Origin: Propionibacteriaceae bacterium
GTDB lineage: Bacteria; Actinomycetota; Actinomycetes; Propionibacteriales; Propionibacteriaceae
Length of the DNA: 64,000 bases
Reading direction: 5' to 3'
Assembly: GCA_003158895.1 (NCBI GenBank)
Contig: PMLO01000090.1
Coordinates: forward strand, 33,005 to 97,004
The translations under genes were made by a program, and so were the position numbers. This document shows, piece after piece, positions 1 through 64,000 of the stretch. A model generated the notes under the pieces. The model saw nothing but the letters and a program-made list of their open reading frames with translations. It searched no databases and was not told where the DNA came from. Every line of letters begins with the position of its first letter. The first letter of the stretch is position 1.

Positions 1-1110
1 TTGAACAGCGTCGTCTTGCCGACGCCGTTCGGGCCGATGATGCCGACGATGCCGGCGCGCGGCAGCGTGAACGACAGGTTGTCGATGAGCACGCGGTCGC
101 CGAAGCCCTTGGTGAGCTTGGCCCCTTCGAGCACCTCCGCGCCCAGTCGCGGACCGGCCGGGATGTTGATTTCGGCGAGGTCCATCGGACGGCCCCGCTC
201 GGCCTCGGCCGCGAGCTCCTCGTAGCGCGTCAGACGCGACTTGCTCTTGGCCTGGCGCGCCTTCGGGTTCTGACGCACCCAGTCGAGCTCGCGCTCGAGG
301 ATCTTGGCGCGCTTCGCGTCCTTCTTGCCCTCGATGGCGAGGCGGGCGCGCTTGGTCTCGAGGTACGTGGAGTAGTTGCCCTCGTACGGGTGCAGCTGGC
401 CGCGGTCGACCTCGCAGATCCAACCCGCGACGTTGTCGAGGAAGTACCGGTCGTGGGTCACGGCGAGGACGGCGCCCGGGTACGACTTGAGGTGGGTCTC
501 GAGCCAGGCCACGCTCTCCGCATCGAGATGGTTGGTGGGCTCGTCGAGGAGCAGGAGGTCGGGCTGCTGGAGCAGCAGCTTGCACAGCGCGACGCGACGC
601 CGCTCGCCACCGGAGAGGATGTTGACCGGCATGTCCGGGTCGGGGCAGCGCAGCGCGTCCATCGCCTGGTCGAGCTGCGAGTCGAGCTCCCAGGCCTGGC
701 GGTGGTCGAGCTCGGTGGACAGGTCACCCATCTCGGCGAGCAACGCGTCGTAGTCGGCATCCGGCTCGCCGAGCTCCACGCTGATCTCGTTGTACCTGTC
801 GAGCAAGGCCTTGGTCTCTGCGACGCCCTCCTGGACGTTCTCGAGGACCGTCTTGTCCTCAGTGAGCGGCGGCTCCTGCATGAGGATCCCGACGGTGGCG
901 CCCTTGGCCAGCATGACATCGCCGTTGTTCGCCTTCTCCAGGCCGGCCATGATCTTGAGCATCGTGGACTTGCCCGCGCCGTTCGGCCCGACGACGCCGA
1001 TCTTGGCGTCCGGGTAGAACGACATGGTCACGTTGTCGAGGATGAGCTTCTCCCCGAGCGTCTTGCGCACGTTGTGCATGGTGAAGACGAATTCGGCCAT
1101 GGCGGTGTTC
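1..1110 (-). CDS. ettA: ABC-F ATPase, EttA-like translational throttle (3' end of gene lies beyond the left edge)
   Basis: Not in the ORF track (truncated). My minus-strand translation from ATG 1110-1108 gives MAEFVFTMHNVRKTLGEKLILDNVTMSFYPDAKIGVVGPNGAGKST..., with ABC signature LSGGERRRVALC, Walker B LLLLDEPTNHLD and a second Walker A GIIGPNGVGKTTLF at the edge. Confidence 0.9.
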
Positions 1111-1210
1111 GGACTCCCTAGTAGCGCGTGTGTTCGGCCGCTCGACGGCAGCCGTGAGAACGCAGACCATCCTAGTGGGCGGGAGCCAGTGCCCCTCACG
1201 GGTGCGCGCG

Positions 1211-2308
1211 TCAGCAGGCGGGAAGCGTCGCCCGCCAGAGCCGGTCACCCGCGACCACGTACGCGTCGGCGCCGAGCCCCACCACGGCTATGGCCTGTGC
1301 CGGCGCCGCCACCGAGGTCCACCCGTCACCGCACGACACCGCGGCCGACGGTGTGGACGCGTTGGTGAGAACCAGGGGCCTGCCCTCGACGATCGCGACC
1401 AGCGCGGTGGGATCCTGGTCCGCCGGCTTGTCGCCGGTGAGGATCGTCGTCTGACCCACCACGCCGTTGGCGAGCGACACCTGCCACACGATCGGGTGCT
1501 GCGCCCAGCCGGCGACCCAGCAGGTTGTTCCCTCGCAGGCGATCCCCGTGGCGTGACGAAGCCCCGTCGTCCCTGGCTGGACCGGGAGGTCGAGGCGACG
1601 CCAGTCGCCCCCGACCGTGCCGTAATAGAGCGCCGGGGTCTGTACGGCGCCAGCCTCGGTCGCCTGGACGCTGTCGCCGGCGACCACGACGGTTGAACCG
1701 ACGGCCGCCACCGCCGCGAAGCCGAGCACCACACCATTCGCCGAATGCAACGCATCAGGGGTGTCGAGCTGGTGCCAGACCTCGCCGTCGGCCGCGTACA
1801 GCGCGCCGTCGGGGCCGGCGGTCCCACCACGGCTACCCACGATGATCGGCCGGCCGTCGACGATGACCGTGCCGAGCAGCGGCCCGGCATCCTCGCCGCC
1901 GAAGGTGAAGAACTCCTGCGGCCGGCTCGTGACCGGCCCCGTGGCAGGCCCGTCCCATATGGTCCAGCGGGTGTTCGCATGCGCGCCCCCGGCGCGGCCG
2001 CCGATGAGGTACAGCTGTCCCCCGGCCGAGGTGGCCGAGACGATGCGCGCGCTCGCCGCGTACGGCTCCGACGGTACGAGCGGGACCGTCTCCCCGGTGG
2101 CCAGCACCACTGACGGCGCGCTGTCCGACATGTCCGTTCCCGCCACGACAAGGCCTGACTCCGAAGGGGCCAGAGCAGCCGGTACGACTCCGGCAGGCGT
2201 CACCTCGCGCCACGTGAGGTGAACGTCCAGTGGAGGAGGCTGTACGCAACCCGCCAGCAGCACCGGCACCGCGAGCACCACGAGCAGGCGTTTGCGTGAC
2301 CGGGCCAT
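1211..2308 (-). CDS. secreted lipoprotein, beta-rich, function unknown
   Basis: Lies inside ORF 1211..2908. The sensible sequence starts at ATG 2308: MARSRKRLLVVLAVPVLLAGC (signal peptide plus LAGC lipobox). It abuts the stop of the upstream gene at 2311. Confidence 0.6.
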   Translation of the reverse strand: MARSRKRLLVVLAVPVLLAGCVQPPPLDVHLTWREVTPAGVVPAALAPSESGLVVAGTDMSDSAPSVVLATGETVPLVPSEPYAASARIVSATSAGGQLYLIGGRAGGAHANTRWTIWDGPATGPVTSRPQEFFTFGGEDAGPLLGTVIVDGRPIIVGSRGGTAGPDGALYAADGEVWHQLDTPDALHSANGVVLGFAAVAAVGSTVVVAGDSVQATEAGAVQTPALYYGTVGGDWRRLDLPVQPGTTGLRHATGIACEGTTCWVAGWAQHPIVWQVSLANGVVGQTTILTGDKPADQDPTALVAIVEGRPLVLTNASTPSAAVSCGDGWTSVAAPAQAIAVVGLGADAYVVAGDRLWRATLPAC

Positions 2309-2310
2309 GG

Positions 2311-3810
2311 TTAGCCGGCCAGCCAGACGGTCAACCCGTAGAAGACGCCGGCCGCCAGCAACCCGGTGACCGCCGGCAGGATCAGCAGCCGTGGATGGCG
2401 GAAGCCGCGGTCGACGCCAAGAATCGTCGCCGCGAACACCGAGCCGGAGGCCAGAGCCCAACCCCAGGCGGGTACGTTCTGCCAGGGCAGGAACGCCACC
2501 GCGAGGACCAGCCCCGCCTGAGCGGCGGATGCCACGACGACGCCGATGATCCGTGGCCTCAGCCGGGCCGCCATGAGAACGCACCACACGGCGAGGACGC
2601 ACGCGAAGGCTGCGATCCCCACCGGCCACGACGCGCTCAGACTGGTGACCGGCGCGCGAGGTTCGATCAACCGTGCGCCGAGTGGGTCGACCGAGGCACC
2701 GCTGTTGCCGAGCACCGCCACGGCGCGCTTGCGTGCCATGTCGATCCGCAGCACGGACGAGAACCCCGGTACCGACCCGTTGTGCCAGACCGAGACACCG
2801 GCCGCCGTGGTCGTGATCACCCAGCCGAGACCGATCGAGTCCGTCGGCGAGATGTCGTACCGCGGGGTCAACGCCCACGAGCCGATCTCTCGGCCGCTGA
2901 GAATCCACCGACCGAACGACGCGAGGTCGTCGAGCGTGGAGAACGTCGCCGTCCCCGCCGGGTAGTAGCTCGGACCCACCGAGTACGGAGCCCTCGCCCC
3001 GTTCGGCAGGCTCCCGACTGCCGCGTCGTCGGGGACGTCGTCGACGCTGGGAACGAACACGGTGTGCGTCATCCCCGACGGCTTCAGCACGCGCTCCGTG
3101 ACGAGCCCGGTCCAGGACGGAGCCCCAGCTGCCTTCGCCAGGGCGTACCCCAGCAGCGCGAACCCCAGGTTGGAGTACGCGTACGTGCCCTGCTGCGAGA
3201 TCGCCAGCCCCGCGGTCTGGGTGATGACGTCGTCCTGGGTGATGGCTTCGACGACGGCGTCACCGGATCCCTCGTACCCCTGACTCGCCGCCTGGTCGGC
3301 ATACGCGGGCAGGCCGGAACGATGGGTGGCCAGCTCCTCGAGCGTCACACCGCCTGCCGGGGTGCCGGTGAGCTGCGGCAGGTACGTGTCCAGTGTGTCC
3401 TGCAGCCCGACCTCGCCTCGGTCCACCGCGTCGGCGAGCATCAGTCCGGTGAACAGCTTGGTGATCGAGCCGATCTCGAACATCGTGGTGTCCGTGGGCG
3501 CCAGGCCGTCGCCGCGGTTGCCCAGGCCGGCCCACCGGCTCTGACCGTTCGACACCGTGATGACCGCGAGACCGTGAAAGCCCGCCGTGGAGCGGTTCGT
3601 GCCGTCAGCGCCGAGGATCGTTCGTACGCGATCCGCCAACCGTGTGTCGCCGTCGGTCTGGAACCCCAGGTGCAAGGGCTCCTGACCGACCAGCGTGGCC
3701 GCCAGGACGGCGACGAGGAGCGCGGCGGTGCTGGACATGAGCGCGCCTCCGTGAGGCGTGGTCAGCCAACGGAAGCCCGACTTCACCCCCTGCGCCGTAC
3801 CGGTGCCCAT
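2311..3810 (-). CDS. beta-lactamase-fold serine hydrolase with C-terminal multi-helix membrane domain
   Basis: SxxK (GSITK) and YxN (YSN) motifs, followed by several hydrophobic helices (WPVGIAAFACVLAVWCVLMAA, IIGVVVASAAQAGLVLAVAFL...). The true start may be the internal MSSTAALLVAVLAA near 3738. Confidence 0.8.
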   Translation of the reverse strand: MGTGTAQGVKSGFRWLTTPHGGALMSSTAALLVAVLAATLVGQEPLHLGFQTDGDTRLADRVRTILGADGTNRSTAGFHGLAVITVSNGQSRWAGLGNRGDGLAPTDTTMFEIGSITKLFTGLMLADAVDRGEVGLQDTLDTYLPQLTGTPAGGVTLEELATHRSGLPAYADQAASQGYEGSGDAVVEAITQDDVITQTAGLAISQQGTYAYSNLGFALLGYALAKAAGAPSWTGLVTERVLKPSGMTHTVFVPSVDDVPDDAAVGSLPNGARAPYSVGPSYYPAGTATFSTLDDLASFGRWILSGREIGSWALTPRYDISPTDSIGLGWVITTTAAGVSVWHNGSVPGFSSVLRIDMARKRAVAVLGNSGASVDPLGARLIEPRAPVTSLSASWPVGIAAFACVLAVWCVLMAARLRPRIIGVVVASAAQAGLVLAVAFLPWQNVPAWGWALASGSVFAATILGVDRGFRHPRLLILPAVTGLLAAGVFYGLTVWLAG

Positions 3811-3935
3811 GGCGGCTCCTTACGAGGAATGCCTCAGCCTATGTGCCCCTCACATCACGTCCAACAACACGCGATGCGGCGAGTTCACGCCGCGCACTAC
3901 CTCGAGGAATTCCTGGTCAACTCGGGGAACCTGAG

Positions 3936-4355
3936 TCAGGCGGCAGACTCCGCGCCTTCCGGTTCCGTCGCCTCGGGCTCGGGCTCAGGCGTCGCGATCA
4001 CACGGTTGACCCGACGGAACGCGGACGTGCCCCGATTGAGGTCGTGGCCGATCGTGGTCGCCTCGATGACGAGTCTCTCGTGCAGCACCCCGTTCGTGTC
4101 CGTCCATGATCGCGTGCGCAACCGCCCTTGCACGATGATCGGCTCACCCTTTCCAAGGCTCGAGGTCACGTTGTCCGCGAGACCCCGGAAGCACTCCACG
4201 CCGATCCATGTCGTCGTCTGGTCGTGCCACTCCCCGTCCCGGTACACCCGAGGCGTGCTGGCCATCCGGAACGACGCGGTCGTCAGCCCCGTACGTGTCA
4301 CACGATGTTCCACCTCGCTGCCGACGTTGCCGGTCATGGTCACTGTCATCTCCAT
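3936..4355 (-). CDS. ssb: single-stranded DNA-binding protein
   Basis: OB-fold SSB pattern MTGNVGSEVEHRVTRTGLTTASFRMASTPR...TTTWIGVECFRGLADNV...GEPIIVQGRLRTRSW, with a Pro/Glu-rich acidic tail. Confidence 0.8.
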   Translation of the reverse strand: MEMTVTMTGNVGSEVEHRVTRTGLTTASFRMASTPRVYRDGEWHDQTTTWIGVECFRGLADNVTSSLGKGEPIIVQGRLRTRSWTDTNGVLHERLVIEATTIGHDLNRGTSAFRRVNRVIATPEPEPEATEPEGAESAA

Positions 4356-4486
4356 GGTGAATCCCTTCTTCTCGATTCACCCGTGACCATGTGCGCACGC
4401 CCGCAGCATTCGTCACCCGAACTCGCTGCTGTGGACAGCGACTCTGCCTGTGGACAACCGCGGGGCGAACAAGTCGCGCCAGCGGC

Positions 4487-6091
4487 TCACCGCAGTTGTT
4501 TCAGCGCCTCCCGCGCACGGTCCCGGCGGGCGAGCTCGCTGTCGACGGGGCCGATCACGTACGTGCTCGTCACCGTACCGATCGCCCGTGTCAGCTCACG
4601 GTCGGCGCGCGCCGCATGGCTCCGGGCTCCTACCTCCACACCGACACGGCTGAGCAGCGCCACGAGGATCCCGGCGCCGACCCCGCCCAACGCCAGCACG
4701 GTCGGCAGGCCGAGGTTGCCGACCTTCGGTACAGGGAGTGAGGGCAACGCGAAGTACGAGACCAGGAGAAAGTTCACGAGCAACCACCCGGCACCCACGA
4801 GCGTCGCCAGCAGCACCAACCACTGCAGCACCCGCAGAGGAGTCCACCACCCGTTGCCGCGATCGGTCGCGAGGTCGGTGGTCGCGATCGCGCGATCAAG
4901 ATGGTCGGGCAGCAGTGTCTCCTCGGACCGCGCCGCCGCGAGTACAGCGTCCTGCCATCCCCGCGGCAGACCCTCGGAGGTCTCCGTCGCCAGGGCTCGT
5001 ACGGCGCTGTCGACGCGCGCCTTCGCCACGCCCTGCGCCACGGGAACCGACGTCCGGTTCACGCGGCCCGGCTCGATCGCCTTGTTCTTCTTCGTCGAGA
5101 TCACATCGAGGTGCAGCGCACGCAGCGGGTCGGGCCGGAACCGTGCGAGCCAGGCCACGACCGGCCAGCCCGTCGCGATGCCGCCGCGGTGCCGCCACGA
5201 CTTCTTGACGGCCTCGACGACCACGGGAACGCCGGCCGCGACCGCCAGCGTGTGGTTGAGATGCGCGGCACGCTTCTTGGGCACCCCGTCGGCATCAGCG
5301 TCCCCGAGCTGCGGCGCGAGCGCCTCGGCAGCGCTCGTCACGTCTCCCGCGAGCCGCTTGGCCGCAGTCTGCTTGCCCTTGATGAGCGTCACGAGTTCCG
5401 TACGGAGATCGGCCAGTCCGTCGCCCGTCACCGCAGACACCGTCACCAGCCGTGCGTCCGCAAGACCCTCGGCGTCGAGCAACCGCCGCAGGTCGGCGAT
5501 CATCCCCGCACGGTGCTCCTCGGCGACCCGATCGATCTGGTTCAGCGCGATCACCATGACGTCGGCGTGCGCGGCCAGCGGCCTCAGATAGCGGTCGTGG
5601 AGCGCCGCGTCCGCGTACTTCTGCGGGTCGACGACCCAGACGAACTGGTCGACGAGCTCGACGAGCCGGTCGACGATCTCCCGGTGCGACTGCTGCGTCG
5701 AGTCGTGGTCGGGCAGGTCGAGCAGGATCAGCCCGGACAGGTCCTCCGCGCCGGTGACGAGGTGCCGTCGCGGTACGTCGAGCCAGTCGAGGAGGTCGCT
5801 CTGCTCCTCACCGAACACGGCCGCCATCGCCGCCGCCGTGGTGGGTCGCCGCACACCCGGCTCGGCCAGCTTCGTACCGGACACCGCGTTGAACAGCGAC
5901 GACTTGCCCGACCCGGTCGCGCCGGCCAGCGCCACGATCGTCACGTCCCCCGAGAACGCGAGCCGGCCGTCGACACGGGTGAGAATCGCGTCGATGCGCT
6001 CCTCAACGTCCGGGTCGATGCGTCCCCTCGCGGCATCCATGGCCGTACGCAGCGCGGCCAGGCGGTCGGGCAGCGTCGAGCGTTTCTTCAC
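4487..6091 (-). CDS. dynamin-like GTPase with C-terminal TM helices
   Basis: P-loop GATGSGKSSLFNAV, LLDLPD motif, hydrophobic C-terminal helices; overlaps the upstream paralogue by 4 nt. Confidence 0.7.
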   Translation of the reverse strand: MKKRSTLPDRLAALRTAMDAARGRIDPDVEERIDAILTRVDGRLAFSGDVTIVALAGATGSGKSSLFNAVSGTKLAEPGVRRPTTAAAMAAVFGEEQSDLLDWLDVPRRHLVTGAEDLSGLILLDLPDHDSTQQSHREIVDRLVELVDQFVWVVDPQKYADAALHDRYLRPLAAHADVMVIALNQIDRVAEEHRAGMIADLRRLLDAEGLADARLVTVSAVTGDGLADLRTELVTLIKGKQTAAKRLAGDVTSAAEALAPQLGDADADGVPKKRAAHLNHTLAVAAGVPVVVEAVKKSWRHRGGIATGWPVVAWLARFRPDPLRALHLDVISTKKNKAIEPGRVNRTSVPVAQGVAKARVDSAVRALATETSEGLPRGWQDAVLAAARSEETLLPDHLDRAIATTDLATDRGNGWWTPLRVLQWLVLLATLVGAGWLLVNFLLVSYFALPSLPVPKVGNLGLPTVLALGGVGAGILVALLSRVGVEVGARSHAARADRELTRAIGTVTSTYVIGPVDSELARRDRAREALKQLR

Positions 6092-7914
6092 GGCAGCACC
6101 TCGCCGTCGACGACCTCTGCCGTCGGAGCGTCGACCTGCCGCAGGTCGACCTGCTCACGCAGTGAAGGATCGATCGCCGGCACCTCCCCCGCCCCGACCG
6201 CCGTCAGCCCGAGCTGGTGCATCTCGGCGGCGCGGCTGTCGTCGGCGCTGCGAGCGGCGGTACGGATCCGCTCCGCCTGCTCAGGATCGATGCCCACGGC
6301 ATCCAGCGCGGCATGGAACCGCGACAGCTCACCGGCCAGCAGGCCTTCGACCCTGGCGTCGAGGTCGTCCTTGGCCTTCTTGGCCAGCCGGCGTACGGCG
6401 TCGTCGCCGAACACAGCCTCAAGGACACGCTGTGCGAGCACCGCCGTACCGCCCGCCACGCCCACTTCCGCTCCGACAAGCCCACCCGTATGCGCGAACG
6501 CCACGAGCATGAGCGCCACGCCGACCCCGTTGACGCCGAAGGCCGCGATCCGCGCCTTCGTACGACGCCCTGACCCCTCGTCGCTCACGAGCTCCATGAC
6601 GTCGCCCTGCCAGGCCCTGATCGCCCGGGCGGCCCGCGACGGATAGTCCTCGGACACGCGCCGCAGGTCAGCACCGGCGCGGTCGAGCAGCATGCGGCCG
6701 GCGGGGTTCGCCCGCCAGGCCGCCTCCGCACGTTCGGCTGCCTTCTCGCCCTCTTCGCGCAGCAGCGCCTCGAGCCCGGACTCGACGGCAACAGCCACGT
6801 CGCCCGCGCCCTTCGGCTCGCCCTTGATCGCGGCCCAGATCCGGTCGCGCAACCAGCCGATCTTCTGCTCCATGGCCCGGAAGAACTCCCCTGTACCGAC
6901 GAAGTCGTGCCAGCGCGCCAGCACCTCGCCACGCAGCAGCGTGCCGTCGGCCGACTGGACGTTGACCGTCCGTACAGCCTCCTGGTACGACGCGGTCGCG
7001 TCCGAGCGCAGCTGTTCGACCGCCTCGAGCTGGTCGTCGACCGCCTGAGCGACGTCCGGCGCCTGCCGGGTGAGGGACCCGATAGCTCCGTCGAGCGTCT
7101 GCATGACCACGCGAGCGCGGGTGTTCTGGTCAGCCGCCAAAGCCGCCAGCCACCCGCGGATCGGAGCCACTGCCGCGTCCGGCAGCAGGCCGTCGGCGTC
7201 GGTCGTGGTCTCCGGTACGGCGAACAACGGCGACGACGCCAGCCCGCGCTCGGTCATCATCTGGCCCAGGTGAGGCGGCACCTCGGCCATCGCGGCCGGC
7301 GGCACGCGATCCACGACGACCGCCACCGCGGCGCTGCGATCGACGGCGCTCGCGAGGTAGTCCCACGGCACGGCGTCCGCGTACCGTGCGGCGCTCGTCA
7401 CGAACAGCCACAGGTCGGCGGCCGACAACAGCTGCGCGGCAAGCCGGCGGTTCTCGACGACGACCGAGTCGATGTCAGGCGCGTCCAGCACGGCCAACCC
7501 GCGCGGCAAGGTGGGTTCAGGCACCAAGTGCAGCGACCGTGTGTCATCGCTCGAAGAGCTCGAACGCAGCAACCCCGGCAGGATCCGCTCGTCCGCGAAC
7601 CAACGCGCATCGTCCGGGTTGTACACGAGGACCGGTGACCTCGTGGTGGGCCGGATCACACCGGGCTTCGTGACGACGCGACCGATCAGGGAGTTCACGA
7701 GCGTCGACTTGCCCGCCCCGGTCGATCCGCCGACGACGGCCAGAAGAGGAGCCTCGATGCGGGACAGCCTCGGCAGGACGTAGTCGTCGAGCTGCTTGGC
7801 GGAGTCCCGCGACACCCCGGTGAGCTCGGCGGCGCGGGGCAAAGGCAAGGGCAGCCTGACAGATGCCAGCGCGTCCCGCAGATCGGTCAACGCGCTGGTC
7901 AGCGGACTGGCCAT
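6088..7914 (-). CDS. dynamin-like GTPase
   Basis: P-loop GGSTGAGKSTLVNSL, VLDAPDIDS motif, long helical stalk-like C-terminus with a hydrophobic hairpin. Confidence 0.7.
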   Translation of the reverse strand: MASPLTSALTDLRDALASVRLPLPLPRAAELTGVSRDSAKQLDDYVLPRLSRIEAPLLAVVGGSTGAGKSTLVNSLIGRVVTKPGVIRPTTRSPVLVYNPDDARWFADERILPGLLRSSSSSDDTRSLHLVPEPTLPRGLAVLDAPDIDSVVVENRRLAAQLLSAADLWLFVTSAARYADAVPWDYLASAVDRSAAVAVVVDRVPPAAMAEVPPHLGQMMTERGLASSPLFAVPETTTDADGLLPDAAVAPIRGWLAALAADQNTRARVVMQTLDGAIGSLTRQAPDVAQAVDDQLEAVEQLRSDATASYQEAVRTVNVQSADGTLLRGEVLARWHDFVGTGEFFRAMEQKIGWLRDRIWAAIKGEPKGAGDVAVAVESGLEALLREEGEKAAERAEAAWRANPAGRMLLDRAGADLRRVSEDYPSRAARAIRAWQGDVMELVSDEGSGRRTKARIAAFGVNGVGVALMLVAFAHTGGLVGAEVGVAGGTAVLAQRVLEAVFGDDAVRRLAKKAKDDLDARVEGLLAGELSRFHAALDAVGIDPEQAERIRTAARSADDSRAAEMHQLGLTAVGAGEVPAIDPSLREQVDLRQVDAPTAEVVDGEVLP

Positions 7915-7921
7915 GGCCCTC

Positions 7922-9355
7922 CTAGGCCTTCGGTGGCCCCCACCGCGGGTCCACGACCGAGATGGTCGGAGCCGATCCTAGTGGCGCCGGAACCGGTGCG
8001 TGGGCAGGGAACTGACCCCCGATGCCGGCAGGTCCGGGGTAGGAGGGCGGCTGCCACGCCAGCGCGAACGCAGCCCGCGGCTTCTTCCAGTACGGCTTCA
8101 GCCCTCGCGCATCATCGAGTGCGCCTGCCGCGTGAAAATCGCGAATCGCGTACAGCAGCTCGCGTTCGCGCCACAGGCCTGCCGCGTCGACGGTGCCACG
8201 TGTGATCTGGTCACGCAGGTAGGCGAGTTCGGAGACGGCTCGCTGCAGCCTGTACGTGGCGACGACGTTGCCCCACCACGGCGAGAGCGCCAGCATCCGC
8301 GCCCGCTGGAGCGTCTTGGAGAACAGGTATGGGTATGTGTCGGGCACCCAGCCGGCCATCACGTAGTCCGACAGCCGGTTCCGGATCACGCGCCCCTCAC
8401 GGACGACCTGGAACACGGCGTACAGCGCGACGGCCCCCAGCACCGGAAGGGCGATCATGAAGTAGATCGTCTTCTGGTAGCTGTCAGGGAACAGGCTGGC
8501 AACGGTGTTGAACGTCATGTGCAGCAGTGCGGCGGTGAGGTAGCCGGCGACCGGCGCCAGCACCCTGACGACCTTGGCCCGGCTCCGCAGCCCGATCGCA
8601 AGGCCCACCGCCGTCATCGACGTGAACAGGGGATGCCCGAAGCTGGTCCACAGACCACGCATCTGTACGAGCTGGGCGACAGCAGCAGCCACGTCGCCCG
8701 TACTGGCGTTCATGCTCCCGTACACGATCGCCCTGGCGTAGTAAACGATGTTCTCGCTGAACGCGAAGCCGATGGCAGACAGCCCGGCCAGGCTCACAAG
8801 GCTGAGCTTGCTCGTGAGGCGGCGGCGATCGAGGAACGCGACGAGGAACACGACGGTCGCCTTGAAGAACTCCTCGACGAACGGCGCGACGTAGATCGCG
8901 GCTCGCGCGCCGGCCAGCTGGTTGCCGTTCTGGTCGATCGCTAGATGTTCAGAGGCCCAGGAGTTCACGACGATCGCGCCGTACGCGGCGATCGAGGATC
9001 CCCAGAACAGCGCCAAGGCCCAGAGCAGCCAGCGCTGCGGCTTCCACCGGTCGACGGCGAGGAACAACAGCGACCAGACCGCGAGCGTCGGGAACGCGTA
9101 GTTCGCCGACTGCCACAGGGCGTCGGAGTTGAGGCCGGGTACGGTCCCGGAGTCCGTCTTGACGTCGGCGGTGAGGATGACGTTCAACCTCACTAACGAG
9201 AAGATCCCCAGCAGGACGACCACGACGCTCGCCCACAACCACCGACTATGCGTGAACCTCTCCACGCCTGTGAGCTTCGGGTCTGCCACGTCGACGGCCG
9301 CCAGTCTCCGGTACCGGCCGATCCCAGGCAGGTCGGTACGGAGTGCGTCAGCCAT
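7922..9355 (-). CDS. prsW: PrsW-family intramembrane metalloprotease
   Basis: Polytopic membrane protein with APFVEEFFKA and LLHMTFN motifs. Start taken at MADALRT (9355), although the ORF is open to 9445. Confidence 0.7.
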   Translation of the reverse strand: MADALRTDLPGIGRYRRLAAVDVADPKLTGVERFTHSRWLWASVVVVLLGIFSLVRLNVILTADVKTDSGTVPGLNSDALWQSANYAFPTLAVWSLLFLAVDRWKPQRWLLWALALFWGSSIAAYGAIVVNSWASEHLAIDQNGNQLAGARAAIYVAPFVEEFFKATVVFLVAFLDRRRLTSKLSLVSLAGLSAIGFAFSENIVYYARAIVYGSMNASTGDVAAAVAQLVQMRGLWTSFGHPLFTSMTAVGLAIGLRSRAKVVRVLAPVAGYLTAALLHMTFNTVASLFPDSYQKTIYFMIALPVLGAVALYAVFQVVREGRVIRNRLSDYVMAGWVPDTYPYLFSKTLQRARMLALSPWWGNVVATYRLQRAVSELAYLRDQITRGTVDAAGLWRERELLYAIRDFHAAGALDDARGLKPYWKKPRAAFALAWQPPSYPGPAGIGGQFPAHAPVPAPLGSAPTISVVDPRWGPPKA

Positions 9356-9519
9356 GCGGACAAGGGTAGCGGCGGCACGGTACGAGCGAGGCTGTGCCCA
9401 CATGGGGCCGCGGGGTGGCGCGCAGGTCCTCGTTTTCATACCCATCGGCGCAATACCGCCCGAATCCGGACCCGGGCCGACGATCAGGTATCAGAACCAG
9501 AATCCTGCCATGCCAACTC

Positions 9520-9948
9520 CTAGGCCGTCATCGTCACCGGCGTGCCCCGCTGGACGGTGTTGGAGACGGTGCAGAGACGGTCGTGCGATAGCCGTACAGC
9601 CTCGGGCAGCAGCGCGCGCGCCTTGTCGGCGCCGTCGCCCTCACCGAACGCGAGGTCGAAGGCAACCGTGAGGTCTGTCACGAACGACGCACCCGCCTCG
9701 TTCCTCTCACGCTCGCCGGTGACGGTCGCGACGAACGATGTCGGCTCGGCGCGGCGGGTGACGAGGGTGTCGACGTCGATCGAGGAGCAGCCCGCGATGG
9801 CCGCGAGGAGCAGCTCGACGGGCGCGAAGCCACCGTCCTCCCCGGTCGAGAACCTGATCTCGCCGCCGCGACGGTTGCGGGCCACGTACGTGCCCGCGGC
9901 GGTCCTCTCGACGGTCACGTGGTAACGAGGCTCGGCCTGCTCGGTCAT
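9520..9948 (-). CDS. OsmC-family peroxiredoxin-like protein
   Basis: About 140 aa with the two conserved Cys contexts (IAGCSSID, RLCTVSN); start at MTEQAEP (9948). Confidence 0.8.
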   Translation of the reverse strand: MTEQAEPRYHVTVERTAAGTYVARNRRGGEIRFSTGEDGGFAPVELLLAAIAGCSSIDVDTLVTRRAEPTSFVATVTGERERNEAGASFVTDLTVAFDLAFGEGDGADKARALLPEAVRLSHDRLCTVSNTVQRGTPVTMTA

Positions 9949-10110
9949 GGTTCTCCTTCGCGTCGGGTTCCCCCACAACCTAGTAGTCGTGCTGATCTTG
10001 AAGGTTCAACGGCCTCCGCCTCTAGTAAAGGTGAGGAATTGGCAGCAAAGTGACGTATCACAGACGTGATCTGGGCCTCCTCAGAGTCGTAGTCCTATGA
10101 AAGGACGTCG

Positions 10111-11607
10111 ATGATCAACCCCGCCGCCCGACCCGACAAGCTGCCGAGCCTCGACATCAGAGCACTCGACCCGGCATCCGCGCCACGAGGCAGCGGCTAC
10201 CAGCAGACCGCCTATGTCGCGGACAGCCTCATCGTGTTCGCGCACGACCCCGGCACCGTACAAGCCGCGATCGCCAGGATGGTGGAGCCCGGCGTCTTCG
10301 CTCGTGTCACCTCGATCCTCCCGGCGGACCTCAAGCCGCTCGGCGAGACGGCGGTCAAGGGGCTGCTGAAGGTGACGATCTCGTACGAGTCCGAGTCGGT
10401 CCGCAGCGTCGACCTCGTGGCGCTGATGGCTCAGCTTCAGAGAGAGTTCGGCACGAACGCGGTCGGCCTCGACCACGTCGTCACGACCGCCCCGTACCTC
10501 GCAGGCGTCCCCTACCTCGCGGGTGTCCCCTATTTGGCCGGCGTCCCGTACCTCGCGGGTGTCCCCTATCTCGCCGGTGTCTCGGCGATGCAGGAGTACG
10601 GGATGCCGGGCTTCGGCGGCCGCGCGCCGGTGGCACTGCTCCTCGACGACCCCGCGCGCCACACGCCGATGCCCTCGCGCAGACCGGTCGTCGCGATGCT
10701 CGACACCGGCCTCGGCGCGCACCCCTGGTTCGCCGATGCAGCGCTGGCGACGGACAAGGTCACGTACGGTTCGTACCTGCTCGGCATGTACGGGAACGTG
10801 CCCGGTGCGGAGTGGCACCAGGCTCCAGTCGACCCCCTCGACGGCTCCCTCCCGAGCGACGCGGGGCACGGAACGTTCATCTGCGGCATCATTCGTCAGG
10901 TCTGCCCCTCGGCACGGCTGCTCGCCATCCCGGTCATGGCAGAGGACGGCGTCGTCGCCGAGAGCGGGCTCATGGCGACTCTCCTGGTGCTGCTGCACCG
11001 CCACATCGACGGCGTGGTCCACGGCAACCCCGACCTGGTCATCGACGTGCTCAACCTGTCGCTCGGCTACTACCACGAGAACGCGGACGACATCGCGTTC
11101 GACGGACCGTTCGCGTCACTCCTGGCCGACTTCGGTGCGTGGGGCGTTGCGGTCGTGGCGTCCGCCGGCAACAGCGGTACGACGCGTCCCATGTATCCGG
11201 CTGCCTTCGCCGCCGCGCCCGACGAGCCGGGACGTGTCCCGCAGGTCACCGTCGGCGCGCTCAACGCCGATGGAACCTCGGTCGCGTACTTCTCCAACGC
11301 CGGCGCCTGGGTCACCGCGCACCGGATCGGCGCCTCGTTGGTGAGCACGGTCCCGACCACGCTGTCCGGCGACGCCCAGCCGGCCGCCGGCCTCATGTAC
11401 CAGGGCCTGCACCGCACGACCCCTGATCCCGACGCGTACGCCTCCGGCTTCGCGACCTGGTCAGGGACGTCGTTCGCCGGACCGGTGCTCGCGGGCGAGA
11501 TCGCCAGGGCGCTGGTGAGCGACCCGGACCTGACGACGATCGATCGAGGTGCGTGCGTCGCCCGTGGCCGTCGGGCGATCACAACCGTGCATGGGAGAGC
11601 CACATGA
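10111..11607 (+). CDS. S8 (subtilisin-family) serine peptidase, apparently cytoplasmic
   Basis: Asp/His/Ser triad contexts VAMLDTGLG, GHGTFICG, SGTSFAGP. No signal peptide or TM segment at the N-terminus. Stop TGA 11605-11607 overlaps the next start. Confidence 0.85.
   Translation: MINPAARPDKLPSLDIRALDPASAPRGSGYQQTAYVADSLIVFAHDPGTVQAAIARMVEPGVFARVTSILPADLKPLGETAVKGLLKVTISYESESVRSVDLVALMAQLQREFGTNAVGLDHVVTTAPYLAGVPYLAGVPYLAGVPYLAGVPYLAGVSAMQEYGMPGFGGRAPVALLLDDPARHTPMPSRRPVVAMLDTGLGAHPWFADAALATDKVTYGSYLLGMYGNVPGAEWHQAPVDPLDGSLPSDAGHGTFICGIIRQVCPSARLLAIPVMAEDGVVAESGLMATLLVLLHRHIDGVVHGNPDLVIDVLNLSLGYYHENADDIAFDGPFASLLADFGAWGVAVVASAGNSGTTRPMYPAAFAAAPDEPGRVPQVTVGALNADGTSVAYFSNAGAWVTAHRIGASLVSTVPTTLSGDAQPAAGLMYQGLHRTTPDPDAYASGFATWSGTSFAGPVLAGEIARALVSDPDLTTIDRGACVARGRRAITTVHGRAT
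10492..10581 (+). repeat. in-frame 18-bp x5 tandem repeat encoding (PYLAGV)5 in the S8 pro-region
   Basis: The units are ccgtacctcgcaggcgtc / ccctacctcgcgggtgtc / ccctatttggccggcgtc / ccgtacctcgcgggtgtc / ccctatctcgccggtgtc. The peptide is identical in all five and every difference is synonymous. Confidence 0.95.
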
Positions 11608-12191
11608 CCATGCCCGATGTCGAGGCCTCGCTGACCACGCGGGCGGCTGTCGCATTCGCCGAGTACCGGGACGGCGACCTCCAGGCCCTGCACCGGCTGG
11701 TCACCGCGGTGACTCCGGTGCTGTGGCACGTGGCACGCTCGTGCGGGCTGTCGCCGCAGAATGCCGAGGACACCGTACAGACCACCTGGCTCCGACTCGT
11801 CGAGCACGCGAGCGGCATCGACGCGCCACAGGCCGTCCTGGGCTGGCTGTGTACGACGACGAAGCGCGAGGCCTGGCGGGTACAGCGCATCGCCCGCACG
11901 GTCGATCCTGTCGACACGACTGAGCTCGAGCCCGACGACCCGACCCCGCACGATCCCGCACACGTGGCGGCGATGAACGACGAGGCCCGTCGCCTCTGGG
12001 AACACTTCGTGACCCTGTCACCCAAGTGCCAGCAGATCCTGCGCGTCGTGTGCATGGGTGGCGCACCCGACTACGCCGGCCTCGCCGAGGCGATGGGCGT
12101 CCCGATGGGTTCGATCGGCCCCACCCGCGGCAGATGCCTCGCCACCCTCCGCCGCGCCCTACTCGACGATCCAAACTGGAGCCTGACATGA
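11604..12191 (+). CDS. ECF-type sigma-70 family RNA polymerase sigma factor
   Basis: Region 2 (AEDTVQTTWLRLVEH...REAWR) and region 4 HTH (PDYAGLAEAMGVPMGSIGPTRGRCLATLR). The ATG at 11604 forms ATGA with the S8 stop. Confidence 0.85.
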   Translation: MTMPDVEASLTTRAAVAFAEYRDGDLQALHRLVTAVTPVLWHVARSCGLSPQNAEDTVQTTWLRLVEHASGIDAPQAVLGWLCTTTKREAWRVQRIARTVDPVDTTELEPDDPTPHDPAHVAAMNDEARRLWEHFVTLSPKCQQILRVVCMGGAPDYAGLAEAMGVPMGSIGPTRGRCLATLRRALLDDPNWSLT

Positions 12192-12212
12192 CCGCAGCAT
12201 CCCGACGATCCC

Positions 12213-12657
12213 ATGGACGACATCGACCTCGCCATCCTCGGACGCACTGCACCAGACACTCGCTCTGGCCGATCCCGTACCGCCCTGGCTGATCGGCGAC
12301 ATCGAGTTCAGCCTCTCGCTGGCCTCGATGAACGCCGAGCTCGCGCTGCTCGCCGACGAGCCGGTGGGGGTACGCGCTCCGACCGCCGAGAGCGCCGACT
12401 CGGTGACGTTCACGAGCAGCACGATGACGCTCATGGTCGTCATCGGACGCGACGACGGCCAGCTGCGGATCGACGCCTGGGTGTCCGGCGGAGGCATCAC
12501 CGTCGAACTCATCCAGGGCGCCGACCGCACCCCTGCCATCAGCGACGTGAACGGACGCGTGAGCTGGTTCCCCGTACAGCCCGGACTCGCCCGCTTCCTC
12601 ATCGCGCCGATCACCTCCGGCGGCCGGCCGGTCATCACCCCCGCGATCGAGTTGTAG
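12213..12657 (+). CDS. small beta-rich hypothetical protein (candidate sigma partner); reading frame changes near 12240
   Basis: Strong GC3 coding signal in frame 1 from 12241 to TAG 12655-12657 (DALHQTLALADPVPPWLIGDIEF...VITPAIEL). The only canonical in-frame start is ATG 12328. ATG 12213 (MDDIDLAIL) is in frame 0 and would join if one nt at about 12240 were removed. Confidence 0.5.
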
Positions 12658-12776
12658 GGCGTTGGCGAGGAGCGCTCAGCCCACGACGTCCCGGCCCTCC
12701 CGGGCGGCTGGCGCGCGCGACCGAGCTCTACGAACAGGCGCGGGGCGACATCGCCGCGTACGCCATCGAAGCGGCC

Positions 12777-15230
12777 ATGTCTCTGCTGGACGAAGCGACC
12801 GAGGAGCTCGCCGACGACCGGTCCGTGGGTGCGTCGGAGCTTCGGCTCCGCATCGCCATGTCCCGAACCTGGCGCTCGTTCGCGAGCGACCCGGAGGGTA
12901 CGCAGCGGGAGCTGGACCGCGTCGCGTCCGAGGCCAAGGGACTGGGGCTCGACCACATCGTGCCGCTGGCGATGCTGCAGCAGGGCACCCTGTGGACCCG
13001 GCTGGGCGAGAACGCGCGGGCGCTGGAGGTCCTGGAACGGATCGCGCCGTACGAACAGCTCCTGGGCGTCGACGACCGCGTACGGCTCCTCATCAACCGG
13101 GGGACGACGGCGTCGCTGCTGCTGAAGATCGAGGAGGCCTCGGCGGACCTCGGCGAGGCGGCCGCCCTGGCTCACCAGGCGGGGCTCGACAGGTTCGCGT
13201 ACATGGCGCTGCACAACCGCGGCTTCGTCGAGTTCCTGCGCGGCGACCTGCCCGCGGCGCTGCGGCTCATGGACGAGGCGGACCGGCTCGGGGCGCCCGT
13301 CGACCGTGGCATCGCCAACCTCGACCGGGGACGGGTGCTGATCGAGGCCGGCCTCGTCACGGACGCGTGGGAGACGCTGCAGACTGCCGCTTCGAGCCTG
13401 GCCGAGGCGGGACTCGAGACCGAGGCCGACGAGGTGGAGCTGGATCTGGCACGCTGCGAGGTGCTGCTGGCCAGGGGCGACGATGCCGTCGTGCGGCTGA
13501 CGCCGCTCATCAGCCGGTTCTCCGCACGTGCCGCACGGTTCCGCGAGATCGAGGCCCGGGTGCTGCGGTGCGAGGCGATGGCGTTCAGCGCGGAGGAAGA
13601 CCCGCGTCCGGGCGACGCCGAAGCCCTGGCGCGCGACGCGGCCGACGTCGACCCACGGCTCGCGGACGTGGCGGGGACCCTGTACGTGGAGAGCCTGGTC
13701 CGTACAGGTCGGGCTGCGGACGCGTCCGTACGAGCGGTGCAGTCGCTCGCTCGGTCGACCCAGCTCGCACGACGCTGCCTGGCCCGGCGGGTCGCGGTGG
13801 ACCTCGCTCTGGCACGGGGAGACGAGGCAGGCGCTCGGCGCACGCTTCGGGCGGTGGTCGACGACCTCCGTACAGCCCGTCGCGGTGTCTCGAGCCTCGA
13901 TCTCAAGACCGGCATGGCCCTCCACGCGTCGCCGCTCGCGGTCACGGACGTGGCTCTGGCGGCACGGTCGGGGTCCGGTGCACGGGTGCTGGCGGTGACG
14001 GAGAGGTGGCGTACGGCGACGGGGTCGATGCCTCAGGTACGGCCCAGCGACGACCCTCCCGAGCAGGCCTTGTGGACGATGCTGCGCAAGCTGCGCGCCG
14101 ACCAGCGCGACGCCGAGCCGGGAGCGGATCTCGCCGAGAACCGACGAGCGATCAGCCGTACGGTCAGGTCGCTGCGCGAGACATCCTGGGCCCGGGACCT
14201 GGGCGAGGGTGCCGACGACATCGCCGCGTCGACCGCCGAGATCCGCCTGGCGCTGTCCGAGCGGCACACCGCGATGACCAGCATGGCGATCACGGGTGAG
14301 ACGCTCGTCGCGGTCGTGTCGCGTGGCGGACGGTACGAGCTGGTCACGGTGGCGGGTGCGCGGGAGATCCTCGAGCTGGCGCGGCAGGCGTCCGCCGATC
14401 TCGATGCTCTCGCACGGGTGGCTTCGTCGGTTCAGGGTTCTGCGTTGCGCGCGGGCATCACGGGTTCGCTGACAGGAACGCTCGAGACGCTGGACCGCGC
14501 GTTGTCACGGGCGCTCCCTGCCGGTCGCGATCCGCTCCTGCTCGTACCGCCCGCACAGCTCGCCGCACTCCCTTGGGCGATGCTGCCGTCGCTGCGTGGC
14601 CGAAGCCTGACCGTGTCGCTCTCGGCGACGCACTGGGTGCGGCACGACGTGCGGGTTTCTGACCCGGTGGTACGGGCGGTGGCCGGGCCGGACCTCCGCG
14701 TGGCGAGCGCGGAGCAGGAGGCCGTCGCGGCGATATGGCGGCAACCGGGAGGCTCGTGGTCGACCGGCCATGACTTCCGCGACGCCTTGGTGGCGGCTGA
14801 CGTGGTGCACGTCGCCGCGCACGGCCAGCACGAGTCCGACAACCCCTTGTTCAGCTCGTTGCTGCTCGCCGACGGGCCCACGTTCGTCCACGAGGTCGAA
14901 GGGCTGCGGCTCAGGGCGCGCCACGTCGTGCTGTCGGCCTGCCGCGCGGGGAGGGTGAACGTACGGGCGGGCGACGAGCCTCTCGGCCTCACTGCCTGCC
15001 TCCTCGCCTTCGGCGTATCGACCGTCGTCGCCCCGGTGAGCGTCGTCGGCGACGACCTGGCGCTCGCGACCATGACCGCGTACCACGAGGGGCTGGCGTC
15101 CGGCCTGGACGCACCGACGGCCCTTGCGGCGGCCACGACGGACGCCCCACTGCTCGCGGCCTCGTTCACGTGCTTCGGGGCGGGCTGGCGGACAACACCG
15201 GCGGTCTCGCGAACAGACGAACGTACCTAA
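12777..15230 (+). CDS. TPR-repeat protein with C-terminal CHAT (caspase-like) protease domain
   Basis: Helical TPR-like repeats, then a CHAT dyad: VVHVAAHGQHES (His) and VVLSACRAGR (Cys). ATG 12777 is the first canonical start. Coding-like sequence extends upstream to CTG 12708, and the frame is formally open from 12213. Confidence 0.8.
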   Translation: MSLLDEATEELADDRSVGASELRLRIAMSRTWRSFASDPEGTQRELDRVASEAKGLGLDHIVPLAMLQQGTLWTRLGENARALEVLERIAPYEQLLGVDDRVRLLINRGTTASLLLKIEEASADLGEAAALAHQAGLDRFAYMALHNRGFVEFLRGDLPAALRLMDEADRLGAPVDRGIANLDRGRVLIEAGLVTDAWETLQTAASSLAEAGLETEADEVELDLARCEVLLARGDDAVVRLTPLISRFSARAARFREIEARVLRCEAMAFSAEEDPRPGDAEALARDAADVDPRLADVAGTLYVESLVRTGRAADASVRAVQSLARSTQLARRCLARRVAVDLALARGDEAGARRTLRAVVDDLRTARRGVSSLDLKTGMALHASPLAVTDVALAARSGSGARVLAVTERWRTATGSMPQVRPSDDPPEQALWTMLRKLRADQRDAEPGADLAENRRAISRTVRSLRETSWARDLGEGADDIAASTAEIRLALSERHTAMTSMAITGETLVAVVSRGGRYELVTVAGAREILELARQASADLDALARVASSVQGSALRAGITGSLTGTLETLDRALSRALPAGRDPLLLVPPAQLAALPWAMLPSLRGRSLTVSLSATHWVRHDVRVSDPVVRAVAGPDLRVASAEQEAVAAIWRQPGGSWSTGHDFRDALVAADVVHVAAHGQHESDNPLFSSLLLADGPTFVHEVEGLRLRARHVVLSACRAGRVNVRAGDEPLGLTACLLAFGVSTVVAPVSVVGDDLALATMTAYHEGLASGLDAPTALAAATTDAPLLAASFTCFGAGWRTTPAVSRTDERT

Positions 15231-15375
15231 CGAGCCATCCGGACTCGTTGCAGCCATCACCCACGCGGCGATGACCACCTAGGTCAGCCGATAGGTACGT
15301 CCGTGTGTCACGCGTCGCGTTGGGGGTCCATAACTACGCCACCGGGCCCTGCGGAACACTGCGAGAACTCCGCGC

Positions 15376-15405
15376 GCCCGCTGCCTGAGGTGGCCCGAAG
15401 CGGGC
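15376..15405. terminator. possible bidirectional hairpin between convergent genes
   Basis: GCCCGCT ... AGCGGGC 7-bp stem with a 16-nt loop between the CHAT gene (+) and the oxidoreductase gene (-); no U-tract. Confidence 0.25.
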
Positions 15406-15419
15406 TGCCCTGATGGTCC

Positions 15420-16067
15420 TCACATGTCCCGGTAGCGCTTCGCCTGCGCGAGCGCGACACGGAGGGTCTCGGAGGTGTGACGGGTCACGTAACCAGGTGT
15501 GTCGCGCTGGATTCGCCAGCCCTCAGACAGCGGAGACACCTCAACGGCGTCGAAGCCGAAGGAGTCGATGAGCGCGGCGACGCTCGCCCGGGCCTCCGGA
15601 TCGTCACCGACGACGGCCAGCGCTCGACGCCCCGGTGTACCGGCAGCCTGGCCCTCGGTGGTGAGAGCGGCAGCCTGGATGTGGTTGAACGCCTTGACCA
15701 CCTTCGAGGTCGGCAGGTGCCGCTGCAGCAGCTCCGAGACCGTCGTGGACTCGTCGTCCAGCTCGGCGATCTGCCCGTCGCGCTGCGGATAGTAGTTGTT
15801 CGTGTCGATGACGAGCTTTCCCGCCAGCTCCTCCACCGGGACGGTCTTGATGCCCTGCAACGGGATCGTCACGACCGCGAAGTCGGCGGCGGCAGCCGCC
15901 TCGGACGGTGTCGCGGCTCGGGCATGCGGGCCGAGCTCGGCGACGAGATCCGCCAGGGTCTCCGGGCCGCGGGAGTTGCTCATCACCACGTCGTGCCCGT
16001 GAGCCACCGCGAGGCGAGCCAGTTGCGAGCCGATGTGTCCGGAGCCGATGAAGCCAATTGTCGTCAT
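15420..16067 (-). CDS. NADPH-dependent F420 reductase-like / NADP oxidoreductase family protein
   Basis: Only the last 216 aa of ORF 15420..16742 look real: MTTIGFIGSGHIGSQLARLA Rossmann motif, then VVKAFNHI. Confidence 0.7.
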   Translation of the reverse strand: MTTIGFIGSGHIGSQLARLAVAHGHDVVMSNSRGPETLADLVAELGPHARAATPSEAAAAADFAVVTIPLQGIKTVPVEELAGKLVIDTNNYYPQRDGQIAELDDESTTVSELLQRHLPTSKVVKAFNHIQAAALTTEGQAAGTPGRRALAVVGDDPEARASVAALIDSFGFDAVEVSPLSEGWRIQRDTPGYVTRHTSETLRVALAQAKRYRDM

Positions 16068-16081
16068 GCCCGCTCCAACCG

Positions 16082-16819
16082 TCATGAGCATGGCGGCATT
16101 CCCCCTCGCTCCACCCGCTCCTTGATGCCTAGGAGCATGCGGCGTTCCATGACGAAGCCGATGGGCTCGACCAGTCGCCACATCGTCCGCTGCTGGGGTG
16201 GATGGGCGTTGCGCTGGCGGCTGATCAGACGCGTCGCGGCACCGCCCCGGATGGGACGCAGCACCCATTGCCACGTGGCGCCGGCGCCATCCCGTACCGG
16301 CGTGGGGACAGGCTCGCCCGTGGCCGGGTCGGCGCCAATGAGGACGAGAGATCGGCCCTCGTCGAGCGACACCACGAAGAAGCACGGTGAGCCGGGCTTG
16401 CCGAGGCGAACCAGGTCGCCACGCGTGAGTCGCTGGTCCTCGGGCAGGAGTGTGTCGGCGCTGTGGATGTCGAGGCCCAGCAGGTTCTCCAGCGCGTCGT
16501 AGCTGTACAGACCACCTCGGCCCTGCCCGACCTGGGCGAGCCAGGGCCACACCGCGTCCGGCGGAGCACCGATCGTGACCGCCCGGGTGGACACCAGCAC
16601 CGGCGTCGGCACCAGCTCGTCGCCGGGCATCGCATCGAGCCACTCCTGCTGGCTGACGCCCCACCTGTTGTACCGCTCCCTCAGCCACGGCGATCCGACG
16701 AGCGTGTACGCAATCGCTGCGGCGCCACGTACGGCGTCCCACAGGAGCCGGGCGTCGCGATCGATGCGTACGGGCACGTCACGACCCAGATGGTTCGCGT
16801 GCATTACTTCTGCCTCCAT
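16082..16819 (-). CDS. SRPBCC (START/polyketide-cyclase-like) family protein
   Basis: About 240 aa with the typical PDAVWPWLAQVGQGRGGLYSYD segment. Confidence 0.55.
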   Translation of the reverse strand: MEAEVMHANHLGRDVPVRIDRDARLLWDAVRGAAAIAYTLVGSPWLRERYNRWGVSQQEWLDAMPGDELVPTPVLVSTRAVTIGAPPDAVWPWLAQVGQGRGGLYSYDALENLLGLDIHSADTLLPEDQRLTRGDLVRLGKPGSPCFFVVSLDEGRSLVLIGADPATGEPVPTPVRDGAGATWQWVLRPIRGGAATRLISRQRNAHPPQQRTMWRLVEPIGFVMERRMLLGIKERVERGGMPPCS

Positions 16820-16863
16820 CGTCGCCAGTGCCGGGAGGACCAGTCAGGACTGGTGTCTCGCGC

Positions 16864-16937
16864 GCCCCCGGGAGGACTCGAACCTCCGACCCGCGGATTA
16901 GAAGGCCGCCGCTCTATCCAGCTGAGCTACGGGGGCG
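16864..16937 (-). tRNA. tRNA-Arg (anticodon TCT)
   Basis: Hand-folded cloverleaf: GCCCCCG/CGGGGGC acceptor, GCTC/GAGC D stem, anticodon loop CTTCTAA, GGAGG-TTCGAGT-CCTCC T arm. One C:U mismatch at positions 31:39. Confidence 0.85.
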
Positions 16938-16981
16938 AGACAAGCACAGAGTCTAGGGCTCAGGCGAGTAGGTTCGCGCGA

Positions 16982-18181
16982 GTGACTACGGCTGACGGGT
17001 TCTCGTGGAAGCAGATCGCCGTAGCTGCGTATGGACCGACAGCGCTCGCCTCCATCGGGTACGGAGCCGTCATCCCCCTGGTCGCCCTGAGCGCCATCGA
17101 CCGTGGCGCCTCGCCGGGCACCGCGGCACTCATCACCGGCCTTCTCGGCATCGGGCAACTGCTCGCTGATCTTCCCGCCGGCTGGGTCGCCGAACGCCTC
17201 GGCGAGAAGTGGTCGATCATCCTGGCGTGCCTGGTCGACGTCGTCATGCTGTCGTCGGTCTCCTTCACGCACAGCCTGCTTCACCTGGCGATCGCGACGT
17301 TCGTGACCGGCATCACCGGCGCCGTGTTCGGCCTGGCCCGCCAGACCTACCTCACCGTCGCCGTACCGCTCCAGTACCGCGCACGCGCCCTCTCCTCGCT
17401 TGGCGGCGTGTTCCGGATCGGGGGCCTGATCGGCCCGCTGATCGGCGCTGCGGTCGTGGCGGCTTTCGGACTCCCCAAGGCATATCTCTTCGCAGCCAGC
17501 ATGAGCCTCCTCGCAGCGATCGTGACGCTGACACTCCCCGACCTCCCCGGCGAGACCCCCGGCGAGAACGCGCCGCAGAGCGCCGGCATGTTCGTCGTGC
17601 TGCGCCAAAGCGTCGGCATCCTCATGACACAAGGCGTGGGCGCGCTCGTGATCATGTTGGTCCGCTCGGCGAGACAGGCGATCATCCCCCTGTGGTGCAG
17701 TGCGCACGGGATCTCACCGGCCGCCACCAGCCTCGTCTACTCGATCTCCATGGCCTTCGACGTGGCCCTGTTCTTCTTCGGCGGCTCGCTCATGGACAAG
17801 TTCGGCCGGGTCTGGGTCGCCTTCCCCGCCATGATCGTCATGGGCATCGGGATGGCGATCCTTCCCCTCACCCACCACATCGGCACGATCATTGCCGTCG
17901 CCTGCCTGCTCGGCCTCGGCAACGGGATCTCGTCGGGTGTCGTGATGACGCTCGGCTCGGATGCCTCCCCCGCAGTGGGCCGTACGAAGTTCCTCGCCGG
18001 CTGGCGACTCCTGTCCGACTCTGGCAACGCCCTCGGCCCGCTCGCCATCGCGGCGGTCACGACGTTCGCCACGCTGGGGTCGGCGTCCGTGGTTCTCGGC
18101 GTCCTCGCATGGGGCGGCGCCGCCTGGCTGCTGCGCTTCATCCCTCGCCGCGTGCCTCCCCAGACACTCAGCGCCGAGTAG
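16982..18181 (+). CDS. MFS transporter
   Basis: About 12 hydrophobic helices. Start taken at GTG 16982 (VTTADGFSWKQ) because the upstream part of ORF 16463.. overlaps the tRNA and is not protein-like. Confidence 0.8.
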   Translation: MTTADGFSWKQIAVAAYGPTALASIGYGAVIPLVALSAIDRGASPGTAALITGLLGIGQLLADLPAGWVAERLGEKWSIILACLVDVVMLSSVSFTHSLLHLAIATFVTGITGAVFGLARQTYLTVAVPLQYRARALSSLGGVFRIGGLIGPLIGAAVVAAFGLPKAYLFAASMSLLAAIVTLTLPDLPGETPGENAPQSAGMFVVLRQSVGILMTQGVGALVIMLVRSARQAIIPLWCSAHGISPAATSLVYSISMAFDVALFFFGGSLMDKFGRVWVAFPAMIVMGIGMAILPLTHHIGTIIAVACLLGLGNGISSGVVMTLGSDASPAVGRTKFLAGWRLLSDSGNALGPLAIAAVTTFATLGSASVVLGVLAWGGAAWLLRFIPRRVPPQTLSAE

Positions 18182-18204
18182 CGCGAACACATTAGGCTGC
18201 CGGG

Positions 18205-18804
18205 GTGGACAACCTGGTATGGATCGACTGCGAGATGACCGGCCTCGACCTGGCCACGGACGCGCTCATCGAGCTCGCAGTCCTGGTCACCGATGCGGAG
18301 CTGAACGTCTTGGGCGACGGCGTCGACATCGTGATCAAACCGTCGGCCGAGGCACTCACACAGATGGGCGAGTTCGTGACCGACATGCACCGCAAGTCGG
18401 GACTCCTCGACCTCCTGGCGGACGGCGTCACGCTCGACGACGCGGAGGCCCAGGCCCTCGCGTACATCCGCACGTACGTCCCCGAAGTCCGCAAGGCTCC
18501 CCTGGCGGGCAACACGATCGGTACGGACCGTACGTTCCTCGCCCGCGACATGCCGACGCTCGAGGGCCACGTGCACTACCGCAACGTCGACGTGTCGAGT
18601 CTCAAGGAGCTGGCCAAGCGCTGGTACCCGCGGATCTACTTCACCGCTCCGTCCAAGTCCGGCAACCACCGCGCCCTCGCCGACATCCGCGAGTCGATCG
18701 AGGAGCTGCGCTATTACCGCGAGGCCATGCTCGTCCCACAGCCAGGTCCTGACCGCGACATACTCGCGGAGATCGCCGCACGCCACCAGGGCTCGCTGGC
18801 CTGA
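18205..18804 (+). CDS. orn: oligoribonuclease
   Basis: MDNLVWIDCEMTGLD...GNTIGTDRTFL...HYRNVDVSSLKEL...HRALADIRESIEELRYYR; DEDDh exonuclease motifs. Confidence 0.9.
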   Translation: MDNLVWIDCEMTGLDLATDALIELAVLVTDAELNVLGDGVDIVIKPSAEALTQMGEFVTDMHRKSGLLDLLADGVTLDDAEAQALAYIRTYVPEVRKAPLAGNTIGTDRTFLARDMPTLEGHVHYRNVDVSSLKELAKRWYPRIYFTAPSKSGNHRALADIRESIEELRYYREAMLVPQPGPDRDILAEIAARHQGSLA

Positions 18805-18886
18805 CTCCCTGCGTATGGGTTGGTCAGACCCCGTACCGCTCGGCTAAGATGGCGCTCGCCCTTTCGGGGGCATCGCGGTGTGGCGT

Positions 18887-18963
18887 GGTGGGTATAGCTC
18901 AGTTGGTAGAGCTTCTGGTTGTGGTCCAGAAGGTCGCGGGTTCGAGCCCCGTTACTCACCCCA
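18887..18963 (+). tRNA. tRNA-His (anticodon GTG) with G-1 and encoded CCA
   Basis: G-1 plus GTGGGTA/TACTCAC acceptor, anticodon loop TTGTGGT, GCGGG-TTCGAGC-CCCGT T arm, CCA at 18961-18963. Confidence 0.9.
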
Positions 18964-19045
18964 CTCGCTAGGGCGCTGGTGGCGCCGAGACCGGCAGCCC
19001 GATCTTTCTGATGCGTGGCCCGTTGCCCGCCCTGGCGTCGCTGCC

Positions 19046-19073
19046 TTGCCCAGGTGGCCCTTGCGCTGGGCAA
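19046..19073. terminator. hairpin between tRNA-His and the 3' end of iolD
   Basis: TTGCCCAG-N12-CTGGGCAA followed by CTTTGTAAAG, in a locally AT-richer spacer. Confidence 0.35.
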
Positions 19074-19132
19074 CTTTGTAAAGACATTCGTCTATTCACG
19101 CAACATGTGTTCATCTTGCGTCATCCGGACGC

Positions 19133-21031
19133 CTACAGGTAATGCCGCTGCGCTGCCTTCGCGGCGACGTACTCCGCGTACGCCTTCTGCGTGCTCCCCA
19201 GCTCGGACACCTGGGACACGGGAACATCCCACCATGCCGTACCGGGCGGGTTGGGGCCGTACAGGTCCGTCTCTATGTACAGGACGGTCGTACGGTCGCT
19301 CGCCGCGGCCTTCGCGTAGTTCTCGCGGAACTCGGCCATCCCGTGGCATCTCAGGACATCGGCTCCCCAGCTGGCGGCGTTGGCGGCCAGGTCGAACGGT
19401 ACGTCGTCGCCGTCGAGCCGACCGGACGTGGAGCGCACCTTGTAGCGGGTGCCGAAGCGCTGCGAGCCGCGCGACTCCGACAGCGCACCGATCGAGGCGA
19501 ACCCGTGGTTCTGCAGCAACACGAGGATGACCTTGATGCCCTCCTGGGCCATCGTCGCGATCTCCATGGGCAGCATCTGGTACGTACCGTCACCGACGAT
19601 CGCCACGACCTCGTGGTCGTCGCCGACAGCGAGCTTCACGCCCATGGCGGCAGGGATCTCGTAGCCCATGCAGGAGTACGCGTACTCGAGGTGGTACTGC
19701 TCAGGCGTCCGCGCGCGCCACAGCGCCTGCAGGTCGCCGGGCATCGAACCGGCTGCGTTGATGACCACGTCGTAGTCGTCCATGAGCTCGTTGAGCGCCC
19801 CGAACACCTCGGTCTGGGCAGGCAGCTCCTGGTCGTGGGGCGCGATGCAGGTGTCGATGACCTTCTGCCACTCGTCGTCGAGCTCCCCTGCCCGCGCCTG
19901 ATACGAGGGGTCGGTGCTCCAGCCGGCAAGCGCGGCGGTAAGCGCCTCCAGCGTGACCAACGCATCGGCGACGACCATCTCGGCCGCGTGCTTGGCGGCG
20001 TCGAACGAACCCACGTTGACGTTGACGAACGCGACATCCGGGTTGGCGAAGATCGTGTGCGACGCCGTGGTGAAGTCGGAGTAGCGGGTGCCGATGCCGA
20101 TCACGAGGTCGGCGTCGCGGGCCAGCGTGTTCGCCGCCGCGCCTCCGGTGGAGCCCACGCCGCCCACGGCCATGCGGTGGTCGAAGTTGATCGCACCTTT
20201 GCCCGCCTGGGTGTCGGCGACCGGGATGCCGGTTGCGTCGGCGAACGCCCGGAGGGCGTCTGAGGCGCCGGAGTAGATCACTCCGCCGCCCGCGACCACG
20301 AGAGGACGCGTGGACGCCTTGATCGCCGCCACTGCGCGTGCCAGGGCCGCCGCGTCGGGCGCCGGCCGCGCCACATGCCAGATCCGCTTGTCGAACAGAC
20401 GCGTCGGGAAGTCGTACGCCTCGGCCTGTACGTCCTGAGGCAGGCATACCGTGACCGCGCCGGTCTCCGCCGGATCGGTCAGGACCCGCATCGCCGCAAG
20501 CAGAGACGGGATGAGCTGCTCGGGCCGGTTGATCCGGTCCCAGTACCGCGAGACCGGCTTGAACGCATCGTTGACGGAGATGTCGAGCGAGCGCGGGTCC
20601 TCGAGCTGCTGGAGCACCGGGTCCGGGAACCTCGTGGCGAAGATGTCCGATGGCAGGAGCAGTACCGGCAGCCGGTTCGTGGTCGCCAGTGCGGCACCGG
20701 TGATCATGTTGGTGGCGCCAGGCCCGATGGAGGACGTCACGACCCAGGTCTGCAGCCGGTTCTTCGTCTTCGCGTAGGCGGAGGCGGCATGTACGGCTCC
20801 CTGCTCGTTGCGCACGAGGATGTACGGAAGGTCGGGCGCATCAGCAACCCCGTCCAGCGCCTGCACCTCGGCCTGCAGCAGTGCCTGGCCGATTCCGGCG
20901 ACGTTGCCGTGCCCGAAGATGCCGAAACAGCCGGCGAAGAGCTTCTGGGAGACCCCGTCACGCTCGCTGTACTGGTTGGCGAGGAACCTCACCACGGCCT
21001 GTGCGACGGTGAGCCGGACGTTGTCCGTCAT
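19133..21031 (-). CDS. iolD: 3D-(3,5/4)-trihydroxycyclohexane-1,2-dione acylhydrolase (TPP enzyme)
   Basis: N-terminus RLTVAQAVVRFLANQYSERDG...FGIFGHGNVAGIGQAL is typical of IolD; TPP-binding GDGTYQM motif. Confidence 0.85.
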   Translation of the reverse strand: MTDNVRLTVAQAVVRFLANQYSERDGVSQKLFAGCFGIFGHGNVAGIGQALLQAEVQALDGVADAPDLPYILVRNEQGAVHAASAYAKTKNRLQTWVVTSSIGPGATNMITGAALATTNRLPVLLLPSDIFATRFPDPVLQQLEDPRSLDISVNDAFKPVSRYWDRINRPEQLIPSLLAAMRVLTDPAETGAVTVCLPQDVQAEAYDFPTRLFDKRIWHVARPAPDAAALARAVAAIKASTRPLVVAGGGVIYSGASDALRAFADATGIPVADTQAGKGAINFDHRMAVGGVGSTGGAAANTLARDADLVIGIGTRYSDFTTASHTIFANPDVAFVNVNVGSFDAAKHAAEMVVADALVTLEALTAALAGWSTDPSYQARAGELDDEWQKVIDTCIAPHDQELPAQTEVFGALNELMDDYDVVINAAGSMPGDLQALWRARTPEQYHLEYAYSCMGYEIPAAMGVKLAVGDDHEVVAIVGDGTYQMLPMEIATMAQEGIKVILVLLQNHGFASIGALSESRGSQRFGTRYKVRSTSGRLDGDDVPFDLAANAASWGADVLRCHGMAEFRENYAKAAASDRTTVLYIETDLYGPNPPGTAWWDVPVSQVSELGSTQKAYAEYVAAKAAQRHYL

Positions 21032-21050
21032 GGTGTAGCGCTCCGGTCTG

Positions 21051-22121
21051 TCAGGTGGACGGGATCAGGATGTCACGGACGATCTGGTCGAGCTCCTCGT
21101 CGGCCGATAGGAACTGGCGCAGCGTGCGACGGGTCGCCCCGAAGTCGGCGAACTCGTCGGGGGTCATCCCGTCGACCTCGTACGCCTTGCGGAACTCGGG
21201 CATCGTCTCCAGAGCCTCGAGGATCCTCGACTCGACCGGGATGTCCATGCGCGGCTGAGGGTCGATCCCGCTGGCCTGGAAGCGCTCCTGCCAGGCGAAC
21301 GGCGGCGACAGCACGAGGTTGCCGCCGACGAACTCCGTCCACTGCAGCGCGTTGCGGTACGCGGCCACGAGGATCCTGGCGCGCAGCCCACGGGCCTTGA
21401 ACTCCTCGTACGCCTTCTTCACGACAGCGACCCCGGCCCACTCCAGGTAGCCCGGGTCGAAGCACAGGCCGTCCTTCGCGTACACCGACTTCAGCCAGTC
21501 GTCGAGCCGGCCGACCATGATCGTGACGACAGGTCCCGCCGCCGACGTGTCCTCGCCGGCCGCCTCGCGGCGCCTGAGCCCACGCTCGATGGCCTCTCCG
21601 GTCGCGACCGCCTGGGCGACCGTGAACGACACGGTGACGTTGATGTTGACGCCGCGGGCGGTGGCGTCCTCGATGGCCGTGACGCCGACACCCGTGGCCG
21701 GGATCTTCACGATGATGTTCGGGGCCAGGGACGCGAAGTACTCGGCCTGGTCCGCCAGTGCCTGCGCGCTGCGGGCGAGCCGCGGATCGGTCTGCATGGA
21801 GAGTCGCCCGTTGTAGCCCTTGTGGGTCTCGAAGGCCGGCAGGAGCAGCTGGGCCGCTTCGAGCGAGACCTCCTCCACCAGCTTCCAGCCGATCACGGAC
21901 TCGGGCGCCTCAGGAAGCTCCGATACGAGCTCCTTGATCCGCGCTGTCCACCGCGGCAGGTCCGAACGAATGGCGGCGAGAGCGATGACGGGGTTGCACG
22001 TGGCCCCTACCGCCCCCCAGCTGATCGATGTCGAGAGCTCCGAGTACGTCGCGGAGTCGTTCCAGAGCGCTGTCGGGCCGCGCCGAGTCATCAGTCCGAG
22101 CGGAGTGTCGTTGTCTGTCAT
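21051..22121 (-). CDS. transaldolase-family protein
   Basis: GATCNP motif and Schiff-base lysine context IIVKIPAT. Confidence 0.75.
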   Translation of the reverse strand: MTDNDTPLGLMTRRGPTALWNDSATYSELSTSISWGAVGATCNPVIALAAIRSDLPRWTARIKELVSELPEAPESVIGWKLVEEVSLEAAQLLLPAFETHKGYNGRLSMQTDPRLARSAQALADQAEYFASLAPNIIVKIPATGVGVTAIEDATARGVNINVTVSFTVAQAVATGEAIERGLRRREAAGEDTSAAGPVVTIMVGRLDDWLKSVYAKDGLCFDPGYLEWAGVAVVKKAYEEFKARGLRARILVAAYRNALQWTEFVGGNLVLSPPFAWQERFQASGIDPQPRMDIPVESRILEALETMPEFRKAYEVDGMTPDEFADFGATRRTLRQFLSADEELDQIVRDILIPST

Positions 22122-22199
22122 AACGCCTCTTCGTTGAGCTGGCGGCCGGTGGACGAACGGGAGTCATTGAATCCCTGAGCCGCGAACACTGTCAATAGA

Positions 22200-23570
22200 A
22201 TGTCCTCACAATGTACCAGTTCGAGCGGACATGAACTCAGTTCGCGGACCTGGCGGTGGGTCGCGTCGGTCATCGGCAAGAATGGCTCCGTGCCCGCCGA
22301 CCTGACGATCCCCCGCAGCCCTCACCGGTTGCCGGCTCTCGTACGGGCTCGTCTGGCCGTCGCGCTCGCCGTGGGGAGCATGGCCGGCGCGGCCTCACGA
22401 GTTGCCGGACGCGGCTCCGGAGCCTCGATCCGCGGCCAGCTGATGATGAGGATCGCACCCGACGCGCTCGCCAACCTCCTCCCCGGCCGCACGATCGCCA
22501 GCGTCTCCGGCACGAACGGCAAGACGACGACGACCCATCTGCTCGCCGCGGCCGTGAAGGCTGCGGTCGGCGCCGACCGAGTCGTCACCAACGCCGACGG
22601 CGCGAACCTGCACTACGGCATCGCGTCCGCCCTCGCCGTCGCGCCTGGGCGCGATGTGGCGATCCTGGAGACCGACGAACGGGTCGTCCCCGATGTCGTA
22701 CGGCTCGGACGCCCAGCGGTGCTCGTGCTCCTCAACTTCTCCCGCGACCAGATGGACCGCAACCACGAGATCAAGTCGCTGGGCCGCGGCTGGCGCGACG
22801 CGCTGTCACGTGCCGGGGCAGACGGTCCCGTCGTCATCGCCAACGCGGACGACCCGCTGGTCACGTGGGCCGCCCGCTCGGCGACCAAAGTGGTCTGGGT
22901 CGACACCGCGACGTCTTGGACCCAGGATGCGTCGCTGTGTCCCGAGTGCGGCACGATGCTGACACGTACGAATGGCCGCTGGGCCTGTCCGACCGGCGAT
23001 CTCGTACAGCCCGAGGCCACCTGGCGCGTCGACGGCGACGCGGTCGTCGACCCGGACGGAACCCGCTGGGAGCTCGGGCTCAAGGTACCCGGCGCGTTCA
23101 ACGTCTCCAACGGCGCGTGCGCCCTCGCAGCGGCCGCCGAGCTGGGCATCGATCCGGAGGCGGCGATCCGCGGGATGCGTACGATCACGTCACCGGCCGG
23201 CCGGTACGCGACGGCCCACTTCGGCTCCACCACCGCTCGGCTCCTGCTCGCGAAGAATCCTGCCGGCTGGGCGGAGGCGCTCCCACTCACCACGAGCGGT
23301 ACTGTCGTTCTTGCCATCGACTCCGCCGCTGCCGACGGACGTGACGTCAGTTGGCTGTGGGATGTCGAGTACGAACAGCTGGCCGGACGGCACGTCGTCG
23401 CCACTGGGCCGCGCGCCCAGGACCTGTCGGTCCGGCTCCTCTATGCCGAGGTCGAGCACAGCGTGGTGCCCGACCTCGCCGTTGCAGTCGCCGGTCACAC
23501 AGACCCGGTGGATGTGGTGGCCACGTACACGCCGTTCCAGCGGCTGCGGAAGCTGGGCGGTCTGACATGA
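22200..23570 (+). CDS. murT: Mur-ligase-family lipid II isoglutaminyl synthase subunit MurT
   Basis: SGTNGKTTTTHLL P-loop, CPECG...C Zn-ribbon insert, DUF1727-like C-terminus. The real start is probably downstream of 22200 (around 22290). Confidence 0.8.
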   Translation: MSSQCTSSSGHELSSRTWRWVASVIGKNGSVPADLTIPRSPHRLPALVRARLAVALAVGSMAGAASRVAGRGSGASIRGQLMMRIAPDALANLLPGRTIASVSGTNGKTTTTHLLAAAVKAAVGADRVVTNADGANLHYGIASALAVAPGRDVAILETDERVVPDVVRLGRPAVLVLLNFSRDQMDRNHEIKSLGRGWRDALSRAGADGPVVIANADDPLVTWAARSATKVVWVDTATSWTQDASLCPECGTMLTRTNGRWACPTGDLVQPEATWRVDGDAVVDPDGTRWELGLKVPGAFNVSNGACALAAAAELGIDPEAAIRGMRTITSPAGRYATAHFGSTTARLLLAKNPAGWAEALPLTTSGTVVLAIDSAAADGRDVSWLWDVEYEQLAGRHVVATGPRAQDLSVRLLYAEVEHSVVPDLAVAVAGHTDPVDVVATYTPFQRLRKLGGLT

Positions 23571-24301
23571 GCCCCGTGACGATCGTCCTGGTCTACCAGT
23601 CGTTGCTCGGCATCTACGGCGACCGTGGCAACGCGACGGTGCTCAGCAAGCGCCTCACCTGGCGTGGCATCGACGCCCGAGTCGTCATCGTGGAGCCCGG
23701 TGAGGAGCTGCCCGCTGACGGTCAGGTCTACCTCCTGGGAGGCGGCGAGGACCTCGCCCAGACCACGGCTGTCCGGGAGCTCACGAAGGACGGCAACCTG
23801 TTCCGGGCTCTCGATGCGGGTGCGGCGGTGCTCGCCGTGTGCGCCGGCTACCAGATCTGCGGCACGACGTTCACGATCGGTGAGCGCGACGAGGTCGTAC
23901 CGGGTCTCGGCATCCTTGACGTCGAGACCCGTCGCGGGGACGTACGAGCGGTCGGCGAGATCCTGTATCGCTGGACCAAGCCCGACGGTACGACCTCGCT
24001 CGTCACCGGGTTCGAGAACCATGGCGGCTTCACGCGGCTCGGCGCCGACGCGCGCCCGCTGGGCGTCGTCGAGAAGGGCATCGGCAACGGCTACGACCAT
24101 TCAGAGGGTGCTCAGCAGGGGAAGGTCGTCGGGACGTACCCGCACGGACCTGTTCTGGCGCGCAATCCCGAGCTGGCCGACCACGTGCTGGAGCTGGCCC
24201 TCGGCTACTCGCTCGACCCGCTGCCCCGTCCCGCCATCGACGTGCTGAGGCGTCAGCGGATCGCGGCAGTCAGCGGGCAGCCGGAGCGCCCTGAGAGGTA
24301 G
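23567..24301 (+). CDS. gatD: glutamine amidotransferase subunit GatD
   Basis: The ATG forms ATGA with the murT stop. MSPVTIVLVYQSLLGIYGDRGN..., nucleophile Cys in LAVCAGYQ. Confidence 0.8.
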   Translation: MSPVTIVLVYQSLLGIYGDRGNATVLSKRLTWRGIDARVVIVEPGEELPADGQVYLLGGGEDLAQTTAVRELTKDGNLFRALDAGAAVLAVCAGYQICGTTFTIGERDEVVPGLGILDVETRRGDVRAVGEILYRWTKPDGTTSLVTGFENHGGFTRLGADARPLGVVEKGIGNGYDHSEGAQQGKVVGTYPHGPVLARNPELADHVLELALGYSLDPLPRPAIDVLRRQRIAAVSGQPERPER

Positions 24302-24308
24302 TGCCTCG

Positions 24309-24941
24309 CTACACGACCCGCCAGGACCACGAGAAACGGTTGTCCGCGTAGGTGAGGAACTGGGGGATGAACCCGGGCGTGGCCTGGAACGAGATGTACC
24401 CGGAGGCGCACTGGCCCTTGAGGTAGTACCACTCGTCCGGGAAGTTCGGGTCTGGGCCTCCGGTCGCCAGAGGCACGAGCAGCTCGTTCGTGCTGCGCGA
24501 CACGAGCGTCCAGAAGTTGCGCATGATCGGGACCCGGCCGCCCGCCGCGCTGCCGATGGTCGAGTTGACACACACGCTGACCTGGAAGCTGAGGATGCTG
24601 TCCGCGGTCCGCGGAAGTGTCTGCGTCAGCGTCACGATGAGGGGCTGCGCCTCCACGTCGTCGCTGGGCGGTGCGGGCGTGAACGCGCTCTCGGTGGCCA
24701 CGTCGACCGGCTGGTACGGGGTGACGGGGGCTGTCGCAGGCCCGGTCGCGGTGGGCAGCTTCGGGGCCACGAACAGCCCGCGCCCCGCGCCTCCGATAGC
24801 GAGCGCGGCGACGATCGCCCCGACCACCAGGAGAGCGAACGGTACGAGGAGGCGCCGGTTAGCCGTACGTGGAGGCTCGGGAGGAAGCGTGGAGTCCCAC
24901 TCGTCGAGGTACTCGACGCGATCCGACTCATCCTCCATCAT
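24309..24941 (-). CDS. membrane-anchored hypothetical protein
   Basis: Single TM helix (LLVPFALLVVGAIVAALAIGG), then a Pro/Thr linker and a beta-rich domain. Confidence 0.55.
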   Translation of the reverse strand: MMEDESDRVEYLDEWDSTLPPEPPRTANRRLLVPFALLVVGAIVAALAIGGAGRGLFVAPKLPTATGPATAPVTPYQPVDVATESAFTPAPPSDDVEAQPLIVTLTQTLPRTADSILSFQVSVCVNSTIGSAAGGRVPIMRNFWTLVSRSTNELLVPLATGGPDPNFPDEWYYLKGQCASGYISFQATPGFIPQFLTYADNRFSWSWRVV

Positions 24942-25063
24942 CCAAGAATGTCATAGGGCGCCAACCGGGGTCCCATGGAAAAGCCGGCCTCCGGGTCGTG
25001 GGCAAGCGGGCACCTCGGATTCGCTGCAGGCGAGCCCTGTTTGCTACTGTTGACCCTCGGCGC

Positions 25064-25403
<340 letters not shown>

Positions 25404-25419
25404 GCGCTGGATGCTACCT

Positions 25420-25471
25420 CTGACGTCACGCGTCAGCAACGACACTTGACGTAGTTGACGCGTGACGTCAG
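25420..25471. promoter_or_regulatory. inverted-repeat operator in a divergent promoter
   Basis: CTGACGTCACGCGTCAG (25420-25436) and its reverse complement TGACGCGTGACGTCAG (25456-25471). More TGACG half-sites occur at 25447-25460 and 25496-25510. Confidence 0.6.
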
Positions 25472-25481
25472 AATCGACGCC

Positions 25482-25700
25482 ATGAACGTACGCGATACGT
25501 CAGATGTGACGCCCCAAGACGCTTGGCTGACCGCAGCAGAGGCTGCCCCGTTGATCCCGACCGCGAGCGTACGCATGGTGCAGCGGTGGATGAAGGACGG
25601 TCGGCTGCCTTCCGTCCTCCTGCCGAACGGTCGCCGGGTGACTCGCCGTGAGGATGTCGAGGCCCTGTTGTCGCCGTCGGTTCCGAGTCGGGTGGCGTGA
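25482..25700 (+). CDS. excisionase-family / MerR-like HTH DNA-binding protein
   Basis: WLTAAEAAPLIPTASVRMVQRWMKDGRLPSVLLPNGRRVTRREDVEALL. ATG 25482 is preferred over TTG 25455. Confidence 0.6.
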   Translation: MNVRDTSDVTPQDAWLTAAEAAPLIPTASVRMVQRWMKDGRLPSVLLPNGRRVTRREDVEALLSPSVPSRVA

Positions 25701-27178
25701 TGACGGATCAGGAGGCCGATGAGGTGATGGACCTGGGCCTTATCACCCGCGCGGATCTGTTGACCGAGTTGTACGTGTTCGCACGCGAGCTCGGCGAGCG
25801 AACCAGTGACAGGACAGCCGGCCGAAGCTGGTCCGATCTTGCCTCCTGCCTTGAGCGTGGTGAGCCCCTGCGGCTCAGCGAGCGGAACGTTGATCTCCTC
25901 GCGACGATGTTCGCCGAGCATGACGCCGAGTGGTCGTCGGCGCGCTCGCCCGGCGTCACTGGCGTTCAGGAAGCCGTAGCCGCTGCCCAACGCGGAGAAT
26001 CCTGGCTCAGCGACGAATGGATCTTCTTTGACGCGGAGCAGCGACGCGCGCTGGTCGGGGCTCTTGCGTCCTTGGGGCGGTTCGAGGCCGACGTGGCCAC
26101 ACGCGTTCTTCAGTACCTCGACGATCCGCACACGTCGTTTGTGAACGGGTCCGCGGTCGCTGTCGTTGACAGGGCTGCGTCCGACCTTGCCGTGTCGGCC
26201 GACTGCGCGGCGCTGGCAGCGCGTGTTCAGGATGGTGCGGCGGTCTTCGACGACAACGAGATAGCGCTCCTCGCGCACGCCAACCGGCGTCAGCAGAGCA
26301 GAGGCATCCTCGGCGTCCATCCGGTCCCGCAACAGTTTCAGACCGATCGGGTCCCCGCCCACCGCGACCTCATCGCCCCTCGCCTGGAAGGGCCGAAAGA
26401 GTGCACCGTCGTCCTCGACGAGGAGCAGCGCCGAGAGATGATCGCGGCCTTGGCCAGCCTCAGCAAGAGCCAAGGCGCCACGGTAGGGCACTACCTCAGG
26501 GACCTCGAAGGGCCGGACCTGCTCTTCACGGACGGTTCGGCCGCCCAAGTCATCAACAACGCCGCGCGGACCCTAGGCAGGTCGGGCGAGTGCGCGGCAC
26601 TTGCTGCCGGGATCAAGTCAGGGACACAGGCGTTCGACCAAGGCGAGATTGGTCTCCTCGCGGAGGCAGCTTCCCGTCAGTGGGGAGAGGGCATTCCCGA
26701 CAGCATGGGGACGGTCGCACCGCAGCTGCTCGCGACCCGTCCCTGGTTCAACGGCTTCCAGGAGCACATCGCTGATCTGGTGAAGGAGGCGGAGGCTTAC
26801 CGCGCGGAGCAGGAGCCGGGTTTGGCCCCGGAGTCGATTCACCCCGCGAGCGTGGCTGGTGTGAGTGCTGAATTGGCGGCGACCGATGAGTCGTGGGTGT
26901 CGGATGCTCCTTCGCTGACGTGTGTGGGTGTCGCGCGGGTGTTGGCGGAGCGGCTGGCGGAGGTTGATTCGTGGTTGCCTTCGGAGGCTGCGCGCCATCC
27001 CGGGTTGGCTGAGGAGCTGGAGTATCACCTGGCTGCTGGCGGGCCCCGGTCAGAGAGCCCTTCCCCCGAGCGGGCGGCGCTGGTGTGGGCTGCTGTCGCG
27101 GGGACGCTGCATGGTGCTGCGTGGGCTCTCAAGTGGCCGTCGATGTACCAGTCGGGCACGGAGCGGCGGGGCCTGTGA
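25697..27178 (+). CDS. hypothetical protein with a roughly 90-aa internal module, two clear copies and possibly a third
   Basis: Repeat pair ALVGALASLGRFEADV...CAALAARVQDGAAVFDDNEIALLAHA and MIAALASLSKSQGATV...CAALAAGIKSGTQAFDQGEIGLLAEA. Confidence 0.55.
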   Translation: MMTDQEADEVMDLGLITRADLLTELYVFARELGERTSDRTAGRSWSDLASCLERGEPLRLSERNVDLLATMFAEHDAEWSSARSPGVTGVQEAVAAAQRGESWLSDEWIFFDAEQRRALVGALASLGRFEADVATRVLQYLDDPHTSFVNGSAVAVVDRAASDLAVSADCAALAARVQDGAAVFDDNEIALLAHANRRQQSRGILGVHPVPQQFQTDRVPAHRDLIAPRLEGPKECTVVLDEEQRREMIAALASLSKSQGATVGHYLRDLEGPDLLFTDGSAAQVINNAARTLGRSGECAALAAGIKSGTQAFDQGEIGLLAEAASRQWGEGIPDSMGTVAPQLLATRPWFNGFQEHIADLVKEAEAYRAEQEPGLAPESIHPASVAGVSAELAATDESWVSDAPSLTCVGVARVLAERLAEVDSWLPSEAARHPGLAEELEYHLAAGGPRSESPSPERAALVWAAVAGTLHGAAWALKWPSMYQSGTERRGL

Positions 27179-28032
27179 CGGGCCTGGCGGGTTTGCTGGG
27201 TGGTCCGGTCCGGGCATGGCAGGCCGGTGATGAGGCGTGGGTTGTCGCGGAGGCGTTGCTGAGCTCGGTGTGGGCGCCTGCTGCTGGCGAGGTCGGGCTG
27301 TGGCTGTCAGATCAGCCGCGGTCGTTGTCGCCGACCGCGGTGGCTGCTGGGGTTCAGGCTGCTGCCCGGAGGGTCGGCTGTTGGCCGGGCCGCGGTCTCT
27401 TTGCGTCGAGTACGTCGTCTGAGGTCTGGTCTGACCTGGTCGCTGGCCCTGGTCCGGTCGTCCCTGCGGAGCGGGCGGAGAGTGTCGACGTGTGGCTGGT
27501 CCGGGCCGCGGCCCGGTACGAGGCTGCTGTCGGGACCGAGGTGCCGATGGGTGTGGTGCCGCTGATCAGTACTGGCCTGTCGGCTGTCGCCGAGGTCGTC
27601 TCGGCGGCCGGTGCGGGGGGTCCGCGCCGGTCGTTGTCGGGGTGGCGGTGTGCGTCGTCGTCGTACAGCTCGTCTCGTCGTCCGCCACTGCCGGCGGAGT
27701 TGCAAGCGTGGGGCCTGGCTCGTCGCGAGTCGGTGTTGTTGTCGCGGCTGGTCCTGGGATCGGTGTACGCGGATGCCGGCGTGTACGGGTCGAGTGTCCT
27801 GTGTGCCCCTCTCGATCTGCCAGTCAGTGATGTGGCGGCGGGCAGGTGGGCTGCGACCGTGACCCGGCTCGCGGTTCCCGACGTGGACCATGCCGGGCTG
27901 TGCGAGGTGTCACGTCAGGTCCGCGCGTACCGGGAGTCACTGGCCGTTGAACCGATCCAGGAGTCTGAGTCGCCGGTCGAGGAGTCTGAGCCGATCCAGG
28001 AGCCGCTGTTCGGATTCGAGGTGGCCGCATGA
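27175..28032 (+). CDS. hypothetical protein
   Basis: GTG 27175 overlaps the upstream stop (GTGA). Good GC3. Acidic C-terminal mini-repeat EPIQESESPVEESEPIQEP. Confidence 0.45.
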   Translation: MTGLAGLLGGPVRAWQAGDEAWVVAEALLSSVWAPAAGEVGLWLSDQPRSLSPTAVAAGVQAAARRVGCWPGRGLFASSTSSEVWSDLVAGPGPVVPAERAESVDVWLVRAAARYEAAVGTEVPMGVVPLISTGLSAVAEVVSAAGAGGPRRSLSGWRCASSSYSSSRRPPLPAELQAWGLARRESVLLSRLVLGSVYADAGVYGSSVLCAPLDLPVSDVAAGRWAATVTRLAVPDVDHAGLCEVSRQVRAYRESLAVEPIQESESPVEESEPIQEPLFGFEVAA

Positions 28033-28038
28033 AATGAC

Positions 28039-28068
28039 TCAGGCCCCCATCTTCCGATGAGGGCCTGA
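28039..28068 (+). terminator. hairpin terminator candidate
   Basis: TCAGGCCC-N14-GGGCCTGA immediately after the stop at 28030-28032. Confidence 0.4.
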
Positions 28069-28131
28069 CCACCGTTTCGCCCCAGTTACGAGCTGGGATT
28101 CAACATTTCCCGTCGCCCGACAGGAGTTCTT

Positions 28132-28260
28132 ATGGCGGAAATCCTAGCGTCAGGGCCGCCTGGCCGCAAGCCCAAGGGCGAGCGCCCCGGGGAGGCCCGT
28201 GCGTTCACGGGCGCGTTGCAGGGCCGCTTGTCACGCTTCGTCCCCCCGTGGCAGGTCTAG
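28132..28260 (+). CDS. small (42 aa) basic protein, unannotated in the ORF track
   Basis: CAGGAG RBS at 28121-28126; MAEILASGPPGRKPKGERPGEARAFTGALQGRLSRFVPPWQV; high GC3; TAG abuts ATG 28261. Confidence 0.35.
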   Translation: MAEILASGPPGRKPKGERPGEARAFTGALQGRLSRFVPPWQV

Positions 28261-30342
28261 ATGGTCGCGCAACGGGCCGAGTCGGGCGGAAGCGTTGTCC
28301 TGGAGCCAACGAGAGCGAATTCGTTGCATCCGTTGGGTCCTGGCGAGGACGTGTGGGCGGCGGTGACCGTCCTGGACAAGGCGCTGTTCAGGGACAGGTG
28401 GTTCGCGATTGGCCTGGACAACCGGCACCTGGCTGGTGTGGTCGTGGCCTCGCTCGAGGCGGGGTTGCGGTTGCTGGCCGACCCCGGAGCCAAGCTGGCA
28501 CTGGTAGGCGAGCTGCAGCCGGGTCTGCTGGCCATCGACGTCGACGTGCCCGGTGAGCGGGGCTGGGCGATCGCGGAGCAGATCATGGCCTGGTGCGCGT
28601 CGCGGGACCTGTGGCGGCTGTTACGCCCCTCGGGCGGCGCGGACGGGCGGTGCCATGTGATCGTGGCCCCGGGGGCTGGTGAGGACGACCTTCGGGCTCT
28701 GGTCGACCAGATCCGCCGCACGTACCGGGTGGGTGCGAACCTGGTCGATGTCCGCACCAAGGTCCGGCCGTTGTGCTCTCCGCACCGCACCACAGGGCTA
28801 CGGACACTGCCCCACGGACTGACCACGGTCGCCAGGGTCCGGGTCTCGTTGCGGCTGCTCCAGGCCGCCCTGGAGGCGGCGCCGGCGCCAGCCAGGAAGC
28901 GGGGCCCGCGGGGTGGCCGGGGCCGGCCGGAGGTGGCGCCGCTGGTGCCGAAACCCCGGCCGCGACGCGAGGTGCCGCCGGAGTGGGCGAGGTACTTCAC
29001 GACCGGGGTCGGGGCGTTCTTGGCCGGCGCTGACCAGTCCGGTTCGACCTACGCGTTCGCCGCAACGAAGGTCTTGATCCGGGCCGGCCACAGTGTCGAG
29101 TCGGCCTGGGACCTGATCCTGGGCTGCCACCCGCAAGCGATGTCGAAAGCACGCCAGGACAAGCGCTGGTGGATCAACCACGCCTGGAACCCGCAGGTGC
29201 TGGCCACCGAGCACGAGACCGGTCCCAGGTCGGCCCCGTCGCCGCGGGTGGCGGCCGCGATCGGCGCCGCCGAGCTGTGCCTCGACGAGCTGCTGTGGAC
29301 GGTCCCGTCGGTCCGTTCGCGGGCCGGCGTCTGGGCCGTCGCGCAAGCCGTGTTCGCCCGGATGGCCAGGCAGGACCAGTTGCGGGTTCCCTGCGCGGAA
29401 CGTGACCTTGTCCAAGACGTCGCGGGCATCACGACCCGGCGCCCTATCCGTGCCGCGCTTCGCCTACTCCACGGCCACGTCGGGATCCTCCACACCGACA
29501 CCTTCAACCCGGCCGACCCGTACAGCGGCTACGAGTTCGAAATCTGCGAACTGCCCGACCATGACGCCATGGTGGGGGAAAAGGACCCACCTGTTCTCAC
29601 ATCCCCCCGCCTCCCCGGGGGTCCCCAGGAAGTCCGGGCGCGTCTGCTGCACAGCGTCCTTGCCAGGGCGGACGAGACGGGGATGACGGTGTCGGAGCTC
29701 GGATGGGCCGGGTACCAGACCACGAGCCCGGTGGATGAGCTGACTGTCGATCAGGTCCGCGGGCTGCGGCAGGTGCTGACCGGCTTGGCGGGGTCTGGGT
29801 GGGTGGCGTGCGACGCCCAGGGGCGGTGGCGGGCCACGGTCCCTGACCCGATGTCGGAGCGGGTGCAGCGGGAGCGTGCCGAGGCGGCCGCGACGCATGA
29901 TCGGGTCGTCGACCAAGTTCACGTCGAGCGGGCCGACTACCGAAGGTGCGCTGCGGTGGTGTGGGCGGCGACGCGGCGTGCGGTCGTCGACGCGGTCCAC
30001 GCTCGGTACCGGGCATGGTGGGCGGGGCTGTCGAGTCATCAGCGAGCCGACCGCGCCGCTGCGGCGTCGCAGAGGTTCCGGGACCTGCCGGCAGTCGAGC
30101 AGGCCAAGGCCAGACACGAGTGGGTGACCCGACGACGCGGGACACCGGCGAGCGAAGCGGCACGACACCGGGCATGGCAGGCGAGCCTCACCCCGGCCGA
30201 GTACGAACGACGGCGCGAAGACCGCAGAGACTGGTACTACGCCCAGCCGCCGCAACGACGCGTCGAGCTCGTCCGCATGTGGGACGCCCACCGCACACGA
30301 CACGGCCCGGCCGCCGGCATGTCGACGCTGGTCGCCACCTAG
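28261..30342 (+). CDS. AEP (prim-pol)-like replication protein with C-terminal winged-helix-like region
   Basis: LLAIDVDVPGERG (DxD) and LLRPSGGADGRCHVIV (sGG..H) match the bifunctional primase/polymerase N-terminal motifs. Confidence 0.5.
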   Translation: MVAQRAESGGSVVLEPTRANSLHPLGPGEDVWAAVTVLDKALFRDRWFAIGLDNRHLAGVVVASLEAGLRLLADPGAKLALVGELQPGLLAIDVDVPGERGWAIAEQIMAWCASRDLWRLLRPSGGADGRCHVIVAPGAGEDDLRALVDQIRRTYRVGANLVDVRTKVRPLCSPHRTTGLRTLPHGLTTVARVRVSLRLLQAALEAAPAPARKRGPRGGRGRPEVAPLVPKPRPRREVPPEWARYFTTGVGAFLAGADQSGSTYAFAATKVLIRAGHSVESAWDLILGCHPQAMSKARQDKRWWINHAWNPQVLATEHETGPRSAPSPRVAAAIGAAELCLDELLWTVPSVRSRAGVWAVAQAVFARMARQDQLRVPCAERDLVQDVAGITTRRPIRAALRLLHGHVGILHTDTFNPADPYSGYEFEICELPDHDAMVGEKDPPVLTSPRLPGGPQEVRARLLHSVLARADETGMTVSELGWAGYQTTSPVDELTVDQVRGLRQVLTGLAGSGWVACDAQGRWRATVPDPMSERVQRERAEAAATHDRVVDQVHVERADYRRCAAVVWAATRRAVVDAVHARYRAWWAGLSSHQRADRAAAASQRFRDLPAVEQAKARHEWVTRRRGTPASEAARHRAWQASLTPAEYERRREDRRDWYYAQPPQRRVELVRMWDAHRTRHGPAAGMSTLVAT

Positions 30343-30351
30343 GCTCACGGC

Positions 30352-31182
30352 GTGGCGAAACACAAGTCCAAGTCTCGAGGGCGCACGCGATGGTCGGCGG
30401 TGGTCGGACGGCGTCGACCCGCGGGGCCGCTGGAGCTGGCGAGAGTTCATGAGCAGATGAAGACCCGAGGCTGGACCGGGTGGCGATGCGACACCGAGCT
30501 CGCGGAATGGACATGGTTCCCGGCGTCCGCCACTGACTGGGCCGAGCCCACTCACATCATCTTCGGCGCCGCAGATGCGGAGAATCCGGCGTTCGTGGTG
30601 ATCCTGGCCACCACCGTCGACAACGTCCGGCTACCTGCGACTCGGTACTCGTCCTGGTCGGCACTGGCCGCGGACCTCGGCTCGATCGAGCGCTACGGCC
30701 TCACCGGTGACGTGCCGGCCCTCCCCCACCGCGACGTACTACCACCGGGAACCTCTGTGGCCAGAGACCACCACACCTGCCAAGGCTGTGGAGAGCAGAT
30801 TGAACTCGGCGAGGTCATAGTCCGTAGCCACTTTGGATGGGTCCACCCGCAGTGCCGTACCGCCGGCGCGACACGCACACAGCGACAGCCGGTGATCGCG
30901 AAGTACGAAGGCCCCTGCCAGGGCTGCACAGACCCGATCCTGCCCGGACAGCTAGTCACGACCTGGCTGTGGGGATGGCTCCACGCCGACTGCGTCGGCT
31001 CCTATCCGGGCACCCACCGGCGAACCGCAGTCGGCTACAACGTCGCGTGCCCCAAGTGCGGGTCCGCAGCCGACGAACGCTGCGTGACTCCCTCAGGCAA
31101 GCCCTGCCCCGTCCACGCCGGCCGCCGCGCCGTCGAGCTCGCATCCGGCGCCACCTCGACAGCCACCGATGGACACTCATAA
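30352..31182 (+). CDS. zinc-ribbon repeat protein
   Basis: CQGCGEQIELGEVIVRSHFGWVHPQC, CQGCTDPILPGQLVTTWLWGWLHADC, CPKCGSAADERCVTPSGKPCPVHAGR. Confidence 0.55.
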   Translation: MAKHKSKSRGRTRWSAVVGRRRPAGPLELARVHEQMKTRGWTGWRCDTELAEWTWFPASATDWAEPTHIIFGAADAENPAFVVILATTVDNVRLPATRYSSWSALAADLGSIERYGLTGDVPALPHRDVLPPGTSVARDHHTCQGCGEQIELGEVIVRSHFGWVHPQCRTAGATRTQRQPVIAKYEGPCQGCTDPILPGQLVTTWLWGWLHADCVGSYPGTHRRTAVGYNVACPKCGSAADERCVTPSGKPCPVHAGRRAVELASGATSTATDGHS

Positions 31183-31200
31183 TCACGCGGACCACAGGAT

Positions 31201-31216
31201 GTACGGAGGTACGTAC
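31201..31216 (+). repeat. copy 1 of element-specific motif TACGGAGGTACGTA
   Basis: gtacggaggtacgtac; identical core at 34573-34588 (reverse orientation) and 35648-35662. Confidence 0.8.
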
Positions 31217-31317
31217 CGCAGGACACACGCGCGGCAGGCACCTGCGGCGCACAACGTGTCGGGACAAGCGCGCCGGTTCCCGTCATTCCATTCACCGGCG
31301 CACCGACGTACGCAAGG

Positions 31318-31360
31318 GCGTAGATCCTGCACTACGTGACTACGTACCCGAATAGCGTGG
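31318..31360 (+). promoter_or_regulatory. CGTAGATCC-type upstream element (copy D)
   Basis: gcgtagatcctgcactacgtgactacgtacccgaatagcgtggggagg precedes the 31336 gene; near-colinear with the copy at 34653-34710. Confidence 0.5.
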
Positions 31361-31764
31361 GGAGGGTCGGCTCCCTCGCTACGCTGGAGAACATGTCCAT
31401 GGCCCGCAGACGCGCGAAGCGCCGCAAGCAGCAGGAGGCATTGTTGCAGCTTGTCGCCGATATCCGCGCTGGAAAGGTGAACACCGTCCAGTCAGAAGAT
31501 GTCGCGACCGATCTCGGCCTGAGCCTGTCCGGCGCGCCGTACGGGTCCTTTCGCGACGGCACCCCCGTCACCGAAGCCGACATCTCTCGTTGGGCCGACG
31601 AAGCCGAGCGCGGCTACGACCTCGAGTCCCTGAGAGAGACGCGTGCGGTGCTGTCCGACCCGGCGCTCATGCGACAGCTTGCCGAGAGCAAGGCTTCCCT
31701 CGCCGTCGGCGACGTCGTCGATGAGGCTGGCCTGCGCGCCCTCCTGACAGAGCACAACCGCTAA
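31336..31764 (+). CDS. hypothetical protein, RHH/antitoxin-like segments
   Basis: DISRWADEAERGYDLESL and AVLSDPALMRQLAESKASLAVGDV resemble antitoxin-family segments. The start may be MSMARRRAKRRK (31393). Confidence 0.4.
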   Translation: MTTYPNSVGRVGSLATLENMSMARRRAKRRKQQEALLQLVADIRAGKVNTVQSEDVATDLGLSLSGAPYGSFRDGTPVTEADISRWADEAERGYDLESLRETRAVLSDPALMRQLAESKASLAVGDVVDEAGLRALLTEHNR

Positions 31765-32277
31765 GGAAGCGCTGATTAATGGTGGCGCGCGGCCCAACTT
31801 CACCGTGCGGGCCGCGTCGACGACGTCGAGAAGCCCTGGGGTCTGCTGAAGTGGTACCTCGAGCGGATCCCCGTAGACGACTCGCCCGCGTGGAACGCAT
31901 GGAGATCCGCCGGCGTCCGCGAAGCCGCCGACCGTGACCGGGCCGCATGGGCCCAGGGGCCGCCCACCAGCGCCGCCTCGAGGACCAGGCCATCGCTGCC
32001 GCGTCCACCCCCGAACGCCGCGCCGCGATCATCGCTGGCGTCCGAGCTCAGCTCGCCGCATCACGCGCCGGTCGAGGCAGCACCGTCTCGTCGCCCCATG
32101 ACTCACTCTCCTACTGACATCGCCCCCGCCCGGGCCGACCTGGTGTACGCCGCGGCTGACTGGCATGTCTTGCGTCACAGGGAATTGTCCGGGCCGACTG
32201 CTACCGTTCCGCTTCATGACGAGTCTTGCGCAGGTGATAGTGGTGGCCGTGGTGATCCGGACCCAGAACGGTCGCGC

Positions 32278-33069
32278 ATGAAGCCCCCGCCACGAAGCCC
32301 CGGGCACGCGCGCTGGATCCTCCCGGGGCTGATCCTGCTGCTGATCCTGCCCGGGGCGCTCGCCACTCCATCCACCGTCGAGTGGGTGTTCACCGGGATC
32401 CTGTCCGCTCTCACTGCCGCGGGCATCGTGAGCGTCGTCAAACGATCCAGGCGGATCGCCCTAGACCGCCAGCAGCGGGCCGCCATCGCGGCCGCGCAGC
32501 GGGATCATGCCTGGCGAGTCGCCGCGCAGCTGCGGCGCGAGCTGCCCGACCGTCAACCTCGCAACACCGTCAAGGTATGGGACCTGATTCCCAATGCCGA
32601 CGAAGTCTTCATCACCGACGCGCCGGTGCACTATGCGCGGTATTACGGCCAAGACGTCACCTACACCACCTCGAGCGGCGTCTACTTCGGCAGTCCGCTG
32701 TTCGTCGTCGCCGGCCTGATCGGGACCGCTGCCAGCAACTCGGCAGCACGCTCACGCGCCGAGGCGATGGCCCGCAGCCAGTGGCGCGAACACCAGACCG
32801 TGCGCCTGGTCGTGACCAACCAACGGCTGTGCTGCCGAGTCGGCAATGACTGGTACAGCTTCTACTACTCCCACATGACAGCGATATACCCACTCGCCGA
32901 GCAACAGACCCTGGTCTGCACCTTCGGCAAAGGTGCCCCGCTGATGATCTCCGGCCCCTGGGCGCCCGCAGCAGCAGTCGTCACAACCCTGATGACTCTC
33001 GGCGTCGACCCGCTCCTGACTCATCCCGGACTGCGCTGCCTCGACGGGGCGCCAGGGCTGACCCGATGA
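32278..33069 (+). CDS. membrane protein (2 TM helices plus a soluble domain)
   Basis: MKPPPRSPGHARWILPGLILLLILPGALA...FTGILSALTAAGIVSVV. The ORF is open from 32098. Confidence 0.5.
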   Translation: MKPPPRSPGHARWILPGLILLLILPGALATPSTVEWVFTGILSALTAAGIVSVVKRSRRIALDRQQRAAIAAAQRDHAWRVAAQLRRELPDRQPRNTVKVWDLIPNADEVFITDAPVHYARYYGQDVTYTTSSGVYFGSPLFVVAGLIGTAASNSAARSRAEAMARSQWREHQTVRLVVTNQRLCCRVGNDWYSFYYSHMTAIYPLAEQQTLVCTFGKGAPLMISGPWAPAAAVVTTLMTLGVDPLLTHPGLRCLDGAPGLTR

Positions 33070-33326
33070 ACGGCACGTAGGCGCGACTCGATGAACTCGA
33101 CCGTTCCGACGCGTCGCGCAGGACCTCCGCGACGCGTCGTGCCCACCAGGTGTACGCGTCGCTCTCGGCCGCCCGCGACGGTTCCAGGTCCCCGCTCGTC
33201 GGAGCGCGAACCCGGTTGGCTGTAGGCGAGGAGCTGGGAATCCGCAAGCAACTCGTCTATTGGCTCGGGAAGACCAGCGCGTAAGCGCTCTTGGACACTC
33301 GGCCCGTCCGCGCAGACCGTCGCGGA

Positions 33327-33950
33327 TCAGGGCTGACGATAGGCAGGGTGCGGTTGAAGTGGCCTAGCCCTGTCGTCTTCCCGCGGAGGTGCGTTCTCGA
33401 CGACCCACGACCAGTCCTCGCCGAGTGCCTCGGTGGCCGCTTCTGGCCCCCATAACTCTCTGGCATAGGCGGCGACGTTGTTGAGCACGTCCGCAGGCAA
33501 CAGCTCGAAGTCGCCGGAGGTCAGCTGAAGTCCCCTGACCACACGAGCTGCTGTCGTCTGCGGCAGGCCGAGGAGCAGTTGGAGTTCTCGCATCGTCGTG
33601 ACCATGTCGATCACGTACCAAGTCGCTCGACCCGCTCCGCGTTCACTGAGCACCCACCTCACCACGTCGCCCGAGACGTTCGGCGGCATCATGAACGTGA
33701 CCACGGCGTGCTGATGAGCCAGGGGAATCTGCTCCTCCCGATCGCGGTACTGGTGCATGACGATCCACATGGCGTCGTAGCAGGCGCGTCCGGTGAGCAG
33801 GTAGTCAACGTTGAGCGGAGTCGTCGGCACCTTGGTGACCTCTACGTCGTCCAGGCCTGACTGTCGGATCGTCTGAGGTTCGCCTTCCCGCGCTGCGGAG
33901 AGGAGTGCCGCGAATTTGGCTCGCGCTTCGGCCACTGTCCAGAGTCTCAT
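33327..33950 (-). CDS. Phd/YefM-like antitoxin N-terminus fused to an unknown domain
   Basis: MRLWTVAEARAKFAALLSAAREGEPQTI is the classic Phd/YefM opening; about 180 further residues are unassigned. Confidence 0.45.
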   Translation of the reverse strand: MRLWTVAEARAKFAALLSAAREGEPQTIRQSGLDDVEVTKVPTTPLNVDYLLTGRACYDAMWIVMHQYRDREEQIPLAHQHAVVTFMMPPNVSGDVVRWVLSERGAGRATWYVIDMVTTMRELQLLLGLPQTTAARVVRGLQLTSGDFELLPADVLNNVAAYARELWGPEAATEALGEDWSWVVENAPPREDDRARPLQPHPAYRQP

Positions 33951-34044
33951 GCCCCCAGCATACCCGTCCCTGTACATAAACGGGTCACGCTCTGGGTAGA
34001 CGACCGCCAGTGGAGGCCCCAAGGAACTCGACCCTCACGCCGAT

Positions 34045-34494
34045 TCAGAGCTGACCAGTGATCTTCTCGCGCAGAGTGCGGGCGTCCATGGCGGTCCGTA
34101 CGGTCGCGAGGGCCTGCTCGAGCGCGAGCCGGGCGCCGAGAATGACGAGCAAGGCCGGGATCCAGCCGAGCAGAAGTACCACGAGGCCGGGGATCGGGCT
34201 GCCAGCGACGGGGATGAATCCGGCGAGTGTCTGGTCGGGCAGCGTGGCAGCGAACGTGGCGATCACAGCGACCAGATAGCCCAGGGCTGTGACGGCGACC
34301 ATGAGGCCGTAGACGATCTTGACCAGGCCTGGTGTGGCGTAGGTCTCGAAGGAGAAGTCGAACGCGGCCGCGAACGGGTTCGGGTCAACGACCGGAGGGG
34401 TCGTGTAGATCGGGTGCGCGTGCGGCCCGGGGTAGTTCGGCGGGAGCTGCGACGGGAACTGGCCTTGGAGTGGGCTGGACATGGGGCCGATCAT
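34045..34494 (-). CDS. DUF4282-like membrane protein
   Basis: Pro-rich N-terminus, FDFSFETYATPGLVKIVYGLMV..., two TM helices. Confidence 0.5.
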   Translation of the reverse strand: MIGPMSSPLQGQFPSQLPPNYPGPHAHPIYTTPPVVDPNPFAAAFDFSFETYATPGLVKIVYGLMVAVTALGYLVAVIATFAATLPDQTLAGFIPVAGSPIPGLVVLLLGWIPALLVILGARLALEQALATVRTAMDARTLREKITGQL

Positions 34495-34572
34495 TCCAGA
34501 TCGCGGCCGAGTCCTGGTTGCACTTCTGCCCCCCGCATGGCATCGCTGCTCATCAGGTACGTATCCCCGTGA

Positions 34573-34588
34573 GTACGTACCTCCGTAA
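34573..34588 (-). repeat. copy 2 of motif TACGGAGGTACGTA (inverted)
   Basis: The plus strand reads gtacgtacctccgtaa. Confidence 0.8.
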
Positions 34589-34652
34589 CAGCGTGCCAAG
34601 CGTGCCGAACAGTCCCGCCCCCATTCCACTCGTCGGTAGACTGATGTACGCT

Positions 34653-34710
34653 GATACGTAGATACGTAGATCCGGGACTACGCGGCTACGTATCCGCGTA
34701 GTGCAGGAGG
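34653..34710 (+). promoter_or_regulatory. CGTAGATCC-type upstream element (copy C) with tandem GATACGTA
   Basis: gatacgtagatacgtagatccgggactacgcggctacgtatccgcgtagtgcaggagg, upstream of the lipoprotein gene. Confidence 0.5.
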
Positions 34711-34844
34711 CACGAGGGGTGGATGAGGCGGAACCGGGACGGTTCCACGTGACAGGTGTGGACCTCTCGCGAATTAGCACGTCGACCGCTCTTGTCAGAG
34801 GTATCCGCTATACAAGCCCACAACGACATCGAACAGGACATGAA

Positions 34845-35483
34845 GTGAACCGCTACTCCCTCCGCCTGGCCCTCGCCACCGGCCTGCTAGTCGCTGTCCT
34901 GACCGGCTGCGCGTCCGCTCCGGCCACCACTTCGACCGAACAGGTCGTCCCGACGGCCGCCGTGGCGACCTCGACGGAGTCGGGCACACCCGCACCATGG
35001 CCGGCCGCCTGGACCCCCGACCCGACCCCAACCGCGGCCGACCCGGCTGCCACGGATGCGCCCTCCCCGCCAGCTGACCCGGCCACCACTGACGCACCCG
35101 CCGGGCAGACCACACGCGCAACAGCCGCGGCCAAGACCACGACGGCCGCGAAGACCACCACCAAGGCCGCCACCGCACCGAAGACCACCACCGCGCCCGT
35201 TCCGCCGGCGCCCCCCGCGCCGCCGAAGACCACCGCGCCCACCGGGCCGGGCACCGTTACAATCCAGTGCTACCCCACGGGTACTGGCATGACCCGGGGG
35301 GTCATCAAGTGGAGCAACGCCGGCACCTTCTACGTCGTCATCACCGTCAACGGGCACACCTTCACCGACACCATCACCGAGGCCAGCGGTTCGAGCGACG
35401 GAACGACTCAGCCCGAGACCACGCCGGGTCACGGGTCGTGCTCCGGATCGGTTGCTGGGGTTTCCCGGTCGGGCTCGTACTGA
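34845..35483 (+). CDS. lipoprotein with Thr/Ala/Pro-rich linker and C-terminal beta domain
   Basis: GTG start; VNRYSLRLALATGLLVAVLTGC lipobox; AAKTTTAAKTTTKAATAPKTTTAP linker. Confidence 0.6.
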   Translation: MNRYSLRLALATGLLVAVLTGCASAPATTSTEQVVPTAAVATSTESGTPAPWPAAWTPDPTPTAADPAATDAPSPPADPATTDAPAGQTTRATAAAKTTTAAKTTTKAATAPKTTTAPVPPAPPAPPKTTAPTGPGTVTIQCYPTGTGMTRGVIKWSNAGTFYVVITVNGHTFTDTITEASGSSDGTTQPETTPGHGSCSGSVAGVSRSGSY

Positions 35484-35567
35484 TGACTGCGTAGCTGATA
35501 TCCCGCTGCGCGGATGGGCCTAGTGCCGAGTGTGCTCGGGTGGTGAATCGGCGCGCTGGATAGGCGC

Positions 35568-35616
35568 AGATCATCCGTAGCCGCGTATGTACGTAGCGGC
35601 GTACGGAGGGAAGGAG
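35568..35616 (+). promoter_or_regulatory. CCGTAGC...GTACGGAGGGAAGGAG upstream element (copy A)
   Basis: cagatcatccgtagccgcgtatgtacgtagcggcgtacggagggaaggag; colinear with 38310-38363. Confidence 0.5.
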
Positions 35617-35647
35617 TGAGAGGCCCCGATGTCTCGCGCTCCCCGAC

Positions 35648-35662
35648 GTACGGAGGTACGTA
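35648..35662 (+). repeat. copy 3 of motif TACGGAGGTACGTA
   Basis: gtacggaggtacgta. Confidence 0.8.
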
Positions 35663-35808
35663 GCGGCGTAATGCCGTAGGTGCGTGTCCGGTGGCGCTCC
35701 CGGGTCTTCTTCAGGAGCGTTGCGTATCGGTGGGCCGGGTCTCTGAGATGGAATCGGGGCAGTTCCGTGGGGAGGGTGAAGAACTCCTCAACACGGAAGG
35801 TCTGACAC

Positions 35809-37566
35809 GTGAAGCTCACGAGACTGTTCAGGCGAGGTGCCACGGCTGTTGCTGTGCTGCTCGCCTTCCTGATGTCTGCGCCGGCGGCGCAGGCGTACCT
35901 GGGGCCGCAGACCGCGACCACACCAGGATTCGTCGGCATTAATGGAAAACACGAAATCGGCACAATGGGTCTCTCGTTCTACAACAATGCACGGTTCGTG
36001 TGCATCGATGAGTCCGGCGGGACCGCAGGGTTCATGGACACGCCTCATAGCGCGACCGCGGCAAGCGATGTGCAGAACTGGGCAGCCGCGTACGCGCTCA
36101 GCGACCGCGCGGGATACCTCTACTCCCCCGCGGACAAGAAGGCCGCAGCGCTCGACTACTACGTCGGTGTGATCCAGAACATGAACTCGAATCCTTCCGA
36201 GGTTGCGCGCGCCTGGAACGCCGCCGCAGCTGCCGGAATGTGGGCCGATTCCACGGCCGAGCTCGCGGCGCTCGTCGCTGACGTCAACGCTAACGCGGGA
36301 CCTTACGACATGAGCAGGATCGCGCTCTCAAAGTCTGGCACTGGTGGAGGGACGGTGACCGACATTGGAGTTCAGTCGGCGGCCGGGACCTGGCAGGCAG
36401 GGTATGCGGTCACGCTGAGCTTGACGGGGCCTGGAGTCTTTGCGGCGACTGGCACGAACGCGATGACTGTCACCTCGGCGACGAGCCCGCTGACGGAAGC
36501 GTTCACGTTCACCGGACCTGGCACCGTCAAGGTCAGGCAGGCGACCACCGGACTTCCCGAGATGGTCGCGGTGCACCCCGCACCGGGCGCCGGGCAGCAG
36601 CGGGTTGTAGCCGAAGGCGCACTCGGTATCGCCAGCGGTACCGATCCTGTGGATGTGACGGCGTATGCGCCGAAGGCCACGTCGACGGTAAGCAGCCAGC
36701 TTGTGGCGGCCGGGTCGCAGGTCACCGATACGGTCCTGCTCACTGGTGGCGTGCCGAATGGTGCGTTCTCCGGGACGGTCGATGTGTACGGGCCGCTCGC
36801 GACGCATCCGAAGGACGGCATTCCCGCTGGGACCGTTCCGGCGACGACGCTCACCTACCCCGGGACGTTCGCCGCGGACGGCACCGGGAAGGTCATCACC
36901 TCGCCCGTGACGCTGCCGAAGCCCGGGTTCGTCTACTTCCACGAGAAGGTCGATGCGACAGCGGACTACGCCGCTTACACCGCGCCGCTGGGCAAGGAGC
37001 TCAGTGAAACGGTGCTGGTCATGGCTCCCGAGCTCGTCACCCAGGCCAGTGCACAGACTGTCTCGCCAGGCTCGACGCTGACCGACACGGTGGCGTCTAC
37101 CGGCAGCAGCTGGCCGGTCGTTGACGTCAACGGGGATCCCATCTCGTACACGGTCTCTGGGGTCATCCTGGCGTCGTCGTCGTGCTCGGGGCCGTGGGAC
37201 CCGAGTGCCCCAGTGTTCTCGTTCGGGCCGGTGGCGTTCACGCCCGGACAGCCCCTCACCACGGGAAGCTGGACCGTCCCAGCATCAGTGGCCGGTCAGT
37301 GCGTCACGTATTCCGAGGTGACGAGCTGGTCGGCGAAGTCGGGCACGGGCCACACGGCGCCGACCACACCGGGTCTGGCGACCGAATCGGCGCAGATCAC
37401 CGACAAGGGCGGTGCGGGTGGTGCGGGTGCGTACATCTCGACCGGTGCTCCCACTATGACCACGGTGCCTGCACCTGGTGTGTGGGCGGGCAGCGCTGCG
37501 GTCATGTTGGGCGCTCTGCTCGGTCTGGGTCTGCTGGTCACGCGTAAGAAGGGTGCCCGCGCATGA
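35809..37566 (+). CDS. secreted surface protein (putative sortase substrate / mating adhesin)
   Basis: Signal peptide ...LMSAPAAQA; Ig-like Thr/Gly-rich body; C-terminus AYISTGAP...GSAAVMLGALLGLGLLVTRKKGARA (hydrophobic helix plus basic tail). Confidence 0.7.
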   Translation: MKLTRLFRRGATAVAVLLAFLMSAPAAQAYLGPQTATTPGFVGINGKHEIGTMGLSFYNNARFVCIDESGGTAGFMDTPHSATAASDVQNWAAAYALSDRAGYLYSPADKKAAALDYYVGVIQNMNSNPSEVARAWNAAAAAGMWADSTAELAALVADVNANAGPYDMSRIALSKSGTGGGTVTDIGVQSAAGTWQAGYAVTLSLTGPGVFAATGTNAMTVTSATSPLTEAFTFTGPGTVKVRQATTGLPEMVAVHPAPGAGQQRVVAEGALGIASGTDPVDVTAYAPKATSTVSSQLVAAGSQVTDTVLLTGGVPNGAFSGTVDVYGPLATHPKDGIPAGTVPATTLTYPGTFAADGTGKVITSPVTLPKPGFVYFHEKVDATADYAAYTAPLGKELSETVLVMAPELVTQASAQTVSPGSTLTDTVASTGSSWPVVDVNGDPISYTVSGVILASSSCSGPWDPSAPVFSFGPVAFTPGQPLTTGSWTVPASVAGQCVTYSEVTSWSAKSGTGHTAPTTPGLATESAQITDKGGAGGAGAYISTGAPTMTTVPAPGVWAGSAAVMLGALLGLGLLVTRKKGARA

Positions 37567-38315
37567 CCAGTCCGCGGCGATCGAACGGCCTGGCCCCATC
37601 AGGTCGTCACGGCGTCCCAATGCGCGCGGTCGCCGCAAGCAGCGGCCTGGCACGGACCCGTGTGGTCCGTGCCGGGTTCGCTGCCCTCGTCCTCACCCTC
37701 GTTCTCGGCGGCGGGTTGATGAGCCTGACGGCAGGGACCACGAGCAGTGCGGCCGCGGCACCCATGCCTACCGCGACGGTCTCGACCGGTCTCGCGCCGG
37801 AAGCGGCCGGTCCGACAGCCCTACCCGTTGCCTCGGGGTCCGCGTCGCCGCAGGTCATCACCACCGACACGATGGCGCCGGGGACGGTCCTGATCCCTTC
37901 GGCGGGCATCTACATCAGTTACGCACTGGAGCCGGTCATTAACGGCGAAGCGACAGTCCCGGACTGCACAGCCGGCATCTGGGACAAGGGCGCCACGCCC
38001 ACGGACAAGGCCGGCACGGTCCTGCTGTGGGGCCACGTCGACACGAGCCACTGCCGCACCGGCGCGTTCGCCGGCCTCGCCTCGACCGTCCCGAACGGTG
38101 CGATCTATCTCAAGGACGCCGATGGCCACGTGACGAGCTGGCAGGTGACCCAGATGTATACCGAGCCGCGGAGCTCGAAGCACGCCGAGCTGTTCACCAC
38201 TGCGGGTCCGCACCGGCTCGCGGTCGTGACCTGCGGTGGTGCACCGACCACTGATGGCTATTACACGCACAACGTCATCGTCATTGCACAGGAAACTGCG
38301 TCCCAACAGGCGTAG
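37563..38315 (+). CDS. sortase (class E/F-like)
   Basis: ATGA overlap with the adhesin stop; LLWGHVDT (His) and RLAVVTCGG (Cys) motifs; N-terminal TM helix. Confidence 0.75.
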   Translation: MTSPRRSNGLAPSGRHGVPMRAVAASSGLARTRVVRAGFAALVLTLVLGGGLMSLTAGTTSSAAAAPMPTATVSTGLAPEAAGPTALPVASGSASPQVITTDTMAPGTVLIPSAGIYISYALEPVINGEATVPDCTAGIWDKGATPTDKAGTVLLWGHVDTSHCRTGAFAGLASTVPNGAIYLKDADGHVTSWQVTQMYTEPRSSKHAELFTTAGPHRLAVVTCGGAPTTDGYYTHNVIVIAQETASQQA

Positions 38316-38363
38316 ATCCGTAGCAGCGGATATACGGAACCGCGTAGGTACGGAAGGAAGGAG
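38310..38363 (+). promoter_or_regulatory. CCGTAGC...GTACGGAAGGAAGGAG upstream element (copy B) including RBS
   Basis: gcgtagatccgtagcagcggatatacggaaccgcgtaggtacggaaggaaggag, directly before ATG 38370. Confidence 0.5.
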
Positions 38364-38369
38364 CAGGGG

Positions 38370-39389
38370 ATGCCTGTTGTGATCGGTGTTGTCGTGACGA
38401 TTGTGCTGCTGCCGTTTGTCTTGGTGTTCGGTGTTTTGGGTCTGGTGGTGATGGCTCCTGCCGAGTCGTCTTCGTCGAGCTGGGCGAATGGTGCGGTGTG
38501 CGCGACGTCGGGTGGCCTGCCGGGGTTGTCGGCTGAGCAGGCTGGTAACGCACGATCAATCATTGCTACCGCGGCCGCCCGTGATGGGTCCGCTGGTGCG
38601 GTTATTGCGGTGATGACTGCGATGACGGAGTCGGCGCTGGTCAACGTCTCGCATGGTGATGTGGCCGGCCCTGACTCCCTCGGTCTGTTTCAGCAACGCG
38701 CCAGCTGGGGCACGGTCGCGCAACGCATGGACCCGGCTACGGCGACCGGGCTGTTCCTGTCGGCCCTCGAGCAGGTGCCGAGCTGGTCGACCGTGGCGGC
38801 GCCGGTCGCGGCGCAGACGGTGCAGCGGTCCGCGTTCGCCGATGGCAGCAACTACGCCCGCAACCTGGGCCAGGCGCAGCTGCTCGTTTCGACGGTGTTG
38901 GCGGATGCGGCCGCGGCCGGGTGCGTCCCGGGCGGCTTCAGTAACGTCGGCGGAGCGCCTGTCGTGTCGGATGTGGCTGGGCTGAATGCTCGTGCGCAGG
39001 GGTTCGCTGATGCGTCGGCGGCGGGCCGGCCGGATCCGTTCTTCGGCGGGACGTCGTATTACCGGCTGTGTGGGGAGCTGGCCGCACGGATCAACGGGCA
39101 TCCGATGTCGGGGTGGTCGTCGGCTGCGGTGCAGTGGTCGGCGTATGTGGCCTCAGGTGAGGCCCACGCGGGCGATACGAGCCCGCCGACGGGAGCGTTG
39201 TTGTTCTACTCGACCTCGTCTCCGGCCGGGCACGTCGCCACGTATCTAGGCGGCGGGAAGGTCGCGTCGAACGACGTCGGCGACGGTGCGTCCGGCCGGA
39301 GCGGCGGCGTCTACATCGTCTCCGCTACCGCGTTGACTTCCGGCCCGTGGCGACTGCACTACCTCGGCTGGGCCGCACCCAGGTACTGA
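38370..39389 (+). CDS. bifunctional cell-wall hydrolase (SLT-like plus NlpC/P60-like)
   Basis: TM anchor; MTESALVN...SLGLFQQR (lytic-transglycosylase-like E-S/GLFQ); C-terminal YYRLCGE...AGHVATYLGGG (Cys/His peptidase). Confidence 0.7.
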   Translation: MPVVIGVVVTIVLLPFVLVFGVLGLVVMAPAESSSSSWANGAVCATSGGLPGLSAEQAGNARSIIATAAARDGSAGAVIAVMTAMTESALVNVSHGDVAGPDSLGLFQQRASWGTVAQRMDPATATGLFLSALEQVPSWSTVAAPVAAQTVQRSAFADGSNYARNLGQAQLLVSTVLADAAAAGCVPGGFSNVGGAPVVSDVAGLNARAQGFADASAAGRPDPFFGGTSYYRLCGELAARINGHPMSGWSSAAVQWSAYVASGEAHAGDTSPPTGALLFYSTSSPAGHVATYLGGGKVASNDVGDGASGRSGGVYIVSATALTSGPWRLHYLGWAAPRY

Positions 39390-39480
39390 CCCCGGTGCGC
39401 GGGCTTTGAGATGAACCCAGGACGGTTCTCCACGGTCTGTGAGGAACCACACCCGAAACAAACCCAGAAGGAGACCCGTC

Positions 39481-39813
39481 ATGGGACCGAAGTTCGAGAC
39501 AGTGCCGGCCGCTGGACCCACGCCGCCGCCCGGTGGGTGGGATCCGGGCGTGACGCCCAACACCACCGGCCTGCCAGGAATTCCGCAGGCGCAGGCTCTG
39601 GCCGGCGGCATCATCACCTACGTCCTGATCGGGTTGGTCGTCGCCATGATCATCTCCGCCCTGGTGTGGGCGTTCTCGGCGTGGAAGGGCCATCAGGGCG
39701 GTGTGCAGGGCGGGAAGATGAGCCTGATCGTCTGCTTCGCTGCGGCGATCATCGTCGGCGCGGCTGACGCGATCATTGTGTTCGCCGCGGGCGTCGGCCA
39801 GCAGGTGAAGTGA
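39481..39813 (+). CDS. small two-TM protein (pilin/VirB2-like position)
   Basis: GAAGGAG RBS; GGIITYVLIGLVVAMIISALVWAF and LIVCFAAAIIVGAADAIIVFAAG helices. Confidence 0.5.
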   Translation: MGPKFETVPAAGPTPPPGGWDPGVTPNTTGLPGIPQAQALAGGIITYVLIGLVVAMIISALVWAFSAWKGHQGGVQGGKMSLIVCFAAAIIVGAADAIIVFAAGVGQQVK

Positions 39814-40547
39814 TGCGTCTGCTCGTGCACCGGGCGGTCAGGTCCCCACTCGTGATCATCTTCGCCTGCCTGCTCGCCATTCTCGCTGTCGGGGCCGTGA
39901 TGACGGCCGTGTCGAGCCACACGGCCTCGGCCGCTTCTCGCCGGGCATCTGCGGCCGGCTCGGTCGGTGCCGCGACCGCGTCACCAGGGGCGGCGTCGGA
40001 CGGTGCGGCGTCCGTCGAGACGGGGGCTCCGAGGTCGTCGCTGCCGGCGTTGTCGGCTGAGCAGACCTCGACGCCGGAGGCGTTCATCGAGGCTGTCATG
40101 ACTCAGGTCTTGACGATCGACTATGCGCGCACGTCTCGTGCGGACCTTCAGAACTGGGTCGACGCTAACCAGTCGATCGTCCACACCGCTCCGTCGCCGC
40201 CGGAGATCACGGCCGACATGCTGCGGCATTCCGCGTGGTACGAGCTCACGAAGGTCATGGACACCGGCGCCGCGCCACTGGTGGTCTCGGAGTCGGAGTG
40301 GGCCGCGTACGCCCGGGCCGGCGCCACCTCGAGCGTGAAGAACGTGCAGGTCACCCGGGATCCGGTCTATGAGAAGAACCTGGCTGCCGGTATGGAAAAC
40401 CCTGGACCGTATGTGACCGCCCGGCTCTACATCGCGGAATGGGACATCACCATTGCCGGTGCCGTGACCCACCGCAACCTGTCGCTGTCTGTTTCGGTGG
40501 ATCTGGCCCTGTTCCGCAGTGGCTACGGGTTGCTGGCGGTCCTCTGA
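39810..40547 (+). CDS. bitopic membrane protein (possible VirB8 analogue)
   Basis: One N-terminal TM helix, a Ser/Ala linker, then a roughly 150-aa mixed alpha/beta domain. The VirB8 analogy rests on topology only. Confidence 0.4.
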   Translation: MMRLLVHRAVRSPLVIIFACLLAILAVGAVMTAVSSHTASAASRRASAAGSVGAATASPGAASDGAASVETGAPRSSLPALSAEQTSTPEAFIEAVMTQVLTIDYARTSRADLQNWVDANQSIVHTAPSPPEITADMLRHSAWYELTKVMDTGAAPLVVSESEWAAYARAGATSSVKNVQVTRDPVYEKNLAAGMENPGPYVTARLYIAEWDITIAGAVTHRNLSLSVSVDLALFRSGYGLLAVL

Positions 40548-41809
40548 TGGCCTGTGATCCGATCGTGATCGCGGCATCTCCTCTCGCGTGCGCCGCCGTC
40601 GACGCGGCTGGGGCCGCGGGTTCCTCGGCCGTGGACAGGGCGATAGATGGCTTTGCGAATTCCGCGGGGAAGGTCGCAGGCGGGATGCTGCGGTGGTTGG
40701 CGGAGCAGTTGTCGACTGCTACCGGTGTTGACTTGTCGGTGCTGACTCCGTCGGGTAGCCCGTCGATTCTGACGATCACGTGGGCTATCGCATTGGTGAT
40801 GTGTGTGATGTTGCTGGTGATTCAGGTCGGGTTGGCAGCGTTGACCCGTAACCCGAAAGGGATCTGGATCGCGCTGCGAGGTGTCGCGATCGCGTTCCCG
40901 GGGGCAATGGTCGTCCTGATGGCCCTGCCGACGCTCCTGGCGATGCTCGACGCCATGTCAAGCGGCGTCATGAACTGGTCGGTCACCAACCAGGGAACAC
41001 GGGTGTTGAACGACATGGCGTCGACACTGAGCGCGGACCCGACGGGCCTAGGTGCCGCGTTGTTGGAGATTGTGCTGATCGTCTCGTCCGCGATGGTGTA
41101 CGTCGCGTTGCTGTTGCGGATGCTGCTGATCCTGGTTGCGGCAGTGATGGCGCCGCTCGCGTTCGCTGGCGCTGTCGCCGAATGGTCGTCGAAATGGCCC
41201 CGACGCTGGGTCGAGATCACGCTCGCCCTCGCGGTCTCGAAGCTGCTGCTGGTGATCGTGTTCGCGACAGGGTTCGCCGTCATCTACGGCGTGAACAAGG
41301 CAACGGTCGGGCTGCAAACCCCGGCGCAGGTCTCGAACGTCGCTGCCGGTGCTCTGCTCCTGCTGTGCGCCGGGTTCGCCCCGATGGGTGCCCTGAAGCT
41401 GTTCCATTTCGCCGGCGACAGCCTCGGCCAGATCCACGCCATGCACCAAGCCGCCGCGTCCGGCGGGCAGAAAGTCGTCGACACCGGAAAGGAAGTCGCC
41501 AAGAAGGCGATATCGGCCGCGACTGGGGTACCGGTCTCCAGCGGCAAGAACCCGCCCGCGCCCAGCGGCACGCCGGTGAAGACGCCACCGGAGACCCCCG
41601 GCGACGCCGCGTCGCCCACAACAACCCCCGAGTCTGCCCCTGGGGGTGGTTCGTCGTCCGCGCCGGTTCCGGTCAGTTCGGGGTCCGGGTCGGTCGGCGG
41701 GTCCTCAGATGGTGGTTCGTCGGCCGATACGTCCGGTTCGGATGGTTCATCGTCGTCGGTTCCGGTGAGCTCGGGGCCGGCTGAGCTGCCGGCGAAGGAG
41801 AGTGTGTGA
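40547..41809 (+). CDS. polytopic membrane protein (VirB6/TrbL-like) with Ser/Gly/Pro-rich tail
   Basis: ATG overlaps the upstream stop (TGATG); at least 6 hydrophobic helices; low-complexity C-terminus. Confidence 0.55.
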   Translation: MACDPIVIAASPLACAAVDAAGAAGSSAVDRAIDGFANSAGKVAGGMLRWLAEQLSTATGVDLSVLTPSGSPSILTITWAIALVMCVMLLVIQVGLAALTRNPKGIWIALRGVAIAFPGAMVVLMALPTLLAMLDAMSSGVMNWSVTNQGTRVLNDMASTLSADPTGLGAALLEIVLIVSSAMVYVALLLRMLLILVAAVMAPLAFAGAVAEWSSKWPRRWVEITLALAVSKLLLVIVFATGFAVIYGVNKATVGLQTPAQVSNVAAGALLLLCAGFAPMGALKLFHFAGDSLGQIHAMHQAAASGGQKVVDTGKEVAKKAISAATGVPVSSGKNPPAPSGTPVKTPPETPGDAASPTTTPESAPGGGSSSAPVPVSSGSGSVGGSSDGGSSADTSGSDGSSSSVPVSSGPAELPAKESV

Positions 41810-43263
41810 TGGGTGAGACACCGTTGGTTTCGGCTGCGTTCGGTCGCCGGCAGACTGCCGGGTTACTGTTCGGCTTGTCGCCGATGTCGCTGGTGAGTTT
41901 CGCGCTGGGCATGGTGATCGTGTTCATGCTGTTCATGTCCCGCGCGGGTGCTGTGGGGTGGTGGGGGTTGGCGCCGTTGTGGCTGGGGCTGATCGCGGCT
42001 GCATTCGTTCCGCTGCATGGCGGGTCGTTGGCGGACTATGCGCCGACGTTGGTGTCGTGGGTGGTGCGGAGGGTGTCTGGGCAGTGGCGGTTCCGGGCGG
42101 AGGTGATGCGGCCGCGGCCGGCAGGGACGATGGCGTTGCCGGGGGATGCGGCGGCGTTGCAGTTCGTGTCCGCGCCCCCACCGGACGGGTCGCCGGGGCC
42201 GGTGATGGTCCACGACCCGTGGCGGCAGACGCTGACGGCGGTCGTCGAGGTGGAGGTGTCCGGGTTTGTCCTGTTGGACCCGGATGCGAAGAACCGCCGG
42301 GTCCGCGGGTATGCGCGGCTGATGGATGCGTTGGCGTCGTCGTCGACGTTTGCCGCGTGTCAGGTGTGGGAGTCCGTCATCCCGGACTCTGGCGATGGTG
42401 TGCAGGGCTGGTGGCGTGACCACGGCCAGCCCGACACGGTCGCCGGGTCGTTGTATGCCGAGGCGATCACGGCGGCTGGGCCGGCCGCGTCACGTCACCG
42501 GTTGTTGATCGCGGTGACGTTGGACAAGCGGGCCGCGCGTAGCGAGATCCGCCAGCAGGGCCGCGGAGTGACGGGTGCGGCACGGGTGCTTTATGGCGAC
42601 ATTGCCGCGCTGGGGTCGACGTTGGCGGATGCGGAGCTGCGGGTGGTGGGGTGGTTGGCGCCGGACGCGTTGGCGGCGTTCATTCGTGGCGCGTATGACC
42701 CGGCTGATGTGCCGGTCGCCGGGGACGCCAGGACTGAGCTGGCATCGGCCGGTCCGGTCGCTGTTGATGAGCATTGGGACTTCCTGCGGCACGATTCCGG
42801 GTGGTCGGCGGTGTTGTGGGCTGGTGAGTGGCCGGCGTCGGCGGTCGGTCCGGAGTTCCTCCACAAGCTGATCTTCGCCGCGGGCGTGCGGCGCACGGTG
42901 AGCATCATTCAGGTCCCCATCTCGCCGGAGAAGGCACGGCAGGCGCTGCGGTCAGAACGGACGCAGTACGAGACGGACCGGCACGCCAAGCAGCGCGCCG
43001 GGTTCCTGATCGACGACATCGAGGACGCGGAGCTGGGCCAGGTCCGGCAACGGGCCCGGGCGCTCGGCGCCGGGCATGCGGACATCCGGTTCGCGGGGCT
43101 GGTGGTGGTGACCTCGACGGTGTCGCTGGAGCAGCTGCGGGCGGATGTGGCGGCGGTGAAGCGACGCGGCCTGGGTGCCGGGGTGGACCTGGTCGTCTTG
43201 TACGGGCGGCAGTCGCAGGCGTTCATCGCCGGCGCGTTGCCGCTGGGCAGGTCGGTGTTCTGA
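41806..43263 (+). CDS. conjugal-transfer membrane protein (SCO6880-like)
   Basis: Two N-terminal TM helices plus a large soluble domain; 4-nt overlap with the upstream gene. The family name is from memory, not a search. Confidence 0.45.
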   Translation: MMGETPLVSAAFGRRQTAGLLFGLSPMSLVSFALGMVIVFMLFMSRAGAVGWWGLAPLWLGLIAAAFVPLHGGSLADYAPTLVSWVVRRVSGQWRFRAEVMRPRPAGTMALPGDAAALQFVSAPPPDGSPGPVMVHDPWRQTLTAVVEVEVSGFVLLDPDAKNRRVRGYARLMDALASSSTFAACQVWESVIPDSGDGVQGWWRDHGQPDTVAGSLYAEAITAAGPAASRHRLLIAVTLDKRAARSEIRQQGRGVTGAARVLYGDIAALGSTLADAELRVVGWLAPDALAAFIRGAYDPADVPVAGDARTELASAGPVAVDEHWDFLRHDSGWSAVLWAGEWPASAVGPEFLHKLIFAAGVRRTVSIIQVPISPEKARQALRSERTQYETDRHAKQRAGFLIDDIEDAELGQVRQRARALGAGHADIRFAGLVVVTSTVSLEQLRADVAAVKRRGLGAGVDLVVLYGRQSQAFIAGALPLGRSVF

Positions 43264-44165
43264 TGCGATGGCCACGAACTCAGGTCCCGGACCCGATCAG
43301 CTCGCCCCGGATGGGGCCGGCTGGTCGGCACATCATTGTTGTGTTCGCCCCGAAGGGGGGTGTCGGGAAGACGACGGTCGCGGCCGGGATCGCGCAGCAG
43401 CTCGCCGCGACCCGTGGCGAGACGGTCGCCGTGATCGACGCGAACCTGCACCGCGGCACGTTGCGGCAACGGACCGTTCCTGGTGAGGTCCCTCCGCCGT
43501 TGTCGTTTGTGGAGCTATGTCGCCAGGCGCCCGTGTTGCGGCCGGAGTGGCCGATGCTGGTCCCGTTCCATGACCTGGTCGGCAGGTTGCGGGTGTTCGG
43601 GAACGACGCCGCGGATCCGGCTGCGGTGGAGGCGCTGGACGGGCCGGCCTTTGCGGCAGGCGTGGATCTGGTGGCCCGTGCGGCGCAGGTCGTGGTGCTC
43701 GACATGGGTACCTCTGCAACTGGGCCGGTGATCCGTGCCGCGTTGGAGATGGCGGGGACTGTGGTTGCTGTCGCTGACCGCAGCGCGGACTCGTTGGAGC
43801 TGCTCATCGAGTGGGTGTCGGCGTTGGCCGGTTCTCCGCAGTCGTTCAGTCCCGCTGCGGAAGCGGTCGCCGGGTTCGCGTCAGTCGCGGACGGCCGCTA
43901 TGCCGACCTGGTCCCGGGCCTGGTGATCGCGCTGAATCCGTCCCGGACGCGTAGTGACGTACTGCCGCGGGACCAGCGCCGGTATCTGGAGTGGCTGAAT
44001 CAGGCGTGCGGGCATGTGGTGTCGGTACCACGGGACCCCCAGGTCGCCCGCGGTGACGTGATCGACTGGGACACCGTGTCTGCGTCGACGTTGCGGGCGT
44101 TCCGGGACCTGGCCGGGTGCTGCGCTTCCCGGTTCCCTCTGCCGCCGCGCGAGCGCGTGTCGTGA
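43263..44165 (+). CDS. ParA/MinD-family ATPase
   Basis: Deviant Walker A VVFAPKGGVGKTTVAAG; VVLDMG Walker B-like. Confidence 0.7.
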   Translation: MRWPRTQVPDPISSPRMGPAGRHIIVVFAPKGGVGKTTVAAGIAQQLAATRGETVAVIDANLHRGTLRQRTVPGEVPPPLSFVELCRQAPVLRPEWPMLVPFHDLVGRLRVFGNDAADPAAVEALDGPAFAAGVDLVARAAQVVVLDMGTSATGPVIRAALEMAGTVVAVADRSADSLELLIEWVSALAGSPQSFSPAAEAVAGFASVADGRYADLVPGLVIALNPSRTRSDVLPRDQRRYLEWLNQACGHVVSVPRDPQVARGDVIDWDTVSASTLRAFRDLAGCCASRFPLPPRERVS

Positions 44166-44836
44166 GCGTCGGCCTGCCGGCGTTGCCGCCGCGAGCCCGC
44201 CGCCGCACGGAACGGCCAGCCTGGCAGGGCCAGGCGGTCGTCGTCGCGATGGTCGTCGTGTTGATCGTCGGCGCCGGGTGGGTGGGCGCTGCCGTCGTGA
44301 CAGCGCCAGTGTCCGCAGCGTCGACCACGGTGGCAACGATCACCGCCGTGACGACCGCCACGGCGATGACCACAGTCACCGCGCCTGCGCCAGAAACGCC
44401 GCTCTCAGCGGCGCCGACTGACACCACCACGACTACGGCACCGATCCAGGCGCCGGCGCCGGCGCCGGCGAAGACCACCACGGCGGCGGCACGGAAGACA
44501 ACGACAGCACCAGCCGCCCCCGCGAAGACGACTGCTGCGCCGGCGCCGGCGCCGGCGGCTCACCATGTGTCGGCGTCGCTTGCGGCGTCCGGAGGTGGCG
44601 GGGCGATCACAGCGACGGTGACGGTGACTAGTGATGCCGCGACAGCGGCGGTGACGATCTCCGCCACATCCCCCGGGAAAGCAACTGCGTCGGCGAGCAA
44701 GACGGTCACTGTCAGCGGCGGCACAGGCAGCTGGACAACCACGTTGCACCCCGGTTCCGGGACGTGGTCGGTGTCGGCGTATGTGTCGTGCAGTTCGGGA
44801 TCTGTCACCACCGGCACCTTCACACTAGGAGTCTGA
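44162..44836 (+). CDS. membrane-anchored Ala/Thr/Pro-rich protein with C-terminal beta domain
   Basis: GTGA overlap; TM helix AVVVAMVVVLIVGAGWVGAAV; PAKTTTAAARKTTTAPAAPAKTTAAP linker. Confidence 0.5.
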   Translation: MSVGLPALPPRARRRTERPAWQGQAVVVAMVVVLIVGAGWVGAAVVTAPVSAASTTVATITAVTTATAMTTVTAPAPETPLSAAPTDTTTTTAPIQAPAPAPAKTTTAAARKTTTAPAAPAKTTAAPAPAPAAHHVSASLAASGGGGAITATVTVTSDAATAAVTISATSPGKATASASKTVTVSGGTGSWTTTLHPGSGTWSVSAYVSCSSGSVTTGTFTLGV

Positions 44837-46537
44837 ATGCGGCCTCTTCCGCCACTACCCAACAAGCCGACCGTCCCCGACGCGGCACCCATTCCGCCTT
44901 CCTCGGCATCGCCTGGCCCGGTCGAGGGGTGGAGCTGGCCGGCGGCACCCGCCGCGGCGCCCACCTCCCCGGCGGGTCCGGTGCTGGTGGGTCCGTCGAC
45001 GGTGGATCCGGGTGCGACGACGCTGGCCGGGTCGGGGTTCATCCCGGCCGGGGACCGCAGCGCGTTGCGTGCAGCTCGTCGGCTGGCGACACGCCGCGAG
45101 GCTGCGACCAGGTCGGCCCGGGCCGAGTTGGTCAAGGGCGAGAAGGCGCGCGACATGGCGGAGAACCGGAGCGTGGACTGGTTACCGCGGCGGGGCACGA
45201 AGGGTCCCGATGCGGGTCGAACGGTCGGCAGGTTGCGGCTGAGGCCGCACAAGGCGACCAGTGATGTGCTGTCGGTCGCGTACCCGTTCTTGGCTGAGGC
45301 CGGGATCGGGTCGTCCGGTCCGTGGATCGGTACCGACTCGTGGTCGGGGTCGTCGTTCTGCTTCGACCCGTGGGAGCTGTACAAGCGGGGCGTGCTGACG
45401 AACCCGAACGTGTTGCTGGCCGGGGTGATCGGCCGCGGGAAGACGACCTTGTCGGCGTCGCTGGTTGTCCGGTCGCTCGCGTTCGACCGGCAGGCGTTCA
45501 TCCCCGGTGATCTGAAGGGCGAATGGGCGTTCCTGGTCCACGCGCTCGAGGAGATGGCTGCCAGGCGCGAGAAGCGGTTCTCGGGGGCCGTGTTGGCGTT
45601 GGGTCCTGGCATGGCCACCCGGTTGAACCCGCTCGACGCCGGACCTCGGCCGGCCATGATGATCGGCCCGACTGGGGGCCGGGAAGCGATGACTGACCAG
45701 GCATGGACCGACATCGTCCACAACCGCCGTTCTGCGCTGCTGACGGCGCTCGCGATCACGGGCACCGGCCGGGACCTGTCACCGGTCGAAGGGACCGCGT
45801 TGGCTGCCGGGCTGGTGGAGGCCGAACGCCGCCCTGATCCGATGCTGCCGCATGTGGTGGCAGCACTGCTGGACCCGCCCGTCGATGGTGTCCGGGGCTC
45901 GACCCGCGCGCAGCTGATCGAAGACGGCCGCCCGGTCGCCCACGCCCTGCTGGCCTTGGTCGAAGGAGACCTGAAGGGCATGTTCGACGGTGCGTCGACG
46001 ACGACGTTGGACACGACGTGCGACATCACCGTCGCGGACCTGTCGCGGATCCACGGGTCTGACACCCGCCTGGCGTTGGTGCAGACGTGCGTGTCGTCAT
46101 GGATGGAAGCCGCGCTGATGGACCCGGAGTCGCCGAACAGGTGGGTCGTCTACGACGAGGCGTGGCGGCTGATGCGGCTGCCGGCGCTGCTGAGCCGGAT
46201 GCAGTCGCAGTGGAAGCTGTCGCGGGCGCTCGGTATCGCGAACCTGCTCGTGATCCACCGCCTGTCCGACCTCGACTCGGTCGGCGACGAAGGCTCGTCG
46301 ATGCGTGAGCAGGCGCTCGGGCTGCTCGCCGACTGCTCGTCGCGGATCCTCTACGCCCAAGAAGCCGACCAGGCGGCAAAGACCGGTGCGTCGATCGGCC
46401 TGACGACGACGGAGATGGACCAGCTGTCAGCGCTCGACAAAGGCGAAGGGCTGTGGAAGCTCGGCGGCCGGTCGTTCATGGTCCGCCACCGAGTACCCGC
46501 CTCAGAGTTGACGCTCCTGCCAGATCGGATGCGGTGA
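44837..46537 (+). CDS. VirB4/TraE-like conjugation ATPase
   Basis: Walker A LLAGVIGRGKTTLS, Walker B RWVVYDEAWRL, about 560 aa. Confidence 0.75.
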   Translation: MRPLPPLPNKPTVPDAAPIPPSSASPGPVEGWSWPAAPAAAPTSPAGPVLVGPSTVDPGATTLAGSGFIPAGDRSALRAARRLATRREAATRSARAELVKGEKARDMAENRSVDWLPRRGTKGPDAGRTVGRLRLRPHKATSDVLSVAYPFLAEAGIGSSGPWIGTDSWSGSSFCFDPWELYKRGVLTNPNVLLAGVIGRGKTTLSASLVVRSLAFDRQAFIPGDLKGEWAFLVHALEEMAARREKRFSGAVLALGPGMATRLNPLDAGPRPAMMIGPTGGREAMTDQAWTDIVHNRRSALLTALAITGTGRDLSPVEGTALAAGLVEAERRPDPMLPHVVAALLDPPVDGVRGSTRAQLIEDGRPVAHALLALVEGDLKGMFDGASTTTLDTTCDITVADLSRIHGSDTRLALVQTCVSSWMEAALMDPESPNRWVVYDEAWRLMRLPALLSRMQSQWKLSRALGIANLLVIHRLSDLDSVGDEGSSMREQALGLLADCSSRILYAQEADQAAKTGASIGLTTTEMDQLSALDKGEGLWKLGGRSFMVRHRVPASELTLLPDRMR

Positions 46538-47331
46538 TGAAGAACGAAGTGGAGGCTGGCCATCTGTTCGACGGTGAGCCGGTGTACCTGGTCCACATGA
46601 GGACCCCGCGAGAGCGCCGTCGGTCACGCCGGACAGCCGGCGACGAACGGTTCGCCTCGCCCATGGTCGACGCGCTGCTGACCAGCGACTTCAGCGAGGG
46701 GTACGACGTCCCGCAGCGGGACCCTTTCACCGGGCAGTACCGGGTGATTGTGCGCCTGGTCGATGGCAGGACGGTCCTGTGCAACCGGTGGAGCCTGGCG
46801 CATGCCCGGTCCTGCCCGAAGTGCGAGCAGAGGTGGAAGGACGCCGAGTACGCCCTGACTCATCAGACCCCTGAGGGGGGACTGCGGTCCACGATCGTCG
46901 CGAACCTGAGCGAGTTCCGCCGGCATGACTACTACATGGCGGACGCCCTGGACCTGACGTTCGAGCGAGACGACGTCGAGGTGGCCGGGATGCTCGACAC
47001 CGAGGAGTTCGGCATGTACCTGATCACCATTCAGGCGTGGGAGGTGGCCGACCGGACAGCGCGTGCGCAAGCGACGGAGACGGCCACGGACTGGCTCGTG
47101 CGGTGCGCGGGTGCTGTCGGTGGCCGACCGGTGAGCGCCGAGCAGGTGTCTGCCGTCCGAGCTTCCGTCGACTCGCATCTCGCCGACGACGTGTGGGCCG
47201 CGACCATCATCAACGAGTGGTCGGCGACCATGTCGATGGTGGCGGATCCGCTGTGGACCCAAATGCCCGTGGCCGCACCGGACGCGCTCACCACCGGTGC
47301 CCGATCGGGGACGGTTGAGGGCGAACTGTGA
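46537..47331 (+). CDS. hypothetical protein
   Basis: ATG overlaps the VirB4-like stop by 1 nt; good GC3; CPKCEQRW motif. Confidence 0.45.
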   Translation: MKNEVEAGHLFDGEPVYLVHMRTPRERRRSRRTAGDERFASPMVDALLTSDFSEGYDVPQRDPFTGQYRVIVRLVDGRTVLCNRWSLAHARSCPKCEQRWKDAEYALTHQTPEGGLRSTIVANLSEFRRHDYYMADALDLTFERDDVEVAGMLDTEEFGMYLITIQAWEVADRTARAQATETATDWLVRCAGAVGGRPVSAEQVSAVRASVDSHLADDVWAATIINEWSATMSMVADPLWTQMPVAAPDALTTGARSGTVEGEL

Positions 47332-47350
47332 AGACCAACACCAACACCCG

Positions 47351-47713
47351 ATGGGACCCGCAATGAGCGACAACCTGCCCGGTAGGCCCATGCTGCGGTG
47401 GCCGGCTTACCAGCCGACGCGCCTCGGACTCGTCTACGCCTCGATCACAGGAACGACACTGGCGGTGCTGCGCGGGACGCTGCAGACCCTGAGAGTGACG
47501 ATCGCACTTGGGGCCGCCTACACCATCGTCGAGCTCGGCAACATCGTTGAGCTGATCCATGACAACTGGGCGACGTTCGTCGCCTCGTCGCCGGGGGTGA
47601 TCATCACCTTCGCGCTCGGGATGACCGTCATATGCGCCGGGGTCGCCGTCCACGGAATGGCGCTCCGAATGCTGAGCAGAGAGCTGGCGGCCCTACCCAG
47701 GTACCGCCGGTGA
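47351..47713 (+). CDS. small membrane protein
   Basis: Three hydrophobic segments (LGLVYASITGTTLAVL, ...IITFALGMTVICAGVAVHGMAL). Confidence 0.45.
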   Translation: MGPAMSDNLPGRPMLRWPAYQPTRLGLVYASITGTTLAVLRGTLQTLRVTIALGAAYTIVELGNIVELIHDNWATFVASSPGVIITFALGMTVICAGVAVHGMALRMLSRELAALPRYRR

Positions 47714-47737
47714 GCGCCGCCCCCTGACCGCGAGCAT

Positions 47738-48169
47738 GTGGGACCGATCGGGGACGGTTTCGGGGGATCAGTGAAGACCAGGGAAGGAAGTCACGTGGAG
47801 GTTGTCGTGCCTGCTGAGGGCAGGTTGGCGTTGCTGGTCGACGTGTCGGGCGACATCAGATCGGTGGGGTTGTCGGCGTCGTCTCCTGCTGCGTGGGCCG
47901 AGGAGCTGGCGGGCTTGTTGGGCCATAGCCAGTGGGTGACTCGTGAGGTGACGTGTGCGGATGCGGCGGTGCTGGTGTGGTCGGCGCAGGGCAGCCTGCC
48001 GCCGGTGAATGTGAGGGTGATGGTGATGCTGGCGGGGCTGGGTGAGCATGCGTGGCTGGCTCGTGGGCCGGTCCTGATGACCGGCCCGGCTGGTCCTGGC
48101 GGGATCCCCGGCCCGGTGTCGGCTGAGGTGGCTCACAGTCTGGTGTTTGGGGATGACCCTGATGAATGA
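47738..48169 (+). CDS. hypothetical protein
   Basis: ORF with good GC3 in the operon context; overlaps the next gene. Confidence 0.4.
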   Translation: MGPIGDGFGGSVKTREGSHVEVVVPAEGRLALLVDVSGDIRSVGLSASSPAAWAEELAGLLGHSQWVTREVTCADAAVLVWSAQGSLPPVNVRVMVMLAGLGEHAWLARGPVLMTGPAGPGGIPGPVSAEVAHSLVFGDDPDE

Positions 48170-49985
48170 TCCGGACGCGGCGGCGGACGTAGGGATCTGG
48201 GCGCTTTTTGGGGTGCTGGGTGTCGGTATCGCGTTGGGGCTTGGCGGGTCGGTCGCGATTTGGGTGTTGACCGGGCATTGGCCGCACGCCGGCGTGTGGA
48301 CGGGGCTGATGGTGTTGCTGCATCCGGGCAGTCCGTGGGTGGCGTGGCAGCAGCCGACAGGGCCGTTGTGGGCGTATTGGCTGATTTCCGGTGTGGTCGG
48401 TCTGCTCGTGGTGTCGGTGCTGGTGTGGGTCGGTGTCCGGGTGTTCGGGTTGGGGTCGAAGCAGCTCGTCGATCCGGGCCGGCATCCGGATCGGGTTCCG
48501 GGGTTGGCGGGGGCGGCCGAGGTTCGTCGGGTCGCGGGCGATCGTCAGCTGCTGAAGGCGGCGAAGACGCTGCGGCCGTCGCTGGGCCGTTCGGCGAGGT
48601 TGACTGATGTGGGGTGGACGGTCGGTGTCGCGTGCGGGTTCCGGTGGTTCTCGATCCGTTTGCGGCGGCTGGTCGCGCATGGTGTTGCGGTGTGGGTGGG
48701 TGTGCGGGACTCGATCGTGGTTCTTGGAGCTCCCGGGTCTGGTAAGGGTTTGCATCTGGTGATGCGGGCGATTCTGGACGCACCGGGTGCGGTGATCACG
48801 ACGTCTACCCGTCCGGACAATGCGCTGGTCACGATGACTGCTCGGGCAGATGGTGGGCGGCCGGTGATGGTGTTCGATCCGCAAGGCCTGGCGGCGGGTG
48901 TTCCGGGTGTGATGGCATGGTCGCCGATCCGGGGCTGTGAGCATCCGCGGACGGCGATGGTCCGTGCGGTCGCGTTGACTGCCGGGTCAGCGGACGGCAC
49001 TGAAGACTCGAGCTACTGGGCGACACAGGCCGCGGGCGTGGTCCAAGGCCTGCTCCATGCCGCAGCGTTGGCGAAAGTCTCGACCCCTGAGCTGTGGTCG
49101 TGGACGTTGTCGCCAGGTAACGCCCGTACCGCGGTCGACATTCTGTCCAGCACGGCTGGTGCCGCGCCGGGTTGGGCGGGTGCGCTGCGGGGCGTGGTGG
49201 AGGGCGACCCGAGGCTTCGGGACAACATCTGGTCGGTGGTCACGGGCGCGTTCGCCGCAATGGCGGACCCGGACGTGCTGGCTGCCTGTACCCCGCCAGC
49301 GGGGGCGGCGTTCGACCCGGTGTCGTTCCTGCGTGACAAGGGGACGTTGTATCTGCTCGGTACCGCGTCGGGCGCGTCAGCGGCGGCGAACCTGATCGCC
49401 GCGCTGGTCGAAGACATTGTCGAGACGGGCCGGGTGTTGGCGGCCGCGTCGACTGGTGCCCGGTTGGATCCGCCGTGCGCGCTGGTGTTGGACGAGGCGG
49501 CGAACTATCCGCTGCCGAGCCTGCCGTCGTTGATGAGTGAGGGCGGCGGGACCGGGTTCACGATGTGGGTGTTCTTGCAGTCGCTCGCGCAGGCCCGCAA
49601 GAAGTGGGGCAAGGACGCGGCGGAAATCGTGTGGGACGCGGCGACGGTGAAGGTCATCCTCGGGGGTGGCGGGAACGCCGACGACCTGAAGGACCTGTCG
49701 ACGCTGATGGGACAGTATCGCGAGACCCGGGTGACGACGTCGGGCGGCCGCTCCGGTCGGGGCTGGTCAGAGTCGGTGCAGGATTCGCCGATCCTGGATC
49801 CGGGCCAGATCCGGCGGATCAAGTTCGGGTGGGGTCTGGTGCTGCTGCGTTCCGGTGCTCCGATCATGGCCAGGTTGCAGCGCTGGATCGACCGTGACGA
49901 CGCCTCCCGGCTCACCACAGACCGTCGCCGGCTCGAGGAGCTGTTGCAGCGTGCCGCAGCGCAGAAGCCCGCCGGCCGTGCGTGA
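48147..49985 (+). CDS. type IV coupling protein (VirD4/TraG family)
   Basis: N-terminal TM helices, Walker A VVLGAPGSGKG, Walker B CALVLDEAANY. Confidence 0.8.
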   Translation: MGMTLMNDPDAAADVGIWALFGVLGVGIALGLGGSVAIWVLTGHWPHAGVWTGLMVLLHPGSPWVAWQQPTGPLWAYWLISGVVGLLVVSVLVWVGVRVFGLGSKQLVDPGRHPDRVPGLAGAAEVRRVAGDRQLLKAAKTLRPSLGRSARLTDVGWTVGVACGFRWFSIRLRRLVAHGVAVWVGVRDSIVVLGAPGSGKGLHLVMRAILDAPGAVITTSTRPDNALVTMTARADGGRPVMVFDPQGLAAGVPGVMAWSPIRGCEHPRTAMVRAVALTAGSADGTEDSSYWATQAAGVVQGLLHAAALAKVSTPELWSWTLSPGNARTAVDILSSTAGAAPGWAGALRGVVEGDPRLRDNIWSVVTGAFAAMADPDVLAACTPPAGAAFDPVSFLRDKGTLYLLGTASGASAAANLIAALVEDIVETGRVLAAASTGARLDPPCALVLDEAANYPLPSLPSLMSEGGGTGFTMWVFLQSLAQARKKWGKDAAEIVWDAATVKVILGGGGNADDLKDLSTLMGQYRETRVTTSGGRSGRGWSESVQDSPILDPGQIRRIKFGWGLVLLRSGAPIMARLQRWIDRDDASRLTTDRRRLEELLQRAAAQKPAGRA

Positions 49986-50355
49986 CCCTCGTCGCGGCGT
50001 GGCGTGGACGCAGGCTCGGGTTCGTCGCCGTTCGAAGTACTCGGCCTACATCACCAGCCCGGCCTGGTTCAGGCGGCGGGAGTCGTGGGTTGCCGCGTAC
50101 ACGTTGCGTCATGGGACAGGCCCGGTGTGCGCCGGCTGCGGCGGTGCCTGGTCGGTCGCGCACGGTGACCTGCACCACATCACCTACGCCCGGCTGGGCG
50201 CTGAACACGACGCGGATCTTGTCGCGTTGTGTCGTGTGTGCCACTCCACGCTCCACGACCTGTGGGACGCCTCCCCCGCGTGGCGTCGTCTCGGGCGAGT
50301 CACGGCCACACGCGGAATCCTCGCTCTGCTGCGCACCCGAAAGGCGACCACATGA
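49978..50355 (+). CDS. HNH-like zinc-binding protein
   Basis: The GTG start overlaps the VirD4-like stop. CAGCGG...DLHHITYARLG...ALCRVCHSTLH. The listed ORF 49982.. is a different frame. Confidence 0.5.
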   Translation: MRDPRRGVAWTQARVRRRSKYSAYITSPAWFRRRESWVAAYTLRHGTGPVCAGCGGAWSVAHGDLHHITYARLGAEHDADLVALCRVCHSTLHDLWDASPAWRRLGRVTATRGILALLRTRKATT

Positions 50356-50909
50356 CCCTCTCGACGTCGATCGACCCGGACGAGCCCACCGGCGCGGACA
50401 CCTTGGTCCCTGAGCTGGCGGATGGTGACTCTTCCGCCCTTGACTTGGCGGCGCTGCTTGGTGGGCCTGACTTCGGCGGTTTGGGCGTCGGGCCGATCTA
50501 CTGGCCGGACCTGTCGCCGGACGAGTATGGGGAGAAGCTGCGTGAGTTGGCGGTGTGGGTAGGTGGGTTGCAGGTCCGCTACCCGGAGATGGTGACGTTG
50601 CCGTTGTGCTGGTGGAAGCACAACTCGATCATCGAGCTGCTGTCGACGATGCGCGAGCATGAGCAGTTCTCGTACTCGCGGGCCTCGCCCCCGCCGGCGT
50701 CCGCATCGTGGCAGCTGATCTTCCGGGACCTGGAAGCACGACTTCGCGACTGGATCCGGATGCTGCGGTGCAACAGCGACTACCGGGTCACTCACGACCA
50801 CCTGATGCTGCCTACCCAGCCCCCGGACGGACTGGCTGACTGGCTGAAAGAAAGATCCGAACAACTCACACCCACCGGAGAGGACATCACTCATGGCGAT
50901 CAAAACTAA
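50352..50909 (+). CDS. DUF4913-like hypothetical protein
   Basis: ATGA overlap; WPDLSPDEYGEKLRELAVWVGGLQVRYP...LPLCWWKHNSIIELLS. Confidence 0.45.
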   Translation: MTLSTSIDPDEPTGADTLVPELADGDSSALDLAALLGGPDFGGLGVGPIYWPDLSPDEYGEKLRELAVWVGGLQVRYPEMVTLPLCWWKHNSIIELLSTMREHEQFSYSRASPPPASASWQLIFRDLEARLRDWIRMLRCNSDYRVTHDHLMLPTQPPDGLADWLKERSEQLTPTGEDITHGDQN

Positions 50910-51375
50910 ATGGCTCGTCTCGCACGCCTGCGGGCATCAGGAGACCCACGACCTTGGCGGGAAGCCGGCCGACAAGCGAGCCGGGTATGCGGCCTGGCTG
51001 GCCCGGACAGATTGCCGTGCGTGCTGGCAGGCGTCCCGTACCCCGTCGAAGGAATGGCTCGCCGAGCAGGCGGCCGAGCTGGACACGTGGGAGACGACGG
51101 CGGAGATGCCGCCGCTGGAAGGCAGCGAGAAGGCGGTCACGTGGGGTCGGCAGTGCCGCCACGACCTGTTGGTCGGTGCGTACTCGGCGTTGGTCACCGA
51201 CGCCGCCGACCTCGACGATGACTCGTGGCTGGCGCAGGTCGAGATCCCTGCGCGCCGGATCGGACGGGCGTCCTGGTGGATCGATAACCGTGACACCGAC
51301 ACGGTCGACATCCTCGAGCTCCTCGAGGTCGCTCAGGGCGATGAGACGGCGGGGATCTGCGAGAATCCCGCATGA
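50893..51375 (+). CDS. hypothetical Cys/His protein sharing a domain with the next gene's N-terminus
   Basis: HACGHQETHDL...CRACW, then EMPPLEGSEKAVTWGRQCRHDLLV...ASWWIDNRD. Confidence 0.5.
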   Translation: MAIKTKWLVSHACGHQETHDLGGKPADKRAGYAAWLARTDCRACWQASRTPSKEWLAEQAAELDTWETTAEMPPLEGSEKAVTWGRQCRHDLLVGAYSALVTDAADLDDDSWLAQVEIPARRIGRASWWIDNRDTDTVDILELLEVAQGDETAGICENPA

Positions 51376-53321
51376 CGAGCCCTGCCGGGTGGGTCGCCGG
51401 CCCTGACCCTGACCCCGCGGCGCGGCCTGTTGCGACCGCGTCGTCGTCGCCGGTGTCCCGCGCTGACCTGGAGGAGTGGGAAGTCGCAAACGAGCTGCCG
51501 GAGCTGACGGGTGTCAGCACGAAGGCAGTCGACTGGGGTCGGCAATGTCGCTACGACTGGCTGGTCCGCAGCGCGGCGGCGTGGGTCGGGGTCGCAGAGT
51601 CGAACGACCACTCCTGGTACAGCGACTACCGAGACCCGGCCCGGAAAGTCACGTCGGCGTCGTATTGGATCTCTCACCGCACCGACCAGTTCGACTCCGC
51701 GGATCAGCTGAGTCCCGAGCCCGTCTCCGTCAGCTCGACCGCACCGGTCACCGCGGCCGGGCAGGCGCCGGCGAATGCGGGGGCTGCGGATCTTGCCCGG
51801 GCGGCCGTCGATCAGAACACGATCGTCGAGGTGCTGGGCCGGATGGGTGTCTCCGCCCCGGCGGACTGGGACGGGTTGTCGGACTTCCGGGTTCCTGCCG
51901 CCGCTTTGGGCATGCCTCACGGCCCCGACGACGGGCAAGGTGTCACGATCCGTCCACGTACCGGCACCTGGATCGCGTGGCACGGCTACGAGCTCGCCAG
52001 CGGGACAGAGAAGAGCCCGTACCGCGGAGACGTCATCCGGCTGGTGCAGACAGCGGCCGGCATCACGTATCCGGCCGCGGTGCGGTTGCTGGCCAGTGAG
52101 GCAGAGATTCCGGTTGTCAGGCGTGAAGCGGATGCGCCGCTGGCGGGCAGATCAAAGTTCTGGGAGTCGCCCGTCCGCACGCGGACATCGTTGGCGGAAG
52201 TCCTGGACGTCAACCGGGCCGCGTGGGCTTTCTACACCGAGCCGGTGTTGGCGCAGCAGGCGGCACGGTACCTCGCCTCACGCAGCATCGACGTGACCGC
52301 GTTGGAACGCGAAGCGGGCCGGCCGTTGGCCGGGCACACGCCCGGCTCCACGACTGGGCTCGTGGATCATCTGCGGCAGGCCGGTTTCAGCGACGACGCG
52401 ATGGTCGACGCGGGCTGGGCGAACCGCCGCCCTGACGCCACGGAGCTAACCGACAGGTTCCGGCATCGTCTCCTGATCCCGTTCCGCGACGACCAGGACA
52501 ACGTTCTGGGCGTCACAGGCCGGGACGTGACCGGGGTCGCGAAGGCGAAGTACCTGAACACGTCCGCCACGATCGCCTACGACAAGTCCGCCATCCTCTA
52601 CAGACCCGTACGAGCCGCCCTGGACCCCGGAGCGACCGTGATCGCCGTAGAGGGAACCCTCGACGCGCTCGCGATCTCCGCCGCGGCCGCCACCGCCGGC
52701 GTGAGCGCGAAGTTCGCCCCGTGCAGCCAGTCCGGGCTGTCGTTGACGACGAAGGTAGCGCCCGTGTTCTTCGGCCTGTCGGACAGTCCGCCGCTGGTCT
52801 GTGCTGACGGTGACCTCGCCGGCCGGACCGCGACGGAGAAGTGGGCGCGGCTCGCAATGGGCACCTACCACCGCGAAGTCCTCTGCCTGGCCCTACCCGG
52901 CGGAAAAGACCCGGCCGAGTGGCTCTCTGAGCACGGCACCGCCGGGCTCGCGACGTTCACTCGCCAAGCCACATACAACACGGTCGTGGGCGTCCCCGCG
53001 GTATCGATGGCCCACCCGGTACACGCCGGCGAGTTCCTCGCCGCGGCGGAACTGGCGCGGCATCCGACGACAACGGAAACAGTCGCCGCCGAGACCCTGC
53101 CCGGACTGGCAGCCATCGCAGCGCAAGTCCCCGACCCGGCCGCGGTCAACAGGTTCGCGGCCGCGGCCGGGGCAATCATCGCGGGAACCGTCGACAACAA
53201 CGACGCGGCGGCACCATGGCGCACAGGCCAGCTCCTGCACCTCGTACAGCACGAGCTCCACGACGACCACCCCCAACACACCCTGACCCTGACCGCCGCC
53301 CCGGCCCTTCATCAGATGTGA
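51372..53321 (+). CDS. Toprim-domain DNA primase-like protein
   Basis: Toprim Glu (VIAVEGTLDALA) and DxD (VCADGDLAGRTA). The N-terminal domain is paralogous to 50893..51375. Confidence 0.6.
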   Translation: MTSPAGWVAGPDPDPAARPVATASSSPVSRADLEEWEVANELPELTGVSTKAVDWGRQCRYDWLVRSAAAWVGVAESNDHSWYSDYRDPARKVTSASYWISHRTDQFDSADQLSPEPVSVSSTAPVTAAGQAPANAGAADLARAAVDQNTIVEVLGRMGVSAPADWDGLSDFRVPAAALGMPHGPDDGQGVTIRPRTGTWIAWHGYELASGTEKSPYRGDVIRLVQTAAGITYPAAVRLLASEAEIPVVRREADAPLAGRSKFWESPVRTRTSLAEVLDVNRAAWAFYTEPVLAQQAARYLASRSIDVTALEREAGRPLAGHTPGSTTGLVDHLRQAGFSDDAMVDAGWANRRPDATELTDRFRHRLLIPFRDDQDNVLGVTGRDVTGVAKAKYLNTSATIAYDKSAILYRPVRAALDPGATVIAVEGTLDALAISAAAATAGVSAKFAPCSQSGLSLTTKVAPVFFGLSDSPPLVCADGDLAGRTATEKWARLAMGTYHREVLCLALPGGKDPAEWLSEHGTAGLATFTRQATYNTVVGVPAVSMAHPVHAGEFLAAAELARHPTTTETVAAETLPGLAAIAAQVPDPAAVNRFAAAAGAIIAGTVDNNDAAAPWRTGQLLHLVQHELHDDHPQHTLTLTAAPALHQM

Positions 53322-53424
53322 GCCGAGCCAGTGGCCGTGTACGAGGTATTCATATGACCGTTTCGGCTGAGCCGGTCCTGCTATTGGCGCCCTGGTCGAT
53401 CTGTCCCCCCGGCGGGTCTGTGGC

Positions 53425-54021
53425 ATGAACCTCCGGGAGTGTGCGTGGTGTCGCGGGCCGATTCCGGCGACGCTGAGGCGTGATGCGGTGTGTTGTTCGG
53501 TTCGGTGTCGGCAGGCACGTCACCGGTTCACGACCGGTGCAGGCGTCGCGCAGGACCTCCACGACGCGTCGTTGCTGCAGCCGCCGACTTACATCGCGAT
53601 GAGAGAAGCGATCGCCGACGCCAGACGGGTCCTGAAGGAACGAGATGAGAAGGCGGAGCGGGTCGCCGACGAAGCCGAACGGATCGCCGCCGCTTCCCGG
53701 GCCGCCGAGCGAGACGAACGCATCCGCACCATCGATGCCAGCATGGCAGCGAGCCGGGCTCGTCACGAACGATGGGTGGAGGCACAGGCGCTCCGACGCC
53801 AACAGGCCGCAGCCGAGGCGGCGACCCGCCAACCCCAGAACCCAGGCGGCGGCGACGAGACCCTCGGCTTTCCGGCCAGGAACGGCTCGTTCCCCGTCGT
53901 GTACACGCTGCAGGACCTCGCCGGGTGGGAGGCCACGTATCAGCTGGAAGCGCCGGGCATGGGGCGTGGCGGCGAGTCCTCGAGCATCACGTCGGCCTGT
54001 TCGCCGACTGGGTCGGATTGA
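53425..54021 (+). CDS. zinc-ribbon plus coiled-coil protein
   Basis: CAWCRGPIPATLRRDAVCCSVRCRQARHRF, then a charged helical region. Confidence 0.45.
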   Translation: MNLRECAWCRGPIPATLRRDAVCCSVRCRQARHRFTTGAGVAQDLHDASLLQPPTYIAMREAIADARRVLKERDEKAERVADEAERIAAASRAAERDERIRTIDASMAASRARHERWVEAQALRRQQAAAEAATRQPQNPGGGDETLGFPARNGSFPVVYTLQDLAGWEATYQLEAPGMGRGGESSSITSACSPTGSD

Positions 54022-54326
54022 TGACCGACCGGTGGGCGACCGGCCTCCCTGAGCATCTCGTTGACCCGGCGTGGGCCGCGCTGTACCTGACGACAACGTC
54101 GCTGTCGGGGCAGGTCAGTGTCTTCGTCGGCGGCGGCGATCTCGACCGCGACCTGCTCTACCCGTACGACCCGATCGACCCTGACAGACTCATTTTGGCC
54201 AGGATGGCCGCGTTGGGCCTGATCCGGGTGGACATCGAACCGGGTGAGCCTGTGATGGTGCGGGTCCTCCATGACCTCGGCCAGGTCCAGTGGAACGCGA
54301 AGGTCCGGCAGCCTCACGCGTCCTGA
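54021..54326 (+). CDS. hypothetical protein
   Basis: ATG overlaps the upstream TGA by 1 nt; MTDRWATGLPEHLVDPAWAALYL... Confidence 0.4.
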   Translation: MTDRWATGLPEHLVDPAWAALYLTTTSLSGQVSVFVGGGDLDRDLLYPYDPIDPDRLILARMAALGLIRVDIEPGEPVMVRVLHDLGQVQWNAKVRQPHAS

Positions 54327-54714
54327 TCGTAGGCGCCAGTATCGTCGCCGACCCCCGAGGAGCGACGAGGAGAAGGTGGTCGTCGCAACGCCATGTCGAT
54401 CGCGATCGAGGAGGCGACCAGCGCGAACCCAACTGTCCATCCGGTGCGGGCACGGCTCCCGAGAATCTGTGTCACGGTAAAGACGCCAGCCCACCCCCGT
54501 CGCGCTGCCGTTCACGGCGGGGCTTGCCTGACACAAGTGTCACTTGGTCCTGCCACCGACAGACACGCGCACACTGCACGCCGCGACCCTCTGACGGCAA
54601 CGAAACCCGGGGCACGACGGCCACGACCACGACGACGGAGCCACCCATCCGAGACGAAAAGGGGAGGGTTCACCGCGGTGCATGAAGAACCACTTCTGGT
54701 GATGGGACCTGCTC

Positions 54715-57700
54715 ATGTCGGTGTCGATCAACCGTCTTGTCGGCGCCAAAGGCGCCGAGTATCTGCTGCGCACCATCGCGCACGGCGACGGACGATCGGC
54801 TGCCGGCTCAGCACTGACTCGCTACTACGCCGAGTCCGGAACTCCGCCTGGCCGCTGGTTCGGGGCCGGCCTCACCCAACTCGACGACGGCCGCGGCATC
54901 GAGGCCGGCAGCGAAGTAGGCGAGGACCAACTACGCAACATGCTGGGCGGCGGCTTCGATCCGGTGACGATGAAACCGCTCGGCAAAGTCCTCAGCCCGT
55001 ACCTGAAGCAGACCGGACCCGACGGGAAACCGATCGAACGCCGCTCAGTGACCGGCTTCGACCTGACCTTCTCGGTGCCCAAGTCTGTCTCTGCGATGTG
55101 GGCCATCGCTGACGGCGGGACCCAGGCGATCATCTACGAAGCGCACCAGGAAGCGATCAGGCAGGCACTCGTCTGGGCCGAGGAACACGTCTTCTTCTCC
55201 CGCTCAGGCCACAACGGCGTACTCCAAGAACGGATCCATGGTGTCGTCGGGGCCGGGTTCGACCACTGGGACTCGCGCGCCGCCGACCCGCAGCTACACA
55301 CCCACCTCGTGATACAGAACCGGGCAAAGTCGGTCTCCGACGGGCAGTGGCGCACCCTCGACTCCCGCGCCATCTACAAGGCCACGGTCACGCTCTCCGA
55401 GCTGCACCAGGTCTTGCTGCAAGACGAGCTGACGCGCCGACTCGGTGTCGGCTGGGACCCACGGACCCGCACCCACAGCCACGTCCCGAAGTGGGAAGTG
55501 ACCGGAGTCAGCGACGCGCTCCAGGCCGAGTTCTCACAACGCTCCGCGGCAATCGCAGTCCACAAGGACGAACAGGTCGCCGCGTTCGAGGCGACACACA
55601 GCCGTAAACCGACCGCCGTTGAGGTGCTACGGATGCGTCAGGCAGCGACCCTGGCGACCCGGGAAGACAAGCACGAGCACTCCCTCGCCGACCTCACCGA
55701 GCAATGGCGCGAACGAGCCCGAACCTATGTCGGCGAAGACACCGTCTCCTTCGTTGAGAGCCTCGCCCGCAACGACATGCCGCTACTACGCGCCGACGAC
55801 CTCACCGACGACATGCTGACCGAGCTCGGCACGGTCGCTCTCACCGGTGTCACCGAGAAGCGGGCGACGTTCACCCGCGCGAACGTGCACGCTGAACTGT
55901 CCCGGCGAATGGCCGAAATCCGGTTCGCCTCCGCAGCCGACCGCATCGCCGCCACCGAACGCGCCGCCACCATCGCCGTCGAGTCCGCGCTACGAATCTC
56001 CGCCGACGAGCTGCACCACACCCCCGACGCGTACCGCGACCAGAAGGCCGGCGTGTCCCGCTTCCGAGGCGTCGGGACCGAACTGTTCACCACCACCGCA
56101 CTCCTCGACGCCGAACACAGACTCGTCGAGACCTCACACCTGACCACCGGACCCCGCGTCAACCTCGACACCATCGACGCCACAGTCGGCGACGACGAGC
56201 ACGGCCAGCGACGCAACATGACCGGCAAAAAGCACGGCCTCAGCGACGAACAACTTGCCGCAGTCGCCGACATCGCCACCTCCGGCCGCATCGTCGACGT
56301 GCTAGTCGGACCAGCCGGGACCGGGAAGTCGACCACCATGGCCGGCCTACGCCAAGCATGGGAACACCACCACGGCGACGGCTCAGTCGTCGGCGCAGCA
56401 CCATCAGCAGCCGCAGCTGAAGTCCTCTCAGGCGAACTCGGCATCGCCTGCGAGAACACCGCGAAATGGCTCACCGAGCTCGCAGCGACCGGCCGTCGGC
56501 AGGCCGAGCTCCACCGGCTCGAGCATCCGACCCTGACCCCCGAACAAGCCCGAGCGGCAGCACAACACGCCCACACACGACTCGCAGCAGCCGAACAAAC
56601 CGGGAACGAAGCCACCATCAAAGCCGCAAAGCAGGACTACTTCGACCTGCTCGCCCTCACCTCACCGCAGCGACGAGCCGACCGGATCGCGGCCGTCAAG
56701 GCCGAGCTCCAGCAGTGGACCATCAAACCCGGCCAGCTCCTCATCGTCGACGAAGCCTCCCTGGCAGGCACGTTCGCCCTCGACGAACTCCGTCACCATG
56801 TCGCAACCGCCGGCGCGAAAATGCTGCTCGTCGGCGACTGGGCACAGCTCGCAGCCGTCGACGCCGGCGGCGCGTTCAGCCTGCTCGTCCACGACCGCGG
56901 CGACGCTCCTCAGCTCGCGGAAGTCCGCCGCTTCGAGCAGGACTGGGAGAAGGCGGCCTCACTACTGATGCGCCTGGGACATCGCGAGTGCATCGCCGAC
57001 TACCAGCAAGCCGGCCGCATCGTCGGCGGAACCCGAGACGCGCTCCTCGACAAGATCTACGACGACTGGCGCGCAGACCTCGCAGGCGGCGACACCAGCG
57101 TCATGATCGCCGGCGACAACCAAGTCGTCGCCGCGCTCAACACCCGCGCCCGCACCGACCTCATCGCAGCAGGCGTCGTGCGCGGCCGCGAAGTCCCTAT
57201 CGCCGACGAGCTCCACGCAGCACGAGGCGACCGGGTCATCACCAGACACAACGACCGCAGACTCACCACCAGCAAACGAGCCGGCGGATGGGTCAAGAAC
57301 GGCGACCAATGGGACGTGGTCACCGCGCACCGCGACGGATCCCTGACCGTGAAACGCAGCAAAGGCGGCGGCACACTCCGACTGCCGACCAGCTACGTCC
57401 GCGAACACGTCCAGCTCGCCTACGCGTCCACCACACACCGCGCACAAGGCATCACCGTCCAACACGGACGCAGCCTCATCGACCCGACTACGACCCGCGA
57501 AGCCAACTACGTCGGCGCGACCCGCGGCCGGATCGACAACACCATCTACGTCGACACCGCCTACGACCCCACACCCGACACCAGCTACCTACCAGCCGAC
57601 ACTGTCACCGTCGCAGATGTCCTGACCAAGGTCCTCGCCAACATCGGCGCCGAGCAGTCCGCAACAGCAACCATCGCCGCGCACCTCGACGACGCACAAT

Positions 57701-58383
57701 CCCTGCCACGTCTCTACGCCGAATACACCACCATCGCCGCAGACGCCGACCTCAACCACTGGACCAACAGCCTCACCCGTGCCGGCCTCGACGCCGACCA
57801 GCTCCAACAATCACCCGCCTGGGGACCACTGGTCGCCGCCCTCCGCACAGCCGACAGCCTCGGCGTCAACCTCGACACCACCCTGCCGCAGCTCGTCACG
57901 AACCTGCCAGACGACCAAGCCGCCGTCCTGCACTACCGCATCGACACCCTGATCAAAACCCTCACCGCTCGCGGAGCCAAACCACGACGAGACCGCAGCA
58001 TCATCGGCCTCATCCCAGCAGCCCACGCAGACGACCCCAGCCTCAGCCGCGCCCTCGCCGAACGCGCACGCACGATGGAACAACGCGTCGACACCCAGCT
58101 CACACGAGCGCTCGAGACACACGCCGCATGGACCCGGCTACTCGGCACACCACCCACCGACCCCGCACTCCACCAGCAATGGTGGACCCAAGCCAGGATC
58201 ATGGCCGCGTTCCGCGAGCTCCACGACGCCACCACCACACCCGACAAGATCGTCGAAGCCGCAACCACCATCCGCGAACGCTCCGACGCACGAGTCGCCC
58301 GCGCGGCACTCCAACAAGCCCAACAGCTCGCACAACAAGCCGCCGCCCAGCACAGCGGGACCCCGGACCTCCGACCGCTGTAA
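54715..58383 (+). CDS. MobF-family relaxase fused to RecD-like helicase (TrwC/TraA type)
   Basis: TRYYAESG (Tyr pair), DLTFSVPKSVS, HWDSRAADPQLHTHLVIQN (3-His motif), helicase Walker A LVGPAGTGKST and LLIVDEASL. Confidence 0.9.
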   Translation: MSVSINRLVGAKGAEYLLRTIAHGDGRSAAGSALTRYYAESGTPPGRWFGAGLTQLDDGRGIEAGSEVGEDQLRNMLGGGFDPVTMKPLGKVLSPYLKQTGPDGKPIERRSVTGFDLTFSVPKSVSAMWAIADGGTQAIIYEAHQEAIRQALVWAEEHVFFSRSGHNGVLQERIHGVVGAGFDHWDSRAADPQLHTHLVIQNRAKSVSDGQWRTLDSRAIYKATVTLSELHQVLLQDELTRRLGVGWDPRTRTHSHVPKWEVTGVSDALQAEFSQRSAAIAVHKDEQVAAFEATHSRKPTAVEVLRMRQAATLATREDKHEHSLADLTEQWRERARTYVGEDTVSFVESLARNDMPLLRADDLTDDMLTELGTVALTGVTEKRATFTRANVHAELSRRMAEIRFASAADRIAATERAATIAVESALRISADELHHTPDAYRDQKAGVSRFRGVGTELFTTTALLDAEHRLVETSHLTTGPRVNLDTIDATVGDDEHGQRRNMTGKKHGLSDEQLAAVADIATSGRIVDVLVGPAGTGKSTTMAGLRQAWEHHHGDGSVVGAAPSAAAAEVLSGELGIACENTAKWLTELAATGRRQAELHRLEHPTLTPEQARAAAQHAHTRLAAAEQTGNEATIKAAKQDYFDLLALTSPQRRADRIAAVKAELQQWTIKPGQLLIVDEASLAGTFALDELRHHVATAGAKMLLVGDWAQLAAVDAGGAFSLLVHDRGDAPQLAEVRRFEQDWEKAASLLMRLGHRECIADYQQAGRIVGGTRDALLDKIYDDWRADLAGGDTSVMIAGDNQVVAALNTRARTDLIAAGVVRGREVPIADELHAARGDRVITRHNDRRLTTSKRAGGWVKNGDQWDVVTAHRDGSLTVKRSKGGGTLRLPTSYVREHVQLAYASTTHRAQGITVQHGRSLIDPTTTREANYVGATRGRIDNTIYVDTAYDPTPDTSYLPADTVTVADVLTKVLANIGAEQSATATIAAHLDDAQSLPRLYAEYTTIAADADLNHWTNSLTRAGLDADQLQQSPAWGPLVAALRTADSLGVNLDTTLPQLVTNLPDDQAAVLHYRIDTLIKTLTARGAKPRRDRSIIGLIPAAHADDPSLSRALAERARTMEQRVDTQLTRALETHAAWTRLLGTPPTDPALHQQWWTQARIMAAFRELHDATTTPDKIVEAATTIRERSDARVARAALQQAQQLAQQAAAQHSGTPDLRPL

Positions 58384-58493
58384 CGACCGCGCAGCCGCCC
58401 CGACGCCCGCACGCCGCTATCGTCCAAGGTCAGGGTCTCGCGCCGTGAATTCTCGTGACTGGTGACCGCAACGATGGCGGTCCCTATTGGGCT

Positions 58494-59348
58494 CTACGTT
58501 GCCCACTGGGACGCCGACGGCACACCATTCGGCGCCATCCAAGGACGACTGTCGGTGACGGCCTGCGCTGCGGTCAGAATGAGTTGCGCCGCAGAGTCCG
58601 CGACCTGAGAGATGTATGCGCTGATCCCGGCAATCGCGAGCGCCAAGAAGGCAACCGCGATCGCGAGAGGGACCAGCTCCTCCCAGGCGACGTCGACCTC
58701 GGCGAGGAGCGCGACGAAGGCCGCGATGTCTGCCAGCCCCGTGACGCCGGTTCCTTCAAACAGCGCGGCGACCGCCAAGCTCAGGGAACGGATGAACTGG
58801 ATGGCGGACCAGATCGCCTCCAGCGCAGCCGCTCCGGCGGTCAAGATGTAGAGAAGTGCGCCAGTTAGCCAGTTCCGCATCTGCTCGTCGGCAGCCTCCA
58901 GAGCCCCGGCCGCAGACCGGAAGCGGTCTTCGAGGTTGAAGGCAATGAAGTGATCGTCTGCGACCAGCGCCTCATAGACGTCGCTCGCCGGACCAACCCA
59001 GCCCGACCTGCCGGCCGACATGCGATGGACCTCGAACTCGGTCGTGATCGGCTCAGCTGCCCTGGTGGCGTAGTCCCGGAAGACGCGCGCCGCATCGCCA
59101 AGGCTGTTCAGCGCCTGGCAGGTGGGCGTCCACGTGGGCACCTGCTGCGGGACGACCCGGCTGAAGTCGTTCCGGGCTGCGGACAGCTGAGCGGCAGCTG
59201 GCGACCGAGGAAAGGGAACTCCCGCTGGGAGACGCGATAGGAGGCTCAGGAGCCGGGTCACTTCACCGGTGAGGATGCCCAAGTCGGTCTGCACCTTCGC
59301 GGTGACTGCCGTGGCTCGCTCAACAAGCTGTTGCAGGTCATCGGCCAC
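58494..59348 (-). CDS. WXG-like helical N-domain fused to a multi-helix membrane C-domain (putative secreted/membrane effector)
   Basis: RSGWVGPASDVYEAL (WxG context), then LTGALLYILTAGAAALEAIW..., LADIAAFVALLAEV..., LAIAVAFLALAIAGISAYI. Confidence 0.45.
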   Translation of the reverse strand: MADDLQQLVERATAVTAKVQTDLGILTGEVTRLLSLLSRLPAGVPFPRSPAAAQLSAARNDFSRVVPQQVPTWTPTCQALNSLGDAARVFRDYATRAAEPITTEFEVHRMSAGRSGWVGPASDVYEALVADDHFIAFNLEDRFRSAAGALEAADEQMRNWLTGALLYILTAGAAALEAIWSAIQFIRSLSLAVAALFEGTGVTGLADIAAFVALLAEVDVAWEELVPLAIAVAFLALAIAGISAYISQVADSAAQLILTAAQAVTDSRPWMAPNGVPSASQWAT

Positions 59349-59351
59349 GTC

Positions 59352-59720
59352 TCATCTCCTGGCTTCCTTATCCGCGTCAATCAGTCTGGCGACCTCACCG
59401 GCCCATTCAGTTCCCTGCGCCTCGGCCGCTGCGTACGCATACGACGTCTCCAGGAGCTGGTCCTTGATGCTGGCGCACACCTGCGCCGCGACCCCGTAGC
59501 CGACACCCGTCTGTGAGTCGGTCGACTGTGAGAAGACGTCGATGAGATGCTGGTATGCCTCGTAGACCTTGGCGAATTTCGGCTCCTGGTTGGGCACGCT
59601 CAAGCAGTCCCGGATCGCGCCAGCAAGAACTCTGCAGTCAGCGCCGATCTGCCCCCACGAATCGGCTTGCTGACCAAACCAGGACAGTCGGTAACTGATC
59701 GTGGCCAGATCCTGACTCAT
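59352..59720 (-). CDS. small all-helical protein (WXG100-like)
   Basis: 122 aa, DSWGQ motif, 4-nt overlap with the upstream gene. Confidence 0.4.
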   Translation of the reverse strand: MSQDLATISYRLSWFGQQADSWGQIGADCRVLAGAIRDCLSVPNQEPKFAKVYEAYQHLIDVFSQSTDSQTGVGYGVAAQVCASIKDQLLETSYAYAAAEAQGTEWAGEVARLIDADKEARR

Positions 59721-60238
59721 GTGATAATCCCCATGTCTAGCAATTCGGTGACCTCGGCCACCATGTCATCTAACTCGGCCCTTCGCCTGTTAGTAGTGGC
59801 GTGGAGGTGGGACTCGGCGTCCTGCAATGTTTGTGTGATCAACTGTGCGATCCCGTCGACAGCCTTATGCCTCAACCAGTCCTCTGACAGGGCCACGCCA
59901 ACGATGCGATCCCCGGCGACAGTGACAACGACCTCGCCGCGCAGAGATGACACACGGTTCTCGATCGGAGACGACTCGTTGAGGGCGATGTCGGCCTGAG
60001 CCCTTACCCGGTGAACGAGCCGGGCACTGGCCAGGTTGCCCAGCCGACCGTAGATGTCCGAACCCGACGGCAGCACGCGCCCCTTCGGCGTTCTAGACAT
60101 GATCGCGACCTGGAGGCTCATTCTCAGCAGAGCAGGACTTGAAGCGAATCGGGTCCGCCATCGCGGGTCGATGTGCGCCCACGCAATGCGCCCGTTCGCA
60201 TCCCGCTCGACAGTGACGAGATCGACGCGGTCGTGCAT
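59717..60238 (-). CDS. YbaB/EbfC-fold-like protein
   Basis: SLRGEVVVTVAGDRIVGVALSEDWL resembles the YbaB-like proteins found next to WXG genes. Start taken at MHDRVDL. Confidence 0.4.
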   Translation of the reverse strand: MHDRVDLVTVERDANGRIAWAHIDPRWRTRFASSPALLRMSLQVAIMSRTPKGRVLPSGSDIYGRLGNLASARLVHRVRAQADIALNESSPIENRVSSLRGEVVVTVAGDRIVGVALSEDWLRHKAVDGIAQLITQTLQDAESHLHATTNRRRAELDDMVAEVTELLDMGIIT

Positions 60239-60261
60239 AGACAGATCCTCGGTTGCGGATG

Positions 60262-60453
60262 TCACGGCCGGAGCTTCCGCCCCGAAAGAACCAAGAGCAC
60301 CAGGCTCAGCGCCACCAGACAACCATCAATTAGCAGCAAGTTGGGGCTCTTGGCTGTCGCCAGGCCCACGACAGCGAAAACGAACATGATCAACGCGATC
60401 ACGAAGCTCACAAGGACAGACGATCTAGGAGGAGACTGCCGGCGCTGAATCAC
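60262..60453 (-). CDS. small two-TM protein
   Basis: VLVSFVIALIMFVFAVVGLA and LLLIDGCLVALSLVLLVL helices; first gene of the minus-strand operon. Confidence 0.35.
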   Translation of the reverse strand: MIQRRQSPPRSSVLVSFVIALIMFVFAVVGLATAKSPNLLLIDGCLVALSLVLLVLSGRKLRP

Positions 60454-60720
60454 GGCACGTCCTTTGCTCGACGCTGAGGGGCAACGTTTGGCTGGAACAG
60501 GGGGGTCAACGACAACAGGTGGATCGAGCGTCGGGCCATGCGCGGCAGATTAGCAGAGGTGGGGTCCGTGCCCGGTTCACACCACATGAAGCCAGCCTGG
60601 TACCAGGACGCTAACCGCGCGGCGACACTGGCGCCCATTCGTCGTTCGTGGGCAGTGCCACCGGCTCGCCGGAGCAGAGCCGTTATGGGGTCAGCACCCG
60701 CGTCACTCTAGGCTTGCTCC

Positions 60721-61254
60721 ATGGACCCTGTTGTCATTGAGCTTGCCGAATGGACTCAGCGGCTGCCAGCGCCTACTCGAGGATCGCTCAAGGCCCGAGC
60801 GGTGGGATCGCTCATCTTCGGCGGGTGCGCGATCCTCCTCACTGCGGGCGGGCTGGTCGCGACTCTCATCCAGGACGGAATCACACTCCGGCTTTTCGGG
60901 GTGTTCTTCGTCGGGGTGATATCAGTGCTTCTGATACGGAACGGTGTGCACTTCCTGCGGCACCTTCCGGCAGGCAGCTCAGAGACGCGCGTACAGTTCG
61001 CGGCGACCTACGCCTTCACCATCTCCAGCGACGCCATTCACTTCCCCGGCAGGTTCGCAGCAGAGCCAGAGGACTGGCCGCTCTCGCAGACCGAGGTCAC
61101 AGCCAAGGCCAGACAGTCGGGCGGCACCCTGAGTCTGAAGTGCCCCGGCAGGCGATCACGGCGATTCCTCGCCCGTTCCCTGATCATGCCACCCGCCGAC
61201 ATCTGCCGGCTCGTCGAAGAACTCCGATCAGCTGCAACAGGGAGCATCGCCTAG
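60721..61254 (+). CDS. membrane protein (2 TM helices plus a bPH-like soluble domain)
   Basis: VGSLIFGGCAILLTAGGLVATLI and LFGVFFVGVISVLLI helices. Confidence 0.45.
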   Translation: MDPVVIELAEWTQRLPAPTRGSLKARAVGSLIFGGCAILLTAGGLVATLIQDGITLRLFGVFFVGVISVLLIRNGVHFLRHLPAGSSETRVQFAATYAFTISSDAIHFPGRFAAEPEDWPLSQTEVTAKARQSGGTLSLKCPGRRSRRFLARSLIMPPADICRLVEELRSAATGSIA

Positions 61255-61280
61255 GACTCACCGACGAGCGCGTGAGTCAG

Positions 61281-62557
61281 TCAGATCTTGCGGATGCTGC
61301 CGGATCCGTCGGCTTCGTAGTCGTCGAAGTTTCGTTCTGCCGCTAGCTCAACGAGCTCGTCCAGGGCTCGACTGATGGGTACCTCCACACCCTTTCCGGC
61401 GGCGTCATAGCAGCGCCACGTCGGGGTGAACGGGTTCGCGTCGACCAGGACGAAGTAGAGCCGCTCGAACTGCTCATCGCGGCCGGCAGGGTCGTTCCGG
61501 CCGCTGAAGATCCGGAACCTGGGCGACGCGTTCAGGAAGGTGGAACGCCGGCGCTTCGTGCCGTCGTTGCGGCGTCTTTGTCGAGAAAGAAGAACGCGGC
61601 GATCACGGCGTACGGGAAGCGACGATGCAGAATCGTTGCCTCAACGAGGAGGTCGGCCCGGCGGTTGGTGAGGTTCTTCTGGAAACCGCCCGACTTCCCA
61701 TCGCGGAAGTTGATCGTCCACCCGTCGTACGTCGACGCGAGACGGCTAGTCAGCTCGACGTGATCCACCTCGCCAGCAAAGTCAGGGTGCGTCGAGTAGT
61801 ACTGCCGCGAAAGACCCGGGTAAGGCGGATCGGCATACGCCAGCCGTAGCGGCTGCAGCCCGTCTTCGGGGGTGAACGTGCACTCCTCCAGCGGGAACCA
61901 GTCCGTGTCCGGCCTGTCATTGTTGGATGCGGCGCTGCGCACGCCGATGTCGATGGGCTGCTTGCTGAACATCGTCTGGGTTCGCCGGAGGCGCTCCTCG
62001 GGCGCGGGCCGGACTCGGACGAGCCGCACCACCCCATCCCGGTCCAGGGTCGCGTCGCGGCTGCTGATCGGGTTCGACGGATCGAACAGCCAGGTGACGA
62101 TCTCGCCGTAGCGTCGGGTCCGGTTCCGCATCGAAACGTCGGTCTCGCCGGACAGCTGGACCTCGATGACCGAGTGCGGGGTGCAGAACACGTCGACCCG
62201 GGAGCACCGATCAAGGCGCTTCTCCACATCGGCTTCGGGATGGCCATGGGCTCGTAGCCACGTGACGAGCGCGTACTGGACGATCGCGTGCGTGTAGATG
62301 TCGCGGTTCTCCGCGGGGGTGATCCGGCACGTGCTGTGTGCGAAATGCCGGAAGTGCGGCCGGCGGATCCTGCCGTTCACAGGCATGACCTTCTCGCCGC
62401 ACCCGCCGAGCTTCCTCGAGCAGTAGAACAGTTCGCCGCACGCATCGGCCGCCTCTATCAGGTCCGCCATGTCGTCATGGTCGATGAAGGCCTGGACATA
62501 CCGGTCTTCGGCTGGGTCTCCAAGGACTGCGAACACTGCCCGGTCTTCGTCGATCAC
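61281..62557 (-). pseudogene. mosaic: CoiA-like nuclease, DPPY methyltransferase N-terminal fragment and a frameshifted endonuclease-like tail
   Basis: Residues 40-160: CSRKLGGCGEKV...RRPHFRHFAH...RVDVF...VIEVQLSG...VTWLF (CoiA pattern). LAYADPPYPGLSRQYYSTHPDFAGEVDH lies at 61849-61718. The frame breaks near 61545, and a second frame continues (FLNASPRFRIFSGRND...SIRKI) to TGA at 61283-61281. Confidence 0.5.
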
Positions 62558-62793
62558 TGCGCTCCGTTCGCCGGCCAGTCTCGCCGAATCGCTTCGACGG
62601 TAGCGATCTCCTCAGACAATGCTCATCCGTCCTAGCCAGTGACAACGCGGATGGCGGGGTCGGCGCTCAGACGGACGTGGCTATGCGACGACCTGGGCTG
62701 GCCGCGAGTGTTGCCTCCCAAACCGGCCGCGGCATGGACCGATCGACATGGCCCTGACCAGCAGCCGTCTGCGAGTGATGAATCGTCGCTGCA

Positions 62794-63117
62794 GTGGCCG
62801 AGACGCACGCAAGGATGGGCTGCGTGATCGACAACTTGTCAGTGCTGGCGATGCCGTGGGTCTTCACCCAGTCGCATCCCTTGTCCACGGGCGACATATC
62901 GTCGGAGATGAAGAAGCGAGGCGCAGACATCGACCCCGCGACTCTGCGGGAGCTGTATCACCGTGGCGATCTGCGACCTCTGGTCGAACTCACCACTCGA
63001 CGAGTGGCGCCACGCGTTCCGATCTCCGATCACCCGGCCGCGATGGGCTCCACGCAAGCTGCGCTGCGTCGAGCTTTGGCTTCGGGGCGAGTGAGGGATC
63101 TCTGGGTCGGGGAGTAA
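62794..63117 (+). CDS. hypothetical protein, or the N-terminal part of the downstream ORF (ends at in-frame TAA)
   Basis: GDISSEMKKRGADIDPATLRELYHRGDLRPLVEL...; TAA at 63115-63117 is in the same frame as the following ORF. Confidence 0.35.
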   Translation: MAETHARMGCVIDNLSVLAMPWVFTQSHPLSTGDISSEMKKRGADIDPATLRELYHRGDLRPLVELTTRRVAPRVPISDHPAAMGSTQAALRRALASGRVRDLWVGE

Positions 63118-63126
63118 CGTCCAAGG

Positions 63127-64000
63127 TTGCGTTTCGACGACCGGCGGCGGACCGACCCACCAGGTTGGTGGAATGGGCTCATATACAGTCGGTGGCAGGT
63201 TCTCGCTGCACCTGAGATTCGTCGCCGACTTCCTCGGCAGCGCGTGTTTCGAACGTATGAGCGTCGTCGAGTGGTGCTGCCCCCTCTGGAGGATCCGCCC
63301 CGCTCTTCCGTGGAGCGGATTGCCGGTTGGGTCCCGGTCCTGGCTGCAGTGGAGGCGCGGTATCTGCCAACCATCGACTCCGAATGGCTGCACCTCATCA
63401 ACGCCGAAGTCGAGGAGTGGGAGCCATTTCGTAGCGACTTCGACCCTGTAGCGATGAGCATCGCACTTGGCGTGAAGCCCGAAGAGCTGCGGACTTTCGC
63501 CGAGTGGCTACTCCTCCGTGCCCGGGACCGTGATGCGACCGGAGATTGGTCGCAGTTGATCCGACGCGCGCCGCAGCGAGCATGGGAGACGTTGAGTGGT
63601 GACGTGCTGGTGGCACTTGATCACCGCCTCGCCGCGGAGGTCCTGTTGCAGTTCTACGAGGATCTGGTCGAGCGCGGCGCTGCCGAGCCTTTGCCTGACT
63701 TGCCTTGGCGGTTGTGGCATCCCCTTTTCGACCGCATCTCAGACCGGGGCGGCAGAGATCTCGACGGTGAGCTGGTTCACCTGGGGGTGTCGCCGCATCC
63801 TGGCGTGGTTCTCGTCATAGAAGGGGAGACCGAGGAACTGCTCATCCCGCGCATCTTTGACCACCTCGGCCTCCGCCGCACCCCTGACCTCATCCACGTG
63901 CTGTGCCTTCGGGGCTCCGACAAGCAACTTCCGCTCGTGGCCGCAGCCACAGTCGCACCATTATTGGGTCAACGCCGCGGCGACGGCTACGACGTGATCC
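63127..64000 (+). CDS. OLD-type TOPRIM-like domain protein (partial; runs off the right edge)
   Basis: Not in the ORF track. My frame-1 translation reads ...AVEARYLPTIDSEWLHLINAEVEEWEPF...GVVLVIEGETEELLIPRIFDHLGLRRTPDLIHVLCLRGSDKQLP, an EGxxE TOPRIM pattern at 63802-63837. Start uncertain (TTG 63127, GTG 63244 or ATG 63454). Confidence 0.45.
   Translation, partial: MRFDDRRRTDPPGWWNGLIYSRWQVLAAPEIRRRLPRQRVFRTYERRRVVLPPLEDPPRSSVERIAGWVPVLAAVEARYLPTIDSEWLHLINAEVEEWEPFRSDFDPVAMSIALGVKPEELRTFAEWLLLRARDRDATGDWSQLIRRAPQRAWETLSGDVLVALDHRLAAEVLLQFYEDLVERGAAEPLPDLPWRLWHPLFDRISDRGGRDLDGELVHLGVSPHPGVVLVIEGETEELLIPRIFDHLGLRRTPDLIHVLCLRGSDKQLPLVAAATVAPLLGQRRGDGYDVI

Follow-up and report, generated by a model that had tools for sequence, protein, structure and literature searches.

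The window, meaning the whole 64 kb stretch of DNA analysed here, contains four tightly packed genes behind a promoter-like motif. In order, these encode a pro-subtilisin of the S8 type, an ECF-type sigma factor, a small partner protein and a TPR-CHAT protease. The first-pass annotation had described four co-directional genes, and these are real: all are on the plus strand, with Pfam matches for the S8, sigma and CHAT domains. The features are:

10055-15230, plus strand: whole cassette, a promoter-like motif followed by the four genes
10055-10082, plus strand: bipartite promoter-like motif GTATCA-N16-CTCCTC; the S8 start lies 29 nt downstream
10111-11607, plus strand: S8 peptidase, 498 aa (Pfam PF00082 Peptidase_S8, E 7e-14)
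10491-10581, plus strand: tandem repeat, 18 bp x5, encoding (P)YLAGV x5 (YLAGVP), found by TRF and a second repeat search
11604-12191, plus strand: ECF-type sigma factor, 195 aa (Pfam Sigma70_r2, 1e-8; TIGR02937)
12188-12657, plus strand: small partner, candidate anti-sigma factor or substrate, 155 aa in intact relatives
12662-15230, plus strand: TPR-CHAT caspase-like protease, TTG start (Pfam CHAT, 1.4e-21), 855 aa in the near-identical contig L001
12770-13208, plus strand: 439-bp mosaic patch where the CHAT gene encodes the TPR region, seen as a mismatch cluster against L001

The four proteins and the motif before them

The S8 peptidase scores 52 bits on its Pfam model, where 21.8 is the cut-off. 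It consists of a prodomain (residues 16-125 or so), a disordered repeat linker (residues 128-168) and then the catalytic domain, with catalytic residues Asp198, His253, Asn354 and Ser454. The triad had been called intact, and its codons are indeed in place at 10702-10704 (Asp), 10867-10869 (His) and 11470-11472 (Ser); the motifs are also intact in 56 of 59 S8 genes of relatives. The earlier account was incomplete in that it mentioned neither the N-terminal prodomain nor the repeat. In the AF2 model (pLDDT 81, pTM 0.86) the N-domain has the order beta-alpha-beta-beta-alpha-beta. The best Foldseek matches of this model are the unautoprocessed pro-subtilisins 3afg, 2e1p and 3whi, with 460-520 columns aligned, and the protein thus looks like an unprocessed pro-subtilisin, i.e. 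an inactive precursor. Hydropathy found no transmembrane segment or signal-like stretch, as the annotation had said, and the enzyme is predicted to be cytoplasmic.

The YLAGVP repeat forms the linker between prodomain and catalytic domain, with 5 copies in the window and 6 in L001. Each S8 orthologue has its own linker repeat, like MPYYAP, GFWGGHGG, GGHWGGV, SMTTGHP, GVPYMGGGS and others. These Gly/Pro/Tyr-rich tandem repeats span 24-73 aa; the median for 148 linkers is 44 aa, and their composition includes 25% Gly, 12% Pro and 7% Tyr. A [GVAST]-P-[YF]-x motif recurs among the 148 homologues. The repeats could be a mere slippage-prone linker.

The sigma gene starts within the S8 stop through an ATGA at 11604-11607, and the small gene starts within the sigma stop through another at 12188-12191, both as first read. 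The latter 4-nt overlap is found in 63 of 70 pairs, which suggests translational coupling. Against the NCBIfam model TIGR02937 (sigma70-ECF) the sigma factor scores 45.8 bits, with a cut-off of 42.9, over model positions 2-165 of 165. Because the match is full length, the sigma factor consists of regions 2 and 4 alone, which agrees with its initial classification.

The motif GTATCA-N16-CTCCTC has its sole match within the 64 kb here, against 0.02 expected. Upstream of related cassettes, GTATC(A)-N16-18-CTCY is present in 57 of 68 cases, against 0.009 expected per 350 bp. This conservation suggests a putative promoter for the cassette's own sigma factor, which would make the operon autoregulated. 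A CTCCT as -10-like element is unusual for ECF promoters. Where the motif occurs in additional copies, almost all of these are either oriented divergently to the cassette or lie immediately after CHAT. A search of 9900-15600 for sigma-70-type promoters gave no match.

The small protein has no Pfam or NCBIfam family and no recognisable anti-sigma domain, no PDB sequence match and no Foldseek match below 1e-3. Its own family is sizeable, at 1107 clusters (E<=1e-3). The AF2 model (pLDDT 92) has helices at 11-27 and 34-56 and a 7-strand beta sandwich. The usual anti-sigma domain has four helices, where this protein has two. Between helices and sandwich, the modelled flexible linker 57-70 holds Arg62, which is invariant in an 85-sequence alignment. 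The C-terminus, TP[AVS][IV][ED][LIVF], is conserved as well.

The caspase-type His and Cys of the CHAT protein had been pointed out earlier, and both are in place: His is at 14820-14822 (VHVAAHG) and Cys at 14940-14942 (VVLSAC), with the dyad motifs present in 77 of 80 relatives. One relative, P0001, is 96% identical to the window's CHAT and has an intact N-terminus: MARSAQPTTSRPSRALARATELYEQ. Among solved structures, the best matches are 7zoq and 8d9f, both Craspase TPR-CHATs (E 2e-5 to 1e-4, catalytic core only). No transmembrane-like segment was found in this protein. Its sole hydrophobic peak (KD 2.04) lies some 20 residues after the catalytic Cys, is conserved, also in the L003 orthologue, and is interpreted as a strand in the buried core of CHAT. 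The TPR-CHAT is therefore taken as a probable cytoplasmic protease.

Distribution, and the state of this copy

The cassette is a conserved unit across dozens of actinobacterial species, and not a chance neighbourhood. All four genes are present in 64 of 79 loci (species-level genomes, at least four actinobacterial orders), and the co-occurrence that was asked about is therefore strongly positive. The order S8-sigma-small-CHAT occurs in 52 loci and sigma-small-S8-CHAT in 9; 3 further variants also have the complete set. Most loci without it are on cut contigs. Wherever sigma and small genes were both detected they are adjacent, and one locus has an extra S8-CHAT pair.

Some loci depart from this pattern. 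In Cellulomonas, a trypsin/Nal1-like protease with about 35 PFTE repeats takes the place of S8, preceded by a GTATCT variant of the divergent motif; one S8 homologue, P0153, carries VPFTEGHG repeats. A CHAT relative stands on its own in 5 loci, and L058 has S8-CHAT without sigma-small, so the proteases can exist apart from the sigma pair. The same GTPase gene adjoins the CHAT-alone loci and L058, and TypA/BipA is downstream in the 3 CHAT-alone loci that were read. Genes for an APH-like kinase or a HopA1-like protein were detected in only about 10 of some 80 distinct loci; the window has neither.

The cassette lies between rplA and rplJ in 19 of the 79 genome-scan loci, or 22 distinct loci with other look-ups. 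This is an ordinary, conserved housekeeping site, which rules out that the cassette is a type III-E accessory arm with a cas7-11/gRAMP locus just outside the window, the case named earlier as refuting. Within the window, repeat and ORF searches found neither CRISPR-like repeats nor cas genes, as claimed. The largest ORF is a TrwC relaxase of 1227 aa, and no ORF is long enough for Cas7-11. The gene set was said to map to no named system, and none was found in PADLOC, NCBIfam, Pfam or the literature searched. PADLOC gave no significant system match, with a 'subtilase' match of 7e-5 as the best and none for CHAT or the small protein.

The metagenome contig L001 served as the reference for the window's copy over 18.5 kb. 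In alignment to L001, 1-nt insertions at 12195 and 12239 break the small gene, which is why the ORF listing shows only a 109-aa remnant at 12328-12657. A third insertion, at 12706, shifts the CHAT frame after codon 15. The first-pass annotation missed all three frameshifts; the true small gene is 12188-12657 and CHAT starts at the TTG at 12662. Of 78 mismatches to L001, 77 fall in 12770-13208, and the last, at 13507, is likewise in the CHAT gene. The patch is 99.8% identical to L018, the flanks of which are only some 83-86% identical to the window; the patch comes from another lineage. Outside the cassette, the exception among the differences is a 1-nt insertion at 18873. Given three frameshifting insertions and the patch, this copy may be defective or misassembled, and its partner and CHAT genes may not work.

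A possible switch and its rivals

From gene content, structure models and analogy, it is tentatively proposed, at slightly under an even chance, that the cassette is a self-contained, autoregulated cytoplasmic sigma/anti-sigma switch, gated by two proteases and independent of CRISPR. The small protein would use its two N-terminal helices to hold the sigma factor in an inactive state. The TPR-CHAT would be sensor and initiator, with a TPR array that docks on short peptides, these being the S8 linker repeats, the C-terminal tail of the small protein, or both. Upon a cytoplasmic signal, CHAT would cut the S8 zymogen within or beside the repeat linker, with the nearly invariant GGRxPV, cut after the Arg, as one candidate site. 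The small protein would be a further target of CHAT, S8 or both, and the conserved Arg of its flexible linker is a possible cleavage site. Once free, the sigma factor would transcribe from GTATCA-N16-CTCCT, which would amplify the cassette and, in some lineages, switch on extra genes as well: the APH-like kinase, the HopA1-like protein, an AraC-like regulator or further proteases. The output could be a programme for stress or development, or else abortive infection. That CHAT acts before S8 is a guess. In favour of the switch, control of sigma factors by CHAT proteases has published precedents (PMC10028731; bioRxiv 10.1101/2023.06.23.546230; PMC11506125). Counting against it are the small protein's lack of a recognisable anti-sigma domain, the unusual CTCCT element and the loci where the proteases occur without the sigma pair.

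A rather unlikely alternative is an ordinary ECF sigma/anti-sigma pair, where the signal reaches the small protein in another way and both proteases are effectors of the regulon (proteostasis, turnover or killing) instead of regulators. All four genes share one putative sigma-type promoter, so the proteases would be co-induced. In some lineages the motif would also drive further proteases, either the trypsin-like one or another S8 whose prodomain is fervidolysin-like, and the loci without sigma-small fit this too. However, 64 of 79 loci retain the proteases together with the sigma pair, in two orders and with one non-homologous replacement, which exceeds typical regulon membership. In the published CHAT/sigma systems, moreover, the protease acts upstream of the sigma factor (PMC10028731; bioRxiv 10.1101/2023.06.23.546230).

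Abortive infection against phages, in which TPR-CHAT would sense a phage product and S8 would degrade host proteins as the 'executioner', with the sigma factor only amplifying, is judged distinctly unlikely. The SAVED-CHAT/PCaspase cascade, with its sigma factor, small inhibitor, kinase and abortive phenotype, is a close parallel (bioRxiv 10.1101/2023.06.23.546230). Also in favour are the clustering of window-L001 differences within the cassette, the kinase-like and HopA1-like partners of some loci, and the recurrence of disrupted-looking copies (L061, L066, L091 and the contig with P0130 and P0022). Yet PADLOC offers nothing significant, and at least 22 loci are at the rplA-rplJ site and not in a defence island. 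Peptide maturation is very improbable. Here the S8 repeats would be precursor units that proteolysis sets free; the APH-like kinase and the HopA1-like protein, in loci that have them, would modify these units. Tandem copies of a short conserved motif and the location of both genes behind the same cassette motif in some loci point that way. The pairing of APH-like and HopA1-like proteins resembles class V lanthipeptide dehydration enzymes. Against this, all proteins are predicted to be cytoplasmic and there is no conserved exporter; many repeats, like YLAGVP and MPYYAP, have no Ser, Thr or Cys; the modifying genes are as rare as noted above; and the repeats are part of an enzyme instead of a small precursor.

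Comparison with known systems

The likeness to the Craspase arm (Csx29, Csx30, Csx31 and CASP-sigma) that was noted earlier is reasonable as a functional analogy, as in both the genes for a TPR-CHAT, a partner protein and an ECF-type sigma factor are neighbours. In Craspase this partner binds and inhibits the sigma factor, and cleavage of the partner leads to transcription, with positive autoregulation (PMC10028731). Membership of that family was rejected: the NCBIfam Csx29 model gives the cassette's CHAT 11.9 bits against a cut-off of 300, and the small protein has a different architecture. It has 155 aa, in two helices and a beta sandwich, whereas Csx30 constructs extend to residue 565 (PMC10028731). 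The cassette also has no Cas7-11, crRNA or array, no Csx31 was identified in it, and it adds the pro-subtilisin.

The analogy gains strength from a second published analogue, a type III-B/CBASS-derived system, where SAVED-CHAT activates PCaspase, which cleaves a sigma factor and a small inhibitor (PCc-sigma and PCi, next to the kinase PCk; abortive phenotype; bioRxiv 10.1101/2023.06.23.546230). Here too, one operon combines a sigma factor and a small protein with two proteases of different kinds, and some cassette loci have the kinase-like (APH) gene. Unlike that system, the proposed sensor is a TPR array and not a cOA-binding SAVED domain, and in place of a caspase the cassette has, as its second protease, a zymogen of the serine type (S8 or trypsin-like). 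It is also a stand-alone cassette, in Actinobacteria.

DdvA-DdvS of Myxococcus xanthus similarly ties a TPR-CHAT module to ECF sigma control, with CHAT-mediated proteolysis proposed to release the sigma factor. DdvA, however, combines a zinc anti-sigma domain, a TM helix and a TPR-CHAT in the periplasm within one membrane protein (PMC11506125). In the cassette the TPR-CHAT is separate, predicted to be cytoplasmic and without a TM segment, and the candidate anti-sigma factor is a separate small protein lacking such a recognisable domain.

Like pro-Tk-subtilisin (2e1p), ProN-Tk-SP (3afg) and pro-subtilisin E (3whi), the S8 protein is modelled with its prodomain packed on the S8 domain and its triad intact. 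It differs from these in its tandem-repeat linker, in lacking a signal peptide, with a probable place in the cytoplasm, and in having the genes of a sigma factor and a caspase-like protease beside its own. By analogy, the best reading is that the cassette would work like Craspase and SAVED-CHAT/PCaspase, but belongs to neither.

The cassette and its genomic setting

The window has a G+C content of about 69%, and its closest named relatives are MAGs of Propionibacteriales and Propionibacteriaceae. The first-pass annotation had described a module of four genes here, and that observation is confirmed. Both the ORF listing and direct reading place the genes tightly packed on the + strand.

Genes of the cassette (window positions)
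10111-11607, +: S8 peptidase (Pfam PF00082, E 7e-14, 52.2 bits against a cut-off of 21.8)
11604-12191, +: sigma factor, 195 aa (Pfam Sigma70_r2, 1e-8; NCBIfam TIGR02937 sigma70-ECF, above cut-off, full length)
ends at 12657, +: small partner protein (no family match)
ends at 15230, +: CHAT protein (PF12770, E 1.4e-21, 77.6 bits against a cut-off of 24)

The ATGA overlaps at 11604-11607 and 12188-12191 are borne out by direct reading, and the catalytic residues that had been named are all there. For the S8 peptidase these are Asp (10702-4), His (10867-9) and Ser (11470-2), or D198, H253 and S454 of the protein; the triad motifs are kept in 56 of 59 relatives. For the CHAT protein they are the His of HVAAHG (14820-2) and the Cys of LSAC (14940-2), motifs kept in 77 of 80 relatives. 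With a model match above cut-off, an Asp-His-Ser triad and a pro-subtilisin fold match, the first protein is a peptidase S8 (subtilase). By its family-model match and its dyad, the last belongs to the CHAT, or caspase-like, cysteine proteases. The sigma factor matches TIGR02937 with 45.8 bits (cut-off 42.9) over model positions 2-165 of 165. Having only regions 2 and 4, it classes by sequence as an ECF (group 4) sigma-70 factor. A sequence profile search with it against the PDB gave nothing below 1e-3. No transmembrane-like segment was found in any of the four proteins.

The claim that cas genes and arrays are absent from these 64 kb also holds: there are no CRISPR-like repeats and no ORF of Cas7-11 size. 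The largest ORF in the window (1227 aa) is a TrwC relaxase, and the next 20 largest have no Cas Pfam match.

Look-ups of CHAT and S8 homologues found the same four-gene set in Arachnia, Pedococcus, Janibacter, Xylanimonas, Jatrophihabitans, a Pseudonocardiaceae MAG and others. A scan with an alignment of 5 CHAT sequences, at one genome per species, gave 309 relatives, which means that a related CHAT protein is encoded in at least 309 species-level genomes. The best 79 of these loci were then scanned with custom HMMs. The first-pass annotation had asked whether the four genes co-occur in related genomes; they do, with the full cassette in 64 of the 79 loci, spanning Propionibacteriales, Micrococcales, Jatrophihabitans/Frankiales and Pseudonocardiales. 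Incomplete cassettes are mostly at contig ends, and no further conserved gene emerged from the 79 loci.

Gene arrangements among the best 79 of 309 loci
S8-sigma-small-CHAT: 52 loci
sigma-small-S8-CHAT: 9 loci
with an extra S8-CHAT pair: 1 locus
with an additional trypsin-like gene: 1 locus

The S8 gene changes position. The sigma and small genes stay adjacent wherever both are detected, and the sigma stop overlaps the small start in 63 of 70 loci. Such overlap and constant adjacency are usual for sigma/anti-sigma pairs. CHAT stands alone in five loci, and one (L058) has S8-CHAT without the other genes; all six adjoin the same GTPase gene, with TypA/BipA downstream in the three CHAT-alone loci that were read. 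A more distant TPR-CHAT (L009, 30% identity) has no S8 gene and no clear cassette, with weak sigma-like and small-like matches upstream (74 and 36 bits). Beyond these loci, a library clustered at 50% identity contains at least 1107 members of the small-protein family at E<=1e-3; the S8 family has more than 1500 matches.

Many cassettes share one address, between rplA (L1) and rplJ (L10), inside the conserved secE-nusG-rplKA-rplJL-rpoBC cluster, where both gene orders occur. This interval hosts the cassette in 19 of the 79 loci, plus L005, L007 and L010 (at least 22). Loci listed at this site are L005, L007, L010, L046, L048, L053, L054, L057, L062, L063, L066, L068, L070, L072, L075, L079, L082, L083, L085, L086 and L090.

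Neighbours of the cassette in the window
4487-10005, -: two dynamin/GTPase-like genes, a PrsW-family membrane protease (7922-9445) and OsmC (9520-9978), conserved in close relatives (L001) only
about 25000-60000: integrative conjugative element-like region, with a sortase (37548-38315), a TraG/VirD4 coupling protein (48081-49985), a DnaG-like primase (51345-53321) and a TrwC relaxase-helicase (54703-58383)

In Bacillus, PrsW acts as a site-1 protease on an anti-sigma factor. Outside close relatives, none of the PrsW, dynamin-like and OsmC genes stays with the cassette, which excludes them as members of it; the closeness of PrsW looks like coincidence. The conjugative-element region has many + strand ORFs without a Pfam match and a shifted GC skew, and housekeeping genes lie between it and the cassette.

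Frameshifts and a mosaic tract in this copy

A near-identical metagenome contig (L001) equals the window over 18.5 kb save for a few differences, almost all of them inside the cassette. The S8 gene of the window has one 18-bp repeat unit fewer. There are also four 1-nt insertions, at 12195, 12239 and 12706 in the cassette and at 18873 outside it. Three of the four fall within 511 bp, and these shift the frame of the small gene twice and that of the CHAT gene once, breaking both near their 5' ends. The L001 copy of the small gene begins at the ATG within the ATGA overlap, and its product has 155 aa; for the L001 CHAT protein, of 855 aa, translation starts at a TTG 4 nt past the small-gene stop. 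The three frameshifts are either real inactivation or a local assembly error, and this copy of the cassette may be defective. On another MAG contig, of 128,639 bp, the small protein (P0130) is internally frameshifted and the CHAT protein (P0022) shortened.

The window also carries 78 substitutions relative to L001, one at 13507 and the other 77 within 12770-13208. The tract spans 439 bp of the TPR-coding region of the CHAT gene. It differs from L001 by 17% and is 99.8% identical to L018, a fen MAG of another lineage whose flanks share just 83-86% or so identity with the window. Most of the substitutions fall on third codon positions, and they show no base bias. Together with the match to L018, this excludes hypermutation or a DGR as the source, and points to a recombination patch or a chimeric assembly.

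Repeat linker, small partner and promoter motif

In the AF2 model of the S8 protein (pLDDT 81, pTM 0.86), a beta-alpha-beta-beta-alpha-beta domain at the N-terminus is joined to a subtilisin core by a disordered segment (128-168). Unprocessed pro-subtilisins match the model best, and the match covers both domains. The disordered segment is a tandem repeat, followed by a near-invariant GxGGRxPV. Each lineage has its own version of the repeat, and [GVAST]-P-[YF]-x is the common core type.

Repeats of the S8 linker in different lineages
YLAGVP, MPYYAP, GFWGGHGG, GGHWGGV, SMTTGHP, GVPYMGGGS, GSPFVQGHG, GTPFM

In the window, YLAGVP is encoded by an 18-bp repeat (10491-10581) with 5 copies, and 6 are found in L001, L013 and L018; copy number thus differs among near-identical strains. 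In Cellulomonas the S8 gene is absent. Its place is taken by a trypsin/Nal1-like protease, transcribed divergently, that carries about 35 PFTE repeats and sits behind a GTATCT variant of the promoter motif described below. An S8 homologue elsewhere (P0153) has VPFTEGHG repeats. A similar core on an unrelated protease suggests that another component of the cassette recognises the repeats. The TPR array, being of a peptide-binding type, would be the obvious candidate reader.

The AF2 model of the small partner (pLDDT 92) begins with a two-helix hairpin (11-27 and 34-56), which a flexible linker (57-70) connects to a beta sandwich of seven strands. Arg62 of the linker is invariant in an 85-sequence alignment, 63 of 70 cassette loci have an Arg in this linker, and the conserved C-terminus reads TP[AVS][IV][ED][LIVF]. 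The protein has nothing above cut-offs in Pfam, NCBIfam or PADLOC and no specific PDB profile match. Foldseek returned generic beta-sandwich matches only, none at E<1e-3. CarboxypepD_reg matches four of five orthologues at about 1e-4, below its cut-off. No class I anti-sigma domain (ASD / zf-HC2) is recognisable by Pfam, NCBIfam, PDB sequence or Foldseek. The small protein may define a new class of anti-sigma factor or inhibitor.

Upstream of the first cassette gene lies a bipartite motif, GTATCA-N16-CTCCT. The copy at 10055-10082 is the sole match in 64 kb, with 0.02 expected. Among relatives, GTATC-N16-18-CTCY occurs in 57 of 68 upstream windows, with 0.009 expected per 350 bp. Prediction of sigma-70-type promoters gave none in 9900-15600. 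The motif is probably a promoter used by the cassette's own sigma factor. Nearly all other copies either face away from the cassette, 100-240 nt upstream of it, or follow closely after CHAT. Which genes stand behind them depends on the lineage.

Genes behind extra motif copies
APH-family kinase-like, divergent copy: L004 2188-2937(-), L048, L057, L063, L079, L085
HopA1-family, divergent copy: L054, L068, L075
HopA1-like, APH-like and trypsin-like protease together: L037 2339-5110(-)
AraC/DUF6597 regulator, divergent: L044, L052, L055, L056, L059, L071, L077
second S8, about 700 aa, with a fervidolysin-type prodomain: L025, L029, L030, L039, L043
uncharacterised 730-aa protein: L027, L032

These genes suggest that the sigma regulon varies and takes in further proteases as well as a regulator of transcription. 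The APH-like protein of L048 itself contains VPMEL four times. The trypsin-like protease of L037 (4022-5110, -), from Candidatus Phosphoribacter hodrii, has C-terminal Cys-containing repeats (VICNKITQPAVCEPIQTR, about 3 copies); in the cassette that it adjoins, the S8 gene is divided between two HMM matches.

At L010 (4440-4628, -), a conserved hairpin-rich stretch separates the rplA terminator from the divergent promoter copy; equivalents occur in the Jatrophihabitans-type loci L046, L053, L062 and L072. It has no ORF of 70 aa or more in any of these, and may give rise to a small RNA under sigma control or to antisense RNA. RNAalifold support for it is weak, and Rfam has no match in related Lapillicoccus-type loci.

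A proposed protease-gated switch and its known counterparts

The best-supported reading is that the cassette would act as a protease-gated ECF sigma switch with positive feedback. What is shown is that the four genes are inherited together, that the sigma stop overlaps the small start, that a promoter motif precedes the cassette, that the active sites are intact and that the S8 protein is built like a zymogen; linear motifs are conserved as well. Cleavage would be expected after the linker Arg of the small protein (R62 in this lineage) and, in the S8 protein, within or beside the repeat linker or at GGR|xPV. Under a rival reading, the proteases are output of the regulon only. The cassette could also be an abortive-infection system, with the S8 peptidase as executioner. 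In PADLOC-DB v2 the cassette corresponds to no catalogued anti-phage system, with a weak 'subtilase' match for S8 (7.4e-5), a chance Cas11e match for sigma (0.0046) and nothing for CHAT or the small protein. A peptide-maturation system is unlikely, and the S8 repeats themselves were judged improbable as a RiPP. The pairing of APH-like and HopA1-like proteins behind the motif resembles the dehydration enzymes of class V lanthipeptides.

A fuller, tentative picture is possible but rather doubtful as a whole. Actinobacteria would have a widespread CRISPR-independent caspase-like cascade whose initiator, TPR-CHAT, recognises a rapidly evolving tandem peptide motif on the zymogen of a serine protease, S8 or, interchangeably, trypsin-like. 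The unleashed zymogen would work alongside an ECF sigma factor that a small anti-sigma factor or inhibitor of a new type keeps in check. Such a cascade would serve as a switch for innate immunity or programmed death, in parallel with Craspase and SAVED-CHAT/PCaspase and with a sensor logic of its own. Features open to experiment are the promoter motif, the predicted cleavage-prone Arg linker, the conserved C-terminal tail and the repeat motif common to two unrelated partner proteases.

The first-pass annotation had likened the module to the output arm of Craspase, and this stands in part: the functional analogy is reasonable, but the CHAT protein of the cassette falls far short of the Csx29 family model (NF041237 CAS_csx29_CRASP, E 0.072, 11.9 bits against a cut-off of 300). 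In Craspase, Csx29 cleaves Csx30, which binds and inhibits CASP-sigma (PMC10028731). The closest solved sequence relatives of the CHAT protein are indeed Craspase TPR-CHATs, over the catalytic core only (E 2e-5 to 1e-4). Unlike Craspase, the window cassette has no associated Cas7-11 (gRAMP) or array, and at least 22 related cassettes sit at rplA-rplJ. Compared by description, the small protein has 155 aa in two helices and a beta sandwich, whereas the cited Csx30 constructs reach residue 565 (PMC10028731).

In another published system, a SAVED-CHAT to PCaspase cascade cleaves a sigma factor and a small inhibitor, and a kinase is encoded alongside (bioRxiv 10.1101/2023.06.23.546230). DdvA-DdvS is a further analogue (PMC11506125). 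DdvA joins an N-terminal zinc anti-sigma domain, a TM helix and TPR-CHAT in one polypeptide; the cassette CHAT protein differs, with no TM segment and no anti-sigma Pfam domain, its N-terminus leading straight into TPR-like helices.

Neither the cassette nor the small protein has an entry in PADLOC, NCBIfam or Pfam, and a literature search found no description of the cassette. A terse earlier listing in the ECF Hub group descriptions is possible; the main text of the ECF re-classification paper does not mention CHAT, subtilase or TPR.

A sigma switch controlled by a CHAT protease is a kind already known. New elements are the stand-alone status, the motif-repeat pro-subtilisin, the replaceable second protease and the small partner. 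The cassette offers a handle on how TPR-CHAT proteases choose substrates and are activated without a CRISPR complex. Protease-controlled sigma factors linked to CHAT have so far been known only as CRISPR or CBASS add-ons, or as one myxobacterial membrane anti-sigma factor; the cassette would be an example of this logic in a cytoplasmic module that stands by itself.
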